Position numbers and translations under genes: made by a program | In this document: in pieces, positions 1-64,000 of the stretch | How the letters are laid out: every line of letters starts with the position of its first letter | Position numbering within the stretch: position 1 is the first letter of the stretch | The notes under the pieces: generated by a model | Seen by the model: the letters and a program-made list of their open reading frames with translations, nothing else | Told to the model about the DNA's origin: nothing | Databases searched by the model: none | Assembly (NCBI GenBank): GCA_048887225.1 | Contig: JBHLJY010000003.1 | Coordinates: 168,395 to 232,394 of the forward strand | Source: Candidatus Hodarchaeota archaeon | GTDB taxonomy: Archaea > Asgardarchaeota > Lokiarchaeia > Sigyniarchaeales > SOKP01 | Reading direction: 5' to 3' | DNA length: 64,000 bases

Positions 1-1070
1 TTTAAGACGCTTTTAGTAATTACAAAGAATATTTTACCTCCAATTTTTAAGAATTTTGTTGATGTATAAAAGAATAAAGTAGCTATTTCTATATGTGTGA
101 TGTATTGGCTAAGTGGTTTGATTCCAAATTCTTCTGCTAAATCACGAATTTTAATTTGATAATCTTTATCACTAATATCTTTATAAGTTAACCAAGGTGG
201 ATTTCCTATTATCAGATCAAAAGAATTATATAAATTTTTTAAGTTTATAAACATCAAATTTTCGTAATGCTGAGGAAATAGCGAATCTATTACATAAACA
301 TTAATATTTGGGAGGATATCTTTCTGTGTGTCAAAATATTCTAAAAAAATTAAAAGAATATTGACTTTTGCTGTCATAGTTGCTAAAGGATTAATATCAA
401 ACCCGAATACATTATTAATTGCTTTTTGTTTTAATTTATTTGGATTCTCAGAATTAAGGATTTTAACAATTATCTTAATTAAAAAATTTCCCGAACCGCA
501 AGCTGGATCTAAAACTTTTAAACCAACATTATAAGAATCGTCTACCATTTTACGAACGAGGTTAGAAGGAGTGTAGAACTCTCCTATTTTATGTCTAGTT
601 ATGGTGAAAAATATTTGCTGGTAGATATCAAGAAATAAATCTTCATAAGCCAAACTGGTAGATTCAATTATATTATATATTTTTTCAAATAGTTTCTTGT
701 TGAAATTTGTCCAATTATAGAAATAACCGAATTCAAACAGGTTGAATGCTTCTAGATTATTATTCTTACAATCATCGTAGCATTCTTCAAAATCGATATT
801 TTGAATAAAAGAGAGTTTTATTATTATCAAGGATTTCAATAACAAGGCAAAATATGTATGTTTCAAGAAAAGATCTGAGCTTAAAGATTCAGATTCACCA
901 AAAATATTCTTGAAAGTCTTATTCCATTGTTGAAATTTTACTTCAAATTCTTTTTTCTTGGATAAGGTTTTTTTTTCAAAATATTTCATTGATTCGTAGA
1001 AAAATTTTGAACTTAGACCAAAAAATTTAGCAATATCTTCACTACCTATAAGCTTTTTAGTACTAACCAT
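1..1070 (-). CDS. N6-adenine DNA methyltransferase (gamma-class, Eco57I/TaqI-like), N-terminal part only; C-terminus runs off the left window edge
   Basis: Hand translation of the minus strand from ATG at 1070-1068 gives MVSTKKLIGSEDIAKFF... The frame stays open to base 1. Motifs: GEFYTPSNLV, VLDPACGSGNFLI (AdoMet motif I), GFDINPLA, IIGNPPWLTYKD (motif IV). It is missing from the ORF track because the window edge truncates it. Confidence 0.75.
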   Translation of the reverse strand, partial: MVSTKKLIGSEDIAKFFGLSSKFFYESMKYFEKKTLSKKKEFEVKFQQWNKTFKNIFGESESLSSDLFLKHTYFALLLKSLIIIKLSFIQNIDFEECYDDCKNNNLEAFNLFEFGYFYNWTNFNKKLFEKIYNIIESTSLAYEDLFLDIYQQIFFTITRHKIGEFYTPSNLVRKMVDDSYNVGLKVLDPACGSGNFLIKIIVKILNSENPNKLKQKAINNVFGFDINPLATMTAKVNILLIFLEYFDTQKDILPNINVYVIDSLFPQHYENLMFINLKNLYNSFDLIIGNPPWLTYKDISDKDYQIKIRDLAEEFGIKPLSQYITHIEIATLFFYTSTKFLKIGGKIFFVITKSVL

Positions 1071-1099
1071 CCTATTTCAAAAATCTGTTTTCTTTACTC

Positions 1100-1270
1100 T
1101 TAACCAACCTTTATTAAAATCCAATCTAAATAATTTAAATCATAAATATTGTTATTAGAAGAATTATTTCTTTCTTCAGTTTTATATAAAGATGTATCAT
1201 TGGTGATAGAATTTAGCGCTGGCGTTATATTAAGCTTTTTAGCATTTATTGCTTTCTTATTCTTATCCAT
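1100..1270 (-). CDS. small hypothetical protein (56 aa)
   Basis: Hand-translated minus-strand ORF (MDKNKKAINAKKLNITPALNS...LDWILIKVG) directly upstream of the methyltransferase. It is below the track length cutoff and has no recognisable domain. Confidence 0.2.
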   Translation of the reverse strand: MDKNKKAINAKKLNITPALNSITNDTSLYKTEERNNSSNNNIYDLNYLDWILIKVG

Positions 1271-1366
1271 AAGTAAATCCTATCTAGATTTTTGAGATTG
1301 AAAAGAAGCGATTTGAATTAATTTTTTATTTTCTTATATTTATAACTTTAAAAATTATAAGGTTTG

Positions 1367-1909
1367 CTATCGCATGAATGAGGGAAGCATTAGGTTAAAG
1401 ATTTCAGCAATTATTTTTATACTTGCTACTTCTTTAATGGTAGTTATTATTAATACACTTCTCGAAAGCTCGTCTCGATCTAGAGTGCCACCAGAATATA
1501 TTGCTAAATCATTATTAAACATCAATAAGTATTTCACATATGGATTGTTTATTACGTTAATTCCTTCAATGCTTTTTAACTCATCATAAATTCTTCGCTC
1601 TTTTTTCTCATATACATTTCGATCGCGTGTTATTAATAAAATTGGAATCCCTCTTTGAGCTGCCCTTTTTAATTCTATACTATAAAAATCATCTATTTTT
1701 GGGGTCACAATATTTAGTTGGTCTTGTGTAGTTTGGATGAACTCTATTAATTTCTCGTTAAGTAATTCCTTGTTGTCACCTTCACCTGAAGACTCTATAA
1801 CTATATTACCTACTAATGCTAACACTCTTTTTTCGAATTCTTCTATTTGTTGTTTTAATCTTCGATTTTCTAGCCGTAATTCATTTATTCGATCAGTCAA
1901 GTCAGACAA
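1367..1909 (-). CDS. hypothetical protein, N-terminal coiled coil plus globular C-terminal domain (possibly PLD-like/TrmB-C-like)
   Basis: 180-aa ORF. The N-terminus shows a heptad-like pattern (RINELRLENRRLKQQIEEFEKRV). It is the last gene of the co-directional actin-containing gene string. The domain assignment is weak. Confidence 0.5.
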   Translation of the reverse strand: MSDLTDRINELRLENRRLKQQIEEFEKRVLALVGNIVIESSGEGDNKELLNEKLIEFIQTTQDQLNIVTPKIDDFYSIELKRAAQRGIPILLITRDRNVYEKKERRIYDELKSIEGINVINNPYVKYLLMFNNDLAIYSGGTLDRDELSRSVLIITTIKEVASIKIIAEIFNLMLPSFMR

Positions 1910-2016
1910 AACACATCAACTTCTACATTCTTTTTTGTTATTTTGCTTCTTATTATTTCTTTTATTTGTTAATCTATTTATAATTTTATTATTTTTACTT
2001 TTTAGAAAAACTTAAA

Positions 2017-4518
2017 TTATAGTTTGTTCCACGGCTTACCGAAATGTAAAAATGAACTAATTGCGATACCACTTTTACATTGTTGCCTAGCTCTAAGAAG
2101 TGAAGTTCCTTGGCTTTCATTATTAAATAAACTAAGGTAAAAATTCGCTATAATACTTTGAGTATCTTCATTAAAAAATGGATATGTCCTAGTTATTATA
2201 CCTATAATACGATTATAGTCAAATTGCCTAATGATCTCACCAAAAATTTCTAAGACATTATTTAGTTTTTCTCCTTCAACGTTAAAAACCTGCGCATTAA
2301 AAAACAAAAATGGATGCGAATTAGATTTATTTTTATCTATAGCCTTCTTTATTTCATTAAAGGTTATTAGAGTGTTATCATTCGTAAGAATATAACTATC
2401 TTTGGGACTCATTCTGGAATAAAAAATATTTCCAACAAAATGAATAATATGAAAAGCCCCTTCTGAAATATTTGATAATATTTTTTCGCGAGTGGAATGT
2501 ATTCCAGATAGAATAGTAAATTGATTAACATTTTCCGTTGTATTAAAAAAATCTGTAATGTGATTTAATTCATCGTGAGCATCAGGGAACGGAAAGATTA
2601 AAGTTTTATTTTTGTACTCCTCATTCCATTTTAAAGGCCCTTTTGCATTTGTAGCTTCAATTAATAAAACATTAAATAAGGTCTTAGTTGGGATTGTAAT
2701 GGATTCCTCTTGAGCTAATTGTCCAAATTGAATACCAGCAAGAGGAGGTTCGCCGATTTTATAGCCACTTGAATATTTTAACATGAAAAATTTATCGTCA
2801 TCATACAAGAAACCAAAAGGTATTGTCATTTTATCTAAAATAAAATAAATATGAGGTATAAAATCTAACTTTTTAACTTTTAATTGCTTGAAAAAATCTC
2901 TCAATAAGTTTGGTAAGAATATATATAACAGCTTTCCAAATTCTATTATATTAAATTGATATCTCTTTTCTTTTCTTCCTGAAAAAATGTCATTAAAAAT
3001 TTCCATTATTTGATGATCGTTCCATAATTCATCAGTTATTTTTCCCTCAACTATTGCATAATCCTTAGATATCATACGAAAAGAAATCAGACCTTCTGAA
3101 TTAATCCGTATTATTGCTTGATTCAAAATAAAATCAGGATTAATCGATGTTAAATCTTCTTCAAACGAATATATTTGATTTTTAATTGATTCACACTTAT
3201 TGTATAAAGAATTTAAGTCAGTTAATTTTTCTCTAATATTTTCATCTAAATATGGGATTATTTTTTGTGCGAGATTAAAATCTTTTTCTTCGTATAAAGC
3301 GCGATAGAACATCATTCTCCAAAAATCAGCGGTTTCTAACGTGAAAAATTTGCTTTTAAATTGCCAGAGATAATTACAAGTATAGAAATAATGATAAATT
3401 TGAACCGGAGTTTGAGGTGTTTTTAAATGATTGCTTAATTTTTCCATAGATAAAAGCAAATATTTTCTTTCTTTAATATCAACAAACTTTTTACAAGCTT
3501 CAACCCATAACTCAATTAAAGAAACGTCGTACCCTAAATCTGTTTTATCCATAAAAATATCTTCCAAAAAATCATATATTTCATAAGCAATTAAAAACCG
3601 ATTTCTATTTATAGAAAAATCAACAAATTTACGGATATAACTTAGGGCAACTTCAATAGTTTGAAATTCTTTTAATTTAGTAAAAGCATATCTTATTATT
3701 ATAATAATCCATGTAAATTCTCCAATGTTATTTAAATAATAAATTAATTCCTCCAAATCAGATAGAATTACACTAAAATTCTGCTCATTTACTGAAATTT
3801 CTCTCATATTGGAGAAATCTTCTTTTAAATAATTTGGTAAGCGTTTTGCTATAATTTTATTAATAATTTGAACGAAATCTAGAGATTCCTTTGGTGAACC
3901 TTCAATGAGGTGATATTTTATATTAACATTTTCCATAAAAACAAATAGTAATAACGCTTTTGTGCTCGGTTCCAGGTTATAAAGAATTTCTCCTAAAATT
4001 TTTAAGCTAAAACGGAATAAATCTGATGAAAATATTCTTTTTCTTAAATATGCTAATAAGAATTGTAATTCGATAAGTTTGAGATAATCTCCCCTTTCTT
4101 TAACCTTAAGTGAGAATGAATTTATAAATTTAGTTATTCCTTCAATAGATAATTCATCTACTTTTATGAAACTTTTTAAAAGAATCATCCAAAAATTATT
4201 AAATAAATCAAATTCATCTAAATTGGAAAGAAAGGAAAAAAAACGTTTGTAAGCGTCAATATATCTGATTTTGTCAATTTTATCTTTTTGACTTTTCAAA
4301 GAATTTAAATAAATCCACCATGAATTTGCAATAATCATTATTAATTGACGCTTTTTTTGAGGAGCTAACCATTCTGTTTTTTCAATTTCAAAATATAAAT
4401 TAGAAAATAATCTACTTGCCCATTGATGATTAGCTGAATTAAGTAATTGCCTTCCTTGAAGTATTCCTTTTTGAAAATTCATTAAGAATTGATTTTTAAT
4501 ATCAGGACTAATTGTCAT
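2017..4518 (-). CDS. TPR-like helical repeat protein with C-terminal CHAT-like (caspase-fold) domain lacking the His/Cys dyad
   Basis: 833-aa ORF. The C-terminal ~270 aa follow the CHAT pattern (MTIPFGFLYDD ... FHIIHFVGNI ... ITFNEI ... PFLFFNAQVF ... IIGIITRTYPFFNEDTQSIIANFY ... LLRARQQ). Asn (2428-2430) and Gln (2290-2292) sit where the catalytic His and Cys are expected. The N-terminal ~550 aa are helical and repeat-like. Confidence 0.6.
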   Translation of the reverse strand: MTISPDIKNQFLMNFQKGILQGRQLLNSANHQWASRLFSNLYFEIEKTEWLAPQKKRQLIMIIANSWWIYLNSLKSQKDKIDKIRYIDAYKRFFSFLSNLDEFDLFNNFWMILLKSFIKVDELSIEGITKFINSFSLKVKERGDYLKLIELQFLLAYLRKRIFSSDLFRFSLKILGEILYNLEPSTKALLLFVFMENVNIKYHLIEGSPKESLDFVQIINKIIAKRLPNYLKEDFSNMREISVNEQNFSVILSDLEELIYYLNNIGEFTWIIIIIRYAFTKLKEFQTIEVALSYIRKFVDFSINRNRFLIAYEIYDFLEDIFMDKTDLGYDVSLIELWVEACKKFVDIKERKYLLLSMEKLSNHLKTPQTPVQIYHYFYTCNYLWQFKSKFFTLETADFWRMMFYRALYEEKDFNLAQKIIPYLDENIREKLTDLNSLYNKCESIKNQIYSFEEDLTSINPDFILNQAIIRINSEGLISFRMISKDYAIVEGKITDELWNDHQIMEIFNDIFSGRKEKRYQFNIIEFGKLLYIFLPNLLRDFFKQLKVKKLDFIPHIYFILDKMTIPFGFLYDDDKFFMLKYSSGYKIGEPPLAGIQFGQLAQEESITIPTKTLFNVLLIEATNAKGPLKWNEEYKNKTLIFPFPDAHDELNHITDFFNTTENVNQFTILSGIHSTREKILSNISEGAFHIIHFVGNIFYSRMSPKDSYILTNDNTLITFNEIKKAIDKNKSNSHPFLFFNAQVFNVEGEKLNNVLEIFGEIIRQFDYNRIIGIITRTYPFFNEDTQSIIANFYLSLFNNESQGTSLLRARQQCKSGIAISSFLHFGKPWNKL

Positions 4519-4544
4519 TAAGATTAATTACCCATTTTTTATGA

Positions 4545-5693
4545 TTACCCTTTATATTCTGGATTTGGTTTCCACCCTTCTTGTAACTGTTTTTTTGAGT
4601 ATAATATTGATGCCCCAATCCACGACATATTTTCACGACCAGAAACTGCAAACACATTAATTTTATCTCTTATTTTTTCGGAAAAATACTTAGTTAATTC
4701 AAGCTTCAATCTCTCCTTTAATCCAGGAATTAAACTACCTCCCCCCGCAAGAATAATATTAGGAAGTAATTCTTCCCAATTCTCTCGATCCCAGGATTTG
4801 ATAACTTTAACTATTGCTTCATCTAATCCAAAATAATCTATATGAATTAATCCTGGATTAAATAAAGGTTCAGATAACATGAATCGCTCCTCGTTTATTT
4901 TTAAGCTGGATCCATCGGGAAAATTAACTTTTTGGTCGTAATTAGTAAGTCCATCTCTTATGCTATTGCTTTCACCTTCAGCATCTAATACACATAGTGA
5001 ATATTTATCTTTAATTTCTTTTGCAAGCCATTTATCAAGATAAAAATTCTCTTCTGACCCCTTTCTAGTTAATATCATATTAAGGAAATAATTTGTCAAA
5101 TCCTTCCCTGCTATAGGAAAGATATCTCGTGCCATAATATTTGTGAATCCGTGAAAAATCGTGGAAAAATAAGTATTGGATTCTCCCATATTAACTACAA
5201 CTCCGGTGGTTTTCTTTAAAGTTTGTAAAATAGCTTGACTTTCAGATAAAAATAATAAATAAGGGAAGTTTAAGTCTCGAAAAAAAATTTGTTCCAACTT
5301 AGTTTTTTCCAATTCTGTCATAAAAAAAGGAGAAATCACAATTATTGATTGTTTATTTTGATATTCAGATTGGATATTTAATTGTTGATAATAATAATGA
5401 AAAAATTTTGAAAAAATATTGTAATTATTCTCTTTTTTAAACTCATGAATATTTAATATATTTTGGTATTTTAAGGCATTAAGGCCATATAAGTGCCTTT
5501 CAGTATTTTCTTCAATAAAAAGTTCAGCAAGTCCATCAACTACATCTGATTCAAATATATAATCTGTAGCATCCACATGAACGCTAGGTACAATAATTTC
5601 TGGTGAATCATCACCAGCCCAGCCTAAACGAAAAGTACTACTTCCGATGTCTAAAATCAAAGGTCTTAATTGCTTATTATCAGCAGATAACAT
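4545..5693 (-). CDS. actin-family protein (Asgard actin-related protein)
   Basis: 382-aa ORF with actin-fold motifs: LILDIGSSTFRLGWAGDDSPEIIVPSV (phosphate-1, compare actin DNGSG..AGFAGDDAP), VVVNMGESNTY (divergent phosphate-2), IILAGGGSLIPGLKERL (adenosine motif) and WIGASILYS near the C-terminus. Confidence 0.85.
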   Translation of the reverse strand: MLSADNKQLRPLILDIGSSTFRLGWAGDDSPEIIVPSVHVDATDYIFESDVVDGLAELFIEENTERHLYGLNALKYQNILNIHEFKKENNYNIFSKFFHYYYQQLNIQSEYQNKQSIIVISPFFMTELEKTKLEQIFFRDLNFPYLLFLSESQAILQTLKKTTGVVVNMGESNTYFSTIFHGFTNIMARDIFPIAGKDLTNYFLNMILTRKGSEENFYLDKWLAKEIKDKYSLCVLDAEGESNSIRDGLTNYDQKVNFPDGSSLKINEERFMLSEPLFNPGLIHIDYFGLDEAIVKVIKSWDRENWEELLPNIILAGGGSLIPGLKERLKLELTKYFSEKIRDKINVFAVSGRENMSWIGASILYSKKQLQEGWKPNPEYKG

Positions 5694-5725
5694 ATTAAAT
5701 GAGATATTTGATTAAAATTAATAAT

Positions 5726-6508
5726 TTATAACGAAAAAAGCTCTTTTTCATGAATATATTCGTCTGTCAATCTTTTTAATTGATATTCTTTAACTTGTAA
5801 TTCAAGCATCCCTAAAACCTTTTTAAATTCAAGGGACATGGTTTCAATATTTACGCCAGAAACCTTTTCGATTTCATCCCTTTTCGTCTTAAATTGACTT
5901 AAATTCAATTTTATTTTATCGAATAGATTGTTTATTGAAGAAATTAAATCCTCGGTGTTTTTCTTGGTGAATTTTCGCATTTTCCTTAATATAGCTAATA
6001 TATTGCTAATACTATTTTCCCATTGATTATATCTTTCGTTATAACCTTTCATAAAATCCTCTAAAAATACTTGTAAATTCTTATAAATATTATATTTAGG
6101 TGGTGTAGTCTCAATAGGTTTTTGAATGGGGGCACTACTTTTAGTTGTTTTTCTTTCAGATATAGGGATATCTTCTATAAGATAATCTTCAACAATTTCG
6201 CTTTTTCTCTCATAAGATAACTGTGGTTCAATTTTTTCTTCTGCTTTTTCTTCACGATGATACCAAGTTTCTTCAGATACTCCTGTTAATAATCCCTGTA
6301 AATCTATTTGAGCCTCCTTGGCAGAGCTTAAAGCAGAACTCAATGCCGAGTCTAATGATAATTCCGTTTCTGGTATTTCTGCAGCTTTTAAAGTAGCACC
6401 CGAAGAAATTTCTAGTCCTTTTTTCTTGGTCGTTTTTAGAGCATCTTCCAATGAGGTGTCTGTTTTTTTCTTTTTAGACGATTTTTTTTTCTTTTTATTC
6501 TTAGCCAT
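5726..6508 (-). CDS. hypothetical protein with polybasic N-terminus (MAKNKKKKKSSKKKK) and helical/coiled-coil C-terminal half
   Basis: 260-aa ORF ending 32 nt upstream of the actin-family gene on the same strand. No recognisable enzymatic motif. Confidence 0.55.
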   Translation of the reverse strand: MAKNKKKKKSSKKKKTDTSLEDALKTTKKKGLEISSGATLKAAEIPETELSLDSALSSALSSAKEAQIDLQGLLTGVSEETWYHREEKAEEKIEPQLSYERKSEIVEDYLIEDIPISERKTTKSSAPIQKPIETTPPKYNIYKNLQVFLEDFMKGYNERYNQWENSISNILAILRKMRKFTKKNTEDLISSINNLFDKIKLNLSQFKTKRDEIEKVSGVNIETMSLEFKKVLGMLELQVKEYQLKRLTDEYIHEKELFSL

Positions 6509-6631
6509 TAAGAATAAGCCTTTATTATTGTTTAATCTACTAATTTAATATTACAATTAATTTATAAATCTATTTTACAATCAATGTATTTTTAACAAGA
6601 TTATTTTATTTATTGAATTGAACAAAATTTC

Positions 6632-7033
6632 TTACTCTAAGGGGATTATCTCTACTTCAAGAGCATCTCCTTCGATTTTTAAAATTTCTTTGAGCTTCTC
6701 AAGGTCCATCTCTTTTGGTCTCGGTCCAATCACAGTCCACATAGCGGTTTTCTCTTTTTCAATAGTTAACGATTCTCCATAAACTAGCGAAATCCCGTGA
6801 TTTCCAAAAGTCGTAGCTATTTTTGCCAATGATCCAGCTTCATCCTTCATTAATATTCTAAATTTAAGAGAATCACCTTTAATTCCAACTGGGGTTATTC
6901 TGATTTCTTTTGTATCTGAATCTGCGATCATCATTAACTGTGAGTTCTCAGTCAGTCCTAGACTTTTTCTAATCGTCATTGGAATTACTATTCTTCCTCT
7001 ATTATCTATAACCAAAAACTTGACATCCTTCAT
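6632..7033 (-). CDS. AbrB/SpoVT-type DNA-binding domain fused to ACT domain (putative small-molecule-responsive regulator)
   Basis: 133-aa ORF. The N-terminus VIDNRGRIVIPMTIRKSLGL fits the SpoVT/AbrB swapped hairpin. The C-terminus ILMKDEAGSLAKIATTFGNHGISL fits an ACT-like fold. Confidence 0.6.
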   Translation of the reverse strand: MKDVKFLVIDNRGRIVIPMTIRKSLGLTENSQLMMIADSDTKEIRITPVGIKGDSLKFRILMKDEAGSLAKIATTFGNHGISLVYGESLTIEKEKTAMWTVIGPRPKEMDLEKLKEILKIEGDALEVEIIPLE

Positions 7034-7199
7034 CTTTTTAATTAATTCTTAAAATTTTTTTAATAATTATTAAAGCTATTAAATATATAAATTAATACTT
7101 TAAAGGAGAAAAGAAATTTTATTTTCTTACTATGATATAACGTTAAATGATACTAGTTTGCTAATATAGAAAGACTTGGAATATTTAAAAATAAAATAC

Positions 7200-9374
7200 T
7201 TATGTTTTATGGGCCTTCAACTTCACTGTAAGGTCTCTTGCTCGCTTTGAATACCAGACCAATAAATCTCCAGCGTTTTCGGGCTTAAAATATTCGCCAC
7301 CGCATAAAGTTGCAGCACGAGTCATTAATGCGTCATTAGGATTCCCCAACCCAACTATATAAATGACTACATTTAAATTCTCAGAGAATCTCTTTGCTGC
7401 TTCAAAAAACGCATTACCATCAGTAGGTTCACCATCAGTTAACAAAACAATCATGGTTGGCTGATCTGGGGATATTTTTTCAAATTCGTTTAGAATTAAT
7501 TGAGCTTGTTCCATAGCATGTCCCATATTGGTGGCCTGTCCATATGAAGAGGCGATTCTATCAACGATCATCTTCGCAGCCTCCTCTAGAATTCCTTTTT
7601 TACCACTAGCGGAATCCATATAAAATCCACCTCCAAAGGGTAGTACTTGGGCCTCATCAGCAAATCGGATAACAGCAACTTTTTCTCCAAAACCACGACC
7701 AACTTTTTCACTTAGGAATAGAACTGCTGCAAATGCAGCCGAAATTCTTCTTGGGATGTTGATGCCATCCTTGAATTTTTTTAAGAATTCTTGAATTTCA
7801 CGAGATTCCATTGCTGCCTTAATACCCTCAATTGCTGGCGCAATATTAGTTACAAGCACATCACGTGCCATCATGGATCGACTTATGTCAATTATCAAAA
7901 TAGCATTAAAAGGTATCAAACCCAATGGTGATAGGGTTAATGTTGTATTTTTCGTAATTTGAGCTAATATATCACCGGTTAAGTCTGGAACGCAATCAAT
8001 AATAGAACAAGCAATATTAACTGCGTTCCATCTTAATTTAATTCCCTTGAAAATGATATAATTTGAAAGCCAATCCTTTAAAGCTTCTACACTCTGTCTA
8101 GCATTGCTTATAATTTCCCACATATTCTCGCCAGAAATGGGTGAAACCCCTAAAGAAACGCTTTGTAAAGGAATGATTTGTCGTTGATTTTTTGAAATTT
8201 TTACTTCAAAGCTACCAATTCCAGACGCTTCTAAAATTTCACTATCAATAATAATTATATTATCAGGAACTGTTTCTACAACAACAACCTTACCCGCTCC
8301 AATTGCTCCCGTAAGTTCATCTTCGAATGCTAAAACATCATTATTTTGAATTGAAATTGTATGTTGCGTTCTTGGACTTACTTGACAAAAACCATTTAAA
8401 TTTGGCTGCGATTGGACTTCTAATATTATTTCAGACGCTTTTTGAATTGGTGGCTCTGTAGAATATATTACGATTTGTTCAGCTTGAATATTCGTATCTT
8501 CTAATGTGTCTTTGCTCATTCTTATCTCAGTATCGCTAATTTGCGCTTGATCTATTCTCGCAGAACCCATAGATCTCGTTAGAGGGTCTTCCCATGCGAT
8601 CAACATACCTTGTCCAAGGCCTAATTGTTGCAAAACGTTAAGACTTAGTTGTACTCGACCTCCTTCTATGTTATTATCTATAACAGGAGTTTGAATTATC
8701 CCTTTTTTCTGATTTTTTAACATATTTATATCAATCCTATTAGGATAAGGTTCTACTGGAGCTACTGGAGCGATGGTTTCTTGCGTCGGCATTGGTTGAA
8801 GTGTTGATGGTGGTGGTGGCATTGAAGAAGGAGGGGCCCTTATTTGAGGAGGAGGTTTAAACTGTGGTGTTGGAGTAAATTGTGTGGGTGGGGGTATTTG
8901 TTTAGGTGGTGGTGGGTGTGCGGGCAGAGGTGCTTGTATAGGTTGTGTTGGTTTTATAGGTGGAGGTGTTGGTGCGAGCTGAGATGATGGAGGTGGTTGA
9001 GGTACAGGTGTAAATTGAGGTGCAACACTTGGTTCTGGTGGTTGAAGAGACGGTTGAGAAGTTAAAGCGGATTTTGATGGTACTGTAGGTTCGGCTTCTT
9101 GTGAAATAGGTGGAGCTGCGGTGCTTGGTCTTATAATAACTTCAATACCTGTAAATTCTATTTCATCAATGATGTTTTTTGAAATCATCCCAGCAAAATC
9201 TAATGCAGAATTAGAAATTTCAGCAAGAGCAATAGTACTTCTGCCATTCTCTGGATTAATAATTTCTACAGACGATCTTGTTGAAATACCAAGTTTTTTA
9301 GCATTGGACGGACTAATAATTGCTTTATTTTTGGTTTCGTCTTTAATATCTACAAAAATCTTTATTTCTGGCAT
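7200..9374 (-). CDS. von Willebrand factor A (vWA) domain protein with ~120-aa polyproline linker and three AbrB/CDC48-N-like barrel repeats
   Basis: 724-aa ORF. A MIDAS-type motif ILIIDISRSMM plus MIVLLTDGEPTDG sits in the C-terminal domain. Residues ~85-205 are Pro-rich (PPPSSQLAPTPPPIKP...HPPPPKQIPPP...MPPPPS). There are three similar segments of the type ISPSNAKKLGIS / LSLNVLQQLGLGQG / VSPRTQHTISIQ. Confidence 0.7.
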   Translation of the reverse strand: MPEIKIFVDIKDETKNKAIISPSNAKKLGISTRSSVEIINPENGRSTIALAEISNSALDFAGMISKNIIDEIEFTGIEVIIRPSTAAPPISQEAEPTVPSKSALTSQPSLQPPEPSVAPQFTPVPQPPPSSQLAPTPPPIKPTQPIQAPLPAHPPPPKQIPPPTQFTPTPQFKPPPQIRAPPSSMPPPPSTLQPMPTQETIAPVAPVEPYPNRIDINMLKNQKKGIIQTPVIDNNIEGGRVQLSLNVLQQLGLGQGMLIAWEDPLTRSMGSARIDQAQISDTEIRMSKDTLEDTNIQAEQIVIYSTEPPIQKASEIILEVQSQPNLNGFCQVSPRTQHTISIQNNDVLAFEDELTGAIGAGKVVVVETVPDNIIIIDSEILEASGIGSFEVKISKNQRQIIPLQSVSLGVSPISGENMWEIISNARQSVEALKDWLSNYIIFKGIKLRWNAVNIACSIIDCVPDLTGDILAQITKNTTLTLSPLGLIPFNAILIIDISRSMMARDVLVTNIAPAIEGIKAAMESREIQEFLKKFKDGINIPRRISAAFAAVLFLSEKVGRGFGEKVAVIRFADEAQVLPFGGGFYMDSASGKKGILEEAAKMIVDRIASSYGQATNMGHAMEQAQLILNEFEKISPDQPTMIVLLTDGEPTDGNAFFEAAKRFSENLNVVIYIVGLGNPNDALMTRAATLCGGEYFKPENAGDLLVWYSKRARDLTVKLKAHKT
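8760..9125 (-). repeat. low-complexity proline-rich coding tract (GC-rich island inside the vWA gene)
   Basis: The plus strand reads as reiterated ggtgg/ggagg/tggtgg units. On the minus strand these encode P-rich sequence. The GC content is visibly higher than in the flanks. Confidence 0.8.
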
Positions 9375-9597
9375 ATTTTTTCAAATTGTATTCTTTTTTA
9401 AGGAATTATTTAATTACATTAATTTTTTAAGAAATGACAGTAATTAAATTTTGAGATTGTTTTCGTAGATTGAATATATTTTACTTATTCTTCAAATATT
9501 TTTAATGGTATTTAAAAGTTCAAATGGTTTTTATTTTTTTATAAGCACTTAAAAAAGCTTTTCTAAATGCGAGGAATAAATGATTACTATGATTAGA

Positions 9598-9987
9598 TTA
9601 AAGAGCGGGGTATCTTTTACCTATTTCTCCTGCATAATACCTAAAGACAGTGACAACTTTTCCTAAATCTGCTATCTTTCTTGAAGCGCCCATAAGGAAG
9701 AACCGACCAGCAGCGCTAAGTATGATAAATGCGTCCTCACCTCTTAATACTACTTCCAACATATTATGATATCCCATTGTATCAACAGCGTCAGAACCAC
9801 TCTTCATAACAACTGCACTTAAACTTGAGAATAAATCAGGTTCAATTTCATAGCTTGGAATACAGCTAAAGGCCAATTGTAAACCTTCTCTAGTCACTAA
9901 CGCGAGCGCTTCAAGCTCAGTGTGTTCAGTAATATTCCCTAAAAAATTCGATAAGCTTTTAGCCTCGTCTGGAGTTAAACTAACCAT
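9598..9987 (-). CDS. Roadblock/LC7 (MglB-like) domain protein
   Basis: 129-aa ORF with the pattern LSNFLGNITEHTELEALALVTREGLQLAFS ... AFIILSAAGRFFLMGA, typical of Roadblock/LC7. Confidence 0.7.
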   Translation of the reverse strand: MVSLTPDEAKSLSNFLGNITEHTELEALALVTREGLQLAFSCIPSYEIEPDLFSSLSAVVMKSGSDAVDTMGYHNMLEVVLRGEDAFIILSAAGRFFLMGASRKIADLGKVVTVFRYYAGEIGKRYPAL

Positions 9988-10141
9988 TTTAACTTTTTTT
10001 CTAAATTTATGTTCTATTTTAAATAATATTATTATGAGTTTTGAACTTAAAAATGTATAGTTCTTAAGGTAGGATATAAATTACAAATTAGAAAAGGATT
10101 ATTACTCCACAAATTGAATAAAATAAATAGAGTCTAATTAA

Positions 10142-11011
10142 TTATTTAAACTCTCCAAGCTGCGTTTTAATTTGATCTTTAAGGATTTGCTTTTTATCTT
10201 TATATTCAGTGGCTCCTTTCACTTTTTTTGATGATTCACTTTTTAGAAACTCAATGGCGACAATCTTTCCATGCTCGGAAAGAACTCGTGGAGAATACCC
10301 TTCAGCAAAAAAAATACCCTCAGGGATTGATCCTACTTCTTCAATCTTTTTCTCAGTCTGTTTTTTACCTAAGAAGGTTGTAACTTTTTCGACAACCGAA
10401 TATGCGTGATTACCAATTATTATTAATTCTCTTTCATAGCCGTCAGGAATTTTTATTTCTTCTAATTTCTGCATAATTTGATCAAAATCTATTGGCTTTT
10501 CCTCTTGAACATAGCTTTCCATTGATTCTTTACCTGTATATAACGGTCCTATATTAGAAGTCGAAGATTGAATTGTCTTGCTACCCGCTATATTCATACC
10601 TTCGGCAGGGGTAGGTGCTTCAAATGTAGCTTTTTCCCTTAAAGGATGCCCTCCACCTCCACCTGCCGCTTTAGCTGCTTTTTCTTCTTTAATCTCTTTT
10701 GCTATACCTGCTTCTGTTTTCCCTCCAATGACTTTTAGAAACTCATCCGTTTCTTCTGCTTCGTCAAGGGGCACGACAGCATAATGCATTCCAACTTGTC
10801 CTCTAATTTCTTGACTCCTTTTTGCACCTATAAATTTTGAACGGACGGATGATTGTATCCCCTTCCACAGAAAAACTTTTCGAAGATCATCCGCTACTAT
10901 GACGTAACACTCATCGGTTTTTAGAAGGTCTTTAACAGCCCCATCTGAGGTTAGTTCTGTGGTTGTACCGTCTGGATTGATTAAAAAAACCTGTAGGCCC
11001 AATTTCCTCAA
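10142..11011 (-). CDS. gelsolin-domain protein with extra C-terminal domain (1DGelX-like architecture)
   Basis: 289-aa ORF with a TTG start. The N-terminus DECYVIVADDLRKVFLWKGIQSSVRSKFIGAKRSQEIR fits the gelsolin/ADF-H-like core. A Gly-rich linker follows. The C-terminal domain (IPDGYERELIIIGNHAYSV...) is shared with 63310-63966. Confidence 0.65.
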   Translation of the reverse strand: MRKLGLQVFLINPDGTTTELTSDGAVKDLLKTDECYVIVADDLRKVFLWKGIQSSVRSKFIGAKRSQEIRGQVGMHYAVVPLDEAEETDEFLKVIGGKTEAGIAKEIKEEKAAKAAGGGGGHPLREKATFEAPTPAEGMNIAGSKTIQSSTSNIGPLYTGKESMESYVQEEKPIDFDQIMQKLEEIKIPDGYERELIIIGNHAYSVVEKVTTFLGKKQTEKKIEEVGSIPEGIFFAEGYSPRVLSEHGKIVAIEFLKSESSKKVKGATEYKDKKQILKDQIKTQLGEFK

Positions 11012-11164
11012 CTCTTTGGCTAATTTATTTTATTACAAATTACTTTTTTTATTTATATAATAATAGGTTATTTCTTTATAAAATTTTTAATTATAAGAAA
11101 TGTATGTGCTTTCAGATATAATTATTTTTCTATTAAAATCATAAATAAATTTGGGGTAAAATTA

Positions 11165-12730
11165 TTAACTTCTAAGTAAATCTGAGACTGCCGAATTGAT
11201 ATGATTAATCATATCCATGGCTGTAAATCTAGATCCAACTTTACTTTTACAATATTCTCCGAAATAACCGTTTAAAAATGCTGCTGAACAAGCAGATCGG
11301 AAGGTATCATTATTCATCGTAAGAAAACATCCGCATAAACCAGCTAAAACGTCTCCAGTGCCTCCAATAGACATTTCAGGACATCCAGTTTTATTAATTT
11401 TCAATTTTTTTCCATTGCTAATGTAATCGTATGGTCCTTTTACTAATAAAGTGAGGTCTAGCTTTTTTGCTAAATCAAAAATAATTTTTCCTCTCCCTTC
11501 AATATCATCATAAGGAGGTAAATCGATACCTATCATTATTTTTAATTCACCCTCGTGAGGAGTTAAAATAACTGGTTGACCTTTGAGCAAATTAAGATAG
11601 TTACTCACTAATTTTAATGCATCAGCATCTAAAACAAATGACTTTTTATCTTGTCTTAATTTTTCAAGTAATTTAACTAGAAGTTCTTCAGTTTCTTTCT
11701 CTTCTCCTATTCCTGGACCAATAATTATTGAATTAGACCAATCAATCAACCACGAGATCTCATCTAATGCATTTTTATTCAGGAAATCGCCTGGACTAGT
11801 TCTTACGATCATATTTGGGGAATAACTCCTAACTACATCTCCTATAACTTCTGGTGTATAGGTTATAACTAAGTCAACTCCAAAATTAATACTAGCTAAA
11901 GACGAGTATGTGGGGGCGCCCGAGTAATTTTTCGACCCTCCTACTATTAAAATTCTCCCAAACTGCCCTTTATGGGTATCAGATTTTCTAACTTTCAGAG
12001 TAGGAATTAGATCTCCTCTTCCTACAAATAATCTTGCTTCTAGAGGGATCCCTATTGATTTAACGATCATTTCATTAATGTATTTAGTATTAATCTTCAT
12101 ACCTTTCTTAATTCGATGGAAGGTTATAACTAAATCCGATTTTACAGCCTTATCTAAAACCTTACCATTGTCCGGATTTAAACCGGAAGGTACGTCAATT
12201 GAAACGACTTTAATATTTTCTTCTTCCCTTAGAGCATTAATCAAATCTACTGCTGAAGAAATTGGCTCTCTGATGTTTCCACTTATTCCAGTTCCTAACA
12301 AACCATCTATAATTAAATTATATCTTTTTTTCTCTTTAATAAGTGTGTCAATTTCTGTTAATTCAGCCGAATCCATTATAATTTTTATTTGTATTGAATG
12401 ATTAAGATGTTTTGTAATGATATTCCAATTTAAATTTGCCTCTTTAGTTCTTATATTTTCTGGGGCACCTAAAAGGATAACCAATACCTTTATACCATAT
12501 GACGATAAATGACGAGCGACCACAAATCCATCACCCCCATTATTTCCCGTACCGCAAAATATGGCAACTTTAGAATTTTCTTCCAGATTATACCTTTTGA
12601 TGACTTCATTAGCAAAAGAATAACCTGCACACTCCATCAAATAACTTTTTGGTATTCCTAACCATTCTGTGTTATTATCCAAAATCGCAATTTCTTCAGA
12701 TGATATCTTTTCAGAATTTAATCGTTCCAT
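11165..12730 (-). CDS. nnr: bifunctional NAD(P)H-hydrate repair enzyme (NAD(P)HX epimerase / ADP-dependent dehydratase)
   Basis: 521-aa ORF. The YjeF-N motif FCGTGNNGGDGFVVARHL is present. The C-terminal carbohydrate-kinase part has GPGIG ... LTPHEGE ... GGTGDVLAG. Confidence 0.85.
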   Translation of the reverse strand: MERLNSEKISSEEIAILDNNTEWLGIPKSYLMECAGYSFANEVIKRYNLEENSKVAIFCGTGNNGGDGFVVARHLSSYGIKVLVILLGAPENIRTKEANLNWNIITKHLNHSIQIKIIMDSAELTEIDTLIKEKKRYNLIIDGLLGTGISGNIREPISSAVDLINALREEENIKVVSIDVPSGLNPDNGKVLDKAVKSDLVITFHRIKKGMKINTKYINEMIVKSIGIPLEARLFVGRGDLIPTLKVRKSDTHKGQFGRILIVGGSKNYSGAPTYSSLASINFGVDLVITYTPEVIGDVVRSYSPNMIVRTSPGDFLNKNALDEISWLIDWSNSIIIGPGIGEEKETEELLVKLLEKLRQDKKSFVLDADALKLVSNYLNLLKGQPVILTPHEGELKIMIGIDLPPYDDIEGRGKIIFDLAKKLDLTLLVKGPYDYISNGKKLKINKTGCPEMSIGGTGDVLAGLCGCFLTMNNDTFRSACSAAFLNGYFGEYCKSKVGSRFTAMDMINHINSAVSDLLRS

Positions 12731-12836
12731 AACAATTAATTTTAAGATACTGAATTAAAAAACATTTGTTAATTATTACATCTTGAATTATATCATAAAA
12801 AAATGGTGAATATGCATAACTAACTATAAAGAAGAT

Positions 12837-13985
12837 ATGGATGATGCAAAAGAGCGATTAAAAGCCTTTTGGGATCACGAACTCATCGATCGCCCTTGCA
12901 TTTCTTACCGCTATCCTATTTACGGAAAGAAATTACCTAAGGGAACTAATGTGATTGAATACTTTTTTCCATGGTTTATGGCAAAAAATTGGGACGATAT
13001 TCAAAAATTTCTAAAAGATTTTGAGGATATATCAAAATGCTTCTATTTTGGAGGTGAATGCATTCCACGATTATGGCCCAATTATGGTCCAGGTATTATG
13101 GCTTCAGTACTCGGTGTTGAGCCTGAATTCAATCCAAATTCTAAAACAGTCTGGTTTCATAGAGAAACGAAAGTTGATGATATAATTCCATTATTAGAAG
13201 GTGTAAAATTAAACAGAAATAATCCTTGGTATGATCGGCTTCTAAGAATTACAGAATACGCAGCTAAACAAGCGGGAAAAGATTATTGTATTGCTGTAAC
13301 CGATCTTGGTGGAGTTTTAGATATCTTATCATCGTTCTTAGGACCTACAAAAATTATATTAACGATGAGGCGACAACCTGAAATCATTGATACATGTCGG
13401 GTAATTATTCTTGAAAAATTATTAAAAGTCTATGACGATCTTCAAATCATTATAGAACGCTACGGGGATGGCTGCAGTGCTTGGATAGATATTTGGTGCT
13501 CAAAACGCTGGTATCCTATTCAATCTGATTTTACTGCTTTTCTTTCGCCTAAATGGTTTAAAAGATTTGCTTTATCAGATATCATTGCTCAAGCTGAACA
13601 TATGGATTATGCTATTTATCATTTAGATGGTCCAGACGCTTTAAAACATCTTGATTCTCTATTAACTGTAGATTCAATAACAGGCATTCAATGGGTTCCA
13701 GGGGCAGGAAGAGAGCTTGCATGTAGCGATGCTTGGATGCCAGTCTATAAAAAAATACAATCAACGGGGAAGTTTGTGATAATTTATGTTTTTGAAATAC
13801 TAAAATCACTCTCACACTTTTATAAAGTGTTAGATCCAAAACTTCTATTCCCTATTAATATATCTATGGATCCTGTAAAAGCTCAATTCTATTTGCCTAA
13901 ATTTGTTGGTGGGCAAGGAGGTTCTGGAAATTTTGGAAAATTTAAAAGAACAATGCGAAAATATTTGAAGAACAAAAATATTTAA
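12837..13985 (+). CDS. hypothetical protein (possibly uroporphyrinogen-decarboxylase/MtaA-like TIM barrel)
   Basis: 382-aa ORF with an ATG start. There is only weak resemblance to the URO-D family (WPNYGPGIMASVLG), so the function is not supported. Confidence 0.45.
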   Translation: MDDAKERLKAFWDHELIDRPCISYRYPIYGKKLPKGTNVIEYFFPWFMAKNWDDIQKFLKDFEDISKCFYFGGECIPRLWPNYGPGIMASVLGVEPEFNPNSKTVWFHRETKVDDIIPLLEGVKLNRNNPWYDRLLRITEYAAKQAGKDYCIAVTDLGGVLDILSSFLGPTKIILTMRRQPEIIDTCRVIILEKLLKVYDDLQIIIERYGDGCSAWIDIWCSKRWYPIQSDFTAFLSPKWFKRFALSDIIAQAEHMDYAIYHLDGPDALKHLDSLLTVDSITGIQWVPGAGRELACSDAWMPVYKKIQSTGKFVIIYVFEILKSLSHFYKVLDPKLLFPINISMDPVKAQFYLPKFVGGQGGSGNFGKFKRTMRKYLKNKNI

Positions 13986-14007
13986 TTTTAAAAGAATTAT
14001 ATAAAAA

Positions 14008-14153
14008 TGCCGGTGGCGGGAATCTCAGACAGAGCAAAATGCTACTTCCATTTGAGCCCGCGACCTCCAGATTATGAGTCCAGCACATCTAGTCTGACCC
14101 ATTTTTCAGAATGAGTATGTGTCTGGCGCTATAACCAACTAAGCCACACCGGC
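14008..14153 (-). tRNA. tRNA-Met(CAT) (elongator Met or Ile2-type) with two introns
   Basis: Minus-strand cloverleaf. Acceptor GCCGGTG/CACCGGC plus discriminator A. D-arm GCTTAGTTGGTTATAGC. The anticodon arm CCAGA-CTCATAA-TCTGG is interrupted by a 43-nt insert (about 14078-14120). The T-arm GCGGG-CTCAAAT-CCCGC is interrupted by a 29-nt insert (about 14021-14049). The mature length is 74 nt. Confidence 0.8.
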
Positions 14154-14168
14154 TTTTCAATTTCATCA

Positions 14169-14241
14169 AGCCCCCGGCGGGGTTTGAACCCGCGACCTTT
14201 GCCTTACCAAGGCAACGCTCTACCAGCTAAGCAACGGAGGC
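14169..14241 (-). tRNA. tRNA-Thr(GGT)
   Basis: 73-nt minus-strand cloverleaf: acceptor GCCTCCG/CGGGGGC (one G-U pair), D-arm GCTT-AGCTGGTA-GAGC, anticodon arm TTGCC-TTGGTAA-GGCAA, T-arm GCGGG-TTCAAAC-CCCGC. Confidence 0.9.
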
Positions 14242-14252
14242 TCTTTTCAATT

Positions 14253-14270
14253 TTTAGATAAATATCTAAA
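14253..14270 (-). promoter_or_regulatory. candidate TATA/BRE region of the tRNA-Thr/tRNA-Met transcription unit (perfect palindrome TTTAGATA-AA-TATCTAAA)
   Basis: The palindrome has 8-bp arms and lies 12-29 nt upstream of the tRNA-Thr 5' end. That position fits an archaeal TATA box. The AT-rich context makes this weak. Confidence 0.3.
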
Positions 14271-14402
14271 TCATTATTAAATTAAAAATTTTATTTGGAA
14301 ATGATTCGAAAAAAATCAAACTAATTCTTATTTTTTATTAATTTTTAAATTAAGAATAATTAGTATAATTCTCGCTCTGCTTAAGATTATACATCTTTAT
14401 GA

Positions 14403-15356
14403 TTATTGCGACTTACTTAAAATTTTATATGCTACGTATATAAATGATTCATTAATATTTTCTCCTGTTTTTGCTGATGTAAGAATATAATGAAAACCAA
14501 GCTCATCAGCAACAGATTTAATTTCTTCTTCGCTTATTACAATCTTATCTTTTAAATCAGATTTATTTCCTACTATTACAATTGGAATATTAGAGGATAA
14601 GTCTTTTGTAATATCAGCATACCAAGATTTAATACTCTTAATATTTCCTTGACGAGTACGATCTATAACTATAAATGCTGCATTTGCTCCACTATAAAAT
14701 TGAGCTCTATACGGCGCCATAAATTGGATTTGTCCCGCAATATCCCAAATAACGAAAGTTATTTTAGTTTTTTCATTTAAATTATAATCCTTTTTTGAGA
14801 TTTCAACTCCTAATGTAGAAATATAATCATCTTTAAATTCATTTTTAGTAAATGTTCTTATTATAGAACTTTTTCCAACTTGATAATCTCCCGTAATAAT
14901 TACTTTTTTTGTAAAGTCTCCTGTCGAAAGAGTCCCCTCTTTTGTTTTTGAAAGAAATTGAATCGCATCTGGGATTTCAAGAGAAATATCTTCCTGTCCC
15001 TCTAATATTAATTCAATTTTTCCTGCTATGTGCTCTGATAGCACTCTTAATTGAACATCAGGAGTAGATATTTCAGTTATAGCTGTTAAAATTGAATTTG
15101 GTCCCTGCGAACAAAATACAAATTTCTTATCGCTTGTAGTAGTCACATTAAAAAAGTTATTTTCAACACCAAATTCATCTTTTAATTGATCGATATACTT
15201 TTCTACGTAGGTAGAAATTCCACCTATAACAATATCGTCTTGCTCCTCTCCTTCTGAAATAATGACAAGGCCGTCTATATCGCATACAGCTACTACTATT
15301 ACTCCTTCTATATTATTCATATAATTTAATACTAAAGTTTTCAGTTGTTCTTTCAT
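14403..15356 (-). CDS. Roadblock/LC7 domain fused to Ras/Rab-like small GTPase
   Basis: 317-aa ORF. The N-terminus is Roadblock-like (LNYMNNIEGVIVVAVCDIDGLVIIS). The C-terminus carries G1 GDYQVGKSS, switch-I YISTLGVE, G3 WDIAGQ, G4 GNKSD and G5 TSAKTG. Confidence 0.85.
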   Translation of the reverse strand: MKEQLKTLVLNYMNNIEGVIVVAVCDIDGLVIISEGEEQDDIVIGGISTYVEKYIDQLKDEFGVENNFFNVTTTSDKKFVFCSQGPNSILTAITEISTPDVQLRVLSEHIAGKIELILEGQEDISLEIPDAIQFLSKTKEGTLSTGDFTKKVIITGDYQVGKSSIIRTFTKNEFKDDYISTLGVEISKKDYNLNEKTKITFVIWDIAGQIQFMAPYRAQFYSGANAAFIVIDRTRQGNIKSIKSWYADITKDLSSNIPIVIVGNKSDLKDKIVISEEEIKSVADELGFHYILTSAKTGENINESFIYVAYKILSKSQ

Positions 15357-15487
15357 AAAAACACATTAGTTTCAATTAATTTACGAAAATAATAAATTTA
15401 AGCCATTTAAATATAGCTTTTTCAATTAAAATATCCCTCTTATCGATTAATCTTATTTATAATATTAATATTGAAAAAAAGAATGCC

Positions 15488-16183
15488 TTATAGTAGTAAG
15501 GATAATAATACTCCTTGAACTATAAGAAATTGCCCTAAAATGTATGTTAACATTATATAAATTCTAATGTTAGGAATTTTCATTTCCTTATTAAAAGTAT
15601 CTATAGCGATCATAGAATCTGAAATCATAAATAATATAGACCCAAACCAAACTAAAAAGAAACAAGGACAATAGATTTCAAATAATGCTAATCGCAAAAT
15701 AGCAGTAACATGCATTGTAAGGATTGCCACCATGTAAATATATACCGGAATTTTCAAATCCCCCATATGATCTTTATATTTTGGAAATGTTAAGAGTAGA
15801 ATAAAAATTACTGGTATTAATAAAACATATCCATATATAGGAAAAGCTATAATATTAACGCCTACAGACAGCAAAAACGAGATTATATAAAAAATATGCC
15901 CAAGTAAAAAAGCGGCCATTCCGTATATAAACCATTTATCCTTATTTTCAAGCATCAGGAAGATATCTCCAGCACATCCGCATAAAAGTGCTACAACGAT
16001 TAACCAATCTATATTAATTGCAATTGCTCCAAAAATATAATATAAAACTAACAAAGGCATCAATAAGGGTTTAGAAATATGTTCTAATATTTTTTTTTCT
16101 TTTGCAACAGCAGCTATATCTGAAGCTGTGAAAACGAAAAATAAGACTAAAAAGAGGTACATATATACCATATTATTTTTCAC
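15488..16183 (-). CDS. YhhN-family membrane protein (lysoplasmalogenase/TMEM86-like)
   Basis: 231-aa polytopic ORF with motifs KPLLMPLLVLYY, GDIFLM and LLGHIFYI, as in the YhhN family. Confidence 0.6.
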   Translation of the reverse strand: MKNNMVYMYLFLVLFFVFTASDIAAVAKEKKILEHISKPLLMPLLVLYYIFGAIAINIDWLIVVALLCGCAGDIFLMLENKDKWFIYGMAAFLLGHIFYIISFLLSVGVNIIAFPIYGYVLLIPVIFILLLTFPKYKDHMGDLKIPVYIYMVAILTMHVTAILRLALFEIYCPCFFLVWFGSILFMISDSMIAIDTFNKEMKIPNIRIYIMLTYILGQFLIVQGVLLSLLL

Positions 16184-16324
16184 TTTAAATGAAGTTTTTT
16201 AATTAAATAATTATCTTTGTTTTAATATTTAAATATCTGTGGATTTTAAAATTATTTAAATTTAAAAGAAGATATCTATTAAAAATAGAAATCAAAAATT
16301 GGTTAAATTAATAGAGGGAATAAT

Positions 16325-17593
16325 TTGCCAGAATTAAAAGAAGTTGTAGTAGTTGATGGAGTTAGAACACCCATTGGGAAATCTGGATGGAAAGCTGCAA
16401 GCGGAGGCAAAAAGCCGGGAATTTTGTTTAATTCTACAGCTCACGAGATGTTAAAGACAGTAATTGAAAGATTGGTGGAAAATGTTAAAACTAAATCCAG
16501 TGCTTTTAATTCAGCTGAGATTGAGGATGTTGCTATAGGTTGTAGTGCCCAATATGGTGAACAAGCGGCAAATTTAGGAAGAATTGCGGTTCTTCTTGCT
16601 GAAAATATTCCAGACAACGATGTTCCTGGTAAAACTATTGATCGATACTGTAACGCTGGATTAGAAGCAATTAATAGTGAGGCTCAAGCTATTATGTGTG
16701 GAAATGGAGAGATAGCAATCGCTGGTGGTATTGAATTTATGAGCAAATACCCTTTAGGGAGTTCTCTTAATGCGACTATTATAAATGGCAGGAAGCACAT
16801 CTTTCATAGACAATTTATGAAAAAACAAAACATCATGGGTATGTCAGCTGAGATGGTTGCTGAAAAATATGGATTAACAAGAGAGGATTTAGACGATTTT
16901 GGTGCATTGTCCCAAAAAAAAGCAGTATTGGCTATGAGAGATATAGAGTGGTATAAAAAAAGAATCGCTCCTGTAACTATTGTCGAGAAAATTGAAGGAA
17001 AACGCGTTAAAAATACTTATAATAAAGATGAAACCCCAAGAGAGGAATTTGCCAACAATTTTGAAGTTGCTAGAGAAAAAATGAAGACTTTAAAACCAAG
17101 ATTTAAGCCTAAAGGTGGCATAGTTACAGCAGGCAATTCATCTGCTATTGTAGATGGGGCAGCAGCAGTTATGTTAATGTCTCAAGAAAAGGCTGATGAA
17201 TTAAGCATAAAACCTATGGCTAAAATACTCTCTTGTGCTGTTGCCGCTTCTGAACCGAGAATTATGTTATTAGGACCGATTCCAGCGCAAAAGAAAGCAC
17301 TTCGAAGGGCGGGAAATCTAAGGATGGATGATATGGACATAATAGAACCTAATGAAGCCTTTGCCTCACCTTGTCTTGCTTTTGCTAAGGAATTTGGATA
17401 TGCTTTTGATGATCCGAGAGTTAATCCCACAGGTGGAGGTATAAGCTTAGGTCATCCAATTGGAGCTTCTGGAGTGATTTATTTCTTGGAAATGGTCTGG
17501 GAAATGGTAAAAAAAAATCATCGATACGGAATTCAGACATTATGTGGTGGCGGCGGCGTAGGAATTGCAACTGTTGTAGAAAGAGAAAAATAA
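16325..17593 (+). CDS. acetyl-CoA C-acetyltransferase (thiolase)
   Basis: 422-aa ORF with a TTG start preceded by AGAGGGA. The active-site Cys context is DRYCNAGLEAI. The C-terminus has NEAFAS, GGGISLGHPIGASG and LCGGGGVGIA. Confidence 0.85.
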   Translation: MPELKEVVVVDGVRTPIGKSGWKAASGGKKPGILFNSTAHEMLKTVIERLVENVKTKSSAFNSAEIEDVAIGCSAQYGEQAANLGRIAVLLAENIPDNDVPGKTIDRYCNAGLEAINSEAQAIMCGNGEIAIAGGIEFMSKYPLGSSLNATIINGRKHIFHRQFMKKQNIMGMSAEMVAEKYGLTREDLDDFGALSQKKAVLAMRDIEWYKKRIAPVTIVEKIEGKRVKNTYNKDETPREEFANNFEVAREKMKTLKPRFKPKGGIVTAGNSSAIVDGAAAVMLMSQEKADELSIKPMAKILSCAVAASEPRIMLLGPIPAQKKALRRAGNLRMDDMDIIEPNEAFASPCLAFAKEFGYAFDDPRVNPTGGGISLGHPIGASGVIYFLEMVWEMVKKNHRYGIQTLCGGGGVGIATVVEREK

Positions 17594-17765
17594 ATTAGAA
17601 GAATACAAAATTTTATTCTTTAATATATAGAAGGTTCTAATATTTTTTTTAAAATAAGTTTAATTTGATATAAAGAGATCTTCTTATTAAATTAAATAAT
17701 ATAATTTTAAAGGTGAATTTATTATTACACTTTCATATGTAAGATGGTAAAATGGAGCAACGGTT

Positions 17766-18434
17766 ATGGGGGTCTTTATTTTTTCATGCTTATTTGGATT
17801 ATTTTTTGTAATTAGAGCTAGAAAGCTAAATGTTAATCTTCTTTTATATCTCGGATGTACTTACTTTTTTGCAGGTCTAGTTTATTTAGGAGATGTATTA
17901 GATTTCGTAACAATTCTTTTAACTGGAAAAAATATTGATAATAGATTTGGACTAATAGGACTAATAAATTGGATGTGGTTTCCTGGAGCTGTTTTATGTG
18001 CCATATATATTGGTGTTGAGATATTAATACCCAATAAAAAATGGTATATTTTTGTAATATATTTAGTTTTAGGTATTCTCTTTGAATTATTCCTATTCTT
18101 AGATCCTTCAGGTTCTGTTACATATGCTAATCCAGCCACTCCGGGTGAGGATTTAATTAATGACAATCTCGTAGAAGATTCCATTATATACTATATAGCT
18201 TTGATTTTTTTGGTAACTATTATAGTATTAATTGGATTTGGATTTCTGGTTAAAGCTATACAATCAAGAGGCATTATTAGAAAGAAATTTTTTTATTTAT
18301 CAATAGGAGGCTTTATTTATACTATAGGTGATATATTAGATGGCTTATTTTCTCCTGGTATAATCTTGGTATTTATTAGATCTGTAATGATTGGGAGCGT
18401 TTGGCTCTTTTATTTAGGTTTACAGCCAACTTGA
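17766..18434 (+). CDS. hypothetical polytopic membrane protein
   Basis: 222-aa ORF with about 7 hydrophobic segments. No recognisable family motif. Confidence 0.5.
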   Translation: MGVFIFSCLFGLFFVIRARKLNVNLLLYLGCTYFFAGLVYLGDVLDFVTILLTGKNIDNRFGLIGLINWMWFPGAVLCAIYIGVEILIPNKKWYIFVIYLVLGILFELFLFLDPSGSVTYANPATPGEDLINDNLVEDSIIYYIALIFLVTIIVLIGFGFLVKAIQSRGIIRKKFFYLSIGGFIYTIGDILDGLFSPGIILVFIRSVMIGSVWLFYLGLQPT

Positions 18435-18498
18435 ATCAAACCTAATGTGATTATTGTAGAAAATTAGATTATAATAAGTAGATCAAAAAATGTTTTGA

Positions 18499-18876
18499 TT
18501 AATCTGGAGTTAATTCGTCCAAGTCTGATAAATCCAATCCGGAATCTAGAGTCTCTGGAATTTCCGAAAGGAATTCGTCGAGAATTTCTTTCAATTCATC
18601 TCCAGATCTCTTTAATATAAGTCTAATTAACCCAATGTTTATATCAGGATCGGAAATTAAACATAATACTCCTTTTGGTCCGCAGCTGGCTGCAAATATT
18701 TTTCCACCTGAGAATTCGCTCGTAACTATATCTAAATCTCCTAATTCGAGATTTTTTCCTTGTTCTTCACTGGCACAGAATACTGCACTTGCAATAGCGC
18801 CAATTCCATCCACATCAGCTGGGAAATAGGAGAATTTCGACACGCTCGCGATAGTTAATCCCGTTCGATCAACCAA
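18499..18876 (-). CDS. Roadblock/LC7-like protein (track start TTG probably too far downstream)
   Basis: 125-aa ORF. The open frame continues upstream to 18972 and encodes the missing first helix and strand (FDNILSKIIKSESGIKKVILVDRTGLTIAS), with no ATG/GTG/TTG in that stretch. Confidence 0.6.
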   Translation of the reverse strand: MVDRTGLTIASVSKFSYFPADVDGIGAIASAVFCASEEQGKNLELGDLDIVTSEFSGGKIFAASCGPKGVLCLISDPDINIGLIRLILKRSGDELKEILDEFLSEIPETLDSGLDLSDLDELTPD

Positions 18877-19172
18877 TATTACCTTCTTAATGCCCGATTC
18901 GGACTTTATAATCTTACTGAGAATATTATCAAAACTTTTTGTATCAATACTAATAGCAATACACCAATCAAATTATGATATTCTTTATAATATATTATTA
19001 GAATTTTTTATTATAAATACTCTTATGTTTATTAAAAAAAGAAGATGTATAAAAAATTATGTTTTTTGTTATTTACATCGATTTTATTCTCAAAACTCGT
19101 ATGAAAAACAAGAAAATCGATTTCTTTTACTAAGGAAATTTCAAAATGAAGCTTTATTTTTAAAAACAAATC

Positions 19173-20483
19173 TTAAAGAAGATCGTTATCCTTGACTATT
19201 TTTTTATAATGATCTCTTTCACGTCGTAATACTTTTAATTCTTTTTTCATATCAATTAATTCTTCAGTTAAATTATCTTGAACTTTTTGTTCTTTACTCG
19301 TTAAATCCCTCAGCTCAATTTTCAAACTTGCGATTCTATCTAGGTGATCTTCGTTTTCTTTTTTCAAGTTCTCAATTTCTTGGTTCAACTCATCTATCCT
19401 AGTCTCTCTCTCTTCTATTTCTTTCTTTAATTCGTTTATATTACGCTCGAGTTCTTCTTTTTCTTCAGTTGTTTTATTAATACTTTCTTTCAAAGATTTA
19501 TCAGCTTCTTTAATTTCTTCAATTTCAGCTTTATTAGTCTGAAATTCTGTAATAACCCTAGTAAGTTCCTTAATTTTTTCGTTTTTCTCGTTTAATTGAG
19601 TTTTTAAGTCCTTAATTTCATCTTCCAATACTTCTTTTTCAAGTTTTTCAAGATGTTTTTCAGGAATTCCACTTTCTAATTCTTCACTCATATTAACTTT
19701 TAGTTCTGAATCAATTACTTCGCTAACTTTCTCTTCACTTATCTCTCCTTCATTTACTACTTCTTCAATTACTTGCTCATCATCACTAATTTCTTCAATG
19801 TCTCCTATAGAAGTTTCAGATAATTGGGTGATCTCTTTTTCCTCAACTTCCATCTGATACTGTTCTAATTCTTTAATGAATTTAGCTTTTAGTTCTGTAT
19901 CAATTTCTTCACTAACCTCCTTTTCACTTACTTTTTTTTCTTCATCAATTACAATTTCATTATTTAAAAGCTCATCAGCAATTTCTTCTTCACTAACCTC
20001 TTCAACGTCGCTAATAGGTGGAGTATATACCTCGGTTATCTCCTCTTCTTCAACTTCCTCCCAATATGGTTCTAAATCTTCACTTTTTAACATCAAAAAG
20101 AAATCTTTAAATATGTCATCGAAATCTGGATTATTATCTTTTTTAGGTAATAATATATGAGCGATTCTTCTTAACATTCCCTCAAAATCTTTTGGAATGC
20201 CAACTTTTTCAAATTCCTCGGTTTCGATAAACACAGTAATAGCATAACAAGGTAGACCTACATATCGGCCTGGCGAAAAACCAGAAAAAAAACTTGCAAC
20301 TCTATAATCAGCAAATTCTATTTTAAAAAAATTAGGTCCTTTTTTACTCGTCCAATGAAGCATATGAATATCCGTTAAATCAGTCATATTTATATTTAAA
20401 TTTTTAAAAAGATCGTCTGGATATTGTGCATCAATAAAAGCTTCAGAATTCTCGTCAAACCCTAAAATCATAATTCCTTTCAA
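19173..20483 (-). CDS. hypothetical protein: globular N-terminal domain (longin/roadblock-like by pattern), acidic tandem repeat, long C-terminal coiled coil
   Basis: 436-aa ORF. The N-terminal ~130 aa are globular. Residues ~148-270 are a duplicated acidic unit. The C-terminal ~160 aa are a Lys/Glu heptad-rich coiled coil. Confidence 0.6.
   Translation of the reverse strand: MKGIMILGFDENSEAFIDAQYPDDLFKNLNINMTDLTDIHMLHWTSKKGPNFFKIEFADYRVASFFSGFSPGRYVGLPCYAITVFIETEEFEKVGIPKDFEGMLRRIAHILLPKKDNNPDFDDIFKDFFLMLKSEDLEPYWEEVEEEEITEVYTPPISDVEEVSEEEIADELLNNEIVIDEEKKVSEKEVSEEIDTELKAKFIKELEQYQMEVEEKEITQLSETSIGDIEEISDDEQVIEEVVNEGEISEEKVSEVIDSELKVNMSEELESGIPEKHLEKLEKEVLEDEIKDLKTQLNEKNEKIKELTRVITEFQTNKAEIEEIKEADKSLKESINKTTEEKEELERNINELKKEIEERETRIDELNQEIENLKKENEDHLDRIASLKIELRDLTSKEQKVQDNLTEELIDMKKELKVLRRERDHYKKIVKDNDLL
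19674..20042 (-). repeat. in-frame tandem duplication (~63 aa unit) inside the coiled-coil protein gene
   Basis: EITEVYTPPISDVEEVSEEE...VSEKEVSEEIDTELKAKFIKELE matches EITQLSETSIGDIEEISDDE...ISEEKVSEVIDSELKVNMSEELE. The matching DNA strings ttagttctgaatcaatta... and ttagttctgtatcaattt... lie about 190 nt apart. Confidence 0.75.
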
Positions 20484-20660
20484 TTTGACTCACACGAGGT
20501 TTTATAAATCGCAAATTCAATTTATCATAATTGAGTACTGATTACTATAATAATAATCACAATTTATTGTTTTATCTTTTTTGCTATTAAGTTAAAGATA
20601 AAAATTTTTTTACTAATTCTCTAAATTCAATTACTTTTATTGGTTTTGAGACATTTTTTA

Positions 20661-22208
20661 TTAAAAAATTTGATTTAAGCTCTCTATAGCCTTATTTACG
20701 TCAGTTGCCAAGTATGAATGTTTAAAGAAGGATGCAAAAAACGCACGATCTTCTGGATTGAAGTATTTGTAACCAAATTTTTTCCATACCATATTGGGCT
20801 GCATAGGTGCTAAAAGGGAAACAGATTGATTTTCCAATAAATTCCTAAAGTATAAATTAATTTCTTCATTTGTACTATTCTTAATAGTTGTTATTAAAAG
20901 ATCATTGGTAAATAAATTCCAAGAATCGTTAAATTGAAGGCAGAACTTCTTTATATCAATCTTCTTTTCAATAATTAAATTAGATAAAGCTCTTATAGCT
21001 ATTTCATAAGCACTTTTTTTATTTTGTTGAAAATCTGGATTAGAAATCATTATACATGGTAAATTTTTAGCATCTTTCTTTATTTGGGGTTGATTATATT
21101 CAGGCAAAAGTCGAATTAGGTTTAGTCCTAGTATGTTCCTTGTATCTTGAATGGTCCCTCCAGTTTCGAAAAACCGTTTATTAATTATATAGATTAATAA
21201 TTTTTGAGCATGAATATCCCCAAAATAAGGATAATCCGTACCAAAAAGAAGATATTCGCTCCATTTACGGTTATCTACTGACTCTTTTTTATTCGAAATA
21301 AACCATTCTCGAAAATCCTCTAAAAAATTTGCTGCGCCTTCCCCATGCAACATAGATAAATCGCCATAAGTATTGGGTTGAACGATGGTATCATAAACTT
21401 CGTGATCACCAATATTTCCCTGAGCGAAATGTGCTATTATAACTTTAAAATGTTGTAATAATTTAGGGTGGTTTATTTCTAATACGGTTCTCGCTGATTT
21501 AATCAATTCGCCAATTTCCATAATTGTCTTTTTTCCTCGTGTGTCCAAAATTATTGGCATTGAATATTTGGCAGCTTCTACTAAGATTTGGACTGCTTTA
21601 TCTGAACTAACATTATCAATCCATCCTTCGCTCCTAGGGTGTAATTTAAGCCCGCGCAACCCTAATACTTCCCTAGCGTATTTTACTTCATTAACAGCTT
21701 TTTCTCCTTCCATAGGATCACAACGGCCATAGCCGATTAATTTCATTGAGAACGGAAAGTGAGTTGTAAAGCGGGATATATTAATATTGCTTGCGCGATA
21801 TAAAGCTTCAGGAAATTTATCTCGAAATTTATCTTGAAAGGGAAAAACGACACCTTGATCGATGAATGTATAAAACTTAGATTTTTCTTTTAAATCTGAA
21901 TATAATCTGCCCAGTTTCTCTAAGACGCCATATAAATTGTCAGTGAACGGATAAGGTGTAAAAGACCATGAAATCTTGGTGGATTTATTGTTTAGCGTTG
22001 TAGTAAACGAGATTTCATTATTTTTTTTTAATTCTGCAAATAGTTTTCCTTGTACATTTCCCCAAAAATCGAAAGTCCCTGTACCTGGAGCCAATGGATT
22101 CATCATATTGGCATCGTCTACATCGTGGCCTAAATGTGAATGACAATCAATTACAAAGATATTTTCCACTCTTGTCCGTCCATTTTGTTCTATAGTCGCA
22201 GTTAACAT
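20661..22208 (-). CDS. metal-dependent amidohydrolase-fold (TIM barrel) hydrolase
   Basis: 515-aa ORF with IDCHSHLGHD near the N-terminus, KLHPRSEGW, IIAHFAQG and GTDYPYF (amidohydrolase_2-like pattern). Confidence 0.55.
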   Translation of the reverse strand: MLTATIEQNGRTRVENIFVIDCHSHLGHDVDDANMMNPLAPGTGTFDFWGNVQGKLFAELKKNNEISFTTTLNNKSTKISWSFTPYPFTDNLYGVLEKLGRLYSDLKEKSKFYTFIDQGVVFPFQDKFRDKFPEALYRASNINISRFTTHFPFSMKLIGYGRCDPMEGEKAVNEVKYAREVLGLRGLKLHPRSEGWIDNVSSDKAVQILVEAAKYSMPIILDTRGKKTIMEIGELIKSARTVLEINHPKLLQHFKVIIAHFAQGNIGDHEVYDTIVQPNTYGDLSMLHGEGAANFLEDFREWFISNKKESVDNRKWSEYLLFGTDYPYFGDIHAQKLLIYIINKRFFETGGTIQDTRNILGLNLIRLLPEYNQPQIKKDAKNLPCIMISNPDFQQNKKSAYEIAIRALSNLIIEKKIDIKKFCLQFNDSWNLFTNDLLITTIKNSTNEEINLYFRNLLENQSVSLLAPMQPNMVWKKFGYKYFNPEDRAFFASFFKHSYLATDVNKAIESLNQIF

Positions 22209-22235
22209 TTTTACTATACTCTATTATAAATAATT

Positions 22236-23894
22236 CTACTCCCTCATCTCTTTAGGAAGAGTTAAAACTCCCGTAAGAGGATTATTTAAAGGATCTTTAC
22301 AATATTCAATTGTGAAATAAATTAAGTCATATAAGATACTTGGATCTTCTCCTTGTTTTAATTTGTAGTCATATAAAGACAATTGATATTCGGCTTCTGT
22401 AATAGGGGGTTTTGCGTAGGAGACGTCACCAAAAACAGATTGCAATAGTGGTTTTAAATAAGGGGAATAGAGAAATCCTAACTCTTTTAGTGCATCTTTT
22501 AAATAGAAAAACATCCTTTGAACTGCCTGCGTCATATAACGTACAGGTTGGTCTTTAGGACCTAAATATTGCTCGGCAAAATCAGGATCATAACGAGCAA
22601 GAAATTCTCGCGTAAGAGTCGGGGCGGGTCTAAAAATAGAAATTAATCCTCTTTCTATTGCTCCTTCTCTATTAGTTGCAATTGTTTCACTTCCAGCATC
22701 GGGAACCCAAGTACCACTGTCGAGAAGTTTTCTTGCTTTATAACACATCGCTTGAATTAATAATGCAATTCCTATTCGGCGACATATTGAAATTTGAGCA
22801 TCACTTATACGAACCTCAATGGTACCCCAATCTGTAAAGGGAAAGATGTCTTGGAAGCGTCCATCTTCCAAACTAGCTTTCTGGACAATTTGGAGGAAAT
22901 AATTTTGAGCATTTTGGTCTGTTGATGTTAAATAAGGAATATAATGGTTTGGGTCGTTGTTACTTAGCATCGAGGTATTATGCTTTAATCTTAATGAGCG
23001 CACACAATTTGGTGCTGTAATTCTATTATCTATTATTTTTATTACATCAGTAGGTTGATTATTCATTATAGGAGAATTACATGTGAGAGCAATTAAGTGA
23101 GGGATAAAATTTCTTATCATACAATAAGCTTGTACTTTTTCGAGTTCAGATTTAAAAGTCCCCAGATGATTATGGTCAGCTTGTGAAAGACCTCGTTGAT
23201 ATTCCTTTGCTGCTGGATTTATTGCCGAAGCAATAATATGCAAATCTTTGGGGAGTGTATTTTTTGCTAATAAAAATAATGTAGAAGCCCAATATGCAAG
23301 TTCTTCGACAAATTCACAAGGTGGAGTAACTAATTCCAAGATATAAGTGATTGCCGTAACATTTCCATCGCGCGCAAAAGAATCTATATCCACGTAAGAT
23401 CCATCAGGCAGTTGATATCTTAATTTCATTGCAAAACCTTTTTCAATATCCTCTACGCCCCAAGGGTGTGCCAAAACCTTTTGACGTACATATTCAGGAA
23501 CAGGTAAAAAATCGGCCCTCCTATTGTATAAAATTTGATCCATAATTTTAATGGCCTCCTTCACAATTTCTCGCATTCTAAACACCATTTCATCACCATC
23601 AGGATATGCTCCTACATCATCAGCTATAATTAGTTCCATCTCTATACCGTGAGTGAAGGGTAATGGCCTCCATAGTTCTACATCAGCTAGTATTTCTGCC
23701 CAAGGTCTATCATAATGCCAACTATAGATTTCTCGATAGTCTGTTCCGATAAATAGATTATCGCCCGATCTATCAACTGGATTTCCTAATGAAACTCCTG
23801 GAGGTAATCCTTTTACTTTTTGAATTTTCTTAGATACCTTCGATTTGCTTTTTCCTTTTTTCTTCTTTTTTCTCTTTTTTTTGTCTTTTGCCAT
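22236..23894 (-). CDS. glutamate-cysteine ligase family 2 / carboxylate-amine ligase-like protein with polybasic N-terminus
   Basis: 552-aa ORF. HGIEMELIIAD and IEVRISDAQ resemble GCS2 signatures. The N-terminus is MAKDKKKRKKKKKGKSKSKVSKK. Confidence 0.45.
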   Translation of the reverse strand: MAKDKKKRKKKKKGKSKSKVSKKIQKVKGLPPGVSLGNPVDRSGDNLFIGTDYREIYSWHYDRPWAEILADVELWRPLPFTHGIEMELIIADDVGAYPDGDEMVFRMREIVKEAIKIMDQILYNRRADFLPVPEYVRQKVLAHPWGVEDIEKGFAMKLRYQLPDGSYVDIDSFARDGNVTAITYILELVTPPCEFVEELAYWASTLFLLAKNTLPKDLHIIASAINPAAKEYQRGLSQADHNHLGTFKSELEKVQAYCMIRNFIPHLIALTCNSPIMNNQPTDVIKIIDNRITAPNCVRSLRLKHNTSMLSNNDPNHYIPYLTSTDQNAQNYFLQIVQKASLEDGRFQDIFPFTDWGTIEVRISDAQISICRRIGIALLIQAMCYKARKLLDSGTWVPDAGSETIATNREGAIERGLISIFRPAPTLTREFLARYDPDFAEQYLGPKDQPVRYMTQAVQRMFFYLKDALKELGFLYSPYLKPLLQSVFGDVSYAKPPITEAEYQLSLYDYKLKQGEDPSILYDLIYFTIEYCKDPLNNPLTGVLTLPKEMRE

Positions 23895-23945
23895 TGATCT
23901 ATATCCTTTTTTTTAATTTGATCTTTGATGTACTTTTTCTTAAAA

Positions 23946-25874
23946 TTAAATTAAAGATTGTATAAACGATTTAAGAATATTATATTCGTTAATAAATTCG
24001 TAGGATAAAATTAAATTTACAATTTTGCACATATTTGGTGGAAATAATTGCTTCAAATTGTCTACAGTGGCACCATCCTTAAATAAAGACTCATCAATTA
24101 TCAAGTTCGCAGAGTCACCAAGGTTTTCAATAATTTTAGAATTTATTTCATCATCTATTCCTGATTCAGAAGATAAGATAATTGTAGGTTTTCCTAAGTA
24201 AGGAATTAAGTCTAAATTAAAGATTAAAATAGGATTGGGGGCATTTTTTAAACTGGAAGCTAAAAATTGTGTGAGTGTATTGTTTATAGTCATTAATTCG
24301 GATTGACTATGATTTTCTTTTGAGGGATAAATATAATACGCAAACGATTTGTTCAAATTAAATTTTAAATCAGAATAGACTCGATCAAGTATAGGAAAAA
24401 TACTAAAATCATAACTAAATAATGAAACGATTATTGCGTTAAAATTGAAGTCATTCATAAGGATATTATTACTTATGTTACCTCCCGTTAGAGAGAAACT
24501 ATTTACAAATTCATTGATTTTTGATATAAATGTGTTAAATAAATAATAATGCGAATAAACCGGCGATGGTTCCATTCTTGTTCTTATTTCATCTACCATC
24601 TCGTAAATGGTATCAAATAAATCCTTAGCAACTTTATCTTTGATCTCCCTTAAGTTAAATCCTATTATTATTGTATCCGCCGCTTGAGGAGAATCAATTT
24701 CTGCTAATGCGCATATCGCATCTTTATAGAAATTATAAGCTGAATTATTAAAATTATTTTCAGACAAATTTAATTTAGATGATTTTTCAATTACATTAAT
24801 AATTTGATTTAAAACTTTTGAAATCTCTGTTTGACTATTTCTTTTGTGCAATTCTTTAACTATAGTATATAAAATCTTAACTTTTAATAAACCATCACTA
24901 ATAAGAGTACATATTTTAGCAGCAACACTAGGATTTAAATTAATTGTATTGTTAACGATATCAATTATAAGATTTTCTCTTTTCAAAGGATCTTTAATTA
25001 AATAAGCTACTTTTGGAGCTTGTTCTGGATCCCTTTTTACCAAATCGAAAGCTAAATTCATAATTAACGAAAGCTTTTTGTCATTATTCGTAATGTTCTT
25101 TATAACTTCAATAGAGCCATCTAAATTTATAGACGCATAGGCTCTGATTAAATAATGATAAAAACTCGCTTTTTCTTGTTCATTAGACAATTTCAACGCT
25201 GAATTTAGCGATTTTTCTAGGTTTTTATTATAAAGATAGCCTTTTGCCAACTTTTTAGAACAATTGTCAATTTCTTCTAAAAGTCGTTTTTTATTACTCT
25301 CAATTTCTTCAATGCTCATTTCTGTCTCTGATTTCTCTGTTTGAGTCAAAATATTTTGCTTTAATAAGTGAAAAGAGTGATATTCTTTTTTTTTTTTCTC
25401 TAATTCTTTTTCTATTTGAGTTAATTCATCCATTGTTATTGAAATAATAAAATCGTCTATATTGAAACCATCGGCAAATTTAGAGACTTTTAATATAGGT
25501 TGTCTTTCTAAAATTTCGTTAATTTGACTTTTAGGAACCACATTTCTTACTTTTTTTACTTTTACAGTATATTCAACAATTTTCATCCAATTTGCAAACA
25601 TTGACAATTTTCCAAAACCATCAATAGTAGGAATTAACTTAATTTCGAAATTTTTGGTTTCTCCCGGGCCAAATTGGATAGCATCCTTTTTTAATTCGTC
25701 AGGTATTTCAATTTTTAAATTTTCTACTTCAAAAGCAAATTTGAAAAAGGCTTGCTTATTAGTACGATTTATTGCTTCAAAAATTATATTGTTATCATTA
25801 GAAGGAATTAACAAATTCTGTGGAAAGTGTGTTATTTTCAATGAGATCGTTTTTTCTGGGTCCGTAATTTCCAT
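23946..25874 (-). CDS. hypothetical large protein (N-terminal Ig-like/CARDB-like beta domain, helical repeat middle)
   Basis: 642-aa ORF. The N-terminus FKFAFEVENLKIEIPDELKKDAIQFGPGETKNFEIKLIPTIDGFGKL resembles a CARDB-type beta sandwich. The rest is helical. No catalytic motif. Confidence 0.5.
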   Translation of the reverse strand: MEITDPEKTISLKITHFPQNLLIPSNDNNIIFEAINRTNKQAFFKFAFEVENLKIEIPDELKKDAIQFGPGETKNFEIKLIPTIDGFGKLSMFANWMKIVEYTVKVKKVRNVVPKSQINEILERQPILKVSKFADGFNIDDFIISITMDELTQIEKELEKKKKEYHSFHLLKQNILTQTEKSETEMSIEEIESNKKRLLEEIDNCSKKLAKGYLYNKNLEKSLNSALKLSNEQEKASFYHYLIRAYASINLDGSIEVIKNITNNDKKLSLIMNLAFDLVKRDPEQAPKVAYLIKDPLKRENLIIDIVNNTINLNPSVAAKICTLISDGLLKVKILYTIVKELHKRNSQTEISKVLNQIINVIEKSSKLNLSENNFNNSAYNFYKDAICALAEIDSPQAADTIIIGFNLREIKDKVAKDLFDTIYEMVDEIRTRMEPSPVYSHYYLFNTFISKINEFVNSFSLTGGNISNNILMNDFNFNAIIVSLFSYDFSIFPILDRVYSDLKFNLNKSFAYYIYPSKENHSQSELMTINNTLTQFLASSLKNAPNPILIFNLDLIPYLGKPTIILSSESGIDDEINSKIIENLGDSANLIIDESLFKDGATVDNLKQLFPPNMCKIVNLILSYEFINEYNILKSFIQSLI

Positions 25875-26105
25875 CTTAAAACCAAGTATATTCTTTCTAA
25901 TTATCTATATGAAATAATATAATACATAAATTCTTTATTAATAGTAATTACCCAAGAGGCTATAGCAAAATATCTTACTGTCAATAATAATATAAACAAT
26001 GGAATAAGTTTTTTCCACTCAACCATATTCTTTTTAAAAAAGAACTTGATTTTAAATCTTTATGAAAAAAAGATTCTAAAAAAAAGGCAATTCTAGAAAG
26101 AAGAA

Positions 26106-26843
26106 TTATTTTCCCTTCCGCCTATTTCTACTAATATAATCTTTTAAATCTTCTAACAGTAATTCTTCGTTATATTCAGGCCAAAATTCGTTTCTAAATT
26201 TAAATTCTGCATATGAAGCATCCCATAAAAGAAAGCCAGAAATTCTAGCACCATCTTCCATTCCAGTGCGAATTATTAAGTCCACTTCAGGAAATTTGTT
26301 TGTATATAAATAGTCTTTAATAATTTTACGATCAATATTATTTGGATTAATATTATCTTTAATTATATTTTTTACTGCATCGCAAATCTCAGCTTGCCCA
26401 TCGTACATTATTAAAACATTCACGAAGGCACCATCAAAATCTTTCGTATATTCGATTAACTCGTCGATTTTATCACGCACATCTTGCGGCAATAACTCTA
26501 ATCTGCCAAGTACATTGAATTTAACTTTTTCTTCGGTAACAATCGGTTCGTTTCTTACTGTTTCTACAGCCAATTTTATTATCTTATATATATATTTTAA
26601 CTCATCTTTGGGTCGCTTTAAAGCATTTTCGAGAGATAGAGCATATAAAGTAAGATATTTAATTCCTGCTTCAAAGCAAGCTAACAAAATCTTCTTTACT
26701 ACTTCGTATCCCCTATAATGTCCTACATTTCTATGGACATTATTTATTCGTGCCCAACGACGGTTGCCATCTGGAATTAAGCCAATATGTTTTGGAATTT
26801 TATCATTCGGCAATTTCTGCAATTCTGTAAGTTCAGTTTCCAA
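26106..26843 (-). CDS. uppS: cis-prenyltransferase (undecaprenyl/di-trans,poly-cis polyprenyl diphosphate synthase)
   Basis: 245-aa ORF with HIGLIPDGNRRWA, LTLYALSLEN, IRTGME-type motifs and the C-terminus RNRRKGK. Confidence 0.85.
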   Translation of the reverse strand: METELTELQKLPNDKIPKHIGLIPDGNRRWARINNVHRNVGHYRGYEVVKKILLACFEAGIKYLTLYALSLENALKRPKDELKYIYKIIKLAVETVRNEPIVTEEKVKFNVLGRLELLPQDVRDKIDELIEYTKDFDGAFVNVLIMYDGQAEICDAVKNIIKDNINPNNIDRKIIKDYLYTNKFPEVDLIIRTGMEDGARISGFLLWDASYAEFKFRNEFWPEYNEELLLEDLKDYISRNRRKGK

Positions 26844-27266
26844 TTAATCTAACACCTATCAGTAAAAATATAAGTTTATAAAAAAATTTTGCGAATTTTT
26901 TTAACCCACGGGATACAGATTTTAACTTTAGTTTTAAGATCTATAATAATATTAAATGATATAAATAATACATTTAATAAAATAAATATGTATTTATTTT
27001 TAGGAAAACAAGAAATTATCAATAAAAAGACCTCTCTCTTTGAAAAAAAATCTCTCTTCTAATAGGAGAGCTGAAAAGTTCATTAAAAAATAGTTATATA
27101 AAGGATCAAAAATATTTATTAAAAAATTCAAATATTTTTAATAAAATAAAAAATTCTAATTAATCTTAACTTTTAATGTTAAAAAAGGGAAAAAATTAAT
27201 TTGCGCAATTACTTATATAAATTTATTTAAATAGTCTTGAACAAATAAAGAAAAAATGATGATCCA

Positions 27267-28904
27267 TTGATCTCTAATGAATACTTATTTACAAATATCG
27301 GTATTGATTCTGTAGGCTTCCATGCCCCGAGATATTATGTTGATTTAGAAGAGCTAGCCGTGAAGCGTCAAATCGATCCAGACAAGTTTAAAAAAGGTTT
27401 AATGTTAAGAGAAATGCGTTTTCCGGAAGTGGATGAAGATATTATATCCTTGGGCCTTAAGGCAGGTTATAATGCTTTGGCAAGAGGAAATATTTCTCCA
27501 AAAGACATTGATGCTGTTTTTGTCGGAACAGAAACAATGACCTATGCTGCAAAGTCGGTATCTAATATTTTTACTGAATTACTTGGCGTTTCGCCAAATT
27601 CAATGACACAAGATGTCTATAATACGTGTGCTGCCGGGACTCTTGCAATGCTAAACGCGATTTCTTTAATAGAAAAAGATATCATAAATAAAGCGCTGGT
27701 TATAAATGCTGATATTTCTTCATATGAATTAGGTAGTTTGGGCGAACCTACCCAAGGTTCGGGAGCGACAGCATTCGTTATTTCAAAAAATCCTCGAGTG
27801 GCCGCATTTAGTAAAAAATTTGGCAAGGTTTCTGGTAATGTTAATGATTTTTTTAGACCAGTAAACGAAATTAATGCGCAGGTGCCAAATGGTCAATATT
27901 CTGTTGATACTTATTTAAATTTCCAGTTAAGAGCTTACGATGATCTTATTAATAATGTAGGTGATTTTCATGCTGATTATTACACTTTTCATGCACCTTA
28001 TTCTAAATTACCAATAAAGTGTATGCAACAAATAATACTTAAAAGATGGGTAAAACATATTAACAATCTTCCAAAATTAGATGTAGATGAAATTAAGAGC
28101 TCACTTTTGAAAAAAATTGATAATTTTCTACATGATGTTTCTGTACTTCCAGGATATATATATTTGAAATTAAAAGAGAAAGGATACTCATCCTCTAGAT
28201 TAGAGAATTGGGCACATTGGGTAAATACTAATGTTAAAGCAAAATTACTTCCTCAATTAAGAGTACCTATGCATTTTGGAAACATGTATTCTGCTGCTTT
28301 ATGGGCCCAAATTATTTATATCCTTGAGAACCATGCTCGAGTAAGTGATACGATTTATTTTGGCTCATACGGTTCCGGTGCGACTTGTATATCAGGATTA
28401 TTAAAAGTAAGGCGAAAATTTAAATCTGTAGTAGAAAATGGACCAAAAATAGTAGATTATATTAATTATAAGCAAAGAAAAAGTGTCACAGAATACGAAC
28501 TAATAAAGTATGGCGTTCTAAAACCTCAAATCCATATTGGACGCGTGATTGAACATAAGTTAAATGAAAATAGATGTTTTACACTTCATTTTTGTAATAA
28601 GGGTTGTATTATCCCAAATATACCCGGATTAAATTATTGTCCTAATGGGCATTCTGGTTATCATAAAATGGTATTCCCACTCTATGCTGTTTTAAAGTCT
28701 AAACCACTATTAAATCCTAACATTAATGATCTTACCTATCTAAGAAAGGGATTAGTAAGAGTTTCACCAGAAGCGAGTATAGGGAATTCTTTAGAGTATG
28801 AATTGAGACGTGTGGTAATTGACGATGAGAATGCTCATAAAGCACTTAGTTCATTAAATTGGTCCCCTATGTATGTTCCGGTTCACAACATTTATTATAT
28901 TTAA
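27267..28904 (+). CDS. mvaS: hydroxymethylglutaryl-CoA synthase (MvaS-like) with insertions and a Cys-rich C-terminal extension
   Basis: 545-aa ORF with a TTG start. Motifs: IGIDSVGFHAPRYYVDLEELA, VGTETMTYAAKS (Glu), YNTCAAG (Cys), GEPTQGSGA, FHAPYSKL (His), GNMYSAAL, GSYGSGA. Confidence 0.8.
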   Translation: MISNEYLFTNIGIDSVGFHAPRYYVDLEELAVKRQIDPDKFKKGLMLREMRFPEVDEDIISLGLKAGYNALARGNISPKDIDAVFVGTETMTYAAKSVSNIFTELLGVSPNSMTQDVYNTCAAGTLAMLNAISLIEKDIINKALVINADISSYELGSLGEPTQGSGATAFVISKNPRVAAFSKKFGKVSGNVNDFFRPVNEINAQVPNGQYSVDTYLNFQLRAYDDLINNVGDFHADYYTFHAPYSKLPIKCMQQIILKRWVKHINNLPKLDVDEIKSSLLKKIDNFLHDVSVLPGYIYLKLKEKGYSSSRLENWAHWVNTNVKAKLLPQLRVPMHFGNMYSAALWAQIIYILENHARVSDTIYFGSYGSGATCISGLLKVRRKFKSVVENGPKIVDYINYKQRKSVTEYELIKYGVLKPQIHIGRVIEHKLNENRCFTLHFCNKGCIIPNIPGLNYCPNGHSGYHKMVFPLYAVLKSKPLLNPNINDLTYLRKGLVRVSPEASIGNSLEYELRRVVIDDENAHKALSSLNWSPMYVPVHNIYYI

Positions 28905-29125
28905 ATCAAAATAACATACTTTAGATTTTATTTGAAAATTTTCTAAAATTAAAACAAAATCCATTTTAATTTGGATAAATTTATAAAATCTTAAATAAAT
29001 CTTTATCATTTAGAAAAATTATTTGAGTTGAAAAGTGGATTTCTGGTTTTAAAATAGAAGATGAAATCTCATATGATGAATTTGGTCCTGAAAAGATCAT
29101 TATTTTAAGCGATCCTAAAGTAAAT

Positions 29126-30220
29126 ATGAAGGGCTTTTTAGTAATTGATAATTCTGCTTATGGAGTTCCAGCAGGAGGTATAAGATTTGCTCAAAACCTC
29201 ACTTTAAGCGAGATGACAAGATTAGCTCGTGCAATGTCTTTAAAATTTTCCTCCTATGGATTTCCAACGGGGGGTGCGAAATCGGGCTTAATTGGAAACC
29301 CGTTTGATAATAATCGTGATTTATTAATAACAAGCTTTGCTCTCTCACTAGCTCCATTTATTAAAGAAAAAATTTATTATCCTGGACCAGATATGGGCAC
29401 ATATGATTCGGATTTGGAAAGAATATTTAAAATTGCCGGTACGCCAGAGCTAGTTCCTCGGAAAATTGGATTAATGAAAGACGATATTCCGATTGAAGAA
29501 TTATTTACTGGATACGGGGTAGTTAATTGTCTAAAGACTGTCCTTCAATATAAAAAACCTAAAAATAATAAGCTAAAAATAATTTTAGAAGGCTTTGGTA
29601 AAGTTGGAACCAGTATTGCACTTTACTTAAGGGAATCAAATTACAAATTAACTGGAGTTTCAACAATAAAAGGTGCCATATACGATGACGATGGGCTCAA
29701 TATAGATCAATTATTAAGATTAAAGAATGAATTTGGAGGAGACGAATTAATTAATCATTATGAAAGTAAAAATGTAATTAAAATTCTAAAAGAAAAATTA
29801 TTTGAATTATCTTCAGATTATCCAACAGACGTCATAATCCCTGGAGCAAGACCAGATGTTATTAATAAAGATAATATTGATAAAATAAAAGCAAAATGGA
29901 TAATTCCTGCCGCTAACATACCATATCAAAAAGGTGTAATAGATATATTAGAAGAAAAAGGGATTGTCTGTTTTCCTGATTTTGTGTCCAATGCTGGAGA
30001 AATCTTAGCTATAGCTGTAATTAATAACCCAATAGGCGAAGCAGAGATTTTTAACTATATTAAAACGAAAATTTCAGAAAAAACTTTGGAAATATTGAAT
30101 GGCGCAAATGAACAAAAAATACCTCCTTTTCATTTTGCTGAAAACAAGGCTCTAAATGCTTTGAGAAAAAAAATAATAAAAATTAAAAGAAAAATTGAAA
30201 GAATAAATAGAAAATTTTAA
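29126..30220 (+). CDS. Glu/Leu/Phe/Val dehydrogenase-family amino-acid dehydrogenase
   Basis: 364-aa ORF with GGIRF, PTGGAKSG (catalytic Lys) and the Rossmann motif EGFGKVGTS. The conserved N-terminal segment (DEFGPEKIIILSDP) lies upstream of the first ATG, within the open frame from 29027. Confidence 0.7.
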   Translation: MKGFLVIDNSAYGVPAGGIRFAQNLTLSEMTRLARAMSLKFSSYGFPTGGAKSGLIGNPFDNNRDLLITSFALSLAPFIKEKIYYPGPDMGTYDSDLERIFKIAGTPELVPRKIGLMKDDIPIEELFTGYGVVNCLKTVLQYKKPKNNKLKIILEGFGKVGTSIALYLRESNYKLTGVSTIKGAIYDDDGLNIDQLLRLKNEFGGDELINHYESKNVIKILKEKLFELSSDYPTDVIIPGARPDVINKDNIDKIKAKWIIPAANIPYQKGVIDILEEKGIVCFPDFVSNAGEILAIAVINNPIGEAEIFNYIKTKISEKTLEILNGANEQKIPPFHFAENKALNALRKKIIKIKRKIERINRKF

Positions 30221-30224
30221 ATTT

Positions 30225-31514
30225 GTGGGTTTAATGGGTAAAATCAATTCAGAAATTTCTGGTTTCTATAAATTGTCTATTGAAGAACGTCATAAGATTT
30301 TATCCAACCTTTTTGATTTAACTCAAGAAGAAATAAAATTATTACGTAATTTTGGTTATTTTACCCAAACTCAGCTGGATACATTGATAGAAAATGTAGT
30401 TGGAAGTTTTCAATTACCAATGGGTATAGCATGCAATTTTAAAGTAAATCATAAAGATTATTTTATCCCTATGGTAATAGAAGAACCTTCTGTCGTTGCC
30501 GCTGCTTCAAATGCAGCTAAATTCGCTAGAAAACATGGTGGTTTCCATTCTGGAAAAATTAAATCAGTTATGATTTCTCAAATTCAAATTACTCAATTAG
30601 AAGATATAAATGCCGCTAAAGAAAAATTAATAGAGCATAAAGAAAAAATCTTAAATATTGCTAATAATCAAGATCCAATCTTAAAAAAATTAGGCGGTGG
30701 AGCATTTGATTTTGAATTTAGAGAATTGGATACAAAAAAGGGAAAGATGCTAATTCTCCACTTATTAGTCGATGTTTTAGATGCTATGGGAGCTAATTTA
30801 GTTAATACTATGGCAGAAGCAGTAAGTCCTTATATTGAAGAATTATGTGGTGGAAAAATCTATCTTCGAATTGTATCTAATTTAGCAGCCAAGCGCATTG
30901 CGAGGAGTAAAGCTGTTTTTGATAAGGAATTATTAGGCGGAGAAGAAGTGGTTGAAGGCATTTTAAATGCTTATGAATTTGCCTTAGAAGATCCCTTTAG
31001 AGCAACTACTCATAATAAAGGAATAATGAATGGGATTATCGCATTAACTTTAGCTACTGGTAATGATGCACGCGCTATTGAAGCAGGTGCTCATGCCTAT
31101 GCTTCTTTAAGTGGAAAATATAAACCTTTAACTAAGTTTGATGTTGATAAAGAAGGAAATTTAATTGGAGAAATAGAAATTCCACTAGCGCTGGGAATAA
31201 TTGGAGGAATGACGAAGGTCCATCCAATGGCACGATTAACTCTAAAGATTTTAAATGTTGAAAGTGCTGAAGAGTTGTCTCAAGTTGCTGCCGCTGTTGG
31301 TCTAGCCCAAAATGTTGCTGCCTTAAGAGCATTATCTGCTGAAGGTATACAGAAAGGTCATATGGCACTTCACTCACGAAATATCGCTAAAATAGCTGGA
31401 GTACCTGACAATTTAATAGAAGAAGTTGCTAAAAAATTAGTTGAAGATAAAAAAATTCGCATAGATTACGCCAAAGAGATTTTAAATAATCTTTCAAAAA
31501 AGAATCAAAAATAA
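30225..31514 (+). CDS. mvaA: class II HMG-CoA reductase
   Basis: 429-aa ORF with SGFYKLSIEERHKIL, EEPSVVAAAS, DAMGANLVNT, ATTHNKGIMNGI, ATGNDARAIEAGAHAYA and VGLAQNVAALRALSAEGIQKGHMALH. It matches the bacterial-type MvaA pattern closely. Confidence 0.9.
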   Translation: MGLMGKINSEISGFYKLSIEERHKILSNLFDLTQEEIKLLRNFGYFTQTQLDTLIENVVGSFQLPMGIACNFKVNHKDYFIPMVIEEPSVVAAASNAAKFARKHGGFHSGKIKSVMISQIQITQLEDINAAKEKLIEHKEKILNIANNQDPILKKLGGGAFDFEFRELDTKKGKMLILHLLVDVLDAMGANLVNTMAEAVSPYIEELCGGKIYLRIVSNLAAKRIARSKAVFDKELLGGEEVVEGILNAYEFALEDPFRATTHNKGIMNGIIALTLATGNDARAIEAGAHAYASLSGKYKPLTKFDVDKEGNLIGEIEIPLALGIIGGMTKVHPMARLTLKILNVESAEELSQVAAAVGLAQNVAALRALSAEGIQKGHMALHSRNIAKIAGVPDNLIEEVAKKLVEDKKIRIDYAKEILNNLSKKNQK

Positions 31515-31526
31515 TGTATTATCCAA

Positions 31527-32078
31527 TTATATTTCTCCCCATCTCTTTATTCCAATATCTATCCCAATTTGATCAAGTATCCTCCCAACAGTATAATTAA
31601 CTAATTCATCTACGCTTTCTGGCTTTGTATAATAAGAGGGGATTGGCGGAGCAATAATAACTCCTAGTTTTGCGAGTTTAAGCATATTTCCAAGATGTAT
31701 TACACTTAAAGGGCTCTCTCTCACAATAAGTATAAGTTTTCTTTTTTCTTTTATCGTCACATCTGCAGCCCTTGTAATTAAGTTATCTGCATAACCATTT
31801 GCGATGGCAGCTAAAGTTTTCATTGTACAGGGGACAATAACCATAGCATCAATTTTATGTGAACCACTTGCAGGAGGGGCAGCTAAATCATCAGCTTCAT
31901 AATATTTTGTGGAAAATTGATGTAAATCCGCAATCTTATATTCCGTCTCAGCTTCAATCACTTTCTCTGCAGCTTTAGATATAATAAGTTCGGTATTAGT
32001 TCCCTTATCTTTTAGAATTTTAAGTAATTTAACTGCTATTATGATTCCTGATGCACCCGTAATCGCAATTATTATCAA
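31527..32078 (-). CDS. ubiX: flavin prenyltransferase UbiX (prenyl-FMN synthase)
   Basis: 183-aa ORF with a TTG start preceded by GGTGA. Motifs: IAITGASGIIIAVKLL, MVIVPCTMKTLAAIANGYADNLITRAADV, RESPL. Confidence 0.85.
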   Translation of the reverse strand: MIIIAITGASGIIIAVKLLKILKDKGTNTELIISKAAEKVIEAETEYKIADLHQFSTKYYEADDLAAPPASGSHKIDAMVIVPCTMKTLAAIANGYADNLITRAADVTIKEKRKLILIVRESPLSVIHLGNMLKLAKLGVIIAPPIPSYYTKPESVDELVNYTVGRILDQIGIDIGIKRWGEI

Positions 32079-32162
32079 ATTGAATCACCGATGTTAATAC
32101 TATAATTTCGAAAAGATTTTTTATTTTCATTTATGTCTTTTTTTTTTTACGGTGCGACTCAA

Positions 32163-32189
32163 CAAACCTACCTTCTATTATTAGGTTTG
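32163..32189. other. 8-bp-stem hairpin/inverted repeat CAAACCTA-(11 nt)-TAGGTTTG in the ubiX / UbiD-like divergent intergenic region
   Basis: Read directly from the sequence. It lies in a locally GC-richer patch of a 429-nt divergent promoter region. A direct repeat TTTACGGT is also present at ~32147 and ~32217. Confidence 0.25.
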
Positions 32190-32507
32190 GAAACTATGGC
32201 TTGTTGTCATCAAATCTTTACGGTCTTTGGCGCTAGTGCCAATTTATTTTTATTGATACTTTCCTTGATTATTTTTATTAGATTAGCAGAATAGATCTAC
32301 TATTAATCACTATAATCAATATTCTTTATTAAAATCTATTATTATAATAAGATAATTCTGCTTGAGAATAATTAAAATTAGATTTTACAAGCATTATTTA
32401 AATTAATGGATTAATTGATATTATTCAGAATCTTTCTAATAATCGTATCATTTTCATAATAATAGCTAAAAAAAAAATTAAAGAAATAAATTTTTGAGAT
32501 AGCATTT

Positions 32508-33809
32508 ATGGGATTTAGAGAATATTTAGAAAAAATTGATAAGAAAGGACTTCTTCGAAAGGTAAACGTTGAAGTTTCGAAGATATTAGAGATCTCTGGT
32601 ATTTTAAAGGAGAGTGAACCAACCCCCGTAATGTTCAATAATGTTAAAGAATCCGAATTCCGATTGGTTGGCAATGTATTCTGTACTAAGAATGTAATTG
32701 CTTCATATTTTGGTGTGAATCCCACAGATCTCATACCAATGCTTTCTAGTGCAATTGCACAACGCTCAGAACCAGAAGTCATATCAGACGCTCCTTGTCA
32801 AGAAATAATAGAATCAAGCGTAGATTTAGAGAAATTACCAATTTTGTTTCATTGCGAAAAGGATGGCGGAAATTATATTAGTTCCGCGGTTGTTATCACT
32901 AGGGATCCTGATTATGGACAAAACATGGATTTTCATAGAGCTATGCAGTTTTCCAAAGAAAAGTTTGCTACTCGAATAGTTAGAGGACGTCATTTTCATA
33001 AATTTTTAGAAAAAAATGGTGAACTAGATGTTGCTTTTTGTATAGGGAATACCCCTAACGTTCTAATTGCGGGAGCAACTTCTGTGGATATTGGAGTTGA
33101 TGAATTATATATTGCAAATGCTTTAGAGCCAATTAAAGTTGTTAAAGCAAATTCAGTTGATCTCTTAATTCCTGCAGAAGCCGAATTTATCTTAGAAGGA
33201 CGGGTCTATATGGAAGAAAAACATGCTGAGGGTCCTTTTGTCGATTTAACAGAAACATATGATATTGTAAGAGAAGAACCTGTTTTTGAAGTCAAAAGAA
33301 TCACTCATAGAAAGGATGCAATTTGGCAAGCTTTATTACCTGGTGCGCTTGAGCATAAAATATTGATGGGAATGCCACGAGAACCAACCATTTTCAATAA
33401 AGTGAATGAAGCGGGAGTTCAATGCTTAGATGTCAATATAAATCCCGGAGGTTGCTCATGGTTGCATGCAATTGTACAAATTGATAAAAAATCAGAAGAA
33501 GATGGTGAAAAAGCTATTAATGGTGTTTTTGCTGGCCATAGTAGTTGTAAACACGTGTTTATTGTAGATAAGGATATTGATATTTATGACCCATTATCTG
33601 TGGAATGGGCTATGGCAACTCGATTTCAAGGTGATGTCAGAATGGTTATTAAAGATAAAGAACCGGGAAGCAGTTTAGATCCTAGCGCAGAGCCGGGAAC
33701 AAAAATGACAACTAAAATTGGATTTGATTTAACAAAACCACTCATAGCTAAAGCAAAGAGCTTTGATAAATCGGATTTCCCAAAAGTAGACATGAACAAA
33801 TATTTTTAA
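32508..33809 (+). CDS. UbiD-family decarboxylase, likely trans-anhydromevalonate 5-phosphate decarboxylase
   Basis: 433-aa ORF of UbiD-like length and pattern. The specific function is inferred from its neighbours: divergent ubiX and the aconitase-X subunits immediately downstream. Confidence 0.7.
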   Translation: MGFREYLEKIDKKGLLRKVNVEVSKILEISGILKESEPTPVMFNNVKESEFRLVGNVFCTKNVIASYFGVNPTDLIPMLSSAIAQRSEPEVISDAPCQEIIESSVDLEKLPILFHCEKDGGNYISSAVVITRDPDYGQNMDFHRAMQFSKEKFATRIVRGRHFHKFLEKNGELDVAFCIGNTPNVLIAGATSVDIGVDELYIANALEPIKVVKANSVDLLIPAEAEFILEGRVYMEEKHAEGPFVDLTETYDIVREEPVFEVKRITHRKDAIWQALLPGALEHKILMGMPREPTIFNKVNEAGVQCLDVNINPGGCSWLHAIVQIDKKSEEDGEKAINGVFAGHSSCKHVFIVDKDIDIYDPLSVEWAMATRFQGDVRMVIKDKEPGSSLDPSAEPGTKMTTKIGFDLTKPLIAKAKSFDKSDFPKVDMNKYF

Positions 33810-33819
33810 TATATAAGAG

Positions 33820-35022
33820 TTGATAATAATTAAGTTAGAACTAGAAGAGAAAGATATGCTGGAAGGGAAGCATGGAAAAGCTGCACAAAAATCGATGGAG
33901 ATATTAACAACATTAGGCGAAATATTTGATGCTGAATGTATGGTTGACGTTCATAGTGTTCAGATAGCAGGAGTTTCCTATGCTAATCTTGGCGAAGCGG
34001 GGTTGGAATTTCTAAACGAAATGGCTGAAGATGGGAATGTTAGAGTTTTAACAACTTTAAATCCAGCAGGAATGGATCGCCAAAATTGGCAAGCATTAGG
34101 AATAGATGAAGAATTTGCTAAAAATCAGAATAGCGCCATAGATGCCTTTGCTAAGATGGGAATAATTACAACATGTTCTTGTACACCATATCTAATTGGA
34201 AACACACCTCACTATGGACAACATATTGCTTGGGCTGAAAGTAGTGCTGTTTGTTATTCTAACTCAGTTATTGGAGCTCGAACAAATCGCGAGGGGGGAC
34301 CAAGCGCATTAGCAGCAGCTTTAACTGGCAAAACGCCTAAATACGGTTACCATATAGATGAAAATCGTCATGGTCAAATCTTAGTTAAAATAAATGCTCC
34401 AGTTAAAGGCACTGACGAATTTGGAGTATTAGGAAAAATAATTGGAGACAAATTAGTTGAATTAGGAAAAAAAATACCCCATATTACGGGAATTCCTTCC
34501 GCTACTGTTGAAGAACTCAAGTCTTTTTGTGCTTCCATTGCTACGTATGGTGGAACAGCATTATTCCACATGGAACAAATAACTCCGGAGTATAAAGAAT
34601 ATCCTAAACCAAGTGATGTTGTGTTTGAAATTAATCAAGAAGATTTAGATAATACTCGTGCTGAACTTATAGACGACGATCTTGAAATAGATTTTGTAAG
34701 TATTGGTTGTCCTCACGCTTCAATTCACGAAATTGCAGAAATAGCAAGGTTATTAAGAGGAAAAAAAGTAAAGAAAGAATTTTGGATTACTACTGCTCGA
34801 CCTACAAAAAAAATCGCAGATGAAGCTGGTTATTCTAAAATTATTGAAGATGCTGGAGCAAAATTCGCAGCGGACACTTGCTGTGTTGTAGCTCCAATTA
34901 AAGGACGCTTCAAGGGAATCATGGTTGATTCAGCAAAAGCGTGTTATTACGGGCGCGCAAAGAATAATTTTAAAGTAAAAATTGGTACAATCGAAAAATG
35001 TGTTGAGGAGTCCATTAAATGA
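33820..35022 (+). CDS. aconitase X-type phosphomevalonate dehydratase, large subunit (DUF521)
   Basis: 400-aa ORF with DMLEGKHGKAAQKSMEIL at the N-terminus and Cys-containing segments (TTCSCTPY, IGCPHAS, DTCCVV). A 4-nt ATGA overlap joins it to the small subunit. Confidence 0.75.
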   Translation: MIIIKLELEEKDMLEGKHGKAAQKSMEILTTLGEIFDAECMVDVHSVQIAGVSYANLGEAGLEFLNEMAEDGNVRVLTTLNPAGMDRQNWQALGIDEEFAKNQNSAIDAFAKMGIITTCSCTPYLIGNTPHYGQHIAWAESSAVCYSNSVIGARTNREGGPSALAAALTGKTPKYGYHIDENRHGQILVKINAPVKGTDEFGVLGKIIGDKLVELGKKIPHITGIPSATVEELKSFCASIATYGGTALFHMEQITPEYKEYPKPSDVVFEINQEDLDNTRAELIDDDLEIDFVSIGCPHASIHEIAEIARLLRGKKVKKEFWITTARPTKKIADEAGYSKIIEDAGAKFAADTCCVVAPIKGRFKGIMVDSAKACYYGRAKNNFKVKIGTIEKCVEESIK

Positions 35023-35408
35023 AATTAGAAGGAAGAAAAATCTATAAAGGAATTGCTGAGGCAGAAGCGATTGTAACGAAAGATGGAATATCTTTTTATG
35101 GTGGCGTTGACCCTGATACTGGCAAAGTTGTTGAGGTTGGACATGAACTTGAAGGTCAAACCATAACAGGAAAAGTTTTAGTCTTTCCTACTGGTAAAGG
35201 TTCGACTGTAGGATCATACACTATGTATAGAATGAAAAAAAATAATACGGCTCCAGTAGCAATCGTAAATGAACAAATAGATACGATCATAGCAGTAGGT
35301 TGTATAATAAGTGAAATTCCCTGTGTAGATAAAATTGATATTAATTATATTAAAACTGGACAAAAAGTTATTGTCAATGGTTCAGAAGGTACTGTGGAGG
35401 TGGCATAA
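35019..35408 (+). CDS. aconitase X-type phosphomevalonate dehydratase, small subunit (DUF126)
   Basis: 129-aa ORF with GISFYGGVDPDTGKVV, ITGKVLVFPTGKGSTVGS and APVAIVN. Confidence 0.75.
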   Translation: MKLEGRKIYKGIAEAEAIVTKDGISFYGGVDPDTGKVVEVGHELEGQTITGKVLVFPTGKGSTVGSYTMYRMKKNNTAPVAIVNEQIDTIIAVGCIISEIPCVDKIDINYIKTGQKVIVNGSEGTVEVA

Positions 35409-35459
35409 ACGGGAACTGGCAAAGGATATGGTAAGACAATCTTATTTGGAGAACATTTT

Positions 35460-36344
35460 GTGGTTTTTGGTTTTCCGGCTATTGCATCAGCATTAGGCTC
35501 CTATACAACTGCAGATGTTAAAGTCGTTGAAGGAAAAAGCTGGACTGTCAATGATCAGAGACCTGCTACGCCCGGCTATAAAAAAAAGAAATATAGTGAG
35601 GCAATGCAATCAATTAAGAATATAATCGAGCATTTAAAAATAGATACGGAGAGTCAAAAACTTGAAATAACTTTCGCCGGAGATTTAATTGCTGCTAGTG
35701 GAGTTGGTGCTTCTGCCGCTCAATGCACATCTTTAACTCGTGCCTTAAACGATAGTTTTAATTTAAAGTTAGATGATGAAAAGATAAATGAAGCTGCGTA
35801 TGAAGGAGAGAGGGCCTACCATGGAACACCATCCGGTATTGATAACACGGCTTCAACTTATGGTGGATTGATTTGGTTTGTGAAAAACTTAAGTGGGGGA
35901 AAAAATACAATGGAGCTCCTTCAATCACCAAAAAATATACCATTAGTAATCGCAAATTCAGGAATCACGGCCTCAACAACAGAAATAGTTGCTGAAGTCC
36001 GGCGCTTAAAGGAAGCTAACCCAGAAAAATTTGAAAAAATATTTAATGAATATAAGGCATTATCAGAAAAAGCAAAAAAAGCCTTACTTGAAGGAGACAT
36101 CGACACTATAGGAAATTTAATGAATCAAAACCACAAATTACTTCAAAAAATCACCGTTTCAGGGGATATAAATGACAAATTAGTTGATATAGCACTGAAA
36201 AATGGAGCATTAGGTGCTAAAATGACGGGAACAGGGCGGGGTGGTTTGATTATTGCTTTAGCAAAAAACGAAGCAATACAAGAAAATATTGCCAAATCTA
36301 TAGAAAAAGAAGGATATGATGCCTGGAGAACATTGATTGGTTGA
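35460..36344 (+). CDS. mvk: mevalonate kinase (true N-terminus almost certainly upstream, within 35409-35459)
   Basis: GHMP kinase motifs AASGVGASAAQC, GTPSGIDN and KMTGTGRGG. The essential N-terminal motif GKTILFGEHFVV is encoded just upstream of the track's GTG start. Confidence 0.8.
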   Translation: MVFGFPAIASALGSYTTADVKVVEGKSWTVNDQRPATPGYKKKKYSEAMQSIKNIIEHLKIDTESQKLEITFAGDLIAASGVGASAAQCTSLTRALNDSFNLKLDDEKINEAAYEGERAYHGTPSGIDNTASTYGGLIWFVKNLSGGKNTMELLQSPKNIPLVIANSGITASTTEIVAEVRRLKEANPEKFEKIFNEYKALSEKAKKALLEGDIDTIGNLMNQNHKLLQKITVSGDINDKLVDIALKNGALGAKMTGTGRGGLIIALAKNEAIQENIAKSIEKEGYDAWRTLIG

Positions 36345-38250
36345 GTGTGAATTAAAATTGAAAAGTAGTAATGAAATAATTCTGTTAAAGTTAGGTGGAA
36401 GTTTATTAACCGATAAAAATAAATCTTTTTATATTAGAGAAAATGTTGTAAAAAGCGCAGTTCAACAAATAATTGATGCTAATGAAAAATTAATCTTAAT
36501 TCATGGTGGAGGTTCATTTGGCCATCCTCTCGCTAAAAAGTATAGCATTTCGAAAGGACTTGATATATCCATTCCAAATCAAATTCTTGGACTTGCTGAA
36601 ACTCACGAAGCAATGAACAAATTAAACACCTATATAATTAACAGATTTCTTGAAAAAAACAGTCCTGCTATATCAATTCAAGCTTCAAGTATTTTTATAA
36701 AAGATTCTAAGAAAATTTCCACTCAATCCATTGATGTCATTGAGGCAGCTCTTGATATTGGAGTAATTCCCGTTTTATACGGCGATATAATCCTTGATAA
36801 ACAAGATTCATTTTCAATTATTTCAGGAGATCGTATAATTTTGGAATTATGTAAGAACTTACAAAAATTTACAGTTTCAAAAGTTATTTTTACGATTGAA
36901 AAAGATGGTATTTACATTAAGGATAAAAAAGAAAATATCAAATTGGCTTTGGAACTTAATCATAAGGAATTAGACAACATTCGCCTTGCTGAATTAGATC
37001 AAAAAATAGATGTTACTGGTGGGATAGAAGGAAAAATTAATTCAATTAAAGAAATTTCTAAACTAAAAATTCCTGTTCAAATTATAAATGGATTAAAAGA
37101 AAAATTTATATTTAAGGCTTTAAAAGGTTTAGATTTAAGATGTACCAATATCAAAATTAGTACTGTAAAAGCAGAAATAGAAGAAATTCGTGATAGAAAG
37201 CTAGATCATTTAAGAATTCCTATTGAATACAATGTACAGCATTCAGAAAATTATTTTAAATATATTAAGTTAATTCACAATCCTCTTCCAGAAATGGATT
37301 ATGACGAAATTGATCTCTCTATTCAATTTTTTAATAAGGAAGTCTCTGCTCCCATTTGTATTGCTGCGATAACTGGCGGCCACCCCATTTCTAAAGAAAT
37401 TAATCGAATTTTGGCTGAAGCTGCCGAAAAAGAAAAAATTATAATGAGTGTAGGAAGCCAACGTGCTGGATTAGTTGATCCTACTCTGATAGATTCCTTT
37501 AATATCGTAAGAAATGTAGCACCTAGTATTCCCATTATTGGAAATATAGGTATAGGTCAATTAAGTGATCCCAATTTTAATTTAGAGGATTTTAATAAAT
37601 GTATTAAGATGATAAATGCTGATGCCATGGCTATTCATTTTAACGCGTTACACGAATTGGTCCAAGATAAAGGAAATCGCTCTTATAAATATTTCCGAGA
37701 TAATTTCCAAAAAATAAGAGCATCAACTAATACTCCTATAATTGCAAAAGAGGTAGGTGCTGGTTTTAATCAAGAACTTGCCTTAAAACTCAATAATCTC
37801 GGATTTGATGGTTTTGATGTTGGAGGTGCTGGCGGTACTAGTTTTGCTGCTGTTGAATCTCACCGTAATTTCAATTTCAGTGAAAATTTTACTAGAAATC
37901 CCGCAGAAATATTTAGAGAATGGGGCATCCCTACTCCTGTAAGTGTATATTATATTAGAAAAGTCACAAAAAAATTAATAATTGCAACTGGCGGGTTAAG
38001 AACAGGAATAGATATTGCTAAATGTATTTCTTTAGGGGCAGATATTGGTGGATTCGCTTATAAATTTCTTTTATCCTCGTGGAAAGATTATAAAAATAAC
38101 TCAATTTCTCACACTATCAAAGAAATTAGAACATTAAAAAACGAATTGCGCTCTTGTCTATGGTTAATGAACTTAAAAAATATTATTGATTTAAAAGGCA
38201 ACATAAACAAAAGAGTAATTCTTGGTAAATTAAATCAATGGTTAAGTTAA
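36337..38250 (+). CDS. fusion protein: isopentenyl phosphate kinase (N-terminal) + type-2 (FMN-dependent) IPP isomerase (C-terminal)
   Basis: 637-aa ORF. The IPK part (aa 1-~265) has LKLGGSLLTDK, HGGGSFGH and DVTGGIEGK. The IDI-2 part (aa ~285-637) has RKLDHLRIP, PICIAAITGG, GSQRA, AKEVGAG, GGAGGTSFAAVE and ATGGLRTGIDIAKCISLGA. The TTG start overlaps the mvk stop by 8 nt. Confidence 0.8.
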   Translation: MVECELKLKSSNEIILLKLGGSLLTDKNKSFYIRENVVKSAVQQIIDANEKLILIHGGGSFGHPLAKKYSISKGLDISIPNQILGLAETHEAMNKLNTYIINRFLEKNSPAISIQASSIFIKDSKKISTQSIDVIEAALDIGVIPVLYGDIILDKQDSFSIISGDRIILELCKNLQKFTVSKVIFTIEKDGIYIKDKKENIKLALELNHKELDNIRLAELDQKIDVTGGIEGKINSIKEISKLKIPVQIINGLKEKFIFKALKGLDLRCTNIKISTVKAEIEEIRDRKLDHLRIPIEYNVQHSENYFKYIKLIHNPLPEMDYDEIDLSIQFFNKEVSAPICIAAITGGHPISKEINRILAEAAEKEKIIMSVGSQRAGLVDPTLIDSFNIVRNVAPSIPIIGNIGIGQLSDPNFNLEDFNKCIKMINADAMAIHFNALHELVQDKGNRSYKYFRDNFQKIRASTNTPIIAKEVGAGFNQELALKLNNLGFDGFDVGGAGGTSFAAVESHRNFNFSENFTRNPAEIFREWGIPTPVSVYYIRKVTKKLIIATGGLRTGIDIAKCISLGADIGGFAYKFLLSSWKDYKNNSISHTIKEIRTLKNELRSCLWLMNLKNIIDLKGNINKRVILGKLNQWLS

Positions 38251-38299
38251 ATCTTTAAAAAAAAAATTATTAAATTTAGGATTTTACATACTGTTTTTC

Positions 38300-40540
38300 T
38301 TATTTTGGTAGAAATTTGAATACCCCTTCTAAATTTTTTGAAATTGCATCCCGCGAAAATAAAAAAGGTATATACTTGCCTCGAACATATGATTTCATTA
38401 AGTCTTTATAGTGCTTATGAAATGGCAATCCTGATTGACCGCCTGGAATAATCCCGATCGACTTATCCCAATCAGAGAGGTCATGAATTTGCCGGTACGA
38501 AGGTCCTACAGTCATTGCAAAATCACTTAAAGGATCGTAATAACCATTATTGAGCGTGTTCAAATCACCACCAATTTTGAAAGGGCCAATATTTAATGCT
38601 TTAGCAGCATCATCAGCGAGAGAAAATGGATGAACAAGCGTAAGTTTATGGAAATTCCCCCATTCCCACTTGTTATAATCTGAAGAAATTTTTTCAGACA
38701 ATGAATTAATTGTTTTTTCTAATGTGTTAACAAGAATTTCTTCAAGTCCCTCGGGTTTATCATCGTAAATTTTAAATAATCTATCGAGTTCATAAGGGCA
38801 ACCACTTAAAGAAGCATCGAGAAATTCTTTATCAATATACGGATTAAGTATCGCTTTTATAGTTTCTAAGTGCCAGACCTTGTAAATAGTACCTGCCACA
38901 CTCTTACTTGTTAATTTATAATCCCACTTTTCTAATATTGATATTATTTCTGGAATTATTTTGGATATTGCTTTTGATTTTACTTTTTTTAGCATAATTG
39001 GTAGCAATTCAGCAGCTTCTTCAGAAAACTGATCGTTTTGAAAATTTTTAATATCTTCTATCGAGAATTTTTCTTTTGACTGGAGTAAATTTTTTAATCT
39101 TTTTTGTCTGTAGAATCCTATTGAGTCTTGAGATATAAGTGCCCCATTAGGAGCTTTATCTTCGTTATAATTTGCTGTATACACAAAACTATAATCTGGA
39201 TTGAAAACTGAAAACATTTTTTCGAATGGAACTAAACCACACCAGTTGTATTTTTCATCCGTGCCAGGAGTAACCATGGCCCCATTCCCATATTTCCTTG
39301 TAGGGATCTTTCCACCATGCTGATGCCCAATATTACCGTCTATATCGCCATAAAGAAAATTCTGAGGTGTAATAGTCATCAATTTCGTGCCATCTCTAAA
39401 TTCATCCCAATTTAATGCTTTGTTAATTTTAAGGAATCCTTCCAAATTATCTTCAAGTTTTGCTCCGAAACTCGACCAACGCAAGGCATACTTTCCAGGG
39501 AGTTTTATTCTATATATTTTATTATCTATCTCGAAATACTCTACGACAGGGCCAAATTTTGTCATTAACACTTTAAATGGTATAGGATTGGGCTCTTCCC
39601 TAATAGTTATTGGTTCTTCAATGATCTCGAAGTCTATCCATTGTTCGTTGTAAAGGTATTGGTTCTCATTTTCAGGATTTAATTCTAATTTAAATAAATC
39701 TACATTATCTGCCGAGACATTTGTACATCCCCAAGCAATTCTTTTGTTATGTCCTAAAACAACACCAGGGAGCCCTGGAAAAGAAGATCCAAAAACATTT
39801 AAATCAGGGCAGTTTAGATGAATTAAAATCCATATAGCTGGCACAGTAAGAGGTAAATGTGGGTCGTTTGCGAATAATACTGATCCTGACACTGATTTAT
39901 TAGGACCTATTACCCATCCATTACTTCCGATAGGGTTCTCTAATTTAGCTCCTGAATAGAGTGGGATAATTTTATCTGCCATTTCAGGTCCTAATTTCAT
40001 AACAAGATGTTCACGCAATAACTCCAAAGGATAATTTCCACTCAAACCCCATTCAATTAAACTAACGATTTTAAAAGAATCTTCAAGCTTCCATTCCCTT
40101 GGTTTTATCTCAAGAACTGAGAATTCGATCGGGGGATTAATCCTTGCTTTTTCAATACCTGCATTAACACCTGTTATATATGATTGTAACAATTGAAGTT
40201 GTTCATTATCTGGTTCTTTCAATAATCTTTCGACACAATTTCTCGCGATCCGATGTAATCCAATTATTTTATAGTGTTTATCCATATCAAGAGTAACATT
40301 GCCAGTAAGTTCTGAAATTTCTCCAGTCGTTAACCGCCTAAAAAGTTCCATCTGCCATAATCGATGGCGTGCATGGATGTATCCTTGGGCACAATATGCA
40401 TCTTCGAGTGATTTAGCATAAATATGGGGAATTCCCCATTTATCCCAAAGAATTTCAACCTCCTCTTTGATCCCTTCTAAAGATTCAGAACCTTCAGTAG
40501 GAGGAAAAGCATTTTTTGCAATTTGAAGTATTTCTTCCAT
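38300..40540 (-). CDS. penicillin acylase-family Ntn hydrolase (penicillin/AHL/cephalosporin acylase-like)
   Basis: 746-aa ORF with YAQGYIHARHRLWQMEL, then GSNGWVIGPNKSVSGSVLFANDPHL (Ser nucleophile context) and PGGQSG near the C-terminus. Confidence 0.75.
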   Translation of the reverse strand: MEEILQIAKNAFPPTEGSESLEGIKEEVEILWDKWGIPHIYAKSLEDAYCAQGYIHARHRLWQMELFRRLTTGEISELTGNVTLDMDKHYKIIGLHRIARNCVERLLKEPDNEQLQLLQSYITGVNAGIEKARINPPIEFSVLEIKPREWKLEDSFKIVSLIEWGLSGNYPLELLREHLVMKLGPEMADKIIPLYSGAKLENPIGSNGWVIGPNKSVSGSVLFANDPHLPLTVPAIWILIHLNCPDLNVFGSSFPGLPGVVLGHNKRIAWGCTNVSADNVDLFKLELNPENENQYLYNEQWIDFEIIEEPITIREEPNPIPFKVLMTKFGPVVEYFEIDNKIYRIKLPGKYALRWSSFGAKLEDNLEGFLKINKALNWDEFRDGTKLMTITPQNFLYGDIDGNIGHQHGGKIPTRKYGNGAMVTPGTDEKYNWCGLVPFEKMFSVFNPDYSFVYTANYNEDKAPNGALISQDSIGFYRQKRLKNLLQSKEKFSIEDIKNFQNDQFSEEAAELLPIMLKKVKSKAISKIIPEIISILEKWDYKLTSKSVAGTIYKVWHLETIKAILNPYIDKEFLDASLSGCPYELDRLFKIYDDKPEGLEEILVNTLEKTINSLSEKISSDYNKWEWGNFHKLTLVHPFSLADDAAKALNIGPFKIGGDLNTLNNGYYDPLSDFAMTVGPSYRQIHDLSDWDKSIGIIPGGQSGLPFHKHYKDLMKSYVRGKYIPFLFSRDAISKNLEGVFKFLPK

Positions 40541-40596
40541 ATTTATCTCATTAAATTTTATTTAATTTAAATATTAAACTTTAAATCTATAAGAGG

Positions 40597-41031
40597 TTAA
40601 AACGATATTATCTTGAGATTTTCTTTAGAATCTGTTTGACCTTTTAAAATACAACTAAAAGCGCTTAAATTATTAAATTTTAATTTGCTATCTTTAGCAA
40701 TTATACAATTTTCTAACTCGAATTTATCACCTAGCACGACATTGTCAAATAAAATAGTATTAACTAATTCTGTGTAATTTCCTATTTCACAATTATTTCC
40801 AATGTAAACATTTGGACCTATAAGAACATCTTCTCCTATTTTTACATTAGAACCAAGATGAACAGGCTCAATAAAAGTTGGAAAATCACCGATATACTTA
40901 TCAACACAGTGTTGCCCTCTTAATTCATTTTTAATGAAATTTATTTGGCTCTCTCTAACTTTATCTGTATCGATCTTTTTTTCAGAAATTAGTTTTTCAA
41001 TTTCTTCTAAACTCATTTTCATTGAATTCAT
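40597..41031 (-). CDS. left-handed beta-helix (hexapeptide repeat) protein
   Basis: 144-aa ORF with repeated [LIV]G-x4 hexapeptides (VKIGEDVLIGPNVYIGNNCEIGNYTEL). Confidence 0.6.
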   Translation of the reverse strand: MNSMKMSLEEIEKLISEKKIDTDKVRESQINFIKNELRGQHCVDKYIGDFPTFIEPVHLGSNVKIGEDVLIGPNVYIGNNCEIGNYTELVNTILFDNVVLGDKFELENCIIAKDSKLKFNNLSAFSCILKGQTDSKENLKIISF

Positions 41032-41052
41032 ATTTATCTAATAGATAATTAA

Positions 41053-41769
41053 TTATAATCCTAAGATTTCAATTAATTGCTCAATATTTTCATCATATTT
41101 TGCGCTTGTTGTAATGACAAGAATATTAGGATTAAATTTCTTGGCATCCTTTATCATTTTTTCTACATTAGTGCCTAATCTTTCAGCCAGGTCTATTTTA
41201 TTTATTACCACCACGTCAGATATTTTAAACAGCATAGGATGTTTTTCAACTACCCATTCACCTTCTGTTGTCGAAACTACTACAACTCTTTTATCAGTTC
41301 CAAGAGAGAAATCTGATGGACAAATTAAGTTTCCAACATTTTCAATGAATATAGCATCGTAGTTTGTTAAATCTTTATTATTTATTATCTGATATATATG
41401 ATAAGCATTTAGCGCACATTCACGTCCCGTATTAATTTGAACCGTTTCAGCGTTATGTTTCTCGATTCGGTCTGCATCAACCCTAGTTGTAATATCTCCA
41501 CATATGACTAGAATTCTATATTTCGAAGATAATTTTTCACTTATTTTTTCTAAAATCGCTGTTTTACCTGCTCCAATTGCTCCGACAATATCATAAGATT
41601 TTATTTTATATTGTTTAAACTCTTTATTTATCTGTTCAGCAAGAAATTCGTTGCTTTTTTCAACTTCTTTTTTTGTTTCAATTACCAAATCCCTTATTTC
41701 TTCTCTAGCTAAATTAATACTTTCAAGTTCTCGAATTCTATGAATTTCTCTCTCGTCTTTATCTGACAT
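41053..41769 (-). CDS. hypB: hydrogenase nickel-incorporation GTPase HypB (SIMIBI class)
   Basis: 238-aa ORF with the P-loop GAIGAGKT, GDITTRVDADRI, ENVGNLICPSDFSLG, STTEGE and INKIDL. Confidence 0.75.
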   Translation of the reverse strand: MSDKDEREIHRIRELESINLAREEIRDLVIETKKEVEKSNEFLAEQINKEFKQYKIKSYDIVGAIGAGKTAILEKISEKLSSKYRILVICGDITTRVDADRIEKHNAETVQINTGRECALNAYHIYQIINNKDLTNYDAIFIENVGNLICPSDFSLGTDKRVVVVSTTEGEWVVEKHPMLFKISDVVVINKIDLAERLGTNVEKMIKDAKKFNPNILVITTSAKYDENIEQLIEILGL

Positions 41770-41885
41770 GTACTATAAATATAATGTTTTTATTTACAAC
41801 TCTAAAAAAAATTATTATGTAAGTAAATTACAAATGAAAAAAAAAGATATTTAAAATTCAATAATGGGTAAATTTCTTTTGAATA

Positions 41886-42953
41886 TTAAAATCTCCTTTC
41901 TGCGACAAAATCTAATAGACTATCAAAAAATTCTAATTCAGATTGATTGATGACGGATTTTAATTTATTCAAAGAGGATCTGGCTTCTTGTACAAAAGAA
42001 TTTGCCAAAGTCCTACATGAATTTACTACATCTGCTTCAACGAAAAACTCTTTAACTTCTTGAACATCGTTACTTGTCATATCTTGTTTCTCAATTAATT
42101 TATTAAGCCGATTTTTTTTCTTGTTTTCCAATTTATTATATGCCTCTATTAATAGGCAAGTTTTTTTCCCTTCTCTTATATCTCCTTCAGTTGGTTTACC
42201 AGTTATTTTTTCGTCGCCAAAGGTTCCCAAAATATCATCAATAATTTGAAATATAATTCCTAGGTTTATACCATAAGTAGATAAGAACTGTAAATATTTA
42301 GCATCTACATTTGAATAATTTGCTCCTATTAAAATCGATTTTTCTAATAGAGCTCCTGTTTTAAGTGAAATCATTTTAATATAATCTTGAATATTTAATT
42401 TTTTTTGACTTACCATGTCTATTTCGATAAGGACTCCATCACTGATTTCTTTAAAAACTTCTTCATAGTAATTTATTGCTTTAAGATTTAGCTTGTGTTC
42501 AAATTCATTGAAGATATATGCTTCTAATCCCATGAAAAATGCTGTGTCGCCACCTATTATTCCAATATTTGTACCAAAATCTTTAGCAACTATTTTTTTT
42601 AAATCATATTTTTCGTAATATTTCCTAAATCTATAATGAAAAGCAGGTTTTCCTCTTCTGAAATCGTCTTTATCTATGATATCGTCATGAATTAAAGATG
42701 CGTTGTGTAAAAACTCTATTCCAACACTAGGGATTACAATTCTTTCATCGGTTTTCTTTTTGAATGAATTGTATGTAGCAATGCATAACAAAGGACGGAT
42801 TCTTTTGCCCCCTGATAAAAAATAATCCTTTAGTGTTGAATAATAGTCTTTAAGAAATTGATTTTTAACACTTTCCAACTTTCGGTCATAAATTAATTTT
42901 ATTGCGTCGTTTATTTTAGGTTTGTAATTTTTAATATATTCGGCAAATTTCAT
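41886..42953 (-). CDS. idsA: trans-polyprenyl (geranylgeranyl) diphosphate synthase
   Basis: 355-aa ORF with the first Asp-rich motif LIHDDIIDKDDFRRGKP and the second FQIIDDILGTFGDE. Confidence 0.85.
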   Translation of the reverse strand: MKFAEYIKNYKPKINDAIKLIYDRKLESVKNQFLKDYYSTLKDYFLSGGKRIRPLLCIATYNSFKKKTDERIVIPSVGIEFLHNASLIHDDIIDKDDFRRGKPAFHYRFRKYYEKYDLKKIVAKDFGTNIGIIGGDTAFFMGLEAYIFNEFEHKLNLKAINYYEEVFKEISDGVLIEIDMVSQKKLNIQDYIKMISLKTGALLEKSILIGANYSNVDAKYLQFLSTYGINLGIIFQIIDDILGTFGDEKITGKPTEGDIREGKKTCLLIEAYNKLENKKKNRLNKLIEKQDMTSNDVQEVKEFFVEADVVNSCRTLANSFVQEARSSLNKLKSVINQSELEFFDSLLDFVAERRF

Positions 42954-42964
42954 AAGATAATACC

Positions 42965-44086
42965 TTAATCTAATAGTTTCTTCATTATAATCTCAGAACT
43001 TCGATGCTTTTCCCACAACGACAAGAACTTTTTTAAGTTCTCGTCATTTTGAAATATTTTATCACGTGCTACTCTTTTAGCCTTTAACACTTTAAGAAAT
43101 TTTCTATCTAATAATCTCTCGTAGTGAATACCTAATTTATCTAATTTATCTCTTTTTTCACATGTCTTAATTGATTCAATAGCATATAGTCCAGACATCA
43201 TAGCGTAAGGAATTCCTTTACCTGAGATAGGATCGACGATCCCGCCAGCGTCACCCACAGCAAATACATTATTATCGTAAAGTTTTGGTCTTAGACCAAC
43301 AGGAATTAAATGCGGTTTGAAAATTTCTGTTTTTGAGTTAACTAATGCTTCTTTTACAAATGGAAGTGAAGTAAATTTTTTGAATTCATTTCTTGAATTC
43401 TTAATTAAATTAATTTGATTGCCCCACCCTACTGTTATAGTTTCAGTTTTTGGAAATAACCAAGCATATCCAACAGGGATAAGATTTTCAATACCAAAAA
43501 ACAAATGAACAGTATCAACTCCTAAAATCTTATCAATATACGATTTCGTTGTTTTCATTTCTTTGGTAATTGTTAAAATTATGTTCTCTTTTTTAAAATA
43601 AGGCCAATTTAATTTTTTTAATGTTTGAGAGGTAACACCATCAGCCGCAATTACATAGTTAGCTATATATACATCATTACTAGTTGTAATTTGGTAAAAA
43701 TCATCAAGTTTATCAATATTAATTAATGGTTCTTTTTCTTTTAGTATTGCTCCACTCTCAACAGCCATATCTGTTAAGAATTTATCAAAAATATTTCGCC
43801 AAATAACTGCACCTTTTCCTTTTTTAGAATAGTCTTCTCCGTCTACATGGTGCAATTCTAAAGATTCAATAACCCTTGCTATTTTCTCTTCTGGATAATT
43901 AACTTCTTCTACTAATTCCCATGCCATTGCCCCGCCACATGCTTTATATCTTCCATTTCCTCCAATAAGTTCTTTTTCAAGTAGTAATGTTTTATATCCA
44001 TTTTCAGCTGCAGCTTTCGCAGCAAATGATCCGCCAGGACCAGCACCAACAACAATTATATCAAATATGTTGTCAATTTTTTCCAT
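42965..44086 (-). CDS. geranylgeranyl reductase family flavoprotein (digeranylgeranylglycerophospholipid reductase-like)
   Basis: 373-aa ORF with the FAD motif DIIVVGAGPGGSFAAKAAAENG, ACGG and VGDAGGIVDPISGKGI. Confidence 0.85.
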   Translation of the reverse strand: MEKIDNIFDIIVVGAGPGGSFAAKAAAENGYKTLLLEKELIGGNGRYKACGGAMAWELVEEVNYPEEKIARVIESLELHHVDGEDYSKKGKGAVIWRNIFDKFLTDMAVESGAILKEKEPLINIDKLDDFYQITTSNDVYIANYVIAADGVTSQTLKKLNWPYFKKENIILTITKEMKTTKSYIDKILGVDTVHLFFGIENLIPVGYAWLFPKTETITVGWGNQINLIKNSRNEFKKFTSLPFVKEALVNSKTEIFKPHLIPVGLRPKLYDNNVFAVGDAGGIVDPISGKGIPYAMMSGLYAIESIKTCEKRDKLDKLGIHYERLLDRKFLKVLKAKRVARDKIFQNDENLKKFLSLWEKHRSSEIIMKKLLD

Positions 44087-44273
44087 AATGAATCAAATTT
44101 GAAATTTATATATTATACTGTAAAAAACATTCTAATTTAAGCTATTTCAAATGGATTGAGAAAAGTAATAAATCCTAGTATTTTTAATTTTTTTCTTGTT
44201 TTATAAATTAAATTAAATAATTATTTAATAAGACAAAAGAGATATTTTATTTTTAAAATGAGTTCAGAAAAAT

Positions 44274-45767
44274 ATGAAAAATGCTAATATTATTATTCAT
44301 GTTATTTTTATTGGGAAGCCACAATGGGAAGCTGGCTGGCCATATATAGGCTATAATAATGAAAAATTGATACAATCAATACTCACCTATTTAAAAAAAA
44401 AGTTCCCTGATATTAATTTTAGTAATAATGAAATTGTTGGTATTTATAACGAGGAATTAGTTAAGAAAATCAAAGAAAATATATTAAAAGCAGATGGAGT
44501 AATAATTTTTACAATAGGACATTATGGGTATCCAGGAATCATAAAGGCTGGAGTTGAATTTATCGAGATAGAAAAGCCAGGTATTCTAGCAAATTTGATA
44601 TACGCTGGAGACCATACCTTTACAAAACTCTATGTTAGTATAAAAGAAAAAAATTATCGTTTTTATCCAATATCTTCTAAAAATATTGAAGATTTTGATA
44701 AGCCTATTGAAATTTTGTATAATCTTTTACGACTTAGAGGTACTAATGTTTTAGTTTATGCTAGTGATAAAATTAAAATGGATTGGGAAGTAATTTTAGG
44801 ATTATTTACTCCTGAAAGAAGGAAACTTTTAAAAACAAATCCAGAATTTATTGAACAAGTTGGAAAAATGAGTGGAGATGCGAGTTTTGAATTTTATACA
44901 GATACAATAGGATTTGACCAAGCACATCAATGGAGAAAAGATGAGAACAAATATAGAGAAAATTTGAAAAAAATTTTTGACGTAGGGATGATAAGAGGAG
45001 ATCCCGATGAAATAGTTAAATATTATCAAACGGTAAATGAAGAACAAGCCAAAGAAATAGCCGATAAATGGATTAAAAATGCAAATAAAGTTGAGCCTAC
45101 AGAAAAAACAATATTAAATTCCGCGAAATTATATCTGGTTTTTAAAAAAATCTTAATGGAAAGAAATTGTAAAATATTTGCTCCAGATTGTGGAACTTTT
45201 TTATTAACAGGTAAATTACCAGCATATCCTTGTATGCCTTTTTTCGAGTTAAGCAAAGAGGGTTATTATGGTATCTGTGAATCTGATATGGATTGTGCTA
45301 TGAGTTTTCTTTTTGGCTTATATTTAACGGATCGACCGGGATTTGTTTCAAATCATACACTAGATTCTGTAAATAATCAAATAACATATATGCACTGTGT
45401 GGCGCCAAGTAAATTATACGGAATTGATGGTCCTATAGTGGATTATGAAATTTTATATCATGGAGAGACTAATTATTTAGGAGCTTCTCCTTGTGTTAAA
45501 TTCCCCATTGGAGAAGTTGTTACGACCATAAAAATTAGTGTTTTTGAAAAGAAAATGGAAATCAGAACTGGTGAAATTGTTGATAATGTTACAAATAAAG
45601 GGGGTTGCATCTCAAAAATGCTTGTAAAAAGTGATGTCAAGAAAATCATTGATGATTATGATTGGGATACATTTGGTTGGCATAGAGTGACTTTTATAGG
45701 AAATTGGAAGGATGAGTTTACTATTGGTGCTAGACTATTAGGCCTAGAAATTGTTGATTTAGGATAA
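44274..45767 (+). CDS. hypothetical protein (possibly FucI/AraA-like sugar isomerase; weak)
   Basis: 497-aa ORF located just upstream of a GPH-family sugar transporter on the same strand. No motif that I can name with confidence. Confidence 0.45.
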   Translation: MKNANIIIHVIFIGKPQWEAGWPYIGYNNEKLIQSILTYLKKKFPDINFSNNEIVGIYNEELVKKIKENILKADGVIIFTIGHYGYPGIIKAGVEFIEIEKPGILANLIYAGDHTFTKLYVSIKEKNYRFYPISSKNIEDFDKPIEILYNLLRLRGTNVLVYASDKIKMDWEVILGLFTPERRKLLKTNPEFIEQVGKMSGDASFEFYTDTIGFDQAHQWRKDENKYRENLKKIFDVGMIRGDPDEIVKYYQTVNEEQAKEIADKWIKNANKVEPTEKTILNSAKLYLVFKKILMERNCKIFAPDCGTFLLTGKLPAYPCMPFFELSKEGYYGICESDMDCAMSFLFGLYLTDRPGFVSNHTLDSVNNQITYMHCVAPSKLYGIDGPIVDYEILYHGETNYLGASPCVKFPIGEVVTTIKISVFEKKMEIRTGEIVDNVTNKGGCISKMLVKSDVKKIIDDYDWDTFGWHRVTFIGNWKDEFTIGARLLGLEIVDLG

Positions 45768-45837
45768 TATTACTTCACTCTATTATATAATTAGATCAAA
45801 AATTATTTAAATTAAAAATGAGAAATAGATTATCACA

Positions 45838-47202
45838 ATGAGTGAGATTAATTTTAGCGAAAAAGAGCGGATACATTCCCGTAAAGGATATTTTCTATAT
45901 TCGCTTGGTGGTGTAACATCAGCGCTTCCATATAATATGGTGGGTACATTTTTTGTTTTCTTCTACGTTGTAAAAGTGGGATTATCACTTGAGCTTGTTG
46001 GTCTTGTTTTCATATTATATGGATTATGGAATGCAATCAACGATCCTCTGTTTGGATATTATATGGATAAAAAAGTCACGAAATGGGGGCGTCGTGTACC
46101 TTATATAATACTTGGAACAATTCCCCTTGCAGTAGGATTCATTATGATATGGTATGTTCCATGGACTTCTGAGATTTTAATTTTTTTTCATGCTTTTTTC
46201 ATGTTATTTTTATTCGACACGGGATTTACTTTGGCAATAACTGCTTGGGCAGCATTATACACTGAAATGTATGAGGAAGAAAAAGAACGAGCAACAGTAG
46301 TCGCCATAAAAGATACAATTGCGTTTACCTCATCCTTAATAGGCATTATATTTCCTCCACTCATAGCTTCCGCAATTGGTTGGTCATATACCGGTTTAAT
46401 TCTTGGAATTGTAATATCAATAACAATGTATCTCTCTCTTCTTGGAACTAAAGAAAGGAAAGAATATCAAATTGATGAACCATTACCTGTTATTCCAGCA
46501 TTTAGAGAAACTCTAAAAAATAAACCATTTTTGATAATGGCTTTAACATATACCTTGATGGATTGTGTTTTCGCCATAACTTTGATTGGACTTCCTTTAT
46601 ATGCTAAATTTGTACTTAAGATGGATGAGGCTTTAATAGGATTTTCGGCTATTGGTATAGCATTAGGAACTCTTATGAGTATACCTTTTTGGAGATGGAT
46701 CTATGCCAATAAAGGTCCGAAATATGGATTATTATTAGCAATTGGTATTTTTGCAGGGGGAATCTGGGCAGTTTTTCTTATAAGAGATTTCATTTTACTA
46801 GTATTTATTACATTAATTCCAGGATTTGGGATAGGAGGGATTATTATGACAGAGGTACCGTTTAGTGCAGCTATAGATTATGATGAATTAATAACTGGAA
46901 AAAGACGAGAGGCTACGTATAATGGAATATTAAGCTTAATAGCTAGATTAGCAATTGCTCTTTCGGGCTTAGCTTTAATAATTGTTCAATTCTTTTTTGG
47001 ATTTGAAGCAGGAAGCGAATCTCAAACTCCATTAGCTCTACTTGGTTTAACATTATTAGTTTCATTAATTCCATTTATAATTGCTCTACTTGGTTTAATA
47101 GTTTTCAGCTCCTTTCCAATAAATTATAGAAGATTTAGTGAAATGCAAGAGGAATTAAAAAATCTCCACGAAAAAAGATTAGAAGAATTTAAAAAATACT
47201 AA
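45838..47202 (+). CDS. glycoside-pentoside-hexuronide (GPH):cation symporter family MFS transporter
   Basis: 454-aa ORF with about 12 TM segments and the GPH signature NAINDPLFGYYMDKKVTKWGRRVPYI. Confidence 0.7.
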   Translation: MSEINFSEKERIHSRKGYFLYSLGGVTSALPYNMVGTFFVFFYVVKVGLSLELVGLVFILYGLWNAINDPLFGYYMDKKVTKWGRRVPYIILGTIPLAVGFIMIWYVPWTSEILIFFHAFFMLFLFDTGFTLAITAWAALYTEMYEEEKERATVVAIKDTIAFTSSLIGIIFPPLIASAIGWSYTGLILGIVISITMYLSLLGTKERKEYQIDEPLPVIPAFRETLKNKPFLIMALTYTLMDCVFAITLIGLPLYAKFVLKMDEALIGFSAIGIALGTLMSIPFWRWIYANKGPKYGLLLAIGIFAGGIWAVFLIRDFILLVFITLIPGFGIGGIIMTEVPFSAAIDYDELITGKRREATYNGILSLIARLAIALSGLALIIVQFFFGFEAGSESQTPLALLGLTLLVSLIPFIIALLGLIVFSSFPINYRRFSEMQEELKNLHEKRLEEFKKY

Positions 47203-47220
47203 AATAAAAATAAAATAAAT

Positions 47221-48741
47221 TCATTTTTGATTTAGTATTGAATGTCCTACCACACTCCACTGTGGCTTAATTCCTAACAAATCCAATAAAGTTGGAACTA
47301 AATCCGTAGTCTTGCAATAGTTAAGCAAGAAATTGGGAATAGTGGAGGATCCTCCAATAATCAACGGAACGGTCATGGATTTTTTAAGACCAATATCGTG
47401 GGAATAAACATGTGGATTTTTAGTTTTACCATGTTCGTATCCAAATCCATATTCGCCACATGTAGATATCATAATATCACAGGAGCGTGGATTTTTAAAA
47501 TATCTTGGAATTTGGTCGATAAGAATTGGAAAATCAATGGAATAGGTTGCTCCTAACCACTCATTGATATTATGAAATTTATTATCCAATAGTTTGGCTG
47601 CCTCTTCATGAAGCTCATACCCAAATAAATCTTTAATATCAAAATTATATTTTGTTTTTTGCTCTTTTCCATGTCCGCTATATTCTATTTGCCCTTTTAA
47701 TTCTTTAGATTTTTGATCCCTTAGAACAAGATGAATAATCCCATGATCTGGTGTATTTTCATCATCACGATAATACATTAATTTTGTTCCAGGAATTTTC
47801 CATAAAACTTCAAATAAATTTAATTTTTTACTCCCCGTGCCACTTGTTTGAAAACTTAGCATTTGCTTTACTGTTGGATGATGATGCCATGAGTCTCCTG
47901 GAAAATTAAAAAATCCAACTGATCCCATCTCGGCATCAAAATCTCCAGTTTTCTTCTTAGGTAGATATGGAGTCAAGCCTATCTCGGAAAAGAAAGGTTC
48001 TAAATTATACATTTTTTCTGCTTTATAATTACCATGATCTGAAATAATACAAATTGCTGTATCTTCATAATAACCCTTGTCTTTAAGGGTTTTGATTAAA
48101 GAACCTAGATACATATCACAATCTAATAGTTCATGGATATATTCTGGGTGATTAAATCCTTTTTCATGCATAATTTCATCTGTTTTAGGTATATAGATGA
48201 CTGTAACCTTAGGAACCGCTTTATTTTGAAAATATTTTTCAGGAGTTATAAATGCTTTTTCAGCATTTCTGAAAATTCGCTCTGAAGTAAAATCTCTTGG
48301 AATTACAATTTTAGAACCTCTATATACAACATTTAACGAGCTTAGAAAATTACCTTGATCAGCTTGTTCAAATATCGTTTTAACATTATCACCTAAATGG
48401 TTATTCAGTTTTCTTAGATAACGCCCGCTACTATAGTTGCAGATAAATGGTACTCTTTCTCCCACTGAAGGAGGATCTGTTCTTGCTACCCAATGATAGG
48501 TAGGAATTCCAGATCCTTCTTTAGGGTAATATCCAGAATATGCTCCTGTAATTATATTTGAATAGCAAGGAAAGGTAATACTTGGAAAACTTGTGATACA
48601 ATCTCTACAAACAATTCCATTTTGAGCTATCTGAGCAATATTTGGAAGCTTTCCTTCATCCATTAATCCAAAAAGATGTTCGGACCTTAAATCATCTATT
48701 AAAATTACTATAACTTGATTAATTCGAGCATTGCGACTCAA
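47221..48741 (-). CDS. alkaline-phosphatase superfamily enzyme (type I phosphodiesterase/nucleotide pyrophosphatase-like)
   Basis: 506-aa ORF with VILIDDLRSEHL, FPSITFPCYSNIITG (nucleophile Thr context) and ISDHGN. Confidence 0.55.
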   Translation of the reverse strand: MSRNARINQVIVILIDDLRSEHLFGLMDEGKLPNIAQIAQNGIVCRDCITSFPSITFPCYSNIITGAYSGYYPKEGSGIPTYHWVARTDPPSVGERVPFICNYSSGRYLRKLNNHLGDNVKTIFEQADQGNFLSSLNVVYRGSKIVIPRDFTSERIFRNAEKAFITPEKYFQNKAVPKVTVIYIPKTDEIMHEKGFNHPEYIHELLDCDMYLGSLIKTLKDKGYYEDTAICIISDHGNYKAEKMYNLEPFFSEIGLTPYLPKKKTGDFDAEMGSVGFFNFPGDSWHHHPTVKQMLSFQTSGTGSKKLNLFEVLWKIPGTKLMYYRDDENTPDHGIIHLVLRDQKSKELKGQIEYSGHGKEQKTKYNFDIKDLFGYELHEEAAKLLDNKFHNINEWLGATYSIDFPILIDQIPRYFKNPRSCDIMISTCGEYGFGYEHGKTKNPHVYSHDIGLKKSMTVPLIIGGSSTIPNFLLNYCKTTDLVPTLLDLLGIKPQWSVVGHSILNQK

Positions 48742-48898
48742 AAATAATTCAACTTATTTTCATTTCTTGCAATAATTTTAATAAAATAGAATAAGTAAAA
48801 AACTACAGCTTTCTTATTTTTGTTTTAATATGAAAATTTTAATAAATAATAATTCTTAGAGAATTTTACAAATTATAATTAAAAGCTCATTTATTAAA

Positions 48899-49972
48899 AT
48901 GGAAACTTCTCATCAAATATTTTTAAAAAATTCTAATGATATGTGCGAAGTCGTATCAGATACAGTAGATTTAATAATAACATCACCACCCTATCCCATG
49001 ATAGAGATATGGGATTCATTATTTTCATCAATTAACGAAGATATTAGAGAAGCACTTCAAGTTCAAGATAAAAATGGACAAAGAGCTTTTATATTAATGC
49101 ACGATGAATTAAATAAAATATGGAAAGAATCAGTTCGAGTTTTAAAATCTGGAGGAATTATATGTATTAATATTGGAGATGCTACAAGAAAGATTAATAA
49201 ATGCTTTCAATTGTTTCCAAATCATGTCAAAATCACTAATTTTTTTTTAAAAAATGGGTTTATTGCATTACCTTTCATTTTGTGGAGAAAACCAACTAAT
49301 ATTCCAACTAAATTCTTAGGATCAGGAATGTTGCCTCCCAACGCCTATGTGACACTTGAACACGAATATATTTTAATTTTTAGAAAAGGAAATAATAAAA
49401 GAAAGATTCCCCCGAAAATGAAACAAAGATATTATAGTGCTTATTTTTGGGAAGAGAGAAATAGTTGGTTTTCGGATGTATGGACAGATATAAGAGGAAC
49501 ATCTCAAAAATTAACCTATAATAATGGCCAGCAAAATAAATTAAGAGAAAGGTCAGCAGCTTTTCCATTAAAATTACCTTATAGGCTAATAAATATGTTT
49601 TCTATTTATGAGGACACAATTTTAGATCCATTTTTGGGAACTGGAACAACATCTCTAGCAGCAATGGCTTCAGCAAGGTCCTCCATTGGATATGAAATTA
49701 ATCCCGAATTTATGGAATTGTTTAAAAGAAATGTAAGGGCAATAAAGGAATTAACTAGTTCCATCAATATTAGTAGGATAAGCCAACATATTGAATTTAT
49801 TAAAAGATATAAAAAGGATAGAAAAAAAGTTTATTATAACTCTATTAATTATAGATTTCCCGTCATTACGCAACAAGAAAAAAACATATTACTCTATTCT
49901 ATAAAGAATTACAAAGAAAAAGGGAATAGATTTATCGTTAATCACGAAAAATTTGAATACAATCACAAATGA
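48899..49972 (+). CDS. beta-class N4-cytosine/N6-adenine DNA methyltransferase
   Basis: 357-aa ORF in which motif IV DLIITSPPYP precedes AdoMet motif I ILDPFLGTGTTSLAA (circular permutation of the beta class). Confidence 0.75.
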   Translation: METSHQIFLKNSNDMCEVVSDTVDLIITSPPYPMIEIWDSLFSSINEDIREALQVQDKNGQRAFILMHDELNKIWKESVRVLKSGGIICINIGDATRKINKCFQLFPNHVKITNFFLKNGFIALPFILWRKPTNIPTKFLGSGMLPPNAYVTLEHEYILIFRKGNNKRKIPPKMKQRYYSAYFWEERNSWFSDVWTDIRGTSQKLTYNNGQQNKLRERSAAFPLKLPYRLINMFSIYEDTILDPFLGTGTTSLAAMASARSSIGYEINPEFMELFKRNVRAIKELTSSINISRISQHIEFIKRYKKDRKKVYYNSINYRFPVITQQEKNILLYSIKNYKEKGNRFIVNHEKFEYNHK

Positions 49973-50065
49973 AAACGTTTTAAATCTTGTTTAATATCTT
50001 AAAAGAGATAATTTTTGAGAGAAATCCTACCTGCGCTTAGGTAATTCATCAAATAACTTTCCATG

Positions 50066-50080
50066 ACCGGGTTTTTTATT
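50066..50080 (+). terminator. candidate oligo-T archaeal terminator (CCGGGTTTTTTATTT) between convergent genes
   Basis: A T6 run lies about 100 nt downstream of the methyltransferase stop. It is preceded by a small TACCT-gcgctt-AGGTA hairpin at ~50029-50044. Confidence 0.25.
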
Positions 50081-50098
50081 TGAATCATTATTTTGGAT

Positions 50099-50968
50099 TT
50101 ATTCATCACAATCTTGAGCTTGTTGGAGATTTATTTTTATGAATCCAGCTTCTTGAATATTTCGCTGCTCTGATTTCACCGACCTATTAACTTGATTTAA
50201 ATATTTTATTGCATCTCTTTTACCATCTGTAATATTTCGAATTAACTCGTCCTTGTTTAATCCACCGCTAATTGTCAGTGCTGTTTGGAATGATTGTTCT
50301 GGTTCTAAGGTTTTAAATTCTATTTGAAGAGCTGAGAGGATTTCACCAGGCTCTTCTTGTAGTTTATTCGAGAGATTTAATTTATCATTATTAATTTTAA
50401 ACTCTTTAGTTAAGATACTTTCATAGTAAGTTGGTTTAGATATTGTAGAAAATCCAGCATGAATCCCAGTATAATCGTATTGATAAATAATATCATGTTC
50501 TTCATCATATCCAGCAGTATCATTATCAAATCCAGAGAGTCCATTAATGTCGAAATCGAATACAAAATACATTGAAAAATCTATTAAATTAAAATTAGAG
50601 TTATTCTTTAACGTAAAGTATGTATTCATATATGGTGCTTGTCCTCGACGGAGAAAAATGTCAAGATATAGCCGTATTCGATTCTGCTCTTTTTTTAATG
50701 TGATTGGCTCCAATTTATTTTCTTCGATTGTTTTTTTTATATATTCATTGATATCAAAATCTAAGGTAATTCTATCGATAGCAGTTCCTGTTCGGCTATT
50801 TACAAGCTGATAAATAGGGGTTGGCTCAATATTTTTTAATATTACAGGTAAGGTTCCTATAGATTCTCCTTTCAATTTAAAGCTAAACCAAGGTCCAGAA
50901 AGCGTTGGTTCCGTGAGATATAATAAGTATTTTTGTTTAAATGTGATTTGTTTTATTGAAAATCCCAT
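50099..50968 (-). CDS. hypothetical protein
   Basis: 289-aa ORF with an ATG start. It looks beta-rich and has no nuclease or other motif. Confidence 0.5.
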   Translation of the reverse strand: MGFSIKQITFKQKYLLYLTEPTLSGPWFSFKLKGESIGTLPVILKNIEPTPIYQLVNSRTGTAIDRITLDFDINEYIKKTIEENKLEPITLKKEQNRIRLYLDIFLRRGQAPYMNTYFTLKNNSNFNLIDFSMYFVFDFDINGLSGFDNDTAGYDEEHDIIYQYDYTGIHAGFSTISKPTYYESILTKEFKINNDKLNLSNKLQEEPGEILSALQIEFKTLEPEQSFQTALTISGGLNKDELIRNITDGKRDAIKYLNQVNRSVKSEQRNIQEAGFIKINLQQAQDCDE

Positions 50969-51125
50969 AAGGTAGCCAGCCGTGTTTCAAGTTGCAAAGA
51001 TCTCATTAAATAATACCTTTAATACTATATTTCTCTTACCTCCTTTTATTTGAATTAATTTTAAATGATCTATTACTACTTAATTAAGAAAAAGTAATTT
51101 AATTAAATAAATTTAGTTAAAAAAA

Positions 51126-52094
51126 TTAAACCGTTTCTATAAATCTATGTGCAATATATAGAAAAGCATCGTTAACATTTTCACCAGTCTTGGCGGATGT
51201 AATTATATAACGATCTCTGTATTCATCAGCAACCTCTTTAATATCAAATTCGCTCACAACAATATCATCAATTAAATCAGATTTATTACCAACAATAACA
51301 ATAGGGATATTTGTAAGGATGGAAGATTTAATTTCATTATACCAAAAATGAACACTTTCCTGATTATTTGGACGAGTTCTATCAACTACGATGATAGCAG
51401 CATTTGCTCCAGAATAGAATCGCTTTCTAAAAGGTATCATTTCCTGTTTTTGGCCACCAATATCCCAAATTATAAATTGAATTTTGGTTTCTGAACTAAG
51501 ATCAATAGTTTTTTTAGAGATTTCCACTCCAATTGTTGAAATATAATCTTCTTGAAACGAATTTTCGACGAATCTTTTAATTAAAGAAGTTTTACCGACT
51601 TGATAATCACCGATTAAAATTAATTTTGTAGAATACTCACCTTTAGGGAGTACTCCTCCCTTGGATTTGGAAAGGAGTCTAATAATTTCAGGTATCTCAA
51701 GCGTTACCTTTTCTGTACCAGAAATTAATAATTCTGCCTTTCCTGCTATATGTTCCGAATATACTCTCAATTCGAGGTCTGTCGTAGAAGGATCAGCTAT
51801 AGTTGTAAGTATACTGTGAGGCCCTTGACTACAATATGCAAATTTTTTATCTTCTGTTGAAGTGATATTTAAAAAATTACTTTCTGTTCCAAACTCCTGT
51901 TTAATTCTATCAATATAGTTATCAAGAACCGCCGAAATGACACCAATAATCGAATCACTATCAGATTCTTCCCTGCTTTCAGAGGCAATAATTAATCCAT
52001 CTCTATCACAAACTGCAATTGCTTCCACGCCCTCAACATCATTCATGTAATTTCTAAGTAATTTACGAAAATCGTCTCGAAGCGACAATTTCAA
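51126..52094 (-). CDS. Roadblock/LC7 domain fused to Ras/Rab-like small GTPase (paralog of 14403-15356)
   Basis: 322-aa ORF. The N-terminus is LRNYMNDVEGVEAIAVCDRDGLIIAS. The GTPase motifs are GDYQVGKTS, YISTIGVE, WDIGGQ, GNKSD and TSAKTG. It is collinear with the other fusion over its full length. Confidence 0.85.
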   Translation of the reverse strand: MKLSLRDDFRKLLRNYMNDVEGVEAIAVCDRDGLIIASESREESDSDSIIGVISAVLDNYIDRIKQEFGTESNFLNITSTEDKKFAYCSQGPHSILTTIADPSTTDLELRVYSEHIAGKAELLISGTEKVTLEIPEIIRLLSKSKGGVLPKGEYSTKLILIGDYQVGKTSLIKRFVENSFQEDYISTIGVEISKKTIDLSSETKIQFIIWDIGGQKQEMIPFRKRFYSGANAAIIVVDRTRPNNQESVHFWYNEIKSSILTNIPIVIVGNKSDLIDDIVVSEFDIKEVADEYRDRYIITSAKTGENVNDAFLYIAHRFIETV

Positions 52095-52280
52095 AACTCA
52101 ATGTTATTATCTTATTTAAAATAAAATTATCTTAACCTTTTTTAAATGTATTTATTTAAATATTTTAATTTTGTTAAATTTGTGTTCTAAATATTAATAG
52201 GAGATATTGTTAAGAGATATATAGTTAAAATATCACCATACTATATCATTTTATATCTTTTTCTTTTTCGCATATCATAT

Positions 52281-52430
52281 ATGATAGAAAATGACTTAGA
52301 GAAAGAACTTAACTTAGAAAAAGTAATAAATCGCGCTATGAGTCTATTTAAGCAAACAGGTCTTGCTGAACTTGCTGAAAAATTTGATAAAATTCTTAAA
52401 AATTATAAGAGACAAAAAATGGTTAGATAA
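52281..52430 (+). CDS. small helical hypothetical protein (49 aa)
   Basis: Hand-translated ATG ORF (MIENDLEKELNLEKVINRAMSLFKQTGLAELAEKFDKILKNYKRQKMVR) in an otherwise empty 430-nt intergenic region. It is below the track cutoff. Confidence 0.2.
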   Translation: MIENDLEKELNLEKVINRAMSLFKQTGLAELAEKFDKILKNYKRQKMVR

Positions 52431-52527
52431 TCTTTTTTAATTCTTTTCCAAATTTCGGTGCTTTATATTGTAATTTAATCATATTTAAGAGAATTTAATT
52501 AAAAAAAACAGATATAATTTTAATTAT

Positions 52528-53748
52528 TTAATTGTTATTAGCAGATTTTTTTTTCTCTTTTGCAGCTTTCTTTTCTGCTTTCTTTTCAGCTTTTTCTCTT
52601 GCTTTTGTAATTTTTTCTACCTGTTTTTTGCTTGTTTTTGCTCTTTCTTTTCTCAGTTTAACTCTTTTTCTCTCCTTCTTCATAGATCCATATTTAGCGA
52701 TTCCGTATATAGACATTACAATCATTAATGGAATAACGAGATAAAATACCGCAACACTTTTCATTACTGTTAACTCACCAGGTGTGGCCATCAATATATA
52801 ATCTGAATATTCAAATGCTGCCTTAGCAAATATTAACCAAATTAAAACGGCATCCGCACTAAGAATTTTTAATTTCTTACCGAGAAGTTCAGCCTTTTTT
52901 CCTGCAAGTCCTCCAATAGTTATTAGTAAAATGAACATATCAAAAGCGAACATTAAGATTCTAGCGATTAATATGGGTAACGTTCTACCTGTTTTTATAG
53001 TAAATAACGCACTTATCATTAAATAAGTAATGTAGCCTCCAATAAAAACGAAGAAAACACCAAGCCATGCATTAAATCTTCCTCCAATAATGACAATTGC
53101 AATGGCAACAAGCGTAAAAAAAAGAATCATACCAATTACAATTATCGGCATCCAATATAGCATTAATGCTAATTCTAGTGTTTCAATTTTTGTTGGATCT
53201 ACTGGGGCAATTCCAGCAATTATACTAGGGGTGTATAAGATTAAAAAAATGCTTACGAGTATTCCAAAAATGAATAAACCCCAGCGTGTTAAAAATGCAA
53301 CAAAAGTTGGCGCTTTATAAACTGTATCATCGAATTTAACTCCTTGTACAAAGCAATAATGCAACGAAAATAAAGCAGTAATAAAAATATAAGAAAATAT
53401 TGAAATTACAAACATTAATGACGTAAAAAGATCTATCATGATGAAAAATACAACATATCCAAGGAGTAAATAAATGAAAATTGCTGTTAAAAAGAATAAA
53501 CTAACTTTTCCTATGTTTTTCCATGAAAGTTTTCTGACATCTCCTCGAAAAAATGCTGCGTAGATAAATAACACTAAGCAAACGACTAACAGGGGAAAAA
53601 AGATCAATTGAGCCAACCAAACAATCCTTATCTCTCGTAATGATAATGCAAAATACAGAATTGTGTATGCAGTAAGCAGCCATAAAACTAAAATGCCAAA
53701 TACAATATTTCTGCCTTTAAAAAGTCTTCCTAAATCCTTAAAACCCAT
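52528..53748 (-). CDS. hypothetical polytopic membrane protein with lysine-rich C-terminal tail
   Basis: 406-aa ORF with about 10 hydrophobic segments. The C-terminus is KKERKRVKLRKERAKTSKKQVEKITKAREKAEKKAEKKAAKEKKK. Confidence 0.55.
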   Translation of the reverse strand: MGFKDLGRLFKGRNIVFGILVLWLLTAYTILYFALSLREIRIVWLAQLIFFPLLVVCLVLFIYAAFFRGDVRKLSWKNIGKVSLFFLTAIFIYLLLGYVVFFIMIDLFTSLMFVISIFSYIFITALFSLHYCFVQGVKFDDTVYKAPTFVAFLTRWGLFIFGILVSIFLILYTPSIIAGIAPVDPTKIETLELALMLYWMPIIVIGMILFFTLVAIAIVIIGGRFNAWLGVFFVFIGGYITYLMISALFTIKTGRTLPILIARILMFAFDMFILLITIGGLAGKKAELLGKKLKILSADAVLIWLIFAKAAFEYSDYILMATPGELTVMKSVAVFYLVIPLMIVMSIYGIAKYGSMKKERKRVKLRKERAKTSKKQVEKITKAREKAEKKAEKKAAKEKKKSANNN

Positions 53749-53872
53749 TATCGATTCGACTCACTTGTAAAAGATATTTTAAAATTATTAAAACTTATAG
53801 AAGATTTAATCACAAAATTTTTAAAACTTTGGATTACAACAAATGATAAATTGAAAAATTTCCAATCTATTT

Positions 53873-54448
53873 TTAGAGCATACCCTTTGTGGAAGGAATT
53901 TCGCTAGAAACAATTTTTTTTGCTTTTTTTATTGCCCATGCTAGTGCTTTGAACGCCGATTCAACAATGTGATGTTGATCTTCTCCATAAAGAACATGTA
54001 AGTGTAGATTCATTTTAGTATTTTCTGAAAAGGAATTGAAAAAATGTCTAATATCTTCGACCGCAACATCCTCTATATTATAATCTTCTTTCAAATTGAG
54101 ATTCAGGACTATTGATTTCCGACCACTAAAGTCTATTGCGCATTGTGCTAAAGCTTCGTCCATTGGAATAAGCGCATAACCATAACGATTTATTCCTTTT
54201 TTATCTCCTAAGGCTTTTGAAAAGCATTCTCCCAAAGCTATGCCAATATCCTCAATTATGTGATGTGTCAAATCACCTAATGCTTTAAGCTTTAGATCAA
54301 TTCTAGAATGTCTTGTTAATAAAGTTAACATATGATCCATAAATTTAAACCCAGTATCAATTTCACATTTACCTGATCCGTCCAAATTTAACTCAATAGA
54401 AATATTTGTTTCAGCTGTTTTTCTAGTTATTTCTGCTTTTCTTTCCAA
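53873..54448 (-). CDS. hisB: imidazoleglycerol-phosphate dehydratase
   Basis: 191-aa ORF with a TTG start. Motifs: RKTAETNISIELNLDGSG, DTGFKFMDHML, HHIIEDIGIALG, GEDQHHIVESAFKA. Confidence 0.85.
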   Translation of the reverse strand: MERKAEITRKTAETNISIELNLDGSGKCEIDTGFKFMDHMLTLLTRHSRIDLKLKALGDLTHHIIEDIGIALGECFSKALGDKKGINRYGYALIPMDEALAQCAIDFSGRKSIVLNLNLKEDYNIEDVAVEDIRHFFNSFSENTKMNLHLHVLYGEDQHHIVESAFKALAWAIKKAKKIVSSEIPSTKGML

Positions 54449-54476
54449 GTTTAACTCATCTCATTATGAAAAAAAA

Positions 54477-56399
54477 TTACTTATTAAGATTAGAAATAAA
54501 ATTAGAAATATATTCTTGATCTTTATTAGAAATCCTATATAAATTAAAAACTCGTGAATCAATTTCTTTCTGAATTTGTTCAATGGTGGCTAAATGTTCA
54601 TTTTCAAAATTTAACATTTTTTCAACATATAATTTAATCTCAAGTGCTATGTTTCTTTCCTCATTAGTATTAGGTATTTTAATCGGTAGAGATTTTATTT
54701 TCTCTATTAGAATTCGCGAAAATAATTTTTTATAAGAACAAAAAGACTTAATGAAATAATATGATAAAAGTTTGGAATTAATAATACCAAGTAAATATAA
54801 ATGATTAAATTCAGCTATTGGAGATTGCAAAATTTTCAAATTGTAAAAAGATTGAGAGGTTAATGATAAGTCTTTGTCGTAAGTAGCACAAATTAAACTA
54901 TTTTGACTTAATTGCCTTATGATAATTCGATCCTCGTAAATATCTAAATTTTTGTAATTAATTCCGTTTTTACTTATATCAATATACTTATTGTTTTTTA
55001 TTTGATATCTATTAATTGCGTATAAAAACCTCTTGAAATCTTCATTTTTATTTTCGGGAATTTTTTGGTGAATAATTTTTTCTATATGCTCAGTTTTTAA
55101 GTGAGATTTACATTCAGAACAGATTAAAGCTTTTTTAGGAACGGGAAAGTATGCTCCACATCTTTTGCAAAAAATTATCTCTCCGGTCTTTGCTAACTCA
55201 ACACCCCTGCTTAGATTTATTTTGATTTCTTCATTTTTGTTTAAATTTTTCAATTTAGGAAACTTTTTGTTTAAATGCTCGATAATGGATATATCTGTCT
55301 CATTTAAATGTATTAAGAACTTAAAATCCCATTGCTTTAATGTTTCCTGGGTAATTTGTATTTCTTGTTGATTTGATAATTTGATTTTAATAATATTTTC
55401 ATCTCTTATACATGATTCGCTCTCTTTTTCTAAAATTAATATGATGTTAGACACGATTGCATCATCGAATTTTGGACCAGTATGATAAATTTCTTTGATT
55501 TTGGTTGTATAATAAATGAATTTTCTAATAATTGAACGGTTTGTTAAAGCTAGAAGTGAGTCAGGTACAATATAACCGAATTTTCCTTGATTCTTTAATA
55601 ATTTAATGCCAAGCTCAATAAAGATCTGATAATAATCATATTGACCTTTGTTGGTTTCAAAATCACCTTTTTCTATTAACTCACGATGATTTGAAGGAAT
55701 TTCCCTAATGAATAGATATGGAGGATTTCCGACTACAATATCAAACTTATTGCGAAACTTCAGGTTTAACGCATTGATATTAAGAATATTAAATTTTGGT
55801 AATCTGTAATTATTATCATGTTTTTTTATTATTCTAAAAATTTCAAATAAAATAAAATATATATTAATCTGACATAAGATACAAGCAACGGGATTAATAT
55901 CGACGCCGTAAATATTTTCTTTAATCTTTTGGATGATATATTTCGCATTTACAATCGTTAAATCATTAAATTCAGATATATTGAATAAATTTTTAAAAAA
56001 ATACAACAACCTTTTTACTGCTTGGATAAGAAAACTGCCTGAACCGCAACTAATATCTATAAGTTTCTTGTCTTCTAAACTATTATTAGTATTATATTCA
56101 GTTGCGCTTAAAATGTAATCTACTATTGGTCTTGATGTATAAAATTCACCTAAAGGTTTTCTTTCTGAGTGATTTAGGATTTTTTCATAGATTTTTCTTA
56201 AAAATTCAAAACTCATATCATCAATATTTAAGATATGATTTAATGCGTTATTTTCATTGAGATTATTTACAATCCTTAACTTATCAAGTACTAAATTAAG
56301 TAGCTCTTTCTCTTTTTTATTAAAATTTTTCAATTTATAGAATTCAATTAAAGAATTGATGATACCTTCTTCTTTTATATATTCAATAAATGTTTTCAT
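54477..56399 (-). CDS. gamma-class N6-adenine DNA methyltransferase (Eco57I/TaqI-like) with zinc-ribbon insertion in the C-terminal specificity region
   Basis: 640-aa ORF with GEFYTSRPIVDYIL, IDISCGSGSFLIQ, GVDINPVA, VVGNPPYLFIRE and the later CKRCGAYFPVPKKALICSECKSH. Confidence 0.75.
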   Translation of the reverse strand: MKTFIEYIKEEGIINSLIEFYKLKNFNKKEKELLNLVLDKLRIVNNLNENNALNHILNIDDMSFEFLRKIYEKILNHSERKPLGEFYTSRPIVDYILSATEYNTNNSLEDKKLIDISCGSGSFLIQAVKRLLYFFKNLFNISEFNDLTIVNAKYIIQKIKENIYGVDINPVACILCQINIYFILFEIFRIIKKHDNNYRLPKFNILNINALNLKFRNKFDIVVGNPPYLFIREIPSNHRELIEKGDFETNKGQYDYYQIFIELGIKLLKNQGKFGYIVPDSLLALTNRSIIRKFIYYTTKIKEIYHTGPKFDDAIVSNIILILEKESESCIRDENIIKIKLSNQQEIQITQETLKQWDFKFLIHLNETDISIIEHLNKKFPKLKNLNKNEEIKINLSRGVELAKTGEIIFCKRCGAYFPVPKKALICSECKSHLKTEHIEKIIHQKIPENKNEDFKRFLYAINRYQIKNNKYIDISKNGINYKNLDIYEDRIIIRQLSQNSLICATYDKDLSLTSQSFYNLKILQSPIAEFNHLYLLGIINSKLLSYYFIKSFCSYKKLFSRILIEKIKSLPIKIPNTNEERNIALEIKLYVEKMLNFENEHLATIEQIQKEIDSRVFNLYRISNKDQEYISNFISNLNK

Positions 56400-56538
56400 A
56401 TTATAATGCGAAATAATGCAATAATTTAAACAAAATAATTTTTCATATAAAGTAATGATTCAAATTTTATCTTTTTTCATATTCTCTTATTAATAGCGAT
56501 ACTAAATCTTTTTATTTAATTAAAAAAACATAAAGAAT

Positions 56539-57045
56539 ATGGAAATTACAGAAAGAGGACTTTACGAATTTAAAAATCGCAAATTTCCTAAGAAAATTTG
56601 TTTCAAACCAATAGGAATAATGCATTCACCATTCAAATCCTTAAAAGGTATTCCAATCCAATCATCAATGTCAAAATCAAAAGGAGTAATTGAAATTTAT
56701 TCAGAATATCAATCAGCCTTAAAAGATCTTGATGGATTTTCATATATGTATTGTTTATATTTTCTTGATATGGTGAAGCAACCTGTTCCACTTCAATCTA
56801 AACCCTTTTTGGATAATGAACTGCGGGGTGTTTTTGCGACGAGAACGCCATTTCGTCCAAATCCAATTGGATTATCAATTTTAGAAATCTTAAGCATTAC
56901 TCAAAATAAAATTGATGTGAATAATGTTGATATCTTGAATAAAACTCCAATATTGGACATTAAACCTTATGTTCCCCAGTTTGATTCAAGAAATACTCAT
57001 AAAATTGGATGGCTTCAAGGCAAAATTAAGAAAAAGATAAGTTGA
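56539..57045 (+). CDS. trmO: TsaA/TrmO-family tRNA (adenine37-N6)-methyltransferase-like protein
   Basis: 168-aa ORF with IGIMHSPF, RTPFRPNPIGLSILEI and ILDIKPYVPQFD. Confidence 0.7.
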   Translation: MEITERGLYEFKNRKFPKKICFKPIGIMHSPFKSLKGIPIQSSMSKSKGVIEIYSEYQSALKDLDGFSYMYCLYFLDMVKQPVPLQSKPFLDNELRGVFATRTPFRPNPIGLSILEILSITQNKIDVNNVDILNKTPILDIKPYVPQFDSRNTHKIGWLQGKIKKKIS

Positions 57046-57096
57046 TTCTTTTTTTCTTAAAAAAAAAGATTTATATATTAATAAGATATATGAATA

Positions 57097-58251
57097 TTGG
57101 TTAAGAATTGGAAATTCAGCGTAATATATAATTTAGTATTTGATATGATTATTACTATAATTCTTCTTATTATCTCAATAACGATTTCTATTATTGGAAT
57201 TATTTATAGTTTTACTCATCGTGAGATTTATGGAAGTAAAAGTAGTGTCTATTTAAATATTTCATTACTTATTTTCTTTGGAATCTTTATTTTTACTCTT
57301 TTTGCTTCATCTTCTAATATTTATTTTAATAAAGAGATTGCATTAATCATATGGAAGTTGTCATTAATAACTTGGTTAATTTCAGTAGCATTGTTGAGTA
57401 TGACTCAAGCATTTGAAATAGAACATAAAAAAATGGTAGTTTCTTCTACTTTTCTTTATTCATTTTTAGGAGGGATTAGTGTTAGTTTATTATATTTTCC
57501 AGACTCAATTAAGATAATTCAAGAAGAAACTAATTACCGTTTTATTTTTCAAAATTTTTATATATTAATGTTTATCCTAATATACAATAGTATTGCAATT
57601 ATTTCAATGCCCTATCGTTATATTCGAAATTTTTCTAATTTTCGCGATAAAAAATCAAGTATTGTATTAATGATACTAAGCTTTCAATTTTCTTCTTCAA
57701 TTCTTTTATTCTCAATATATCTTATTACTCAAAATATTTTTATTAAGAATCTTTACTTATTTTTTTATTTAATTAGTGTGGTTATAGCGTACTATATAAT
57801 AGCAAAAAGACCTTCTCTATTTTTTGACCTTACTAATAGGATCTATAATTTCATAATTTTCCATAAAAGCGGGCTACTTTTATATTCATATAATTTTGAA
57901 ACAGGCAAAGAGAGTGTAGATTCCCTCTTAAAGGGACCTATATTAATTGGAATTTCACATATACTTTCAAACTTCGCCGATAAAAAAGAACAATTACATC
58001 TTCTTAAAATGGAGGAATTAGAAATAATTTTTGAATACGATAATAAATTTGGTTATGCTGTTTTGTTACTAACAAATCGCAGAAATTCTATTATTGAAAA
58101 AGGAGTCCGGCGATTTATGGCAAGATTTTCTGAGCTAAATAGAGAGAATTTAATTGAGATTAGTAATTCCAGCAAATTAATTGATATCTCAAAATTTAAA
58201 AATGCAAAGGAAATTATTGTTGAAAAATTTAGTCCTTATCTTATAAGGTAA
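57097..58251 (+). CDS. membrane protein: ~7 TM N-terminal half plus cytoplasmic longin/roadblock-like C-terminal domain
   Basis: 384-aa ORF. The C-terminal ~140 aa (IYNFIIFHKSGLLLYSYNF...ILIGISHILSNF...LEIIFEYDNKFGYAVLLLTN...) show a beta-beta-alpha-beta-beta-alpha pattern. The domain call rests on the pattern only. Confidence 0.5.
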   Translation: MVKNWKFSVIYNLVFDMIITIILLIISITISIIGIIYSFTHREIYGSKSSVYLNISLLIFFGIFIFTLFASSSNIYFNKEIALIIWKLSLITWLISVALLSMTQAFEIEHKKMVVSSTFLYSFLGGISVSLLYFPDSIKIIQEETNYRFIFQNFYILMFILIYNSIAIISMPYRYIRNFSNFRDKKSSIVLMILSFQFSSSILLFSIYLITQNIFIKNLYLFFYLISVVIAYYIIAKRPSLFFDLTNRIYNFIIFHKSGLLLYSYNFETGKESVDSLLKGPILIGISHILSNFADKKEQLHLLKMEELEIIFEYDNKFGYAVLLLTNRRNSIIEKGVRRFMARFSELNRENLIEISNSSKLIDISKFKNAKEIIVEKFSPYLIR

Positions 58252-58374
58252 ATTGAATGAAATTCTGACTTTAACAAAACAGTCTATTTTTAGTTTTTTA
58301 GATTATTATTTGTAGGAAAGTCGTCATTCCGATAAAAATTTAAATAAGTATATGTATAATAGTTTTGTTAAGCA

Positions 58375-59520
58375 ATGTATAATCCTTTAACGATTTCCAT
58401 AATTATTGGTTATTTTATAGTTTTTTTTATACACACATTTACTTTAGTTCATATTATTCGTCATCATAAAAATTACGGCACATTGTTAAATATAATTTTA
58501 ATTATGATATTGATTTTTAATACTGGAATATTATATTCTACTCTTTTTATTTTTTCTATAATCATCTATCAATCAGAAAGTATTAATATTATGTTATGGA
58601 AGTTAACTACTGCTATTGCATTTTTAACATTAGGGCTAATGGTAATAATTGGTTCTTTTATGATTGAATATAAAAAAATATCAATTTTTCCATTTTTATG
58701 TTTTACAGCTCTTTATGGATTTCAAATAGGTCTTTTATTTTTTTTCGATTCTGTTCAAATTATTCATGAATCTTCTGATACTCCACCTTATTTAATTACA
58801 GATACATCGGAGATCAATTTTATTTTTAATTTTTTAACAGGATTAGTAACAATCATCTTTCTAATTTTAATTATAATTTATTTTTTATATATAGGGATTC
58901 TTTTGTATGCTAAATCAAGAGATAAAAAAGCAATTCAAGGATTTTTAATAAATGCAATAATTTTTGGTATTCCTATGATAATATATATACATTATTTAAT
59001 TTTCCATTTAACTACTTTTAGAGAATTATATATTATATTTCTCTGGATAAATTCAATTATTTTATGTTTAACGTTAATTAAGAAACCTGAAATGTTTTTC
59101 GTGTTAACTAATAAAATTTTTTATCTTAATATTTACCACAAATCTGGAATTTTATTATATTCTTATAAATTCGAAAAAGAAGGGATCATAGCTGATTCGG
59201 TTATCTGGGGTAATATATTAATCGGAATAAATCATATAATTTCTGAGTTCATAGGTTCAAGAGATAAAATAGATATGCTTCAGACCAAAAATGCAAAAAT
59301 TATCGTTAATTATAACAATAAGTATGGATTTGCTGTCTTGGTTGTAACCAACCAAAAGAATAAAATTTTAGATAATATAATGGTAAATTTTACTAATGAT
59401 TTTGCAGATCGGTATAAAAGTGAACTATTAGAAATTCAAGATTTAAACAAAATAATAAATGTGTCAGAATTTAAAGATACAAAGGCAATTATAGAGGAAA
59501 ATTTTAAAATTTACCTTTAA
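58375..59520 (+). CDS. membrane protein, tandem paralog of 57097-58251
   Basis: 381-aa ORF with the same architecture. The C-terminal domains align: IFYLNIYHKSGILLYSYKF...ILIGINHIISEF...AKIIVNYNNKYGFAVLVVTN. Confidence 0.5.
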   Translation: MYNPLTISIIIGYFIVFFIHTFTLVHIIRHHKNYGTLLNIILIMILIFNTGILYSTLFIFSIIIYQSESINIMLWKLTTAIAFLTLGLMVIIGSFMIEYKKISIFPFLCFTALYGFQIGLLFFFDSVQIIHESSDTPPYLITDTSEINFIFNFLTGLVTIIFLILIIIYFLYIGILLYAKSRDKKAIQGFLINAIIFGIPMIIYIHYLIFHLTTFRELYIIFLWINSIILCLTLIKKPEMFFVLTNKIFYLNIYHKSGILLYSYKFEKEGIIADSVIWGNILIGINHIISEFIGSRDKIDMLQTKNAKIIVNYNNKYGFAVLVVTNQKNKILDNIMVNFTNDFADRYKSELLEIQDLNKIINVSEFKDTKAIIEENFKIYL

Positions 59521-59642
59521 AAAGATTAAATTCTCTACATAGGAGATTTTTCTTCGAGAATTTTTTTTTAGATATATATTCAATCCAAATCTTTCTTGGA
59601 GAATCTGTTTTATCTTTTCATCTTAATAGAAAAAAAAAAATT

Positions 59643-61259
59643 TTACCAATTTGATTTGTCTTTTAATAGCTTAAAGATATAAGAATCGACAAGAGCATCC
59701 CATGAAGCTACGATGATGTTTTCATGAGCTCCAATCGTGCCCCAAGATCCTTCTTTATCATATGTTTCTGCCAACACACGCACTTTTGAAGCAGTACCTT
59801 CCTTATTTATAATTCTCACTTTAAAATCTGATAAATCGATTTCTTTAATGCTTGGATAAAAATGTATCAAAGCTTTTTTAAGTGCGTTATCAAGGGCATT
59901 AACTGGACCATTACCTTCAGCTGCAGTATGATATTCTTTACCTTCCACAAAAACTTTAATTGTAGCTTCAGAAATTAAATTATCTTTATACATCTCCGTA
60001 AGTACTCTAAATCCTTCTAATTCAAAAAATTTATTTCGATAATAATTAGGGTCTTGTATATTCATGTCCATGCTTCTCATAATAATTTCCAACGATCCTT
60101 CAGCACCTTCAAAAGAATACCCATAATTTTCTTTTTCTTTTATTATTTCAAGAATAGCTGCTACTTTTGGATTATTTTCAGTGAGTGGAATACCAAATTT
60201 TTTAGCCATGTGCATTATAGAGCTCCTACCGGCTAATTCTGATACTTTTATATTTCGGGAATTCCCTACTAGTTCAGGCTCTATGTGTTCGTAAGTTTTG
60301 ACATTCTTAAGCATAGCAGAGATATGAATGCCACCTTTATGTGAAAATGCATTTTTCCCTACAAATGGCTGATCTAGTTCACTGGGTAAATTCGCCATTT
60401 CATAAACAAAATGAGAAACTTCGGTTAAGTTTGTAAGATCCTCGTCTGATACGCAATCAATACCCATCTTTAATTTCAAAATGGGGATTATTGATGTTAG
60501 ATCAGTATTTCCACATCTTTCGCCAAATCCGTTAATTGTTCCTTGAATTATTTTTGCACCATCTGCAAAGGCTTTAAGAGCAATTGCATTTGCTAATCCT
60601 GAATCGTTATGTGCATGAATCCCTAATGGAAGATTATTTCCTAAACAATTCTTTACATCAACTAAAATTGAGCTTAATTCGTGAGGAAGTATACCTCCAT
60701 TAGTATCGCATAATACAATCCAAGAAGCCCCAGCATCTTTAGCAGTTGTCAGTGTCTTTAAAGCGTATTCTTTATTATCTTTATATCCATCAAAAAAATG
60801 TTCAGCGTCGTACATTACTTCTAATCCATTTTGTGTCAGAAATTTGACTGTATCATCTATCATTTTTAGATTTTCTTCTAGACTTGTTTCTAACGCTGCT
60901 TTAACATGCAATTCCCAGCTCTTTCCAAAGATTGTAGCTCGGACAATTCCCGTTTTTAAGAGTGCTTGAATATTTTTATCATTTTCAACATTAATATTTT
61001 TTCGTCTTGTACTACTAAATTGATAAATTTTAGTGTCATCTAAATCCATTTTTTTAATTTTTTTTAAGAATTCAATGTCTTTTGGATTAGATCCTGGCCA
61101 ACCAGCTTCAATCATAGGAATATGTAAATCTTGAATCAATCTTTCCAATATTCTTAATTTATCTTCTATTGAAAAGGCAATGCCAGTTTTTTGGCACCCT
61201 TCTCGAAGAGTTGTGTCATAAATGAATACTTTTTTATCTTCCAATGCTATATTCACCAA
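59643..61259 (-). CDS. citramalate synthase / 2-isopropylmalate synthase family enzyme
   Basis: 538-aa ORF with YDTTLREGCQ, GIHAHNDSGLA and HKGGIH, plus a C-terminal LeuA-dimer-type regulatory domain. The length and layout are more CimA-like. Confidence 0.7.
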   Translation of the reverse strand: MVNIALEDKKVFIYDTTLREGCQKTGIAFSIEDKLRILERLIQDLHIPMIEAGWPGSNPKDIEFLKKIKKMDLDDTKIYQFSSTRRKNINVENDKNIQALLKTGIVRATIFGKSWELHVKAALETSLEENLKMIDDTVKFLTQNGLEVMYDAEHFFDGYKDNKEYALKTLTTAKDAGASWIVLCDTNGGILPHELSSILVDVKNCLGNNLPLGIHAHNDSGLANAIALKAFADGAKIIQGTINGFGERCGNTDLTSIIPILKLKMGIDCVSDEDLTNLTEVSHFVYEMANLPSELDQPFVGKNAFSHKGGIHISAMLKNVKTYEHIEPELVGNSRNIKVSELAGRSSIMHMAKKFGIPLTENNPKVAAILEIIKEKENYGYSFEGAEGSLEIIMRSMDMNIQDPNYYRNKFFELEGFRVLTEMYKDNLISEATIKVFVEGKEYHTAAEGNGPVNALDNALKKALIHFYPSIKEIDLSDFKVRIINKEGTASKVRVLAETYDKEGSWGTIGAHENIIVASWDALVDSYIFKLLKDKSNW

Positions 61260-61555
61260 ATTATTGAAATTTTTTTTATTATATATCGAAAAAGAAATTT
61301 TAAACCAGAAGTCGTAAGAAAAGAAAAATCAAATCGCAAAAAGAGTTTAAAATTTCTTAATGAAATTAAATAATTCCAATAATAGCTATAATACCTATGA
61401 CATTGATAGGAATTATTTTTTTCATTAGTTTTACAAAATAATTGATTATTTATATTTTTTTTTAAAAATTGGACTATAAAAGAAATAAAAAATAAAATTG
61501 CTTTTTTATTTTTAATAAGAGATTTTAAGAAAAATCTTTATAATGGTATGTAAAA

Positions 61556-62146
61556 ATGTCAATAAAATTTTGTCCTGAATGTGGGAACAAATTAGATAAA
61601 GAAGCAGATTTTTGTAGTTATTGTGGGGCTGATTTAAGAGAGAGAATTGCTCTAGAAAAAAAAGATAGGCCAACAACTCCAAAAGAAATAACAATTCCAC
61701 CATCAGAAAAGATTTTAGAACCTAAAAAAGAGGATCTCTCTCAAAAACAATTAGCCGACTTCCTTCCTAGAATGGGTGCTTTAGTTATCGATTTAATGGC
61801 AATTTTAGGAATATCTACAGTAGCTTTCATATTACTTTTTAGACTTGGTTGGATTTTTATTCTGATCATTGTTCCATTGATAAGTTTTTTCTATTTTTGG
61901 ATATTGGAAATAATAACAGATGGTCAGACATTAGGCAAAAAGGCTTTAAGTTTAAGAACAGTGAATGTAAATACGCTTGAACCAGCCGATCCTGGAGATT
62001 ATTTTTTGAACAATTTGTTTAAATTCACTCCAATTACATTCATTATTGATTTAATACTTGGTATTTTTATAAATATAGGAGACTCAAAGAAAAGATTACG
62101 ACTCATGCAAAATGTATCTAAAACTTGTGTAGTTCGAACTAAATAA
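61556..62146 (+). CDS. zinc-ribbon + RDD-family membrane protein
   Basis: 196-aa ORF with FCPECGNKLDKEADFCSYCGADL at the N-terminus. An RDD-type membrane domain follows (RMGALVIDL ... DGQTLGKKALSLRTV). Confidence 0.6.
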   Translation: MSIKFCPECGNKLDKEADFCSYCGADLRERIALEKKDRPTTPKEITIPPSEKILEPKKEDLSQKQLADFLPRMGALVIDLMAILGISTVAFILLFRLGWIFILIIVPLISFFYFWILEIITDGQTLGKKALSLRTVNVNTLEPADPGDYFLNNLFKFTPITFIIDLILGIFINIGDSKKRLRLMQNVSKTCVVRTK

Positions 62147-62209
62147 ATAATTTTTTTATTTATCGGTTTTTATTTTCAATATCTGAATTATTTACAAGTA
62201 TTTTATTAT

Positions 62210-62647
62210 ATGAAGGATAGAAAAATTTCTTCAAAAGAAGAATATGCTGAATCATGGAAAAGAATAATCGCTTGGATTATTGATTCTGCAATTATACTCT
62301 TAACTACTTGGATTTTCTTTCTATTCGTTTTTCAAATGGAAACTTTATTTTATTTTCTATTCCACTTAATTGCTTACTTATTTGGATTTTTTTATTTTTG
62401 GCTTTTAGAATCTTACAATAATGGTCAGACTTTAGGTAAACTAATTTTTGGCCTAAAAACTGTAAATGAAGAGACATTACGTAAAGCATCTAAAGGAGAT
62501 TACTTAAAAAACTGCATACTTAAATCTCATTGGCTTTTATGTATCATTGATGTTATTATTGGTTCTATTAATAATTATGGAGATCCCAAGAATAGATTGC
62601 GAATAATGCAAAACGCTTCTCAAACTGTTATTATTAAAGTTAGATAA
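62210..62647 (+). CDS. RDD-family membrane protein (paralog of the preceding gene, no zinc ribbon)
   Basis: 145-aa ORF with RIIAWIIDSAI and NGQTLGKLIFGLKTV. Its C-terminus (GDPKNRLRIMQNASQTVI) matches the neighbour's GDSKKRLRLMQNVSKTCV. Confidence 0.6.
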   Translation: MKDRKISSKEEYAESWKRIIAWIIDSAIILLTTWIFFLFVFQMETLFYFLFHLIAYLFGFFYFWLLESYNNGQTLGKLIFGLKTVNEETLRKASKGDYLKNCILKSHWLLCIIDVIIGSINNYGDPKNRLRIMQNASQTVIIKVR

Positions 62648-62783
62648 TTTCTTTTTCAATTTCTTGTTTTTTTGTAAAAATTACTTTTTTTTCAGCACCT
62701 ATACATTTTTTAAGGAAGATTTTTATGAATTAAATCAGTGAATACATTATAAATTAAAAATAAATTAAGAGAGGTTTTTAAAA

Positions 62784-62996
62784 ATAGAACAAAGCGAATA
62801 TCAAGATATAGAATGGGCAAATGATTGGAAAATTATTGTAGAGATATTTGATATTATTGATCGTCTGAAAGTATTATTTAAACGGTTAGATATTTCTTAC
62901 CTTCGTCAGGTTGAACAAAGGCTCTTGATTTTAAATCTCGAAAAGTATGCTTATTCATTGCAAAACTACATAATTGAAAAGTATTCTGAAGTTTGA
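62784..62996 (+). CDS. possible small protein (70 aa) with no canonical start codon
   Basis: The frame is open for 76 codons (62769-62996), which is long for this AT-rich DNA. It contains no ATG or GTG, and its only in-frame TTG lies near the 3' end. GAGAGG lies 9 nt upstream of an ATA at 62784. Translation: IEQSEYQDIEWANDWKIIVEIFDIIDRLKVLFKRLDISYLRQVEQRLLILNLEKYAYSLQNYIIEKYSEV. Confidence 0.25.
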   Translation: MEQSEYQDIEWANDWKIIVEIFDIIDRLKVLFKRLDISYLRQVEQRLLILNLEKYAYSLQNYIIEKYSEV

Positions 62997-63144
62997 AGGA
63001 AATTGAATTAAAATGATATTATTCTTTTAAATTTCTCTTTCTTCTTAAATTATTATAATAAGATCAATTTTTTTACACTTCAAGGTAATAAAACTCTTTT
63101 ATAATTTAGATTATAGTTATAGATGTTTCTTTATTTATCTCTTT

Positions 63145-63297
63145 CTAAGGTGCTGTAAAGATAACAAATATTATACCTATTAAAACACCCATAAAAATAA
63201 GAATCAATATTAGAAGTGCTAACCATTCTATTTTATTACTTTTTTTTCGAACAGTCCTAACAGGACGACTAGGTCTTTTTCGTCTAACATGGCTCAT
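63145..63297 (-). CDS. small basic single-pass membrane protein (50 aa)
   Basis: Hand-translated ATG ORF starting 13 nt downstream of the gelsolin-domain gene on the same strand: MSHVRRKRPSRPVRTVRKKSNKIEWLALLILILIFMGVLIGIIFVIFTAP. Confidence 0.3.
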   Translation of the reverse strand: MSHVRRKRPSRPVRTVRKKSNKIEWLALLILILIFMGVLIGIIFVIFTAP

Positions 63298-63309
63298 TGT
63301 TTTCGACTA

Positions 63310-63966
63310 TTACAGATTATTATCTTTTTTTTTAACTCCTTTCCCTTCTTTATTTCGATTATCTATCTTTTCAAGAAACTCTGTCAGGACAACATTATTG
63401 TAAGAGAAAAGCATTCTTGGAGTATATTTTTCAGTTAAATAAGGTCCATCTGGGACTTCCTCTTTTAAAGGAAAAATTTTTTTCTCTTTTATTACAGACC
63501 CCAAATAATTTCTTTCATATTCTCTATAACCGAATAATTGATTTTTAACCAGTACCATTTTCCTTTCATAACCTTCTGGAATTCCTGCTTTTTCTAAAAG
63601 TAAAATTATTTTCTCTCTGGATAATTCCTCAAGTATTTCTAGATCTTCTACAGTTCCAGCATAAGTAGGTCCTTCTACCTGTTCTTTTACCAAATCTGAT
63701 TCTTTTATTATCCCTGCCCTTATTTTGAATCCTGTCATTTCGTTGCCTTCGTCAACAGCCGTTATCTTATATCCTATTCCAAATCTATCTCTAATATTTG
63801 GCGCAATTTTAGCTGCTATAAATTTCATCCTTGTTGTAGTGTTGCTTCCATGCCATAACCATACCCGAAAATGTTCATGGTCAACGAATAACAATATAAA
63901 ATCGGGATCTAATAATTCATATAAAGGAACACCTTCTTCGATTTCTAATTCCTCGAATTCTCCCAA
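63310..63966 (-). CDS. gelsolin-domain protein with extra C-terminal domain (paralog of 10142-11011)
   Basis: 218-aa ORF with a TTG start. The N-terminus is DFILLFVDHEHFRVWLWHGSNTTTRMKFIAAKIAPNIRDRFG (gelsolin-like core). The C-terminus has IPEGYERKMVLVKNQLFGY ... YTPRMLF, matching IPDGYERELIIIGNHAYSV ... YSPRVLS of the paralog. Confidence 0.65.
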   Translation of the reverse strand: MGEFEELEIEEGVPLYELLDPDFILLFVDHEHFRVWLWHGSNTTTRMKFIAAKIAPNIRDRFGIGYKITAVDEGNEMTGFKIRAGIIKESDLVKEQVEGPTYAGTVEDLEILEELSREKIILLLEKAGIPEGYERKMVLVKNQLFGYREYERNYLGSVIKEKKIFPLKEEVPDGPYLTEKYTPRMLFSYNNVVLTEFLEKIDNRNKEGKGVKKKDNNL

Positions 63967-64000
63967 TTGGTCATTAAATTGAAAAACTATAAGTTTTTCT

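Follow-up and report, generated by a model that had tools for sequence, protein, structure and literature searches.

An actin-related protein (ARP), a pseudoprotease and two small adaptor-like proteins are always encoded together across very distant Asgard lineages. This arrangement is far beyond chance: the ARP gene adjoins the pseudoprotease gene in 66 of 66 assessable species and in all eight deeply divergent loci. The reading that we favour, tentatively and with a probability of roughly 0.45, is that of a dedicated Asgard-wide module in which the ARP would be a stable subunit on a TPR–pseudoCHAT scaffold, joined by the proteins p260 and p180. Asgard ARPs have been reported before, with their functions stated as unknown (PMC7444086; PMC9834061), and no published description of the cluster or of the ARP gene context was found in the searchable literature. 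With the neighbours presented here, archaeal actin-related proteins lacking known function gain their first concrete candidate partners.

The window, the whole stretch of 64,000 nucleotides that was analysed, comes from a Candidatus Hodarchaeota archaeon, and all coordinates below are positions in it. An earlier note on this DNA had described four minus-strand genes with short spacers, and re-derivation of the open reading frames gave exactly these: p260 (260 aa, 5726-6508), the ARP (382 aa, 4545-5693), a TPR-CHAT-like protein (833 aa, 2017-4518) and p180 (180 aa, TTG start, 1367-1909), separated by 32, 26 and 107 nt. The overall interpretation of that note is supported, with four corrections. 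Linkage of its four-gene unit held, but in the window's lineage the unit comprises five genes, since a gene that had been missed (6632-7033, minus strand) adjoins that for p260 in 73 of 74 species. The 133-aa product combines AbrB/SpoVT-type DNA-binding and ACT ligand-binding domains (Pfam MazE_antitoxin/AbrB, 32.9 bits; ACT, 29 bits; TIGR01439 AbrB, 37.5 bits; PRK08577, 94.9 bits, below its cut-off), and its gene lies 123 nt from that for p260 in the window, with a median of 38 nt across species. Within this lineage the gene probably heads the unit and encodes its regulator.

Conservation of the neighbourhood extends beyond the genome of the window to 80 species-level Asgard genomes and to eight distant lineages. 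In the 80 genomes the order AbrB/ACT–p260–ARP–CHAT–p180 is kept wherever the contig reaches; p260 adjoins the ARP in 74 of 74 species and CHAT adjoins p180 in 59 of 63, p180 being absent in 3. The gap from ARP to CHAT has a median of 24 nt (range 1-63 nt), and in 69 species the CHAT-like start falls 1-63 nt past the ARP stop (26 nt in the window). Mean column identity is 68-71% for ARP, CHAT and p180, and all four proteins are strongly constrained. The eight deep loci were found via distant CHAT-like relatives (19–27% identity, GC 30–67%), and their flanks are unrelated. In each of them the CHAT-like gene starts within 5 nt of, or overlaps, the end of the actin-family gene (gaps of +1, +5, -4, 0, -8, +4, -4 and 0 nt) and a p260-like gene lies near the pair, joined in six by a p180-like gene. 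Given these flanks and this range of GC, inherited synteny alone cannot explain the ARP–CHAT adjacency. The p260-like gene, present in all eight loci and once relocated downstream of the CHAT-like gene with membership unchanged (L089), argues for selection on membership and not on order. An AbrB/ACT gene lies upstream in two of the eight (L086 and L090; 43-44% identity). The deep core of the unit is p260-like, ARP and CHAT-like. From its spacing and start/stop overlap, the cluster is a putative operon.

The ARP at the centre of the cluster (Pfam Actin, 164.7 bits over residues 9-380; MreB, 13 bits) had been taken as a divergent, Arp-like paralog with an altered phosphate-2 motif, and this proved correct: its best PDB matches are HC1 lokiactin and yeast actin (140-143 bits, 26-28% identity). 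Lokiactin and other Asgard ARPs belong to the same protein family and the same phylum, but the ARP is only 28% identical to HC1 lokiactin, from which it differs in a clade signature, a longer D-loop region and the altered P2 loop. Within the family, identity is 59-96% across more than 100 clusters and species, and cluster-linked ARPs of the deep lineages score 166-414 bits among themselves versus 102-174 bits with actins. The P1 loop (LDIGSS, 5637-5654), the P2 loop (NMGES, residues 168-172, 5178-5192, kept in the family as N-[MI]-G-E-x) and the adenosine loop (AGGGSLIPGL, 4719-4748), all on the minus strand, retain DxG[ST], the P2 Gly and GG..PG, respectively. Residues of hydrolysis have changed: actin Q137 is E151 (invariant in Loki-type ARPs), H161 is Y175 and D154 is N168. 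Across the clade Q137, H161 and D154/D157 are not conserved, and K18 is lost in one lineage (L087-type). The signature S/A-W-[DE]-R, in the window SWDRENWE (4773-4796, minus), replaces actin's KCDVD, and the longer D-loop region has a conserved sequence, as has the whole surface to a high degree. Judged by sequence, the ARP is a divergent actin-related protein in which the nucleotide-binding loops are retained and the hydrolysis residues of actin are not. Arps that serve as stable subunits of complexes typically show such a combination.

The TPR-CHAT-like protein (Pfam CHAT, 27.6 bits against a cut-off of 24, residues 538-725) opens with TPR-like helical repeats (residues 1-448, 3175-4518), which are followed by a small beta domain and, at residues 530-833 (2020-2931), by the CHAT/caspase-fold domain, all on the minus strand. 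An AF2 model (pLDDT 83.5, pTM 0.75) matched DdvA, Csx29/TPR-CHAT, separase and SAVED-CHAT in the PDB by Foldseek (E 1e-7 to 7e-5, probability 1.0). Where genuine CHAT relatives read IIHYSGH...FLNACSS, the family of the cluster reads IIHFVGN...FFNAQ. The catalytic His is replaced by Asn697 (2428-2430) and the catalytic Cys by Gln743 (2290-2292), both invariant in 51 sequences, an assignment based on predicted strand positions and on the register of the motifs with those of CHAT relatives detected by HMMER, and not on residue-level structural superposition. None of 12 distant full-length relatives has the complete dyad; both residues are missing in 11, and the other (P0256) retains the Cys with Tyr at the His position. 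Because the dyad is lost, the protein is, by its motifs and modelled fold, a pseudoprotease with separase/Csx29/DdvA architecture, and is therefore read as a binding scaffold.

No family match and no PDB sequence match was found for p260, nor did Foldseek return anything for its model (best E-value 2). AF2 left residues 1-50 disordered, including the polybasic N-terminus (MAKNKKKKKSSKKKK, 6458-6508), and placed two helices (141-217 and 226-259, pLDDT about 90) in a long C-terminal alpha-hairpin (residues 141-259, 5732-6088). The disordered linker carries a conserved linear motif, PQLS..E.Y..ED.P (6155-6226, all minus strand). The C-terminal domain was detected in all eight deep loci at 27-41% identity. 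p260 is a probable adaptor or tether. In p180 a coiled coil at the N-terminus (about residues 1-33) precedes a PLD/TrmB-like alpha/beta domain, and the C-terminal tail reads LPSFMR (1370-1387, minus). PLDc_2 matched the window's protein weakly, below cut-off (19.9 bits), and was found in 21 of 28 orthologs (best E 7e-6), with Regulator_TrmB in 2 of 28. The HxK position reads N-V-[RK] in the family and Y-V-K in the window, so that the catalytic His is missing. The labels TPR-CHAT-like and PLD-like given earlier thus stand as domains, PLDc_2 weakly, but catalytic residues are missing in both, and both are therefore non-enzymatic. L175, P176, F178, M179 and R180 are invariant, and all six deep-lineage homologs end in LPSFMR at an overall identity of 32-45%, as expected of a docking peptide. 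Two points count against a stable-subunit module: p180 is missing in 3 of 63 Loki-type species and 2 of 8 deep loci and is therefore not obligatory, and the polybasic N-terminus of p260 is missing in two deep homologs, those of L092 and L093.

In the module that we propose, the core would be the ARP and a scaffold of TPR-like repeats and a catalytically dead CHAT domain, their genes translationally coupled and their products most likely in a stable complex. There the ARP would be a subunit that binds nucleotide and has a structural or regulatory role, and would not form dynamic, ATP-hydrolysing filaments. p260 would bind via its helical hairpin; the polybasic N-terminus, together with the flexible linker, would link the complex to an anionic surface (a membrane or nucleic acid). 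p180, which would dimerise by its coiled coil and whose PLD/TrmB-like domain is non-catalytic, would dock by its tail in the TPR groove, the dead active-site pocket or the hydrophobic cleft of the ARP. In the pocket, LPSFMR may act as a pseudo-substrate, or mimic a product, with Arg at P1, like securin in separase. In Loki-type and high-GC lineages the unit would be controlled by the AbrB/ACT regulator.

Eukaryotic systems offer parallels. Arp2/3, dynactin Arp1/Arp11 and the HSA-Arp assemblies of INO80, SWR1 and SWI-SNF share with the cluster a divergent Arp with altered catalytic residues and apparently fixed partners; the likeness is one of divergence and partners and does not imply orthology to any Arp class. 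The modelled p260 helix of about 77 residues falls in the length class of HSA helices. The earlier note had seen no profilin, gelsolin or Arp2/3 subunit among the partners, and sequence and structure searches likewise returned none, nor did they reveal any ARP neighbour homologous to ARPC1-5, to a dynactin subunit or to an HSA/helicase protein. Separase also has a large helical-repeat region followed by a caspase-fold domain, and the human and C. elegans proteins (9hma, 5mz6) were among the top Foldseek matches to the CHAT-like protein. By analogy with securin, disordered p260 or the ...FMR tail of p180 could fill the substrate groove. The CHAT-like protein differs from separase in having no detectable sequence similarity, about half the size, Asn/Gln for His/Cys, and association with the ARP instead of cohesin. 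If they include the ARP family of the cluster, the non-lokiactin homologues of L. ossiferum also count against the module reading, being transcribed several-fold below lokiactin (PMC9834061).

A doubtful but serious alternative is that the ARP forms filaments of its own, like crenactin, ParM and MamK, with its neighbours as dedicated regulators or cargo adaptors; p260 would tie filaments to membrane or DNA, p180 would cap or sequester by its C-terminal peptide, and the TPR-pseudoCHAT protein would bundle or nucleate. In prokaryotes, genes of actin-family filaments are as a rule found in small clusters together with adaptors particular to the lineage, and crenactin-arcadin (Thermoproteales), ParMRC and MamK-MamJ resemble the present cluster in joining an actin-fold gene to lineage-specific, mostly coiled-coil or disordered partners in a small conserved cluster. 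In ParR-ParM and arcadin-2–crenactin, C-terminal peptides of the adaptor dock in the cleft of the actin fold; the invariant tail of p180 fits this pattern and could dock likewise. The ARP is of actin length with no large insertions, and its nucleotide loops, plug-region length and surface are conserved, which leaves room for self-polymerisation. No partner in the cluster, however, has sequence or fold similarity to arcadin, ParR or MamJ, the ARP belongs to the eukaryote-type actin/Arp family, the dominant partner, a TPR-pseudoprotease, is without precedent in those systems, and no centromere-like iterated repeats were found near the cluster. The residues that vary or are lost in the ARP clade (Q137, H161, D154/D157) couple polymerisation to ATP hydrolysis in actin, K18 is gone in the L087-type lineage, and the D-loop region is longer and conserved instead of a flexible loop. 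The putative translational coupling is with a scaffold of roughly 95 kDa, which suggests 1:1 stoichiometry and not a polymer with substoichiometric regulators.

Less probable still, though not negligible, is that in the Loki-type lineage the core and the genes upstream form one larger cytoskeleton-regulating supercluster. The earlier note had drawn an ~11-kb block enriched in cytoskeleton-type genes, and these genes are real: on the minus strand lie a vWA/polyproline protein (Pfam VWA, 7200-9374; polyproline tract of about 130 aa, 8742-9128), a Roadblock/LC7 protein (Pfam Robl_LC7, 9598-9987) and a 1DGelX-like protein of one gelsolin domain and an extension (10142-11011; Lokiarchaeota 2DGel, 7whg, E 2.6e-6), with Nnr (11165-12730) in the same syntenic block. 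In most of the 80 species the nine genes keep one order and one orientation, Nnr adjoining gelsolin in 45 of 47, gelsolin adjoining Roadblock in 50 of 51 and Roadblock adjoining vWA in every assessable locus, and polyproline tracts recur in the p260-like linkers of L091 and L092. Thor 1DGelX severs and nucleates actin in vitro (PMC7444086). The block is nevertheless lineage-specific: gaps of 170-270 nt between genes point to separate transcription units, insertions of 1.1-8.3 kb interrupt the vWA–AbrB junction in 17 of 62 species, the gelsolin, Roadblock and vWA genes are missing beside the core in several loci, and none of them was found near the module in the eight deep loci. Downstream, too, synteny continues, through genes for a methyltransferase, a DEAD helicase and an Arf GTPase, a pattern that looks like a slowly rearranging chromosomal region and not a functional unit. 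The gelsolin–Roadblock–vWA block is linked to the core only in the Loki-type lineage, and loosely.

It is highly improbable that the cluster is a TPR-CHAT conflict or proteolytic-signalling system of the Craspase, SAVED-CHAT or DdvA kind, with CHAT as effector or sensor and the actin-fold ATPase as switch. The best structural matches of the CHAT-like protein are indeed Csx29/TPR-CHAT of type III-E CRISPR, SAVED-CHAT and the anti-sigma factor DdvA (8eex_B, 7y85_D, 8d9f_A, 8tl0, 8rw5), which share its TPR and CHAT architecture, and an AbrB-type regulator adjoins. The dyad, however, is lost family-wide, Loki-type members always having Asn and Gln in its place; PADLOC defence-system models gave no match to the cluster, and no CRISPR/Cas, cyclic-nucleotide (cyclase) or sigma-factor genes occur in any locus. 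Defence islands are patchy, whereas every assessable species has the module, apparently vertically inherited at 50-70% identity. Just as improbable, and already disfavoured, is inherited synteny with the ARP and its neighbours functionally uncoupled: Loki-type synteny does span about 12 genes, unrelated housekeeping genes included, but the core of three or four genes is still together where protein identity is 19-33%, GC spans 30-67% and all flanks differ, start and stop codons overlap or abut, and L089 changed gene order while keeping membership.

Gene calling confirmed, with exact coordinates, the four minus-strand genes that the earlier note had described: a 260-aa protein without a Pfam match (p260, 5726–6508), a 382-aa actin-related protein (ARP, 4545–5693), an 833-aa protein whose residues 538–725 match Pfam CHAT at 27.6 bits (cut-off 24; the CHAT-like protein, 2017–4518), and a 180-aa protein with a TTG start and a PLDc_2 match below threshold only (p180, 1367–1909). 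Spacers between them are 32, 26, and 107 nt, and the GC content of the region is 25–31%. As a unit, the four genes stood; the next gene upstream, encoding a 133-aa AbrB/SpoVT+ACT protein (6632–7033, minus strand), had gone unmentioned. Judged by sequence, this combination of domains is the one expected of a DNA-binding regulator that responds to a small molecule. A gene for a 724-aa vWA protein lies upstream of AbrB/ACT on the same strand, as do, upstream of the ARP cluster, genes for a Roadblock/LC7 protein and an NAD(P)HX repair enzyme (Nnr), both assigned by Pfam/NCBIfam family matches, and a 289-aa gelsolin-domain protein. The N-terminal gelsolin domain of the latter matches Lokiarchaeota 2DGel (7whg) at E 2.6e-6, and on this basis the protein resembles 1DGelX.

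A scan for Shine-Dalgarno and TATA-like sequences upstream of each gene in ~70 species was uninformative, the spacers being AT-rich; the only hint obtained was that the AbrB/ACT gene had TATA-like strings in front of it most often (72%). A sigma-70 promoter and terminator scan gave background levels, and the sigma-70 model does not apply to archaea. The 45 nt before the Nnr start (12731–12775, minus strand) are strongly conserved in 42 species (consensus ..AAaCtAAAAg.TTTTTTAT.TCAaaATCTTAAAtTaAATTGTT), far more so than the other spacers of the block, and are probably a promoter with a leader or an operator.

The ARP family is tight, with 59–96% identity in >100 protein clusters, nearly all of them from Promethearchaeota (Asgard) MAGs. 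Its neighborhood was followed by a family-alignment scan of one genome per GTDB species, which yielded 105 loci; the best 80 of the 105 were retained and searched by tblastn with nine window proteins, junctions being counted only where the contig was long enough. In these loci of the window-like lineage (Loki type, L006–L085), gene order and strand were identical as far as the contigs extend. The AbrB/ACT and p260 genes were adjacent in 73 of 74 assessable loci, p260 and ARP in 74 of 74, ARP and CHAT-like in 66 of 66, and CHAT-like and p180 in 59 of 63; for vWA and AbrB/ACT the count was 45 of 62, with insertions of 1.1–8.3 kb in the other 17, and for p180 and the next gene it was 46 of 51. 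Median gaps in the core are 38, 51, 24, and 99 nt, and the upstream genes lie 170–270 nt apart. Synteny extends downstream to an Eco57I/MmeI-like methyltransferase, a DEAD-box helicase, and an Arf-like GTPase, so that gene order alone is weak functional evidence within this lineage. The informative feature is instead the location of the breaks, of which there are none within the ARP/CHAT-like pair and almost none within the five-gene core.

The methyltransferase is a curiosity in itself, as it is unusual for a restriction-modification-type methylase to act as a core syntenic gene. This N6-methyltransferase follows p180 in 46 of 51 species (50–72% identity), often with the helicase and a very conserved Arf-like GTPase (84–100% identity) after it; in the window, ~300 nt downstream of p180, only its N terminus is seen (353 of ~730 aa; 3–1070, minus strand), the gene running past the window start. 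MAG YT1_053 carries two contigs (L053 and L068), each with an ARP ortholog (62–63% identity to that of the window) followed by a CHAT-like gene, which means that either the module is duplicated or the bin is mixed. L006 (JBHLQY010000038.1; 91–100% protein identity over all nine genes), the locus closest to the window, is labeled ‘Candidatus Thorarchaeota’, and sister MAGs of the same JBHL* submission bear Hod-, Hermod-, Odin-, and Heimdall- labels with ARPs 59–66% identical. Submitter taxonomy thus looks unreliable for gauging the spread of the module.

To look beyond the Loki type, a CHAT-like family profile was searched against 1.84 billion representative proteins. The 129 matches included a dozen full-length, very divergent relatives from outside that lineage (E 1e-101 to 1e-24), and lower-ranked matches were ordinary CHAT proteins aligned over the C-terminal domain only. 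Contigs were inspected for eight of the divergent relatives (the deep loci, L086–L093), which range in GC content from 30 to 67% and, where they have NCBI names, are all ‘Promethearchaeota archaeon’. In all eight, a Pfam-Actin gene abuts or overlaps the CHAT-like start, with distances of +1, +5, −4, 0, −8, +4, −4, and 0 nt. A homolog of the p260 C-terminal domain was likewise found in every deep locus (27–41% identity); seven have it upstream and L089 has it after the CHAT-like gene, and the L088 copy escaped gene calling because of its position at the edge of the contig. Homologs of p180 were present in six of the eight (32–45% identity) and of AbrB/ACT in two. The deep core therefore comprises p260-like, ARP, and CHAT-like genes, usually with a p180-like gene. 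Conservation beyond the window genome had been set by the earlier note as the test that could refute the cluster; the neighborhood is conserved in 80 Loki-type and eight deep loci.

One deep sublineage has a ~410-aa multi-pass membrane protein encoded directly after the p180-like gene (L087, 11330–12583; L091, 13204–14433; L092, 13178–14422; L093, 13471–14234; 33–47% identity between loci), and no homolog of it was found in the window or in Loki-type loci. Its position hints at a membrane link of the module in that sublineage.

The ARP matches the actin profile (PF00022) at 164.7 bits (cut-off 27) over residues 9–380, as well as 152 PDB actin-family chains at E < 1e-5, and is thus a member of the actin/Arp family, of actin length and without large insertions. 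Nucleotide-binding loops are present as LDIGSS (P1), NMGES (P2, with G170 invariant), and AGGGSLIPGL (adenosine), with D15, G17, G170, G317, and G324 conserved; with the P1 DxG[ST], P2 glycine, and adenosine GG..PG elements retained, nucleotide binding is predicted. That NMGES replaces DSGDG, as had been remarked, is correct. The ARP shares 26% identity with yeast actin and 28% with HC1 lokiactin, these two being 63% identical to each other; lokiactin identity to eukaryotic actin is ~58–63%. Hydrolysis in actin is driven by residues of the type of Q137, H161, D154/D157, and K18. In the window ARP, Q137 is replaced by E151, H161 by Y175, and D154/D157 by N168/E171. All Loki-type sequences have the glutamate; the position is G, D, A, H, or P in seven deep loci and remains Q only in the eighth, L089. 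The H161 position is variable elsewhere, and in ARPs of the type found at deep locus L087, D157 is H, Y, or F and K18 is lost. Its low identity and the replacement of Q137, D154, and H161 set the ARP apart from conventional actins and lokiactins.

Among lineages, the eight cluster-linked deep ARPs are only 26–52% identical. Cluster-linked ARPs nevertheless score 166–414 bits against one another versus 102–174 bits against the two actins, share S/A-W-[DE]-R where actins have KCDVD, and have a longer D-loop region of conserved sequence. The score comparison fits a single old ARP clade that has been passed down along with the CHAT-like gene. Actins top the ranking of PDB matches, above Arp2 and Arp3, a ranking that argues against Arp2/3 membership; in agreement with the earlier note, no neighbor has a Pfam/NCBIfam match to the ARPC families (ARPC1–5).

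For the CHAT-like protein, an AF2 model built with 51 homologs (pLDDT 83.5, pTM 0.75) predicts 22 helices in TPR-like pairs (residues 1–448), a small beta unit, and an alpha/beta domain (530–833). Foldseek points to a CHAT fold, with matches to Csx29, SAVED-CHAT, separase, and metacaspase at E 1e-7 to 5e-2. The top PDB matches (E 1e-7 to 7e-5, probability 1.0) are the DdvA anti-sigma factor, the Csx29/TPR-CHAT protein of Craspase, SAVED-CHAT, and human and Caenorhabditis elegans separase, followed by LGN/Pins-type TPR proteins. Global TM-scores are low at ~0.2 (separase, 0.13–0.21), as expected for multi-domain proteins with differing domain angles. PDB sequence searches with the CHAT-like protein, p260, p180, and their family profiles gave nothing usable, separase included, so that the likeness to separase is at the level of architecture only.

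HMMER aligned genuine CHAT proteins to the C-terminal domain of the family at E 1e-10 to 1e-4. Three of these relatives (P0294, P0302, and P0304) carry ..IIHY[SA]GH.. and ..LN[AS]C.. motifs. In the same register, where the relatives read IIHYSGH and FLNACSS, the CHAT-like protein reads IIHFVGN (697) and FFNAQ (743) and so lacks the dyad pattern H-x-x-G-H-G...L-[NS]-A-C. Across 51 family sequences Asn697 and Gln743 never vary, and none of 12 divergent full-length relatives has both catalytic residues together. In the AF2 model, the two motifs lie on consecutive long strands (691–700 and 737–746), 46 residues apart, a spacing within the usual range. With the dyad lost across the family, the CHAT-like proteins are, on motif register and predicted structure, a family of conserved pseudoproteases. 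The retained Asn/Gln pair suggests a pocket still in use, presumably for binding.

The N terminus of p260 is polybasic, MAKKKKK being carried by almost all Loki-type homologs and by several deep ones (not by L092 or L093), and is followed by a variable, disordered linker rich in Pro, Glu, and Lys, which in L091 and L092 has true polyproline runs. Loki-type proteins conserve the linear motif PQLSxExKxxIxExYxxEDxP. The C-terminal domain is strongly conserved and is modeled by AF2 as a 77-residue helix packed against a 34-residue helix (pLDDT ~90). No structural or family match was found for p260, Foldseek returning only insignificant coiled-coil matches (best E 2). Two candidate identities were set aside. 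A weak, below-cut-off match to the PBC domain in 21 of 28 orthologs (best E 7e-4) was judged to be helical or compositional similarity. The string SAKKTETTLQ, found in most Loki-type orthologs within a predicted amphipathic helix (window 6290–6355, residues ~52–73), recalls the LKKTET of thymosin-beta/WH2; the window reads AKEAQID there and deep homologs lack the motif, so the resemblance is probably coincidental.

For p180, a leucine-zipper-like N-terminal helix precedes a PLD-fold domain, with PLDc_2 matched in 21 of 28 orthologs (best E 7e-6) and two weak TrmB-regulator matches. The HxK(x)4D position reads N-V-[RK] in the family and Y-V-K in the window; the catalytic His is absent, which sets p180 apart from PLD enzymes. 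Its C terminus, ..LPSFMR, is identical from the window to high-GC homologs of 32% identity.

Polyproline also occurs in the vWA protein, where residues 83–211 (window 8742–9128) form a tract of ~130 residues with 36% proline; GC skew changes sign across it. This tract and the linkers of the p260-like proteins (L091, 8212–8853; L092, 8056–8790) could be profilin-type ligands.

Taken together, a gene set kept over very large distances with ARP/CHAT-like start/stop overlap, a scaffold-type fold with a dead site, an ARP that keeps its binding loops but not the hydrolysis residues, and tether-like and coiled-coil proteins with conserved terminal peptides lead us to propose, from genes and folds and at a probability of roughly 45%, a stable ARP–scaffold complex joined by p260 and p180. 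The ARP would be a structural or regulatory subunit rather than a dynamic filament, which is favored because catalytic residues drift across the clade and because the ARP is coupled to a ~95-kDa scaffold. The docking of p260 and p180, the contact between ARP and CHAT-like protein, and co-transcription are all inferred from sequences and models. Possible docking sites for the LPSFMR tail of p180 are the TPR groove and the dead protease pocket. Cleavage by clan CD proteases, separase and metacaspases among them, occurs after Arg or Lys, so a chain ending in, or bearing, ..FMR has the look of a product or pseudo-substrate, comparable to securin lodged in separase. Alternatively, the ARP cleft could receive the tail, in the way that ParR and arcadin-2 peptides engage the clefts of their own actin-fold partners. 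Drawn by analogy, these docking ideas are leads, not results.

Somewhat unlikely, in our estimate, is that the ARP forms a filament system with dedicated adaptors. The crenactin–arcadin and ParMRC loci also pair an actin-family protein with private partners, and the ARP module is alike in kind, but those partners are unrelated to the ones found here. As for a ParMRC-type adaptor, an AbrB-type DNA-binding gene adjoins p260, but it is absent from six of the eight deep loci, and no iterons of centromere-like or operator-like kind turned up in a repeat search within 13 kb of the cluster. We consider it unlikely that, in the Loki type, the module belongs to a larger supercluster that also takes in gelsolin, Roadblock, and vWA. 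The ~11-kb co-directional cytoskeleton-type block described in the earlier note is made of real genes that are linked in the Loki type, but the association does not generalize: gelsolin, Roadblock, vWA, and Nnr genes were found near the module in none of the eight deep loci. A TPR-CHAT conflict or signaling system, which the Craspase-like fold would invite, is highly improbable, as the dyad is dead, PADLOC gave no defense-system match for the cluster, and the module is present in every assessable species; loci with gene calls also contained no gRAMP/Cas7-11, CRISPR array, or Csx30/31 substrate genes. Synteny without function, for which the long Loki-type gene order might speak, is scarcely credible; the deep loci keep the core amid flanks that are related neither to one another nor to the window.

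Returning to the ARP–scaffold complex, all Asgard archaea have actin-related proteins beyond lokiactin, with functions described as unknown (PMC7444086), and Lokiarchaeum ossiferum has three, transcribed several-fold lower than lokiactin (PMC9834061). An Asgard survey of eukaryotic signature proteins (ESPs) found most ESP genes outside conserved neighborhoods, naming only ESCRT and Roadblock–Rab–DENN operons (bioRxiv 10.1101/2020.10.19.343400). Searchable full text and recent reviews, a scope with subscription papers and supplements mostly outside it, contained no mention of an ARP/CHAT or ARP/TPR neighborhood. As far as can be told, it is new for an ARP to be paired with a separase/Csx29-like pseudoprotease. 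An ARP module of three to five genes, kept from 96% down to ~20% protein identity, supplies the first named candidate partners and brings the question of archaeal ARP function within reach of ordinary experiments; an Asgard-wide family of separase/Csx29-like pseudoproteases also comes to light. That an ARP permanently bound to such a scaffold, together with a disordered tether and a coiled-coil subunit, constitutes an unrecognized ARP complex, ancient in Asgard, is put forward tentatively, with the odds somewhat against it. If true, eukaryotic multi-subunit Arp machines would gain a first archaeal counterpart, in kind and not by homology; dedicated ARP complexes would predate eukaryogenesis, and a separase-type caspase-fold/TPR scaffold would already have been tied to the actin family in archaeal ancestors. 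Should the pseudoproteases prove to be ARP scaffolds, they would bear on the origin of eukaryotic Arp complexes and perhaps of separase-type proteins.

Elsewhere in the window, a large isoprenoid/mevalonate cluster of archaeal type spans 16325–44086, with genes for thiolase, HMG-CoA synthase, HMG-CoA reductase, a UbiX-like flavoprotein, a UbiD-like decarboxylase, an aconitase-X-type dehydratase, a GHMP (mevalonate) kinase, an amino-acid-kinase+FMN-dehydrogenase fusion (IPK+IDI2-like), polyprenyl synthetase, a geranylgeranyl-reductase-like flavoprotein, and cis-prenyltransferase. A 436-aa protein (19173–20483, minus strand) with only weak, below-cut-off coiled-coil-type matches (TACC_C, GAS) may be another uncharacterized coiled-coil protein. 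A second Eco57I/N6_Mtase protein, of 640 aa with a TaqI-like specificity domain, is encoded at 54477–56399 (minus strand), and a separate N6/N4 DNA methylase at 48899–49972 (plus strand). Two Ras/Roc-family small GTPases (14403–15356 and 51126–52094, both minus strand) have N-terminal extensions of ~150 aa each; in the second the extension is a Roadblock/LC7 domain, making it a Roadblock–GTPase fusion.

Follow-up and report, generated by a model that had tools for sequence, protein, structure and literature searches.

The window analysed here, a 64,000-nt stretch of contig JBHLJY010000003.1 from a Candidatus Hodarchaeota archaeon, carries a mevalonate pathway locus flanked by prenyltransferase and reductase genes. 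Every gene named by an earlier, sequence-only reading was found as an ORF with the order, position and strand claimed for it, and the family assignments are upheld by profile matches:

16325..17593, plus strand: type II thiolase (TIGR01930, 340 bits); context only, outside the conserved cluster
26106..26843, minus strand: cis-prenyltransferase of the UppS family (PF01255, 210 bits; TIGR00055, 200 bits), divergent from HMGCS
27267..28904, plus strand: long-form HMGCS, 545 aa, TTG start (PF01154, PF08540)
28572..28901, plus strand: HMGCS C-terminal tail (residues ~436-545), a probable diverged DUF35-like Zn-ribbon plus beta-barrel module
29126..30220, plus strand: GDH-like Glu/Leu/Phe/Val (ELFV) dehydrogenase, 364 aa (PF00208, PF02812)
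30225..31514, plus strand: class II HMGR, GTG start (TIGR00532, 492 bits, cut-off 260)
31527..32078, minus strand: UbiX flavin prenyltransferase, providing prFMN for UbiD (TIGR00421, 258 bits)
32508..33809, plus strand: UbiD-family decarboxylase, putative trans-anhydromevalonate-5-phosphate decarboxylase (TIGR00148, 367 bits)
33820..35022, plus strand: aconitase X (AcnX) large subunit, phosphomevalonate dehydratase type (PF04412, 494 bits)
35019..35408, plus strand: AcnX small (swivel) subunit (PF01989, 120 bits; NF003046, 178 bits, cut-off 163)
35409..36344, plus strand: MVK (TIGR00549, 213 bits); ACG start, first canonical start GTG at 35460
36337..38250, plus strand: IPK-IDI2 fusion, 637 aa (NF040647, 221 bits, residues 15-272; TIGR02151, 343 bits, residues 287-621)
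41886..42953, minus strand: short-chain trans-prenyl (GGPP-type) diphosphate synthase (PF00348, 190 bits; NF041003, 180 bits, below cut-off)
42965..44086, minus strand: geranylgeranyl reductase family flavoprotein (TIGR02032, 177 bits, cut-off 159)

Read from the sequence, the TAA of the dehydrogenase gene and the GTG of HMGR are 4 nt apart, 10 nt separate UbiD from the AcnX large subunit (AcnX-L), the latter shares an ATGA overlap with the small subunit (AcnX-S; 35019-35022), and MVK and IPK-IDI2 overlap by 8 nt (TTG...TGA, 36337-36344). The very tight spacing reported for these junctions is thus real, but the 51-nt gap described before MVK (35409-35459) is rejected, as it codes in frame for the conserved MVK N-terminus TGTGKGYGKTILFGEHF; this stretch encodes the motif GKGYGKTILFGEH, and the GTG at 35460 falls inside the conserved motif. 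The TAA of AcnX-S consequently abuts the MVK start, a 0-nt junction with ACG as the start codon here; at the same abutting junction in 18 related loci, the start is ATG in 15 and TTG, GTG or ACG in one each. Elsewhere the spacing is looser, with 221 nt between HMGCS and the dehydrogenase gene and gaps of 12 nt (convergent) and 429 nt (divergent) around UbiX, which implies a minimum of three or four transcription units and not the single tightly coupled cluster that had been proposed.

The compact cluster is standard for its Loki-type family: all seven core genes are present in 47 of 55 evaluable loci, and in 44 of those 47 they follow the same order. The cis-prenyltransferase lies directly upstream of HMGCS, in divergent orientation, in 52 of 59 evaluable related loci, UbiX is found in 48 of 55, at varying positions, and a GGPP-type synthase falls within the flank in 23 of 55; the IPK and IDI2 halves share one frame in 27 of 52. 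No such cluster surrounds HMGR2 in other Asgard orders: of the 17 loci compared there, 14 lack any other cluster gene, two have a weak GGPPS-like match only and one has an HMGCS-thiolase-HMGR trio. The clustering, described as unusual, is therefore not general in Asgard archaea (0/17 HMGR2 loci of other orders) but is commonplace within its own family.

The archaeal modified pathway of Aeropyrum pernix and Methanosarcina mazei employs a type IIb aconitase X as PMDh and a UbiD-family enzyme as AMPD, together with IPK. The lower half of the pathway at this locus is predicted to be the same archaeal trans-anhydromevalonate route, as the sequence-only reading had it: the AcnX, UbiD/UbiX and IPK families are confirmed, and AcnX-L is closest to archaeal PMDh, with 340 bits to TkPMDh (7cnr_A) versus 200 bits to type I (proline-dehydratase) AcnX. 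AcnX-L residues C121, C297 and C355 align with the three Fe-S cysteines, which PMC10040528 names as ligands. We infer the substrates of AcnX and UbiD, that of UbiD from gene context. This is the only mevalonate route in the 98%-complete genome, in which profile searches gave a single match each for HMGCS, AcnX and UbiD and found no MVD/PMD, the sole TIGR01240 match (23.6 bits) being the MVK of the cluster.

Turning to the upper half, the assignment of HMGR to class II stands, its TIGR00532 score far exceeding the cut-off. An HMGR2 tree has reportedly been presented by Zhu et al. 2024. Class II enzymes are the Asgard norm, found in 163 of the 201 Asgard genomes sampled, and their presence is already published: Hoshino & Gaucher 2018 (PMC6107057) described HMGR-II from the Asgard, DPANN and TACK groups of archaea. 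The dehydrogenase encoded just upstream is closest, among PDB matches, to glutamate dehydrogenases (104 bits, versus 51 bits for leucine dehydrogenase), and the named members of its family are all labelled Asgard; it occupies the slot before HMGR in one of 55 evaluable loci (L013) and in the short locus L014, and is a native Asgard gene moved there in this lineage only. Supply of reduced nicotinamide cofactor by this dehydrogenase is speculation; the cofactor of HMGR we infer.

HMGCS is a lineage-specific long form. The catalytic E/C/H/N residues are conserved without exception across 133 sequences, and at one site in the core a 77-residue insert takes the place of the 12 residues of archaeal-type enzymes. 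It scores below every curated model, including TIGR01835 (215 versus 360 bits), PRK04262 (179 versus 244), TIGR00748 (150 versus 353) and the eukaryotic model (121 versus 286). The closest ordinary relative of the long forms is P0141, a Bathyarchaeota protein that is archaeal-type by NCBIfam. A tree calculated with a quick method, unrooted and without eukaryotic references, groups the long forms with archaeal-type enzymes and away from MvaS- and halo-type ones on a branch with 100% SH-aLRT support; they join near the central node, 0.67 from the archaeal crown and 0.69 from the bacterial side.

The thiolase at 16325 is indeed of type II but does not belong to the conserved cluster: it lies 9.7 kb upstream of HMGCS, across seven ORFs of at least 100 aa, of which six run in the opposite direction and none matched a lipid-pathway family in a profile search. 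No thiolase adjoins HMGCS at the locus. The genome encodes five type II thiolases, including this one, as well as archaeal-type thiolase/DUF35 pairs; its best archaeal-type thiolase adjoins its own DUF35 and a MaoC dehydratase, the latter suggesting that it belongs to a fatty-acid module.

These data bear on the earlier proposal that the upper half is chimeric, with HMGCS, HMGR and thiolase being bacterial imports, or eukaryote-like, grafted onto an archaeal lower pathway. Besides the classes of HMGR and thiolase, this view can draw on HMGCS itself, which scores slightly higher with the bacterial MvaS model of NCBIfam (215 bits) than with the archaeal one (179 bits) and likewise with S. aureus MvaS (141 bits) than with archaeal 6esq (122 bits) among PDB entries; moreover, among its 69 nearest representatives of ordinary length, 64 are assigned to TIGR01835, and it has the GEPTQG motif in common with MvaS. 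Yet HMGCS passes none of the curated models, including those behind these scores, it falls on the archaeal side of the fully supported split with a Bathyarchaeota protein as its best ordinary relative, GEPTQG is also common to archaeal-side intermediates (Bathyarchaeota and others), and its tail is probably derived from DUF35 (see below), so that its description as MvaS/eukaryote-type is not supported. With class II HMGR normal in Asgard archaea and the thiolase outside the conserved cluster, we regard a chimeric origin as quite improbable. Still more doubtful, and in our view very unlikely, is that the class II HMGR and the GDH-like dehydrogenase serve catabolism or redox balancing while a second, class I-like HMGR on contig C22 acts as the biosynthetic reductase. 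NCBIfam does name TIGR00532 'degradative', a second HMGR does exist, and the 4-nt junction couples HMGR to an amino-acid dehydrogenase; however, the C22 gene is below cut-off (364.7 versus 441.8 bits), of a kind that few family members possess (2 of 40 other genomes) and surrounded by methylmalonyl-CoA mutase and acyl-CoA dehydrogenase genes, whereas most relatives yielded no HMGR other than class II, and at 53 of 55 loci the class II gene forms part of the biosynthetic cluster, with the dehydrogenase missing from its slot in 54 of 55. The C22 enzyme might contribute to the reductase step or assume it altogether.

The DUF35 scaffold is encoded by a separate gene in other archaea. None is present in the window, as had been noted, but the genome has 12 DUF35 matches elsewhere, and the last ~110 residues of HMGCS most likely form a DUF35 Zn-ribbon/OB module that has diverged strongly and is linked to the family only via intermediates; the "missing" scaffold is thus probably fused in cis to HMGCS. 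Of the 201 Asgard genomes sampled, 41 were found to have the tail, and every one of them belongs to the order of the window; C443, C447, C458 and H462 of the tail do not vary across 25 sequences. A confident AF2 model of HMGCS depicts it as beta-rich, with strands at 437-538; in structure searches, the thiolase-fold core occupied both match lists. A Pfam search of the tail gave no match even at E 10, and direct hhalign comparison of Asgard tails with DUF35 reached 0.15-3.8% only. By contrast, 37 long-form tails align in hhalign with the tail of P0141 (95.1%, E 3e-8, 99 columns), which in turn aligns with the 12 stand-alone DUF35 proteins of the genome (91.7%, E 8e-7, 84 columns). P0141 and P0310 also align over their full length, and Pfam verifies the tail of P0310 as DUF35; the tail of P0287 matches PDB 6esq_E, named 'Pfam DUF35' (E 2e-6), the DUF35 chain of the solved Methanothermococcus thiolase/HMGCS complex.

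Could the tail instead be an unrelated zinc-knuckle/beta-barrel that resembles DUF35 by convergence and serves oligomerisation, regulation or nucleic-acid binding, not thiolase docking? The missing direct sequence signal would fit, as would a ligand pattern (CxxxC...CxxxH, versus CxxC...CxxC in DUF35) with different spacing and His as fourth ligand, the many stand-alone DUF35 genes beside their own thiolases, and an ESM Atlas search that gave no usable match. We nevertheless consider this unlikely, as one and the same P0141 tail matches both Asgard tails and true DUF35 over 84-99 columns, that is, the whole module; the module has the same C-terminal position as in the verified HMGCS-DUF35 fusions P0310 and P0287; and the end motif changes stepwise from GLIHYG through GLIHW.P.Y.P to GLLNWSPIYIP. 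That a diverged DUF35 module would still help to dock or assemble a thiolase is a separate hypothesis; it is the role we favour for the tail, but at somewhat less than even odds, and the lack of a thiolase beside HMGCS and the apparent fatty-acid setting of the best archaeal-type thiolase speak against it.

In summary, this is probably the single housekeeping mevalonate locus of a Loki-type (Promethearchaeota) Asgard archaeon, with an HMGCS tail that is most likely a fused, diverged DUF35. Acetoacetyl-CoA would be supplied by a thiolase encoded elsewhere, condensed to HMG-CoA by the long HMGCS and converted to mevalonate by class II HMGR; MVK would then phosphorylate mevalonate, and the two-subunit AcnX would dehydrate the product to trans-anhydromevalonate 5-phosphate. 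From this, the prFMN-dependent UbiD, with cofactor from UbiX, would generate isopentenyl phosphate, which the IPK-IDI2 fusion could turn into IPP and DMAPP for use by the flanking prenyltransferases and reductase. The locus would thus represent a gene set for lipid building blocks, typical of its Loki-type family.

Compared with known systems, HMGCS is set apart from bacterial MvaS (TIGR01835; S. aureus 1TVZ, E. faecalis 1X9E) by its sub-threshold score, by the fully supported branch and by the Zn-ribbon/OB tail, which MvaS lacks (median of 20 residues in this region, versus 109 in long forms). HMGR is a clear member of the archaeal class II enzymes, from which only its lineage-specific translational coupling to the GDH-like gene distinguishes it. 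The DUF35 scaffold of the Methanothermococcus complex reportedly holds thiolase and HMGCS together; here, the scaffold would be fused to the HMGCS C-terminus and diverged beyond direct recognition, with a CxxxC...CxxxH ligand pattern, no thiolase adjacent to HMGCS and a docking role that is only putative. The modified mevalonate pathway of Aeropyrum pernix and Methanosarcina mazei likewise comprises MVK, two-subunit AcnX, UbiD plus UbiX, IPK and IDI2, and has the three Fe-S cysteines of AcnX in common with the present one, where no ATP-dependent decarboxylase was found in the genome; unlike it, the pathway predicted here has its genes packed into one locus with HMGCS and HMGR, and its IPK is fused to IDI2.

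The ORF map agrees exactly with the gene positions that the sequence-only reading had given for the mevalonate cluster, and Pfam and NCBIfam confirm the family of each gene.

Genes of the mevalonate locus and its flanks (window coordinates; profile scores with curated cut-offs in parentheses)
26106–26843, cis-prenyltransferase (cisPT), flanking the cluster
27267–28904, HMGCS
29126–30220, ELFV-family (GDH-like) dehydrogenase
30225–31514, class II HMGR (TIGR00532, 492 bits; cut-off 260)
31527–32078, minus strand, UbiX (TIGR00421, 258 bits; cut-off 109)
32508–33809, UbiD (TIGR00148, 367 bits; cut-off 245)
33820–35022, aconitase X (AcnX) large subunit (PF04412, 494 bits)
35019–35408, AcnX small subunit (NF003046, 178 bits; cut-off 163)
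called from 35460, to 36344, MVK (TIGR00549, 213 bits; cut-off 163)
36337–38250, IPK-IDI2 fusion (for IPK, NF040647, 221 bits; cut-off 120)
41886–42953, GGPP-type synthase, flanking the cluster
42965–44086, GGR-family reductase, flanking the cluster

Read off the sequence, two of the tight junctions are gaps, of 4 nt (TAA attt GTG) and 10 nt, and two are overlaps, one an ATGA and the other 8 nt long. Since the other spacings are looser, with 221 nt between HMGCS and the dehydrogenase, a convergent gap of 12 nt on one side of UbiX and a divergent gap of 429 nt on its other side, we infer from gene spacing that the locus comprises several transcription units. The window, at C3:168395–232394, belongs to a genome of 3.27 Mb and 49 contigs that is rated 98% complete. 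On the minus strand of the window there are also genes for two proteins of the eukaryotic-signature kind, a Ras/Roc-family small GTPase that is extended N-terminally by ~150 aa (14403–15356) and a Roadblock/LC7 protein (18499–18876), as well as four ORFs upstream of cisPT (436, 515, 552 and 642 aa; 19173–25874). None of these four reaches a Pfam curated cut-off, one being without a match and three having matches below cut-off only; they nonetheless keep synteny with the mevalonate cluster in most related loci.

The HMGCS, a protein of 545 aa, falls below the cut-off of every curated HMGCS model.

Scores of the window HMGCS against curated HMGCS models
Bacterial (MvaS), TIGR01835: 215 bits, cut-off 360.35, best stretch at profile positions 1–248 of 382
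Archaeal, PRK04262: 179.4 bits, cut-off 244
Archaeal, TIGR00748: 149.6 bits, cut-off 353.35
Haloarchaeal, NF041302: 123 bits, cut-off 800
Eukaryotic, TIGR01833: 121 bits, cut-off 286

Against PDB sequences it scores 129–141 bits with bacterial MvaS, 122 bits with the archaeal chain 6esq_I and 75–96 bits with eukaryotic enzymes, and the core of its predicted model superposes on 6esq_I with an rmsd of 1.6 Å. The residues E89, C121, H242 and N339, which correspond to the Glu-Cys-His-Asn catalytic tetrad named in PMC12960953, are invariant across an alignment of 133 sequences. Its best 120 relatives measure 518–559 aa, with identities of 66% or more, and those that are named carry a Promethearchaeota/Lokiarchaeota or other Asgard label, Promethearchaeota being the NCBI name of the Loki-type phylum within the Asgard kingdom. 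Among 1.84 billion cluster representatives, such long forms (538–607 aa) reach down to 36% identity, past which search scores fall steeply from 285 to at most 190 bits. When 80 representatives were typed with NCBIfam, 11 were long forms or close relatives and 69 were of ordinary length; the best type of the latter was TIGR01835 in 64 cases, the halo-type in 4 and the archaeal type in a single one, a protein from a Bathyarchaeota MAG (P0141) that has the top score of all 69.

The sequence-only reading had joined an archaeal lower half of the pathway to a bacterial/eukaryote-like upper half, and had proposed a phylogeny as a check. In a quick IQ-TREE analysis (LG+C20, 361 core columns, tail left out; 117 of 133 rows, after removal of 16 near-duplicate close relatives), which is unrooted and holds no verified eukaryotic sequences, a branch with 100% SH-aLRT groups 21 long forms with 27 archaeal-type enzymes and 3 intermediates, opposite 48 MvaS-type, 4 halo-type and 14 untyped enzymes. 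The long forms attach by short branches near the central node of this unrooted tree, at 0.67 from the archaeal crown and 0.69 from the bacterial side. The resemblance of the HMGCS motifs to MvaS and eukaryotic enzymes is real; GEPTQG, however, also occurs in the archaeal-side intermediates, and its altered form (LEYTA.SGA) is confined to the archaeal crown. On these sequence comparisons, the fair reading is of a distinct, deep and lineage-specific type of HMGCS, not nested within bacterial MvaS.

The reductase is of class II, as had been proposed (TIGR00532, 492.4 bits, cut-off 259.95; TIGR00533, the model for class I, gives only 51.6 bits). Class II HMGR is present in 163 of 201 evenly sampled Asgard genomes, the set used for both reductase and tail counts, including 79 of the 86 of high quality and 38 of the 40 others in the window's family. 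Class I HMGR occurs in only 23 of the 201, mostly in families without class II. The HMGR2 tree of Zhu et al. 2024 also takes in Asgard archaea, and class II HMGR here is no oddity. With the HMGCS on the archaeal side of the fully supported split and a class II reductase that is usual in Asgard genomes, the chimeric interpretation of the upper half is largely not supported, and caution is needed before 'bacterial-like' motifs in Asgard lipid genes are taken as evidence that genes were transferred or that the membrane pathway is chimeric. Elsewhere in the genome, a second, class I-like HMGR (contig C22:6835–8037, equivalent to L010:6835–8037) scores 364.7 bits with TIGR00533, below the cut-off of 441.8; it directly follows the large and small subunits of methylmalonyl-CoA mutase and MeaB, has acyl-CoA dehydrogenase and EtfAB genes nearby, and belongs to a low-scoring type found in 3 further genomes among the 201.

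What sets the long HMGCS apart is its C-terminal tail (residues ~436–545), in which C443, C447, C458 and H462 are invariant and form a putative C/C/C/H set of four metal ligands. An AF2 model built from 25 close sequences was unusable (pLDDT 47); the model built from 133 sequences (pLDDT 90.5, pTM 0.92) presents the tail as a confident beta-rich module. Pfam finds no family in residues 391–545 at E values up to 10, the DUF35 models included (PF12172, Zn ribbon; PF01796, OB fold), and direct hhalign comparison of the tail with DUF35 proteins, 12 from the same genome among them, yields probabilities of 0.15–3.8%. Because these direct tests are negative, the link to DUF35 runs via intermediates. 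An archaeal-type HMGCS, P0310, has a Pfam-verified DUF35 tail (PF12172, 36 bits; PF01796, 37 bits), and P0141 aligns with it end to end, tail included (E 8e-64). Taken by itself, the P0141 tail matches both a profile built from 37 long-form tails (95.1%, E 3e-8, 99 columns) and the set of 12 stand-alone DUF35 proteins that the window's genome encodes (91.7%, E 8e-7, 84 columns). In a second intermediate, P0287, the tail matches residues 16–128 of the 130-residue chain 6esq_E, which is the DUF35 component in the solved complex of thiolase and HMGCS (E 2e-6); no DUF35 chain is found for P0141 in the best 60 of its 96 PDB matches. Across the set, tails grade from CxxC...CxxC with 'GLIHYG' to CxxxC...CxxxH with 'GLLNWSPIYIP'. 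Whole-model structure searches (Foldseek against the PDB and a wider search) returned lists taken up by the thiolase-fold core and were uninformative on the tail, for which an ESM Atlas search gave no usable match. On these profile comparisons taken together, the tail is probably a DUF35 module that has diverged and become fused in cis; a full-text literature search of limited coverage found no published description of it.

With the window tail as query, the tail is detected in 41 of the 201 sampled genomes, all of the window's order (37 of 40 in family f1, 3 of 3 in f2), and this query finds none in the other 157. In one Asgard order, HMGCS appears to have taken up a DUF35 scaffold and diverged beyond standard annotation, which recognises the enzyme as neither archaeal nor bacterial and misses the scaffold altogether.

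Out of 80 recovered loci with HMGCS, 55 extend at least 9 kb downstream of it; all seven core genes (HMGR2, UbiD, AcnX-L, AcnX-S, MVK, IPK, IDI2) are present in 47 of these and follow the window's order in 44, UbiX occurs in 48 and the GDH-like gene in 1. In 52 of 59 evaluable loci, cisPT lies divergent and upstream of HMGCS. Among 17 HMGR2 loci from other orders, each covering ~9 kb on either side, 14 have no other cluster gene, two have a weak GGPPS-like match only and one has an HMGCS-thiolase-HMGR trio; one family of the window's own order retains just HMGR2-MVK-IPK-cisPT. As to whether such clustering is commonplace among archaea, it is common within the window's family and not general, judging by these Asgard loci of other orders, so that the compact arrangement is a trait of that family. 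In a side remark, Zhu et al. 2024 note that MVA genes "usually form gene clusters". An Asgard-wide occurrence of the long HMGCS and cluster, as suggested by the submitter labels Thor, Hermod, Hod and Odin, was rejected, as the tail occurs in the sampled genomes of the window's order only and no such cluster surrounds HMGR2 in the 17 loci of other orders.

Near-alike loci do bear varied Asgard labels (JBHL... records titled Thor-, Hermod-, Hod- or Odinarchaeota), which clash with the GTDB-coded finding of the tailed HMGCS in one order only. All but one of the 80 loci have Asgard-type titles; the exception, L071 (Candidatus Nanopelagicaceae bacterium), is probably a mis-binned contig, because it carries a full Loki-type cluster with 66% HMGCS identity.

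The HMGCS–HMGR2 slot, which holds the GDH-like gene in the window, is a spacer of 1.24–1.41 kb in 14 loci, and in both of those examined it encodes instead a 403-aa MVD-like GHMP protein (L044:11674–12885 and L054:11818–13029), so that in those genomes a gene of decarboxylase type accompanies the AcnX/UbiD branch. The window's dehydrogenase scores 104 bits with glutamate dehydrogenases versus 51 bits with leucine dehydrogenase, and its family, whose members are typically 395–401 aa long and 54–58% identical, bears Asgard labels wherever named. Both observations led us to reject a leucine dehydrogenase that would feed HMG-CoA from leucine. The gene is a native one that has changed place, not a foreign import, and any role in the mevalonate pathway is speculative.

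Around the start of MVK (35406–35462) there is no canonical start codon ahead of the conserved N-terminal motif, and an ACG directly follows the TAA of the AcnX small subunit. At the same abutting junction in 18 related loci the codon is ATG in 15 and TTG, GTG and ACG (L013) in one each; Thr likewise occupies the start position in four intron-bearing loci (L073, L077, L079, L091). This pattern suggests near-cognate initiation or termination-reinitiation. In 16 related loci, outside the window, a conserved insert of 31 nt, or 30 nt in L050, breaks MVK precisely where the codons GAA (Glu) and CAT (His) of GKTILFGE/HFVVYG would meet (for example L044:17153–17242 and L041:8591–8680). The insert changes the reading frame and contains an inner hairpin, and the exon stretches on either side are complementary; by its sequence, it looks like a tRNA-type mini-intron within an mRNA.

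No thiolase lies next to HMGCS in the window. NCBIfam bears out the type II assignment of the thiolase gene at 16325, which lies 9.7 kb from HMGCS; the interval contains seven ORFs of at least 100 aa, six on the other strand, none of which matches a lipid-pathway family. Type II thiolases number five in the genome, which also encodes, next to DUF35 genes, at least seven thiolases of the archaeal SCP2 type, and its closest match to the Methanothermococcus complex thiolase model is C1:14894–16159 (NF053570, 420 bits, below the cut-off of 600). This archaeal-type thiolase, its adjacent Pfam-verified DUF35 (together C1:14450–16159, or L012:5451–7160) and a divergent MaoC-type dehydratase (L012:7348–7782) have a layout similar to the ketothiolase/DUF35 fatty-acid module described in bioRxiv 10.1101/2024.07.05.601840, and the pair may be such a module and not the mevalonate entry pair. 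A complex prediction for HMGCS with the C1 thiolase scored 0.00 ('no answer') and counts for neither side.

A further-reaching reading takes the Loki-type long HMGCS as an evolutionary intermediate that links the archaeal machine of three proteins (thiolase, HMGCS and DUF35) with the HMGCS that stands free in bacteria and eukaryotes. The features cited for it are the tree node between the two crowns, the GEPTQG active-site loop, read as ancestral, a long helical insert like that of halo-/eukaryote-like enzymes, and the scaffold fused in cis; even so, we consider it improbable. If it were true, free-standing HMGCS would derive from a tailed form through tail loss, the Asgard enzyme would form a two-component channelling complex of thiolase and HMGCS-DUF35, and the matter would bear on the route by which the eukaryotic lineage came by its isoprenoid entry steps. 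As a lineage-specific type with a probable DUF35 tail, the enzyme is in any case a concrete, testable object for asking what drives the thiolase step, which is thermodynamically uphill, in the archaea most closely related to eukaryotes.

The lower half of the pathway is archaeal, as the sequence-only reading had concluded from AcnX, UbiD/UbiX and IPK. HMGCS, AcnX and UbiD are each single-copy in the 98%-complete genome, where a search for phospho- or diphosphomevalonate decarboxylases with TIGR01240 finds only the cluster MVK (23.6 bits); the trans-anhydromevalonate branch is the sole lower route in this genome. The AcnX large subunit scores 340 bits with the archaeal phosphomevalonate dehydratase 7cnr_A versus 200 bits with type I (proline-dehydratase) AcnX, and in the alignment its C121, C297 and C355 fall on the cluster-binding cysteines of 7cnr_A, the [4Fe-4S] ligands of ApPMDh being Cys122, Cys297 and Cys356 according to PMC10040528. 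From gene context, we infer the substrate of UbiD in this pathway.

Compared with known systems, the locus has all the elements of the archaeal trans-anhydromevalonate pathway: a type IIb AcnX with large and small subunits and three Fe-S cysteines, a UbiD-family decarboxylase with the prFMN synthase UbiX, and MVK and IPK, with no PMD/MVD-type decarboxylase found. As regards the thiolase/HMGCS/DUF35 channelling complex, no thiolase adjoins HMGCS, and candidate partners lie elsewhere in the genome. The locus is largely ordinary, since the pathway chemistry, the Asgard class II reductase and mevalonate gene clustering have already been published; it is a system of an ordinary, partly published kind, whose notable variant is an HMGCS with a cryptic, putatively fused scaffold.

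Follow-up and report, generated by a model that had tools for sequence, protein, structure and literature searches.

In the window, by which we mean the whole stretch of 64,000 nucleotides that was analysed, a gene for the small subunit of AcnX is directly followed, on the same strand, by a gene for mevalonate kinase (MK). The AcnX large- and small-subunit genes overlap by ATGA at 35019-35022, and an exact database lookup with the small-subunit protein of the window returned no record. As the first-pass annotation had described, a TAA closes the small-subunit ORF and 17 sense codons then lead to a GTG in the same frame (both ORF starts are 0 mod 3). TAA is the usual stop codon here, ending 39 of the 48 long ORFs in the window. 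The 17 codons (ACG GGA ACT GGC AAA GGA TAT GGT AAG ACA ATC TTA TTT GGA GAA CAT TTT) include no ATG, GTG, TTG, ATT or ATA, also as first described, and codon 11 is ATC.

Table 1. Features of the AcnX small-subunit/mevalonate kinase junction (positions within the window)
Feature	Position	Strand	Basis or remark
AcnX small (swivel) subunit gene, putative phosphomevalonate dehydratase small subunit	35019..35408	+	PF01989, 4e-35; NF003046, 177.7 bits
Shine-Dalgarno-like GGAGGTG	35396..35402	+	In the final V-E-V codons of the AcnX small-subunit gene; 6 nt upstream of ACG
TAA stop of the AcnX small-subunit gene	35406..35408	+	Directly adjoins the MK start position
ACG, proposed near-cognate MK initiation codon	35409..35411	+	Ancestral ATG position, aligned with ATG/GTG/TTG of orthologues
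17 codons, TGTGKGYGKTILFGEHF, MK N-terminal motif	35409..35459	+	TIGR00549 and 2hfs alignments, clade peptide conservation
Lys9; Glu15; His16	35433-35435; 35451-35453; 35454-35456	+	MK motif residues
Glu15/His16 codon boundary	35453..35454	+	Homologous to the insert position in relatives; insert absent in the window
GTG, first canonical start-type codon	35460..35462	+	Used by gene callers for 294-aa models
Predicted full-length mevalonate kinase CDS, 311 codons and TGA stop	35409..36344	+	Profile, homologue lengths, 2hfs

The downstream ORF was identified as a mevalonate kinase by profile search (TIGR00549, 239.8 bits versus a cut-off of 163.05). Its protein carries the GHMP_kinases_N (PF00288) and GHMP_kinases_C (PF08544) domains, and its top PDB matches are mevalonate kinases. 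The first-pass annotation had proposed that the catalytic N-terminus of the enzyme is encoded 5' of the first canonical start codon, and the profile, the structure and the homologue lengths all bore this out. The TIGR00549 alignment begins at residue 8 of the extended translation (profile position 3), and the alignment with the Leishmania MK structure 2hfs begins at residue 1. The G-K-x-I-L-F-G-E-H motif, with the active-site Lys and the Glu/His pair, is encoded at 35430-35456, upstream of the GTG, and matches 2hfs residues 13-33. Furthermore, of the 120 closest database homologues, 98 have a length of exactly 311 aa, the same as the protein has when counted from the ACG, and the homologues of this length open with M/V/L-G-x-G-K-G-Y-G-K-T-I-L-F-G-E-H; the homology 5' of the GTG is therefore genuine and not due to chance. 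The GTG itself most likely is the internal codon for Val18, orthologues having V at this place inside HFVV.

Comparison of orthologous junctions, the check that the first-pass annotation had put forward, favours initiation at the ACG directly after the stop codon. In the 108 loci where the MK gene adjoins the upstream stop, its first codon is ATG in 62, GTG in 24, ACG in 21 and TTG in one, and no other triplet was found. The ACG of the window coincides with the ancestral start position of these orthologues. The upstream stop (TAA, TAG or TGA) is retained in all 108 loci, with TGA in L017, a member of the ACG clade. L001 (94% amino acid identity) shares the TAA-ACG arrangement, as do about 19 further loci from genomes or metagenomes, and it was found again in four further independent assemblies with 100%, 95%, 95% and 94% nucleotide identity. 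A sequence identical to that of the window is present in the sample of Logan run SRR30758827. All of the ACG loci surveyed (21/21), as well as the four extra assemblies, adjoin the upstream stop, and MK genes that do not adjoin an AcnX small-subunit gene start with TTG (or CTG).

The ACG loci divided into a main clade (the window, L001, L076, L003, L009-12, L017 and others, with dS of 0.2-1.0) and a second group (L108, L123 and L144, with the peptide TGIGRGFGK), whose sisters L050 and L146 have ATG. Inheritance of ACG within a clade spans a dS of about 0.6-0.8. This distribution suggests that ACG arose at least twice, a number softer than the raw counts because the locus comparisons are phylogenetically non-independent and the 5' end of the MK gene recombines between lineages. 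L031 was considered as a separate origin and rejected: over the 5' 240 nt it clusters with the main ACG clade, and its 3' part is 98% identical to L016, which has ATG and no insert (see below), making L031 a recombinant mosaic and not an independent origin.

The whole-gene omega is about 0.1. Across the 16 codons after the ACG, the window shows 5-6 synonymous differences and an identical peptide in comparison with most clade members; L076 departs from the clade peptide by K5R and Y7F. The amino acids of codons 2-10 are also kept through synonymous change in L152, from an extra assembly. Since amino acids are preserved despite synonymous change in the ACG clade, codons 2-10 (GTGKGYGKT) can be taken as translated, and the 17 codons as a whole are, judging from these alignments, translated. 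Four-fold sites are invariant in 17% of cases in clade A and in 9% over all ACG sequences. None of the conserved internal Thr codons is fixed as ACG, which makes up 12% of Thr codons. The first-position ACG thus appears to evolve like a start codon and not like a Thr codon, although the invariance of its third base alone gives only about p = 0.1-0.2.

The Shine-Dalgarno (SD) match upstream of MK is conserved among orthologues, and its mean length is 7.6 nt at ACG loci, 7.1 nt at GTG loci and 5.5 nt at ATG loci. GGAGGTG was found in 11 of 14 ACG contexts versus 4 of 48 ATG contexts, an association softened by the same non-independence and recombination. Counted from where the longest SD match ends, a spacing of 5 nt to the start was the commonest across loci. 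It should be noted that a scan of the window for SD motifs combined with ACG had no power, as strong SD motifs are too rare in the genome (only 2 ATG matches). The intergenic distance between the TAA, ending at 35408, and the ACG is 0 nt, and the two genes are co-directional. This spacing has the geometry of a coupled pair, since distances of -8 to +10 nt are taken to predict termination-reinitiation (PMC10666635). Translational coupling is common in archaea (PMC6728339, PMC10666635).

We propose, with a probability of about 0.7, that the ACG serves as an SD-guided near-cognate initiation codon whose use is probably coupled to termination of the upstream gene. Bacteria initiate poorly at ACG. 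An ancestral MK ATG would have undergone a T-to-C transition to give ACG at 35409, and the strong GGAGGTG 6 nt upstream would keep the ribosome in register. The ribosome would very likely arrive by terminating at the adjoining TAA of the AcnX small-subunit gene. The initiator tRNA would then pair with the ACG with one central mismatch and reduced efficiency, so that the first residue would be Met, and the product would be the full 311-residue MK with its Lys9/Glu15/His16 motif. Initiation may be shared between coupled and de novo entry, and the weak start may have been selected or merely tolerated. Among the options listed in the first-pass annotation, ACG initiation gained most from the alignment with the ATG, GTG or TTG of orthologues, the conserved SD upstream and the start-like evolution of the codon. 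Termination-reinitiation, which it had listed separately, is compatible with an ACG start at 0 nt spacing and may well contribute, but is not favoured as the sole explanation. In E. coli, a reporter that starts with ACG is translated into a protein beginning with Met (bioRxiv 10.1101/063800), and in Haloferax volcanii about 30% of the putative sites of alternative initiation lie at near-cognate codons (PMC7261190). In reviews, archaeal start codons are given as AUG, GUG and UUG only (PMC7531240).

In a stricter form of reinitiation, no codon would be recognized at all: the triplet after the stop would be used whatever its identity, and ACG would be a tolerated Thr codon. The 0 nt spacing, the adjoining stop at every ACG locus and extra assembly, the TTG (or CTG) starts of non-adjoining MK genes and the frequency of coupling in archaea would all fit. 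However, we regard it as unlikely, because only ATG, GTG, ACG and TTG occupy this position in 108 of 108 loci although residue 1 is unconserved as an amino acid. ACA, ACT, ACC and other triplets were never seen there, whereas neutral four-fold sites are just 9-17% invariant. In addition, known cases of reinitiation still employ a start codon.

Readthrough of the TAA, the fusion suggested in the first-pass annotation, would yield an AcnX-small-subunit-MK protein in which ACG encodes Thr. Both ORFs share one frame with a single stop between them, and their enzymes catalyse successive steps of the pathway. We nevertheless consider readthrough very unlikely. The stop is kept at all adjoining loci while switching freely among TAA, TAG and TGA, the opposite of a conserved readthrough context, and TAA is the standard stop of this genome. 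The 120 closest homologues carry GHMP domains only, none of them with an AcnX domain, MK lies apart from the AcnX small-subunit gene in some relatives, and the codon behaves in evolution as a start and not as Thr.

A truncated MK could start downstream, at the ATC at 35439 (the public 301-aa model) or at the GTG at 35460 (the 294-aa models). Translation table 11 includes ATC and GTG among its starts and excludes ACG; gene callers picked both downstream codons (P0001, P0002), and in the window a weak GGAG lies 8 nt 5' of the GTG. However, the synonymous-only change in codons 2-10 indicates that they are translated, and this protein-level selection turned us away from the ATC start that had been considered in the first-pass annotation. 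Both truncated forms would lack the motif Lys9, and the GTG form would also lack Glu15 and His16. Furthermore, in ACG relatives that bear the insert described below, the Ile codon (ATT or ATC) is out of frame with the gene body and so could not act as a start in them. A downstream start is thus also very improbable.

C-to-U RNA editing of ACG to AUG would restore a canonical start at the RNA level. To our knowledge, mRNA C-to-U editing is undescribed in Archaea, and the stronger SD at ACG loci fits a weak start codon better, so we hold editing to be highly improbable. A conserved and recurrent ACG at an ancestral ATG is nonetheless the signature of edited starts in plant organelles, which PMC9845219 mentions. 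Finally, a recent pseudogene or a sequencing or assembly error can practically be dismissed: gene decay often begins with the loss of a canonical start, but each of the 25 ACG loci or assemblies has an intact 311-codon frame, clade dS reaches about 1 with omega of about 0.1 and no relaxed selection seen, the pathway operon is otherwise complete, and the recurrence of TAA-ACG in four further independent assemblies already refutes the assembly error raised in the first-pass annotation.

Between Glu15 and His16, an insert of 30-31 nt is present in about 45% of the related loci and absent from the window. In sister lineages, the same 15-codon stretch as that of the window is a mini-exon, followed by an intron-like insert of 31 nt. 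Removal of the insert rejoins ILFGE/HFVV in 45 of 45 distinct sequences; many inserts contain stop codons and most copies shift the reading frame. Structural pairing was found for 90% of cells versus 42-46% in slid controls, and compensatory changes occur in eight pairs; among these changes, C-G became U-A three times within the central helix. As folding z-scores ranged from -5.6 to -0.6, we relied on covariation and not on energy. Synonymous sites flanking the insert are locked only in insert-bearing genes.

Bulge-helix-bulge (BHB) geometry consists of a short central helix with two flanking 3-nt bulges, cut after the second bulge nucleotide (PMC4090602). In the insert, all sequences keep the central helix paired (alignment columns 20-22 with 50-52), and 13 of 41 have G-U as the fourth pair. 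A clean 3-nt bulge (AA/A) holds the 5' site; the 3' site (AT/C) is symmetric in position but falls within an internal loop, so that the form is relaxed and HBh'-like. A distal exon-exon helix takes the place of the outer helix on the 3' side. By this predicted fold, the structure and boundaries of the insert match a relaxed BHB intron. Asgard archaea have been reported to possess a broad-specificity (alpha-beta)2 EndA bearing an L1 loop (PMC5829648). Among archaeal BHB introns within coding sequences, the insert appears to represent only the second family, and the first found in Asgard; the literature searched yielded no prior report of it.

Ribosomal bypassing (hopping) over the insert was rejected: the take-off codon GAA differs from the pre-landing codon (AAT, TAT, TAA, TAG or AAA) and has no following stop, and the covarying helix puts both junctions in BHB geometry. 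Translation of the insert with one frameshift is unlikely, as about 10 non-conserved residues would then interrupt ILFGE-HFVV. For the recent cases, loss of the insert by simple precise deletion was unsupported. Within the pairs L153/L154 and L155/L156, whose members are near-identical, the differences cluster in the first 60-120 nt, indicating allelic replacement of the 5' segment. No 311-aa database protein was identical to the exons of an insert-bearing gene, as a spliced transcript would give (best 97-98%). An nhmmer insert profile returned only noise from the window (best E = 0.5), and an Rfam search with three insert-bearing loci gave no match.

Public MK gene models are systematically wrong in this group: those of ACG loci are truncated to 294 or 301 aa, and those of insert-bearing loci are 315 aa long with chimeric N-termini (MERPFFLAKF...). 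Such faulty models may lead pathway reconstructions to score MK as defective. If the proposed start is correct, it would be, as far as our literature search showed, the first natural ACG start of an essential archaeal gene. A conserved ACG start in Asgard would widen the accepted archaeal set of AUG, GUG and UUG, and would offer a natural substrate for studying start-selection stringency in the lineage with the most eukaryote-like initiation factors. A broader reading, which we offer only tentatively and as a whole, is that ACG is a genuine and selectively maintained start in Lokiarchaeia-like Asgard archaea; that it is read by eukaryote-like aIF1/aIF1A/aIF2 and tuned by the strong SD and coupling toward low MK output; and that the 15-codon 5' segment is a post-transcriptional control point, at which sister alleles carry an endonuclease-spliced, frame-shifting 31-nt BHB intron in the manner of XBP1, here in those archaea that are most closely related to eukaryotes.

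The proposed MK start resembles near-cognate starts elsewhere in being a one-base variant of AUG in favourable context, with reduced efficiency and a Met-initiated product (bioRxiv 10.1101/063800; references listed in PMC9845219). In contrast to these, the MK ACG would be the sole, clade-conserved start of an essential archaeal biosynthetic enzyme, placed by an SD and an adjoining stop and not by scanning or Kozak context. With characterised termination-reinitiation (Huber et al. 2019; PMC10666635) it shares a same-strand operon pair whose stop and start lie within -8 to +10 nt; there, no more of the upstream gene is needed than its last 15 nt, a stretch that here holds the SD. The downstream genes of the characterised pairs, however, start with canonical codons, and coupling at MK is predicted from its geometry. 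ACG-to-AUG editing in plant organelles likewise involves a lineage-conserved genomic ACG at an ancestral ATG position, but it needs mRNA C-to-U machinery that we know of in no archaeon. As for the insert, the closest counterpart is the BHB intron in the cbf5 pre-mRNA of Crenarchaeota (Watanabe 2002; PMC2738675), which is also short, intra-coding, of relaxed form and patchily distributed through gain and loss, in a lineage with an (alpha-beta)2 endonuclease that has the L1 loop (PMC5829648). The MK insert differs in its gene, in its occurrence in Asgard archaea (Promethearchaeota), in its length of only 30-31 nt and in that its splicing is predicted. In most copies shifting the reading frame, the insert is like the 26-nt XBP1 intron of XBP1/HAC1 unconventional splicing.

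The junction in the window reads ...GTG GAG GTG GCA TAA ACG GGA ACT GGC AAA GGA TAT GGT AAG ACA ATC TTA TTT GGA GAA CAT TTT GTG..., and the window sequence and ORF list confirmed that the TAA (35406-35408) and the GTG at 35460 lie in one frame with the upstream ORF. Domain and profile matches identified the ORF upstream of the junction as the AcnX swivel/small subunit and the downstream one as mevalonate kinase (MK). The first-pass annotation had assigned the 17 codons before the GTG to the MK N-terminus. They are real MK sequence: in the extended translation, the match to the MK profile TIGR00549 begins at residue 8, and the alignment with the Leishmania MK structure 2hfs begins at residue 1 (TGKNIGYGKVILFGEHFVVHG vs TGTGKGYGKTILFGEHFVVFG). 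Stop-codon reassignment was set aside, since TAA is the genome's normal stop, ending 39 of the 48 long ORFs in the window. The operon (31527-38250) is compact, with neighbouring genes overlapping or abutting, and its domain matches indicate what we take to be the archaeal modified mevalonate pathway. With the TTG start listed for it, the last ORF shares its first 8 nt with the end of MK; an alternative in-frame TTG lies at 36358.

Coordinates of the operon genes in the window and of an example insert in a related MK gene
Feature	Position	Strand	Basis or remark
UbiX-like flavoprotein	31527-32078	minus	domain match
UbiD-like decarboxylase	32508-33809		domain match
AcnX large subunit	33820-35022	+	domain match
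AcnX small subunit	35019-35408	+	domain match; ATGA overlap with large subunit, 35019-35022
MK	35409-36344, between AcnX small subunit and IPK-IDI2 ORF	+	domain match
Isopentenyl-phosphate kinase / type-2 IPP isomerase fusion (IPK-IDI2), one 637-aa ORF	36337-38250	+	NF040647 (isopentenyl phosphate kinase), residues 15-272; TIGR02151 (type-2 IPP isomerase), residues 287-621
Insert, example	L003:2546-2576		between Glu and His codons of ILFGE/HFVV; homologous window site between 35453 and 35454

Counted from the ACG, MK is 311 aa long, the size of 98 of its 120 closest database homologues, and homologues of this length begin M/V/L-G-x-G-K-G-Y-G-K-T-I-L-F-G-E-H. We inspected each junction in 148 related loci of genomic or metagenomic origin, most of which carry the label Promethearchaeota, a comparison that the first-pass annotation had proposed. 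At the 108 loci where MK abuts the AcnX small-subunit stop, codon 1 is ATG (62), GTG (24), ACG (21) or TTG (1) and no other. Because these orthologues carry such codons there, the alignment indicates that the window ACG occupies the ancestral start position, one transition from ATG. The gene model for the window's own 238-kb contig (P0001, 301 aa) begins MLFGEH... and is called from the ATC at 35439 (Ile11); it omits the motif lysine, which has an established role in mevalonate kinase catalysis. Three loci (L030, L112, L113) have MK without an AcnX small-subunit gene before it. Such genes usually start at a TTG behind a Shine-Dalgarno (SD) motif (GGTGA), but at these three loci the start is CTG. 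This CTG is possibly another type of near-cognate start, although in-frame TTG and GTG codons lie 3-4 codons upstream.

The window, L001 and L076 cluster with an all-ACG set of loci (L003, L009-12, L017, L078, L081, L083, L085, L086, L090, L100, L118). Measured against the window, pairwise dS is 0.19 for L001, 0.44 for L076 and 0.6-1.0 for the remaining set, and whole-gene omega against the ACG-clade MK genes is ~0.1. Against most members of this clade, the 16 codons following ACG show 5-6 synonymous differences and an identical peptide; the single "non-synonymous" step in the Nei-Gojobori count comes only from path averaging for TTA to CTT. A second ACG group (L108, L123, L144) has the peptide TGIGRGFGK. 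Because its nearest 5' relatives (L050, L146, L135) have ATG, ACG appears to have arisen at least twice. L031, a 5'/3' mosaic, was not counted as an independent origin. Invariant four-fold sites amount to 17% in the main ACG clade and 9% in all ACG sequences, no conserved Thr codon inside these genes is fixed as ACG, and only 12% of the window's Thr codons are ACG. As an ordinary Thr codon (under readthrough) or an irrelevant triplet (under codon-independent reinitiation), ACG would be expected to drift. Mean SD complementarity is longest at ACG loci (7.6 nt), followed by GTG loci (7.1 nt) and ATG loci (5.5 nt), and GGAGGTG is found in 11 of 14 distinct ACG contexts vs 4 of 48 ATG contexts. 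This pattern is the one expected if a strong SD offsets a weak start; the start-codon and SD comparisons share phylogeny and are supportive, not decisive.

Readthrough of the TAA, which would yield an AcnX small-subunit-MK fusion and had been offered as an option, is disfavoured: the stop is universally kept at abutting loci, with TAA, TAG and TGA interchanging, fused proteins are absent from the database homologues, MK is located elsewhere in some genomes, and the ACG evolves like a start. C-to-U editing of the ACG in the mRNA would leave an identical DNA signature, and we regard it as highly improbable. Initiation at the ATC, also considered in the first-pass annotation, or at the GTG is contradicted by selection on codons 2-10. 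A pseudogene or an assembly error is excluded by the omega of MK, its peptide kept through synonymous change, and the same TAA-ACG in the separate MAG L001 (94% aa identity), about 19 other loci and four independent assemblies from an exact-protein lookup: Logan SRR30758827 (100% identity to the window over 1,282 nt), SRR24270839 and SRR30758841 (95% each) and ENA ERZ23495120 (94%).

Initiation at the ACG after the stop, which the first-pass annotation had listed first among its options, is thus the best explanation in light of the orthologous junctions, codon evolution and SD. We propose that the initiator tRNA would begin MK at ACG, guided by the SD. Termination-reinitiation very likely assists, because the stop and ACG are contiguous; coupling is predicted at distances of -8 to +10 nt, the upstream gene's last 15 nt being enough (PMC10666635). 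In a prokaryotic system, ACG was able to initiate and an N-terminal Met was made (Hecht et al., bioRxiv 10.1101/063800), and ~30% of putative alternative initiation sites in Haloferax are at near-cognate codons (PMC7261190).

In many related MK genes an insert, 31 nt long except at four loci where it is 30 nt, precisely separates the Glu15 codon from the His16 codon. It was found in 58 of ~143 surveyed loci, among them L002, L005, L009-L012, L014, L017, L025, L029-L031, L033, L037, L040-L044, L046-L049, L051, L053-L056, L065 and many of L069-L148, and also in L154 and L156. The insert shifts the frame or brings in stop codons, and the exon-1 frame (15 codons) is intact and conserved in every insert-bearing locus. 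Database proteins of 309-315 aa (MERPFFLAKF...KRNHFVVYG) arise because the called start is an ATG in another frame within GGATATGG, from which translation is continued across the insert. These gene models (P0007, P0012, P0013, P0017, P0021, P0023, P0049, P0073, P0077, P0088, P0093, P0106, P0114) are artefacts in which unrelated residues replace the catalytic motif.

The insert set comprised 45 distinct 31-nt junction sequences, and the structure was read on a gapless alignment of 79 columns. It consists of a 9-bp hairpin beginning one nucleotide inside the insert, a short helix of exon-1 GCG with insert CGC, and a distal exon-exon helix (AAGACCAT/ATGGTCTT). Pairing holds in 90% of cells vs 42-46% in slid controls, with double changes at 8 pairs; at pair 21-51 of the central helix, C-G gave way to U-A on three occasions, and one U-G intermediate is present. 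The protein-defined boundaries (AA/A and AT/C) fall after nucleotide 2 of the 3-nt stretches beside the central helix, which matches canonical bulge-helix-bulge (BHB) cleavage geometry (PMC4090602). An internal loop holds the 3' site, so the form would be the relaxed HBh' type. The pairing fixes synonymous sites of the flanking exons only where the insert is present (Thr ACC/ACT, Gly GGC 32/35, Gly GGT 32/35, Leu CTT 31/35); helix pairing in those genes is 7.7/8, vs 5.1/8 in insert-less genes. Asgard archaea are reported to have a broad-specificity (alpha-beta)2 endonuclease carrying an L1 loop (PMC5829648). The insert is probably a new BHB mini-intron in coding sequence that would be spliced by endonuclease.

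The insert is absent from the window and L001, where the flanking codons are relaxed (GGA for GGC; F-G-F for Y-G-L), and no homologous element was found elsewhere in the 64-kb window. Pairs of loci showing insert turnover are 95% identical overall and only 70-80% in the first 60-120 nt. The MK 5' end is mosaic in L031 vs L016, L153 vs L154 and L155 vs L156 (66-81% identity in the first ~60-240 nt, 93-100% downstream). Because the 5' ends diverge while downstream sequence is near identical, recombination swaps start-codon type and insert-bearing or insert-less 5' ends between lineages.

The insert in sister genomes is a more surprising feature than the ACG start that led to it. Rfam gave no matching family for three insert-bearing loci, and the searched literature gave no report of an MK intron or an Asgard mRNA intron; the only archaeal mRNA BHB introns found there are in cbf5 of Crenarchaeota and one Haloferax 5'-UTR (PMC2738675, PMC7714728). 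If an essential enzyme does have a conserved ACG start, this would be new for Archaea, because archaeal reviews give AUG, GUG and UUG as the only start codons (PMC7531240). Non-canonical start codons are already known as a kind, and the ACG of MK would be a new variant of one.
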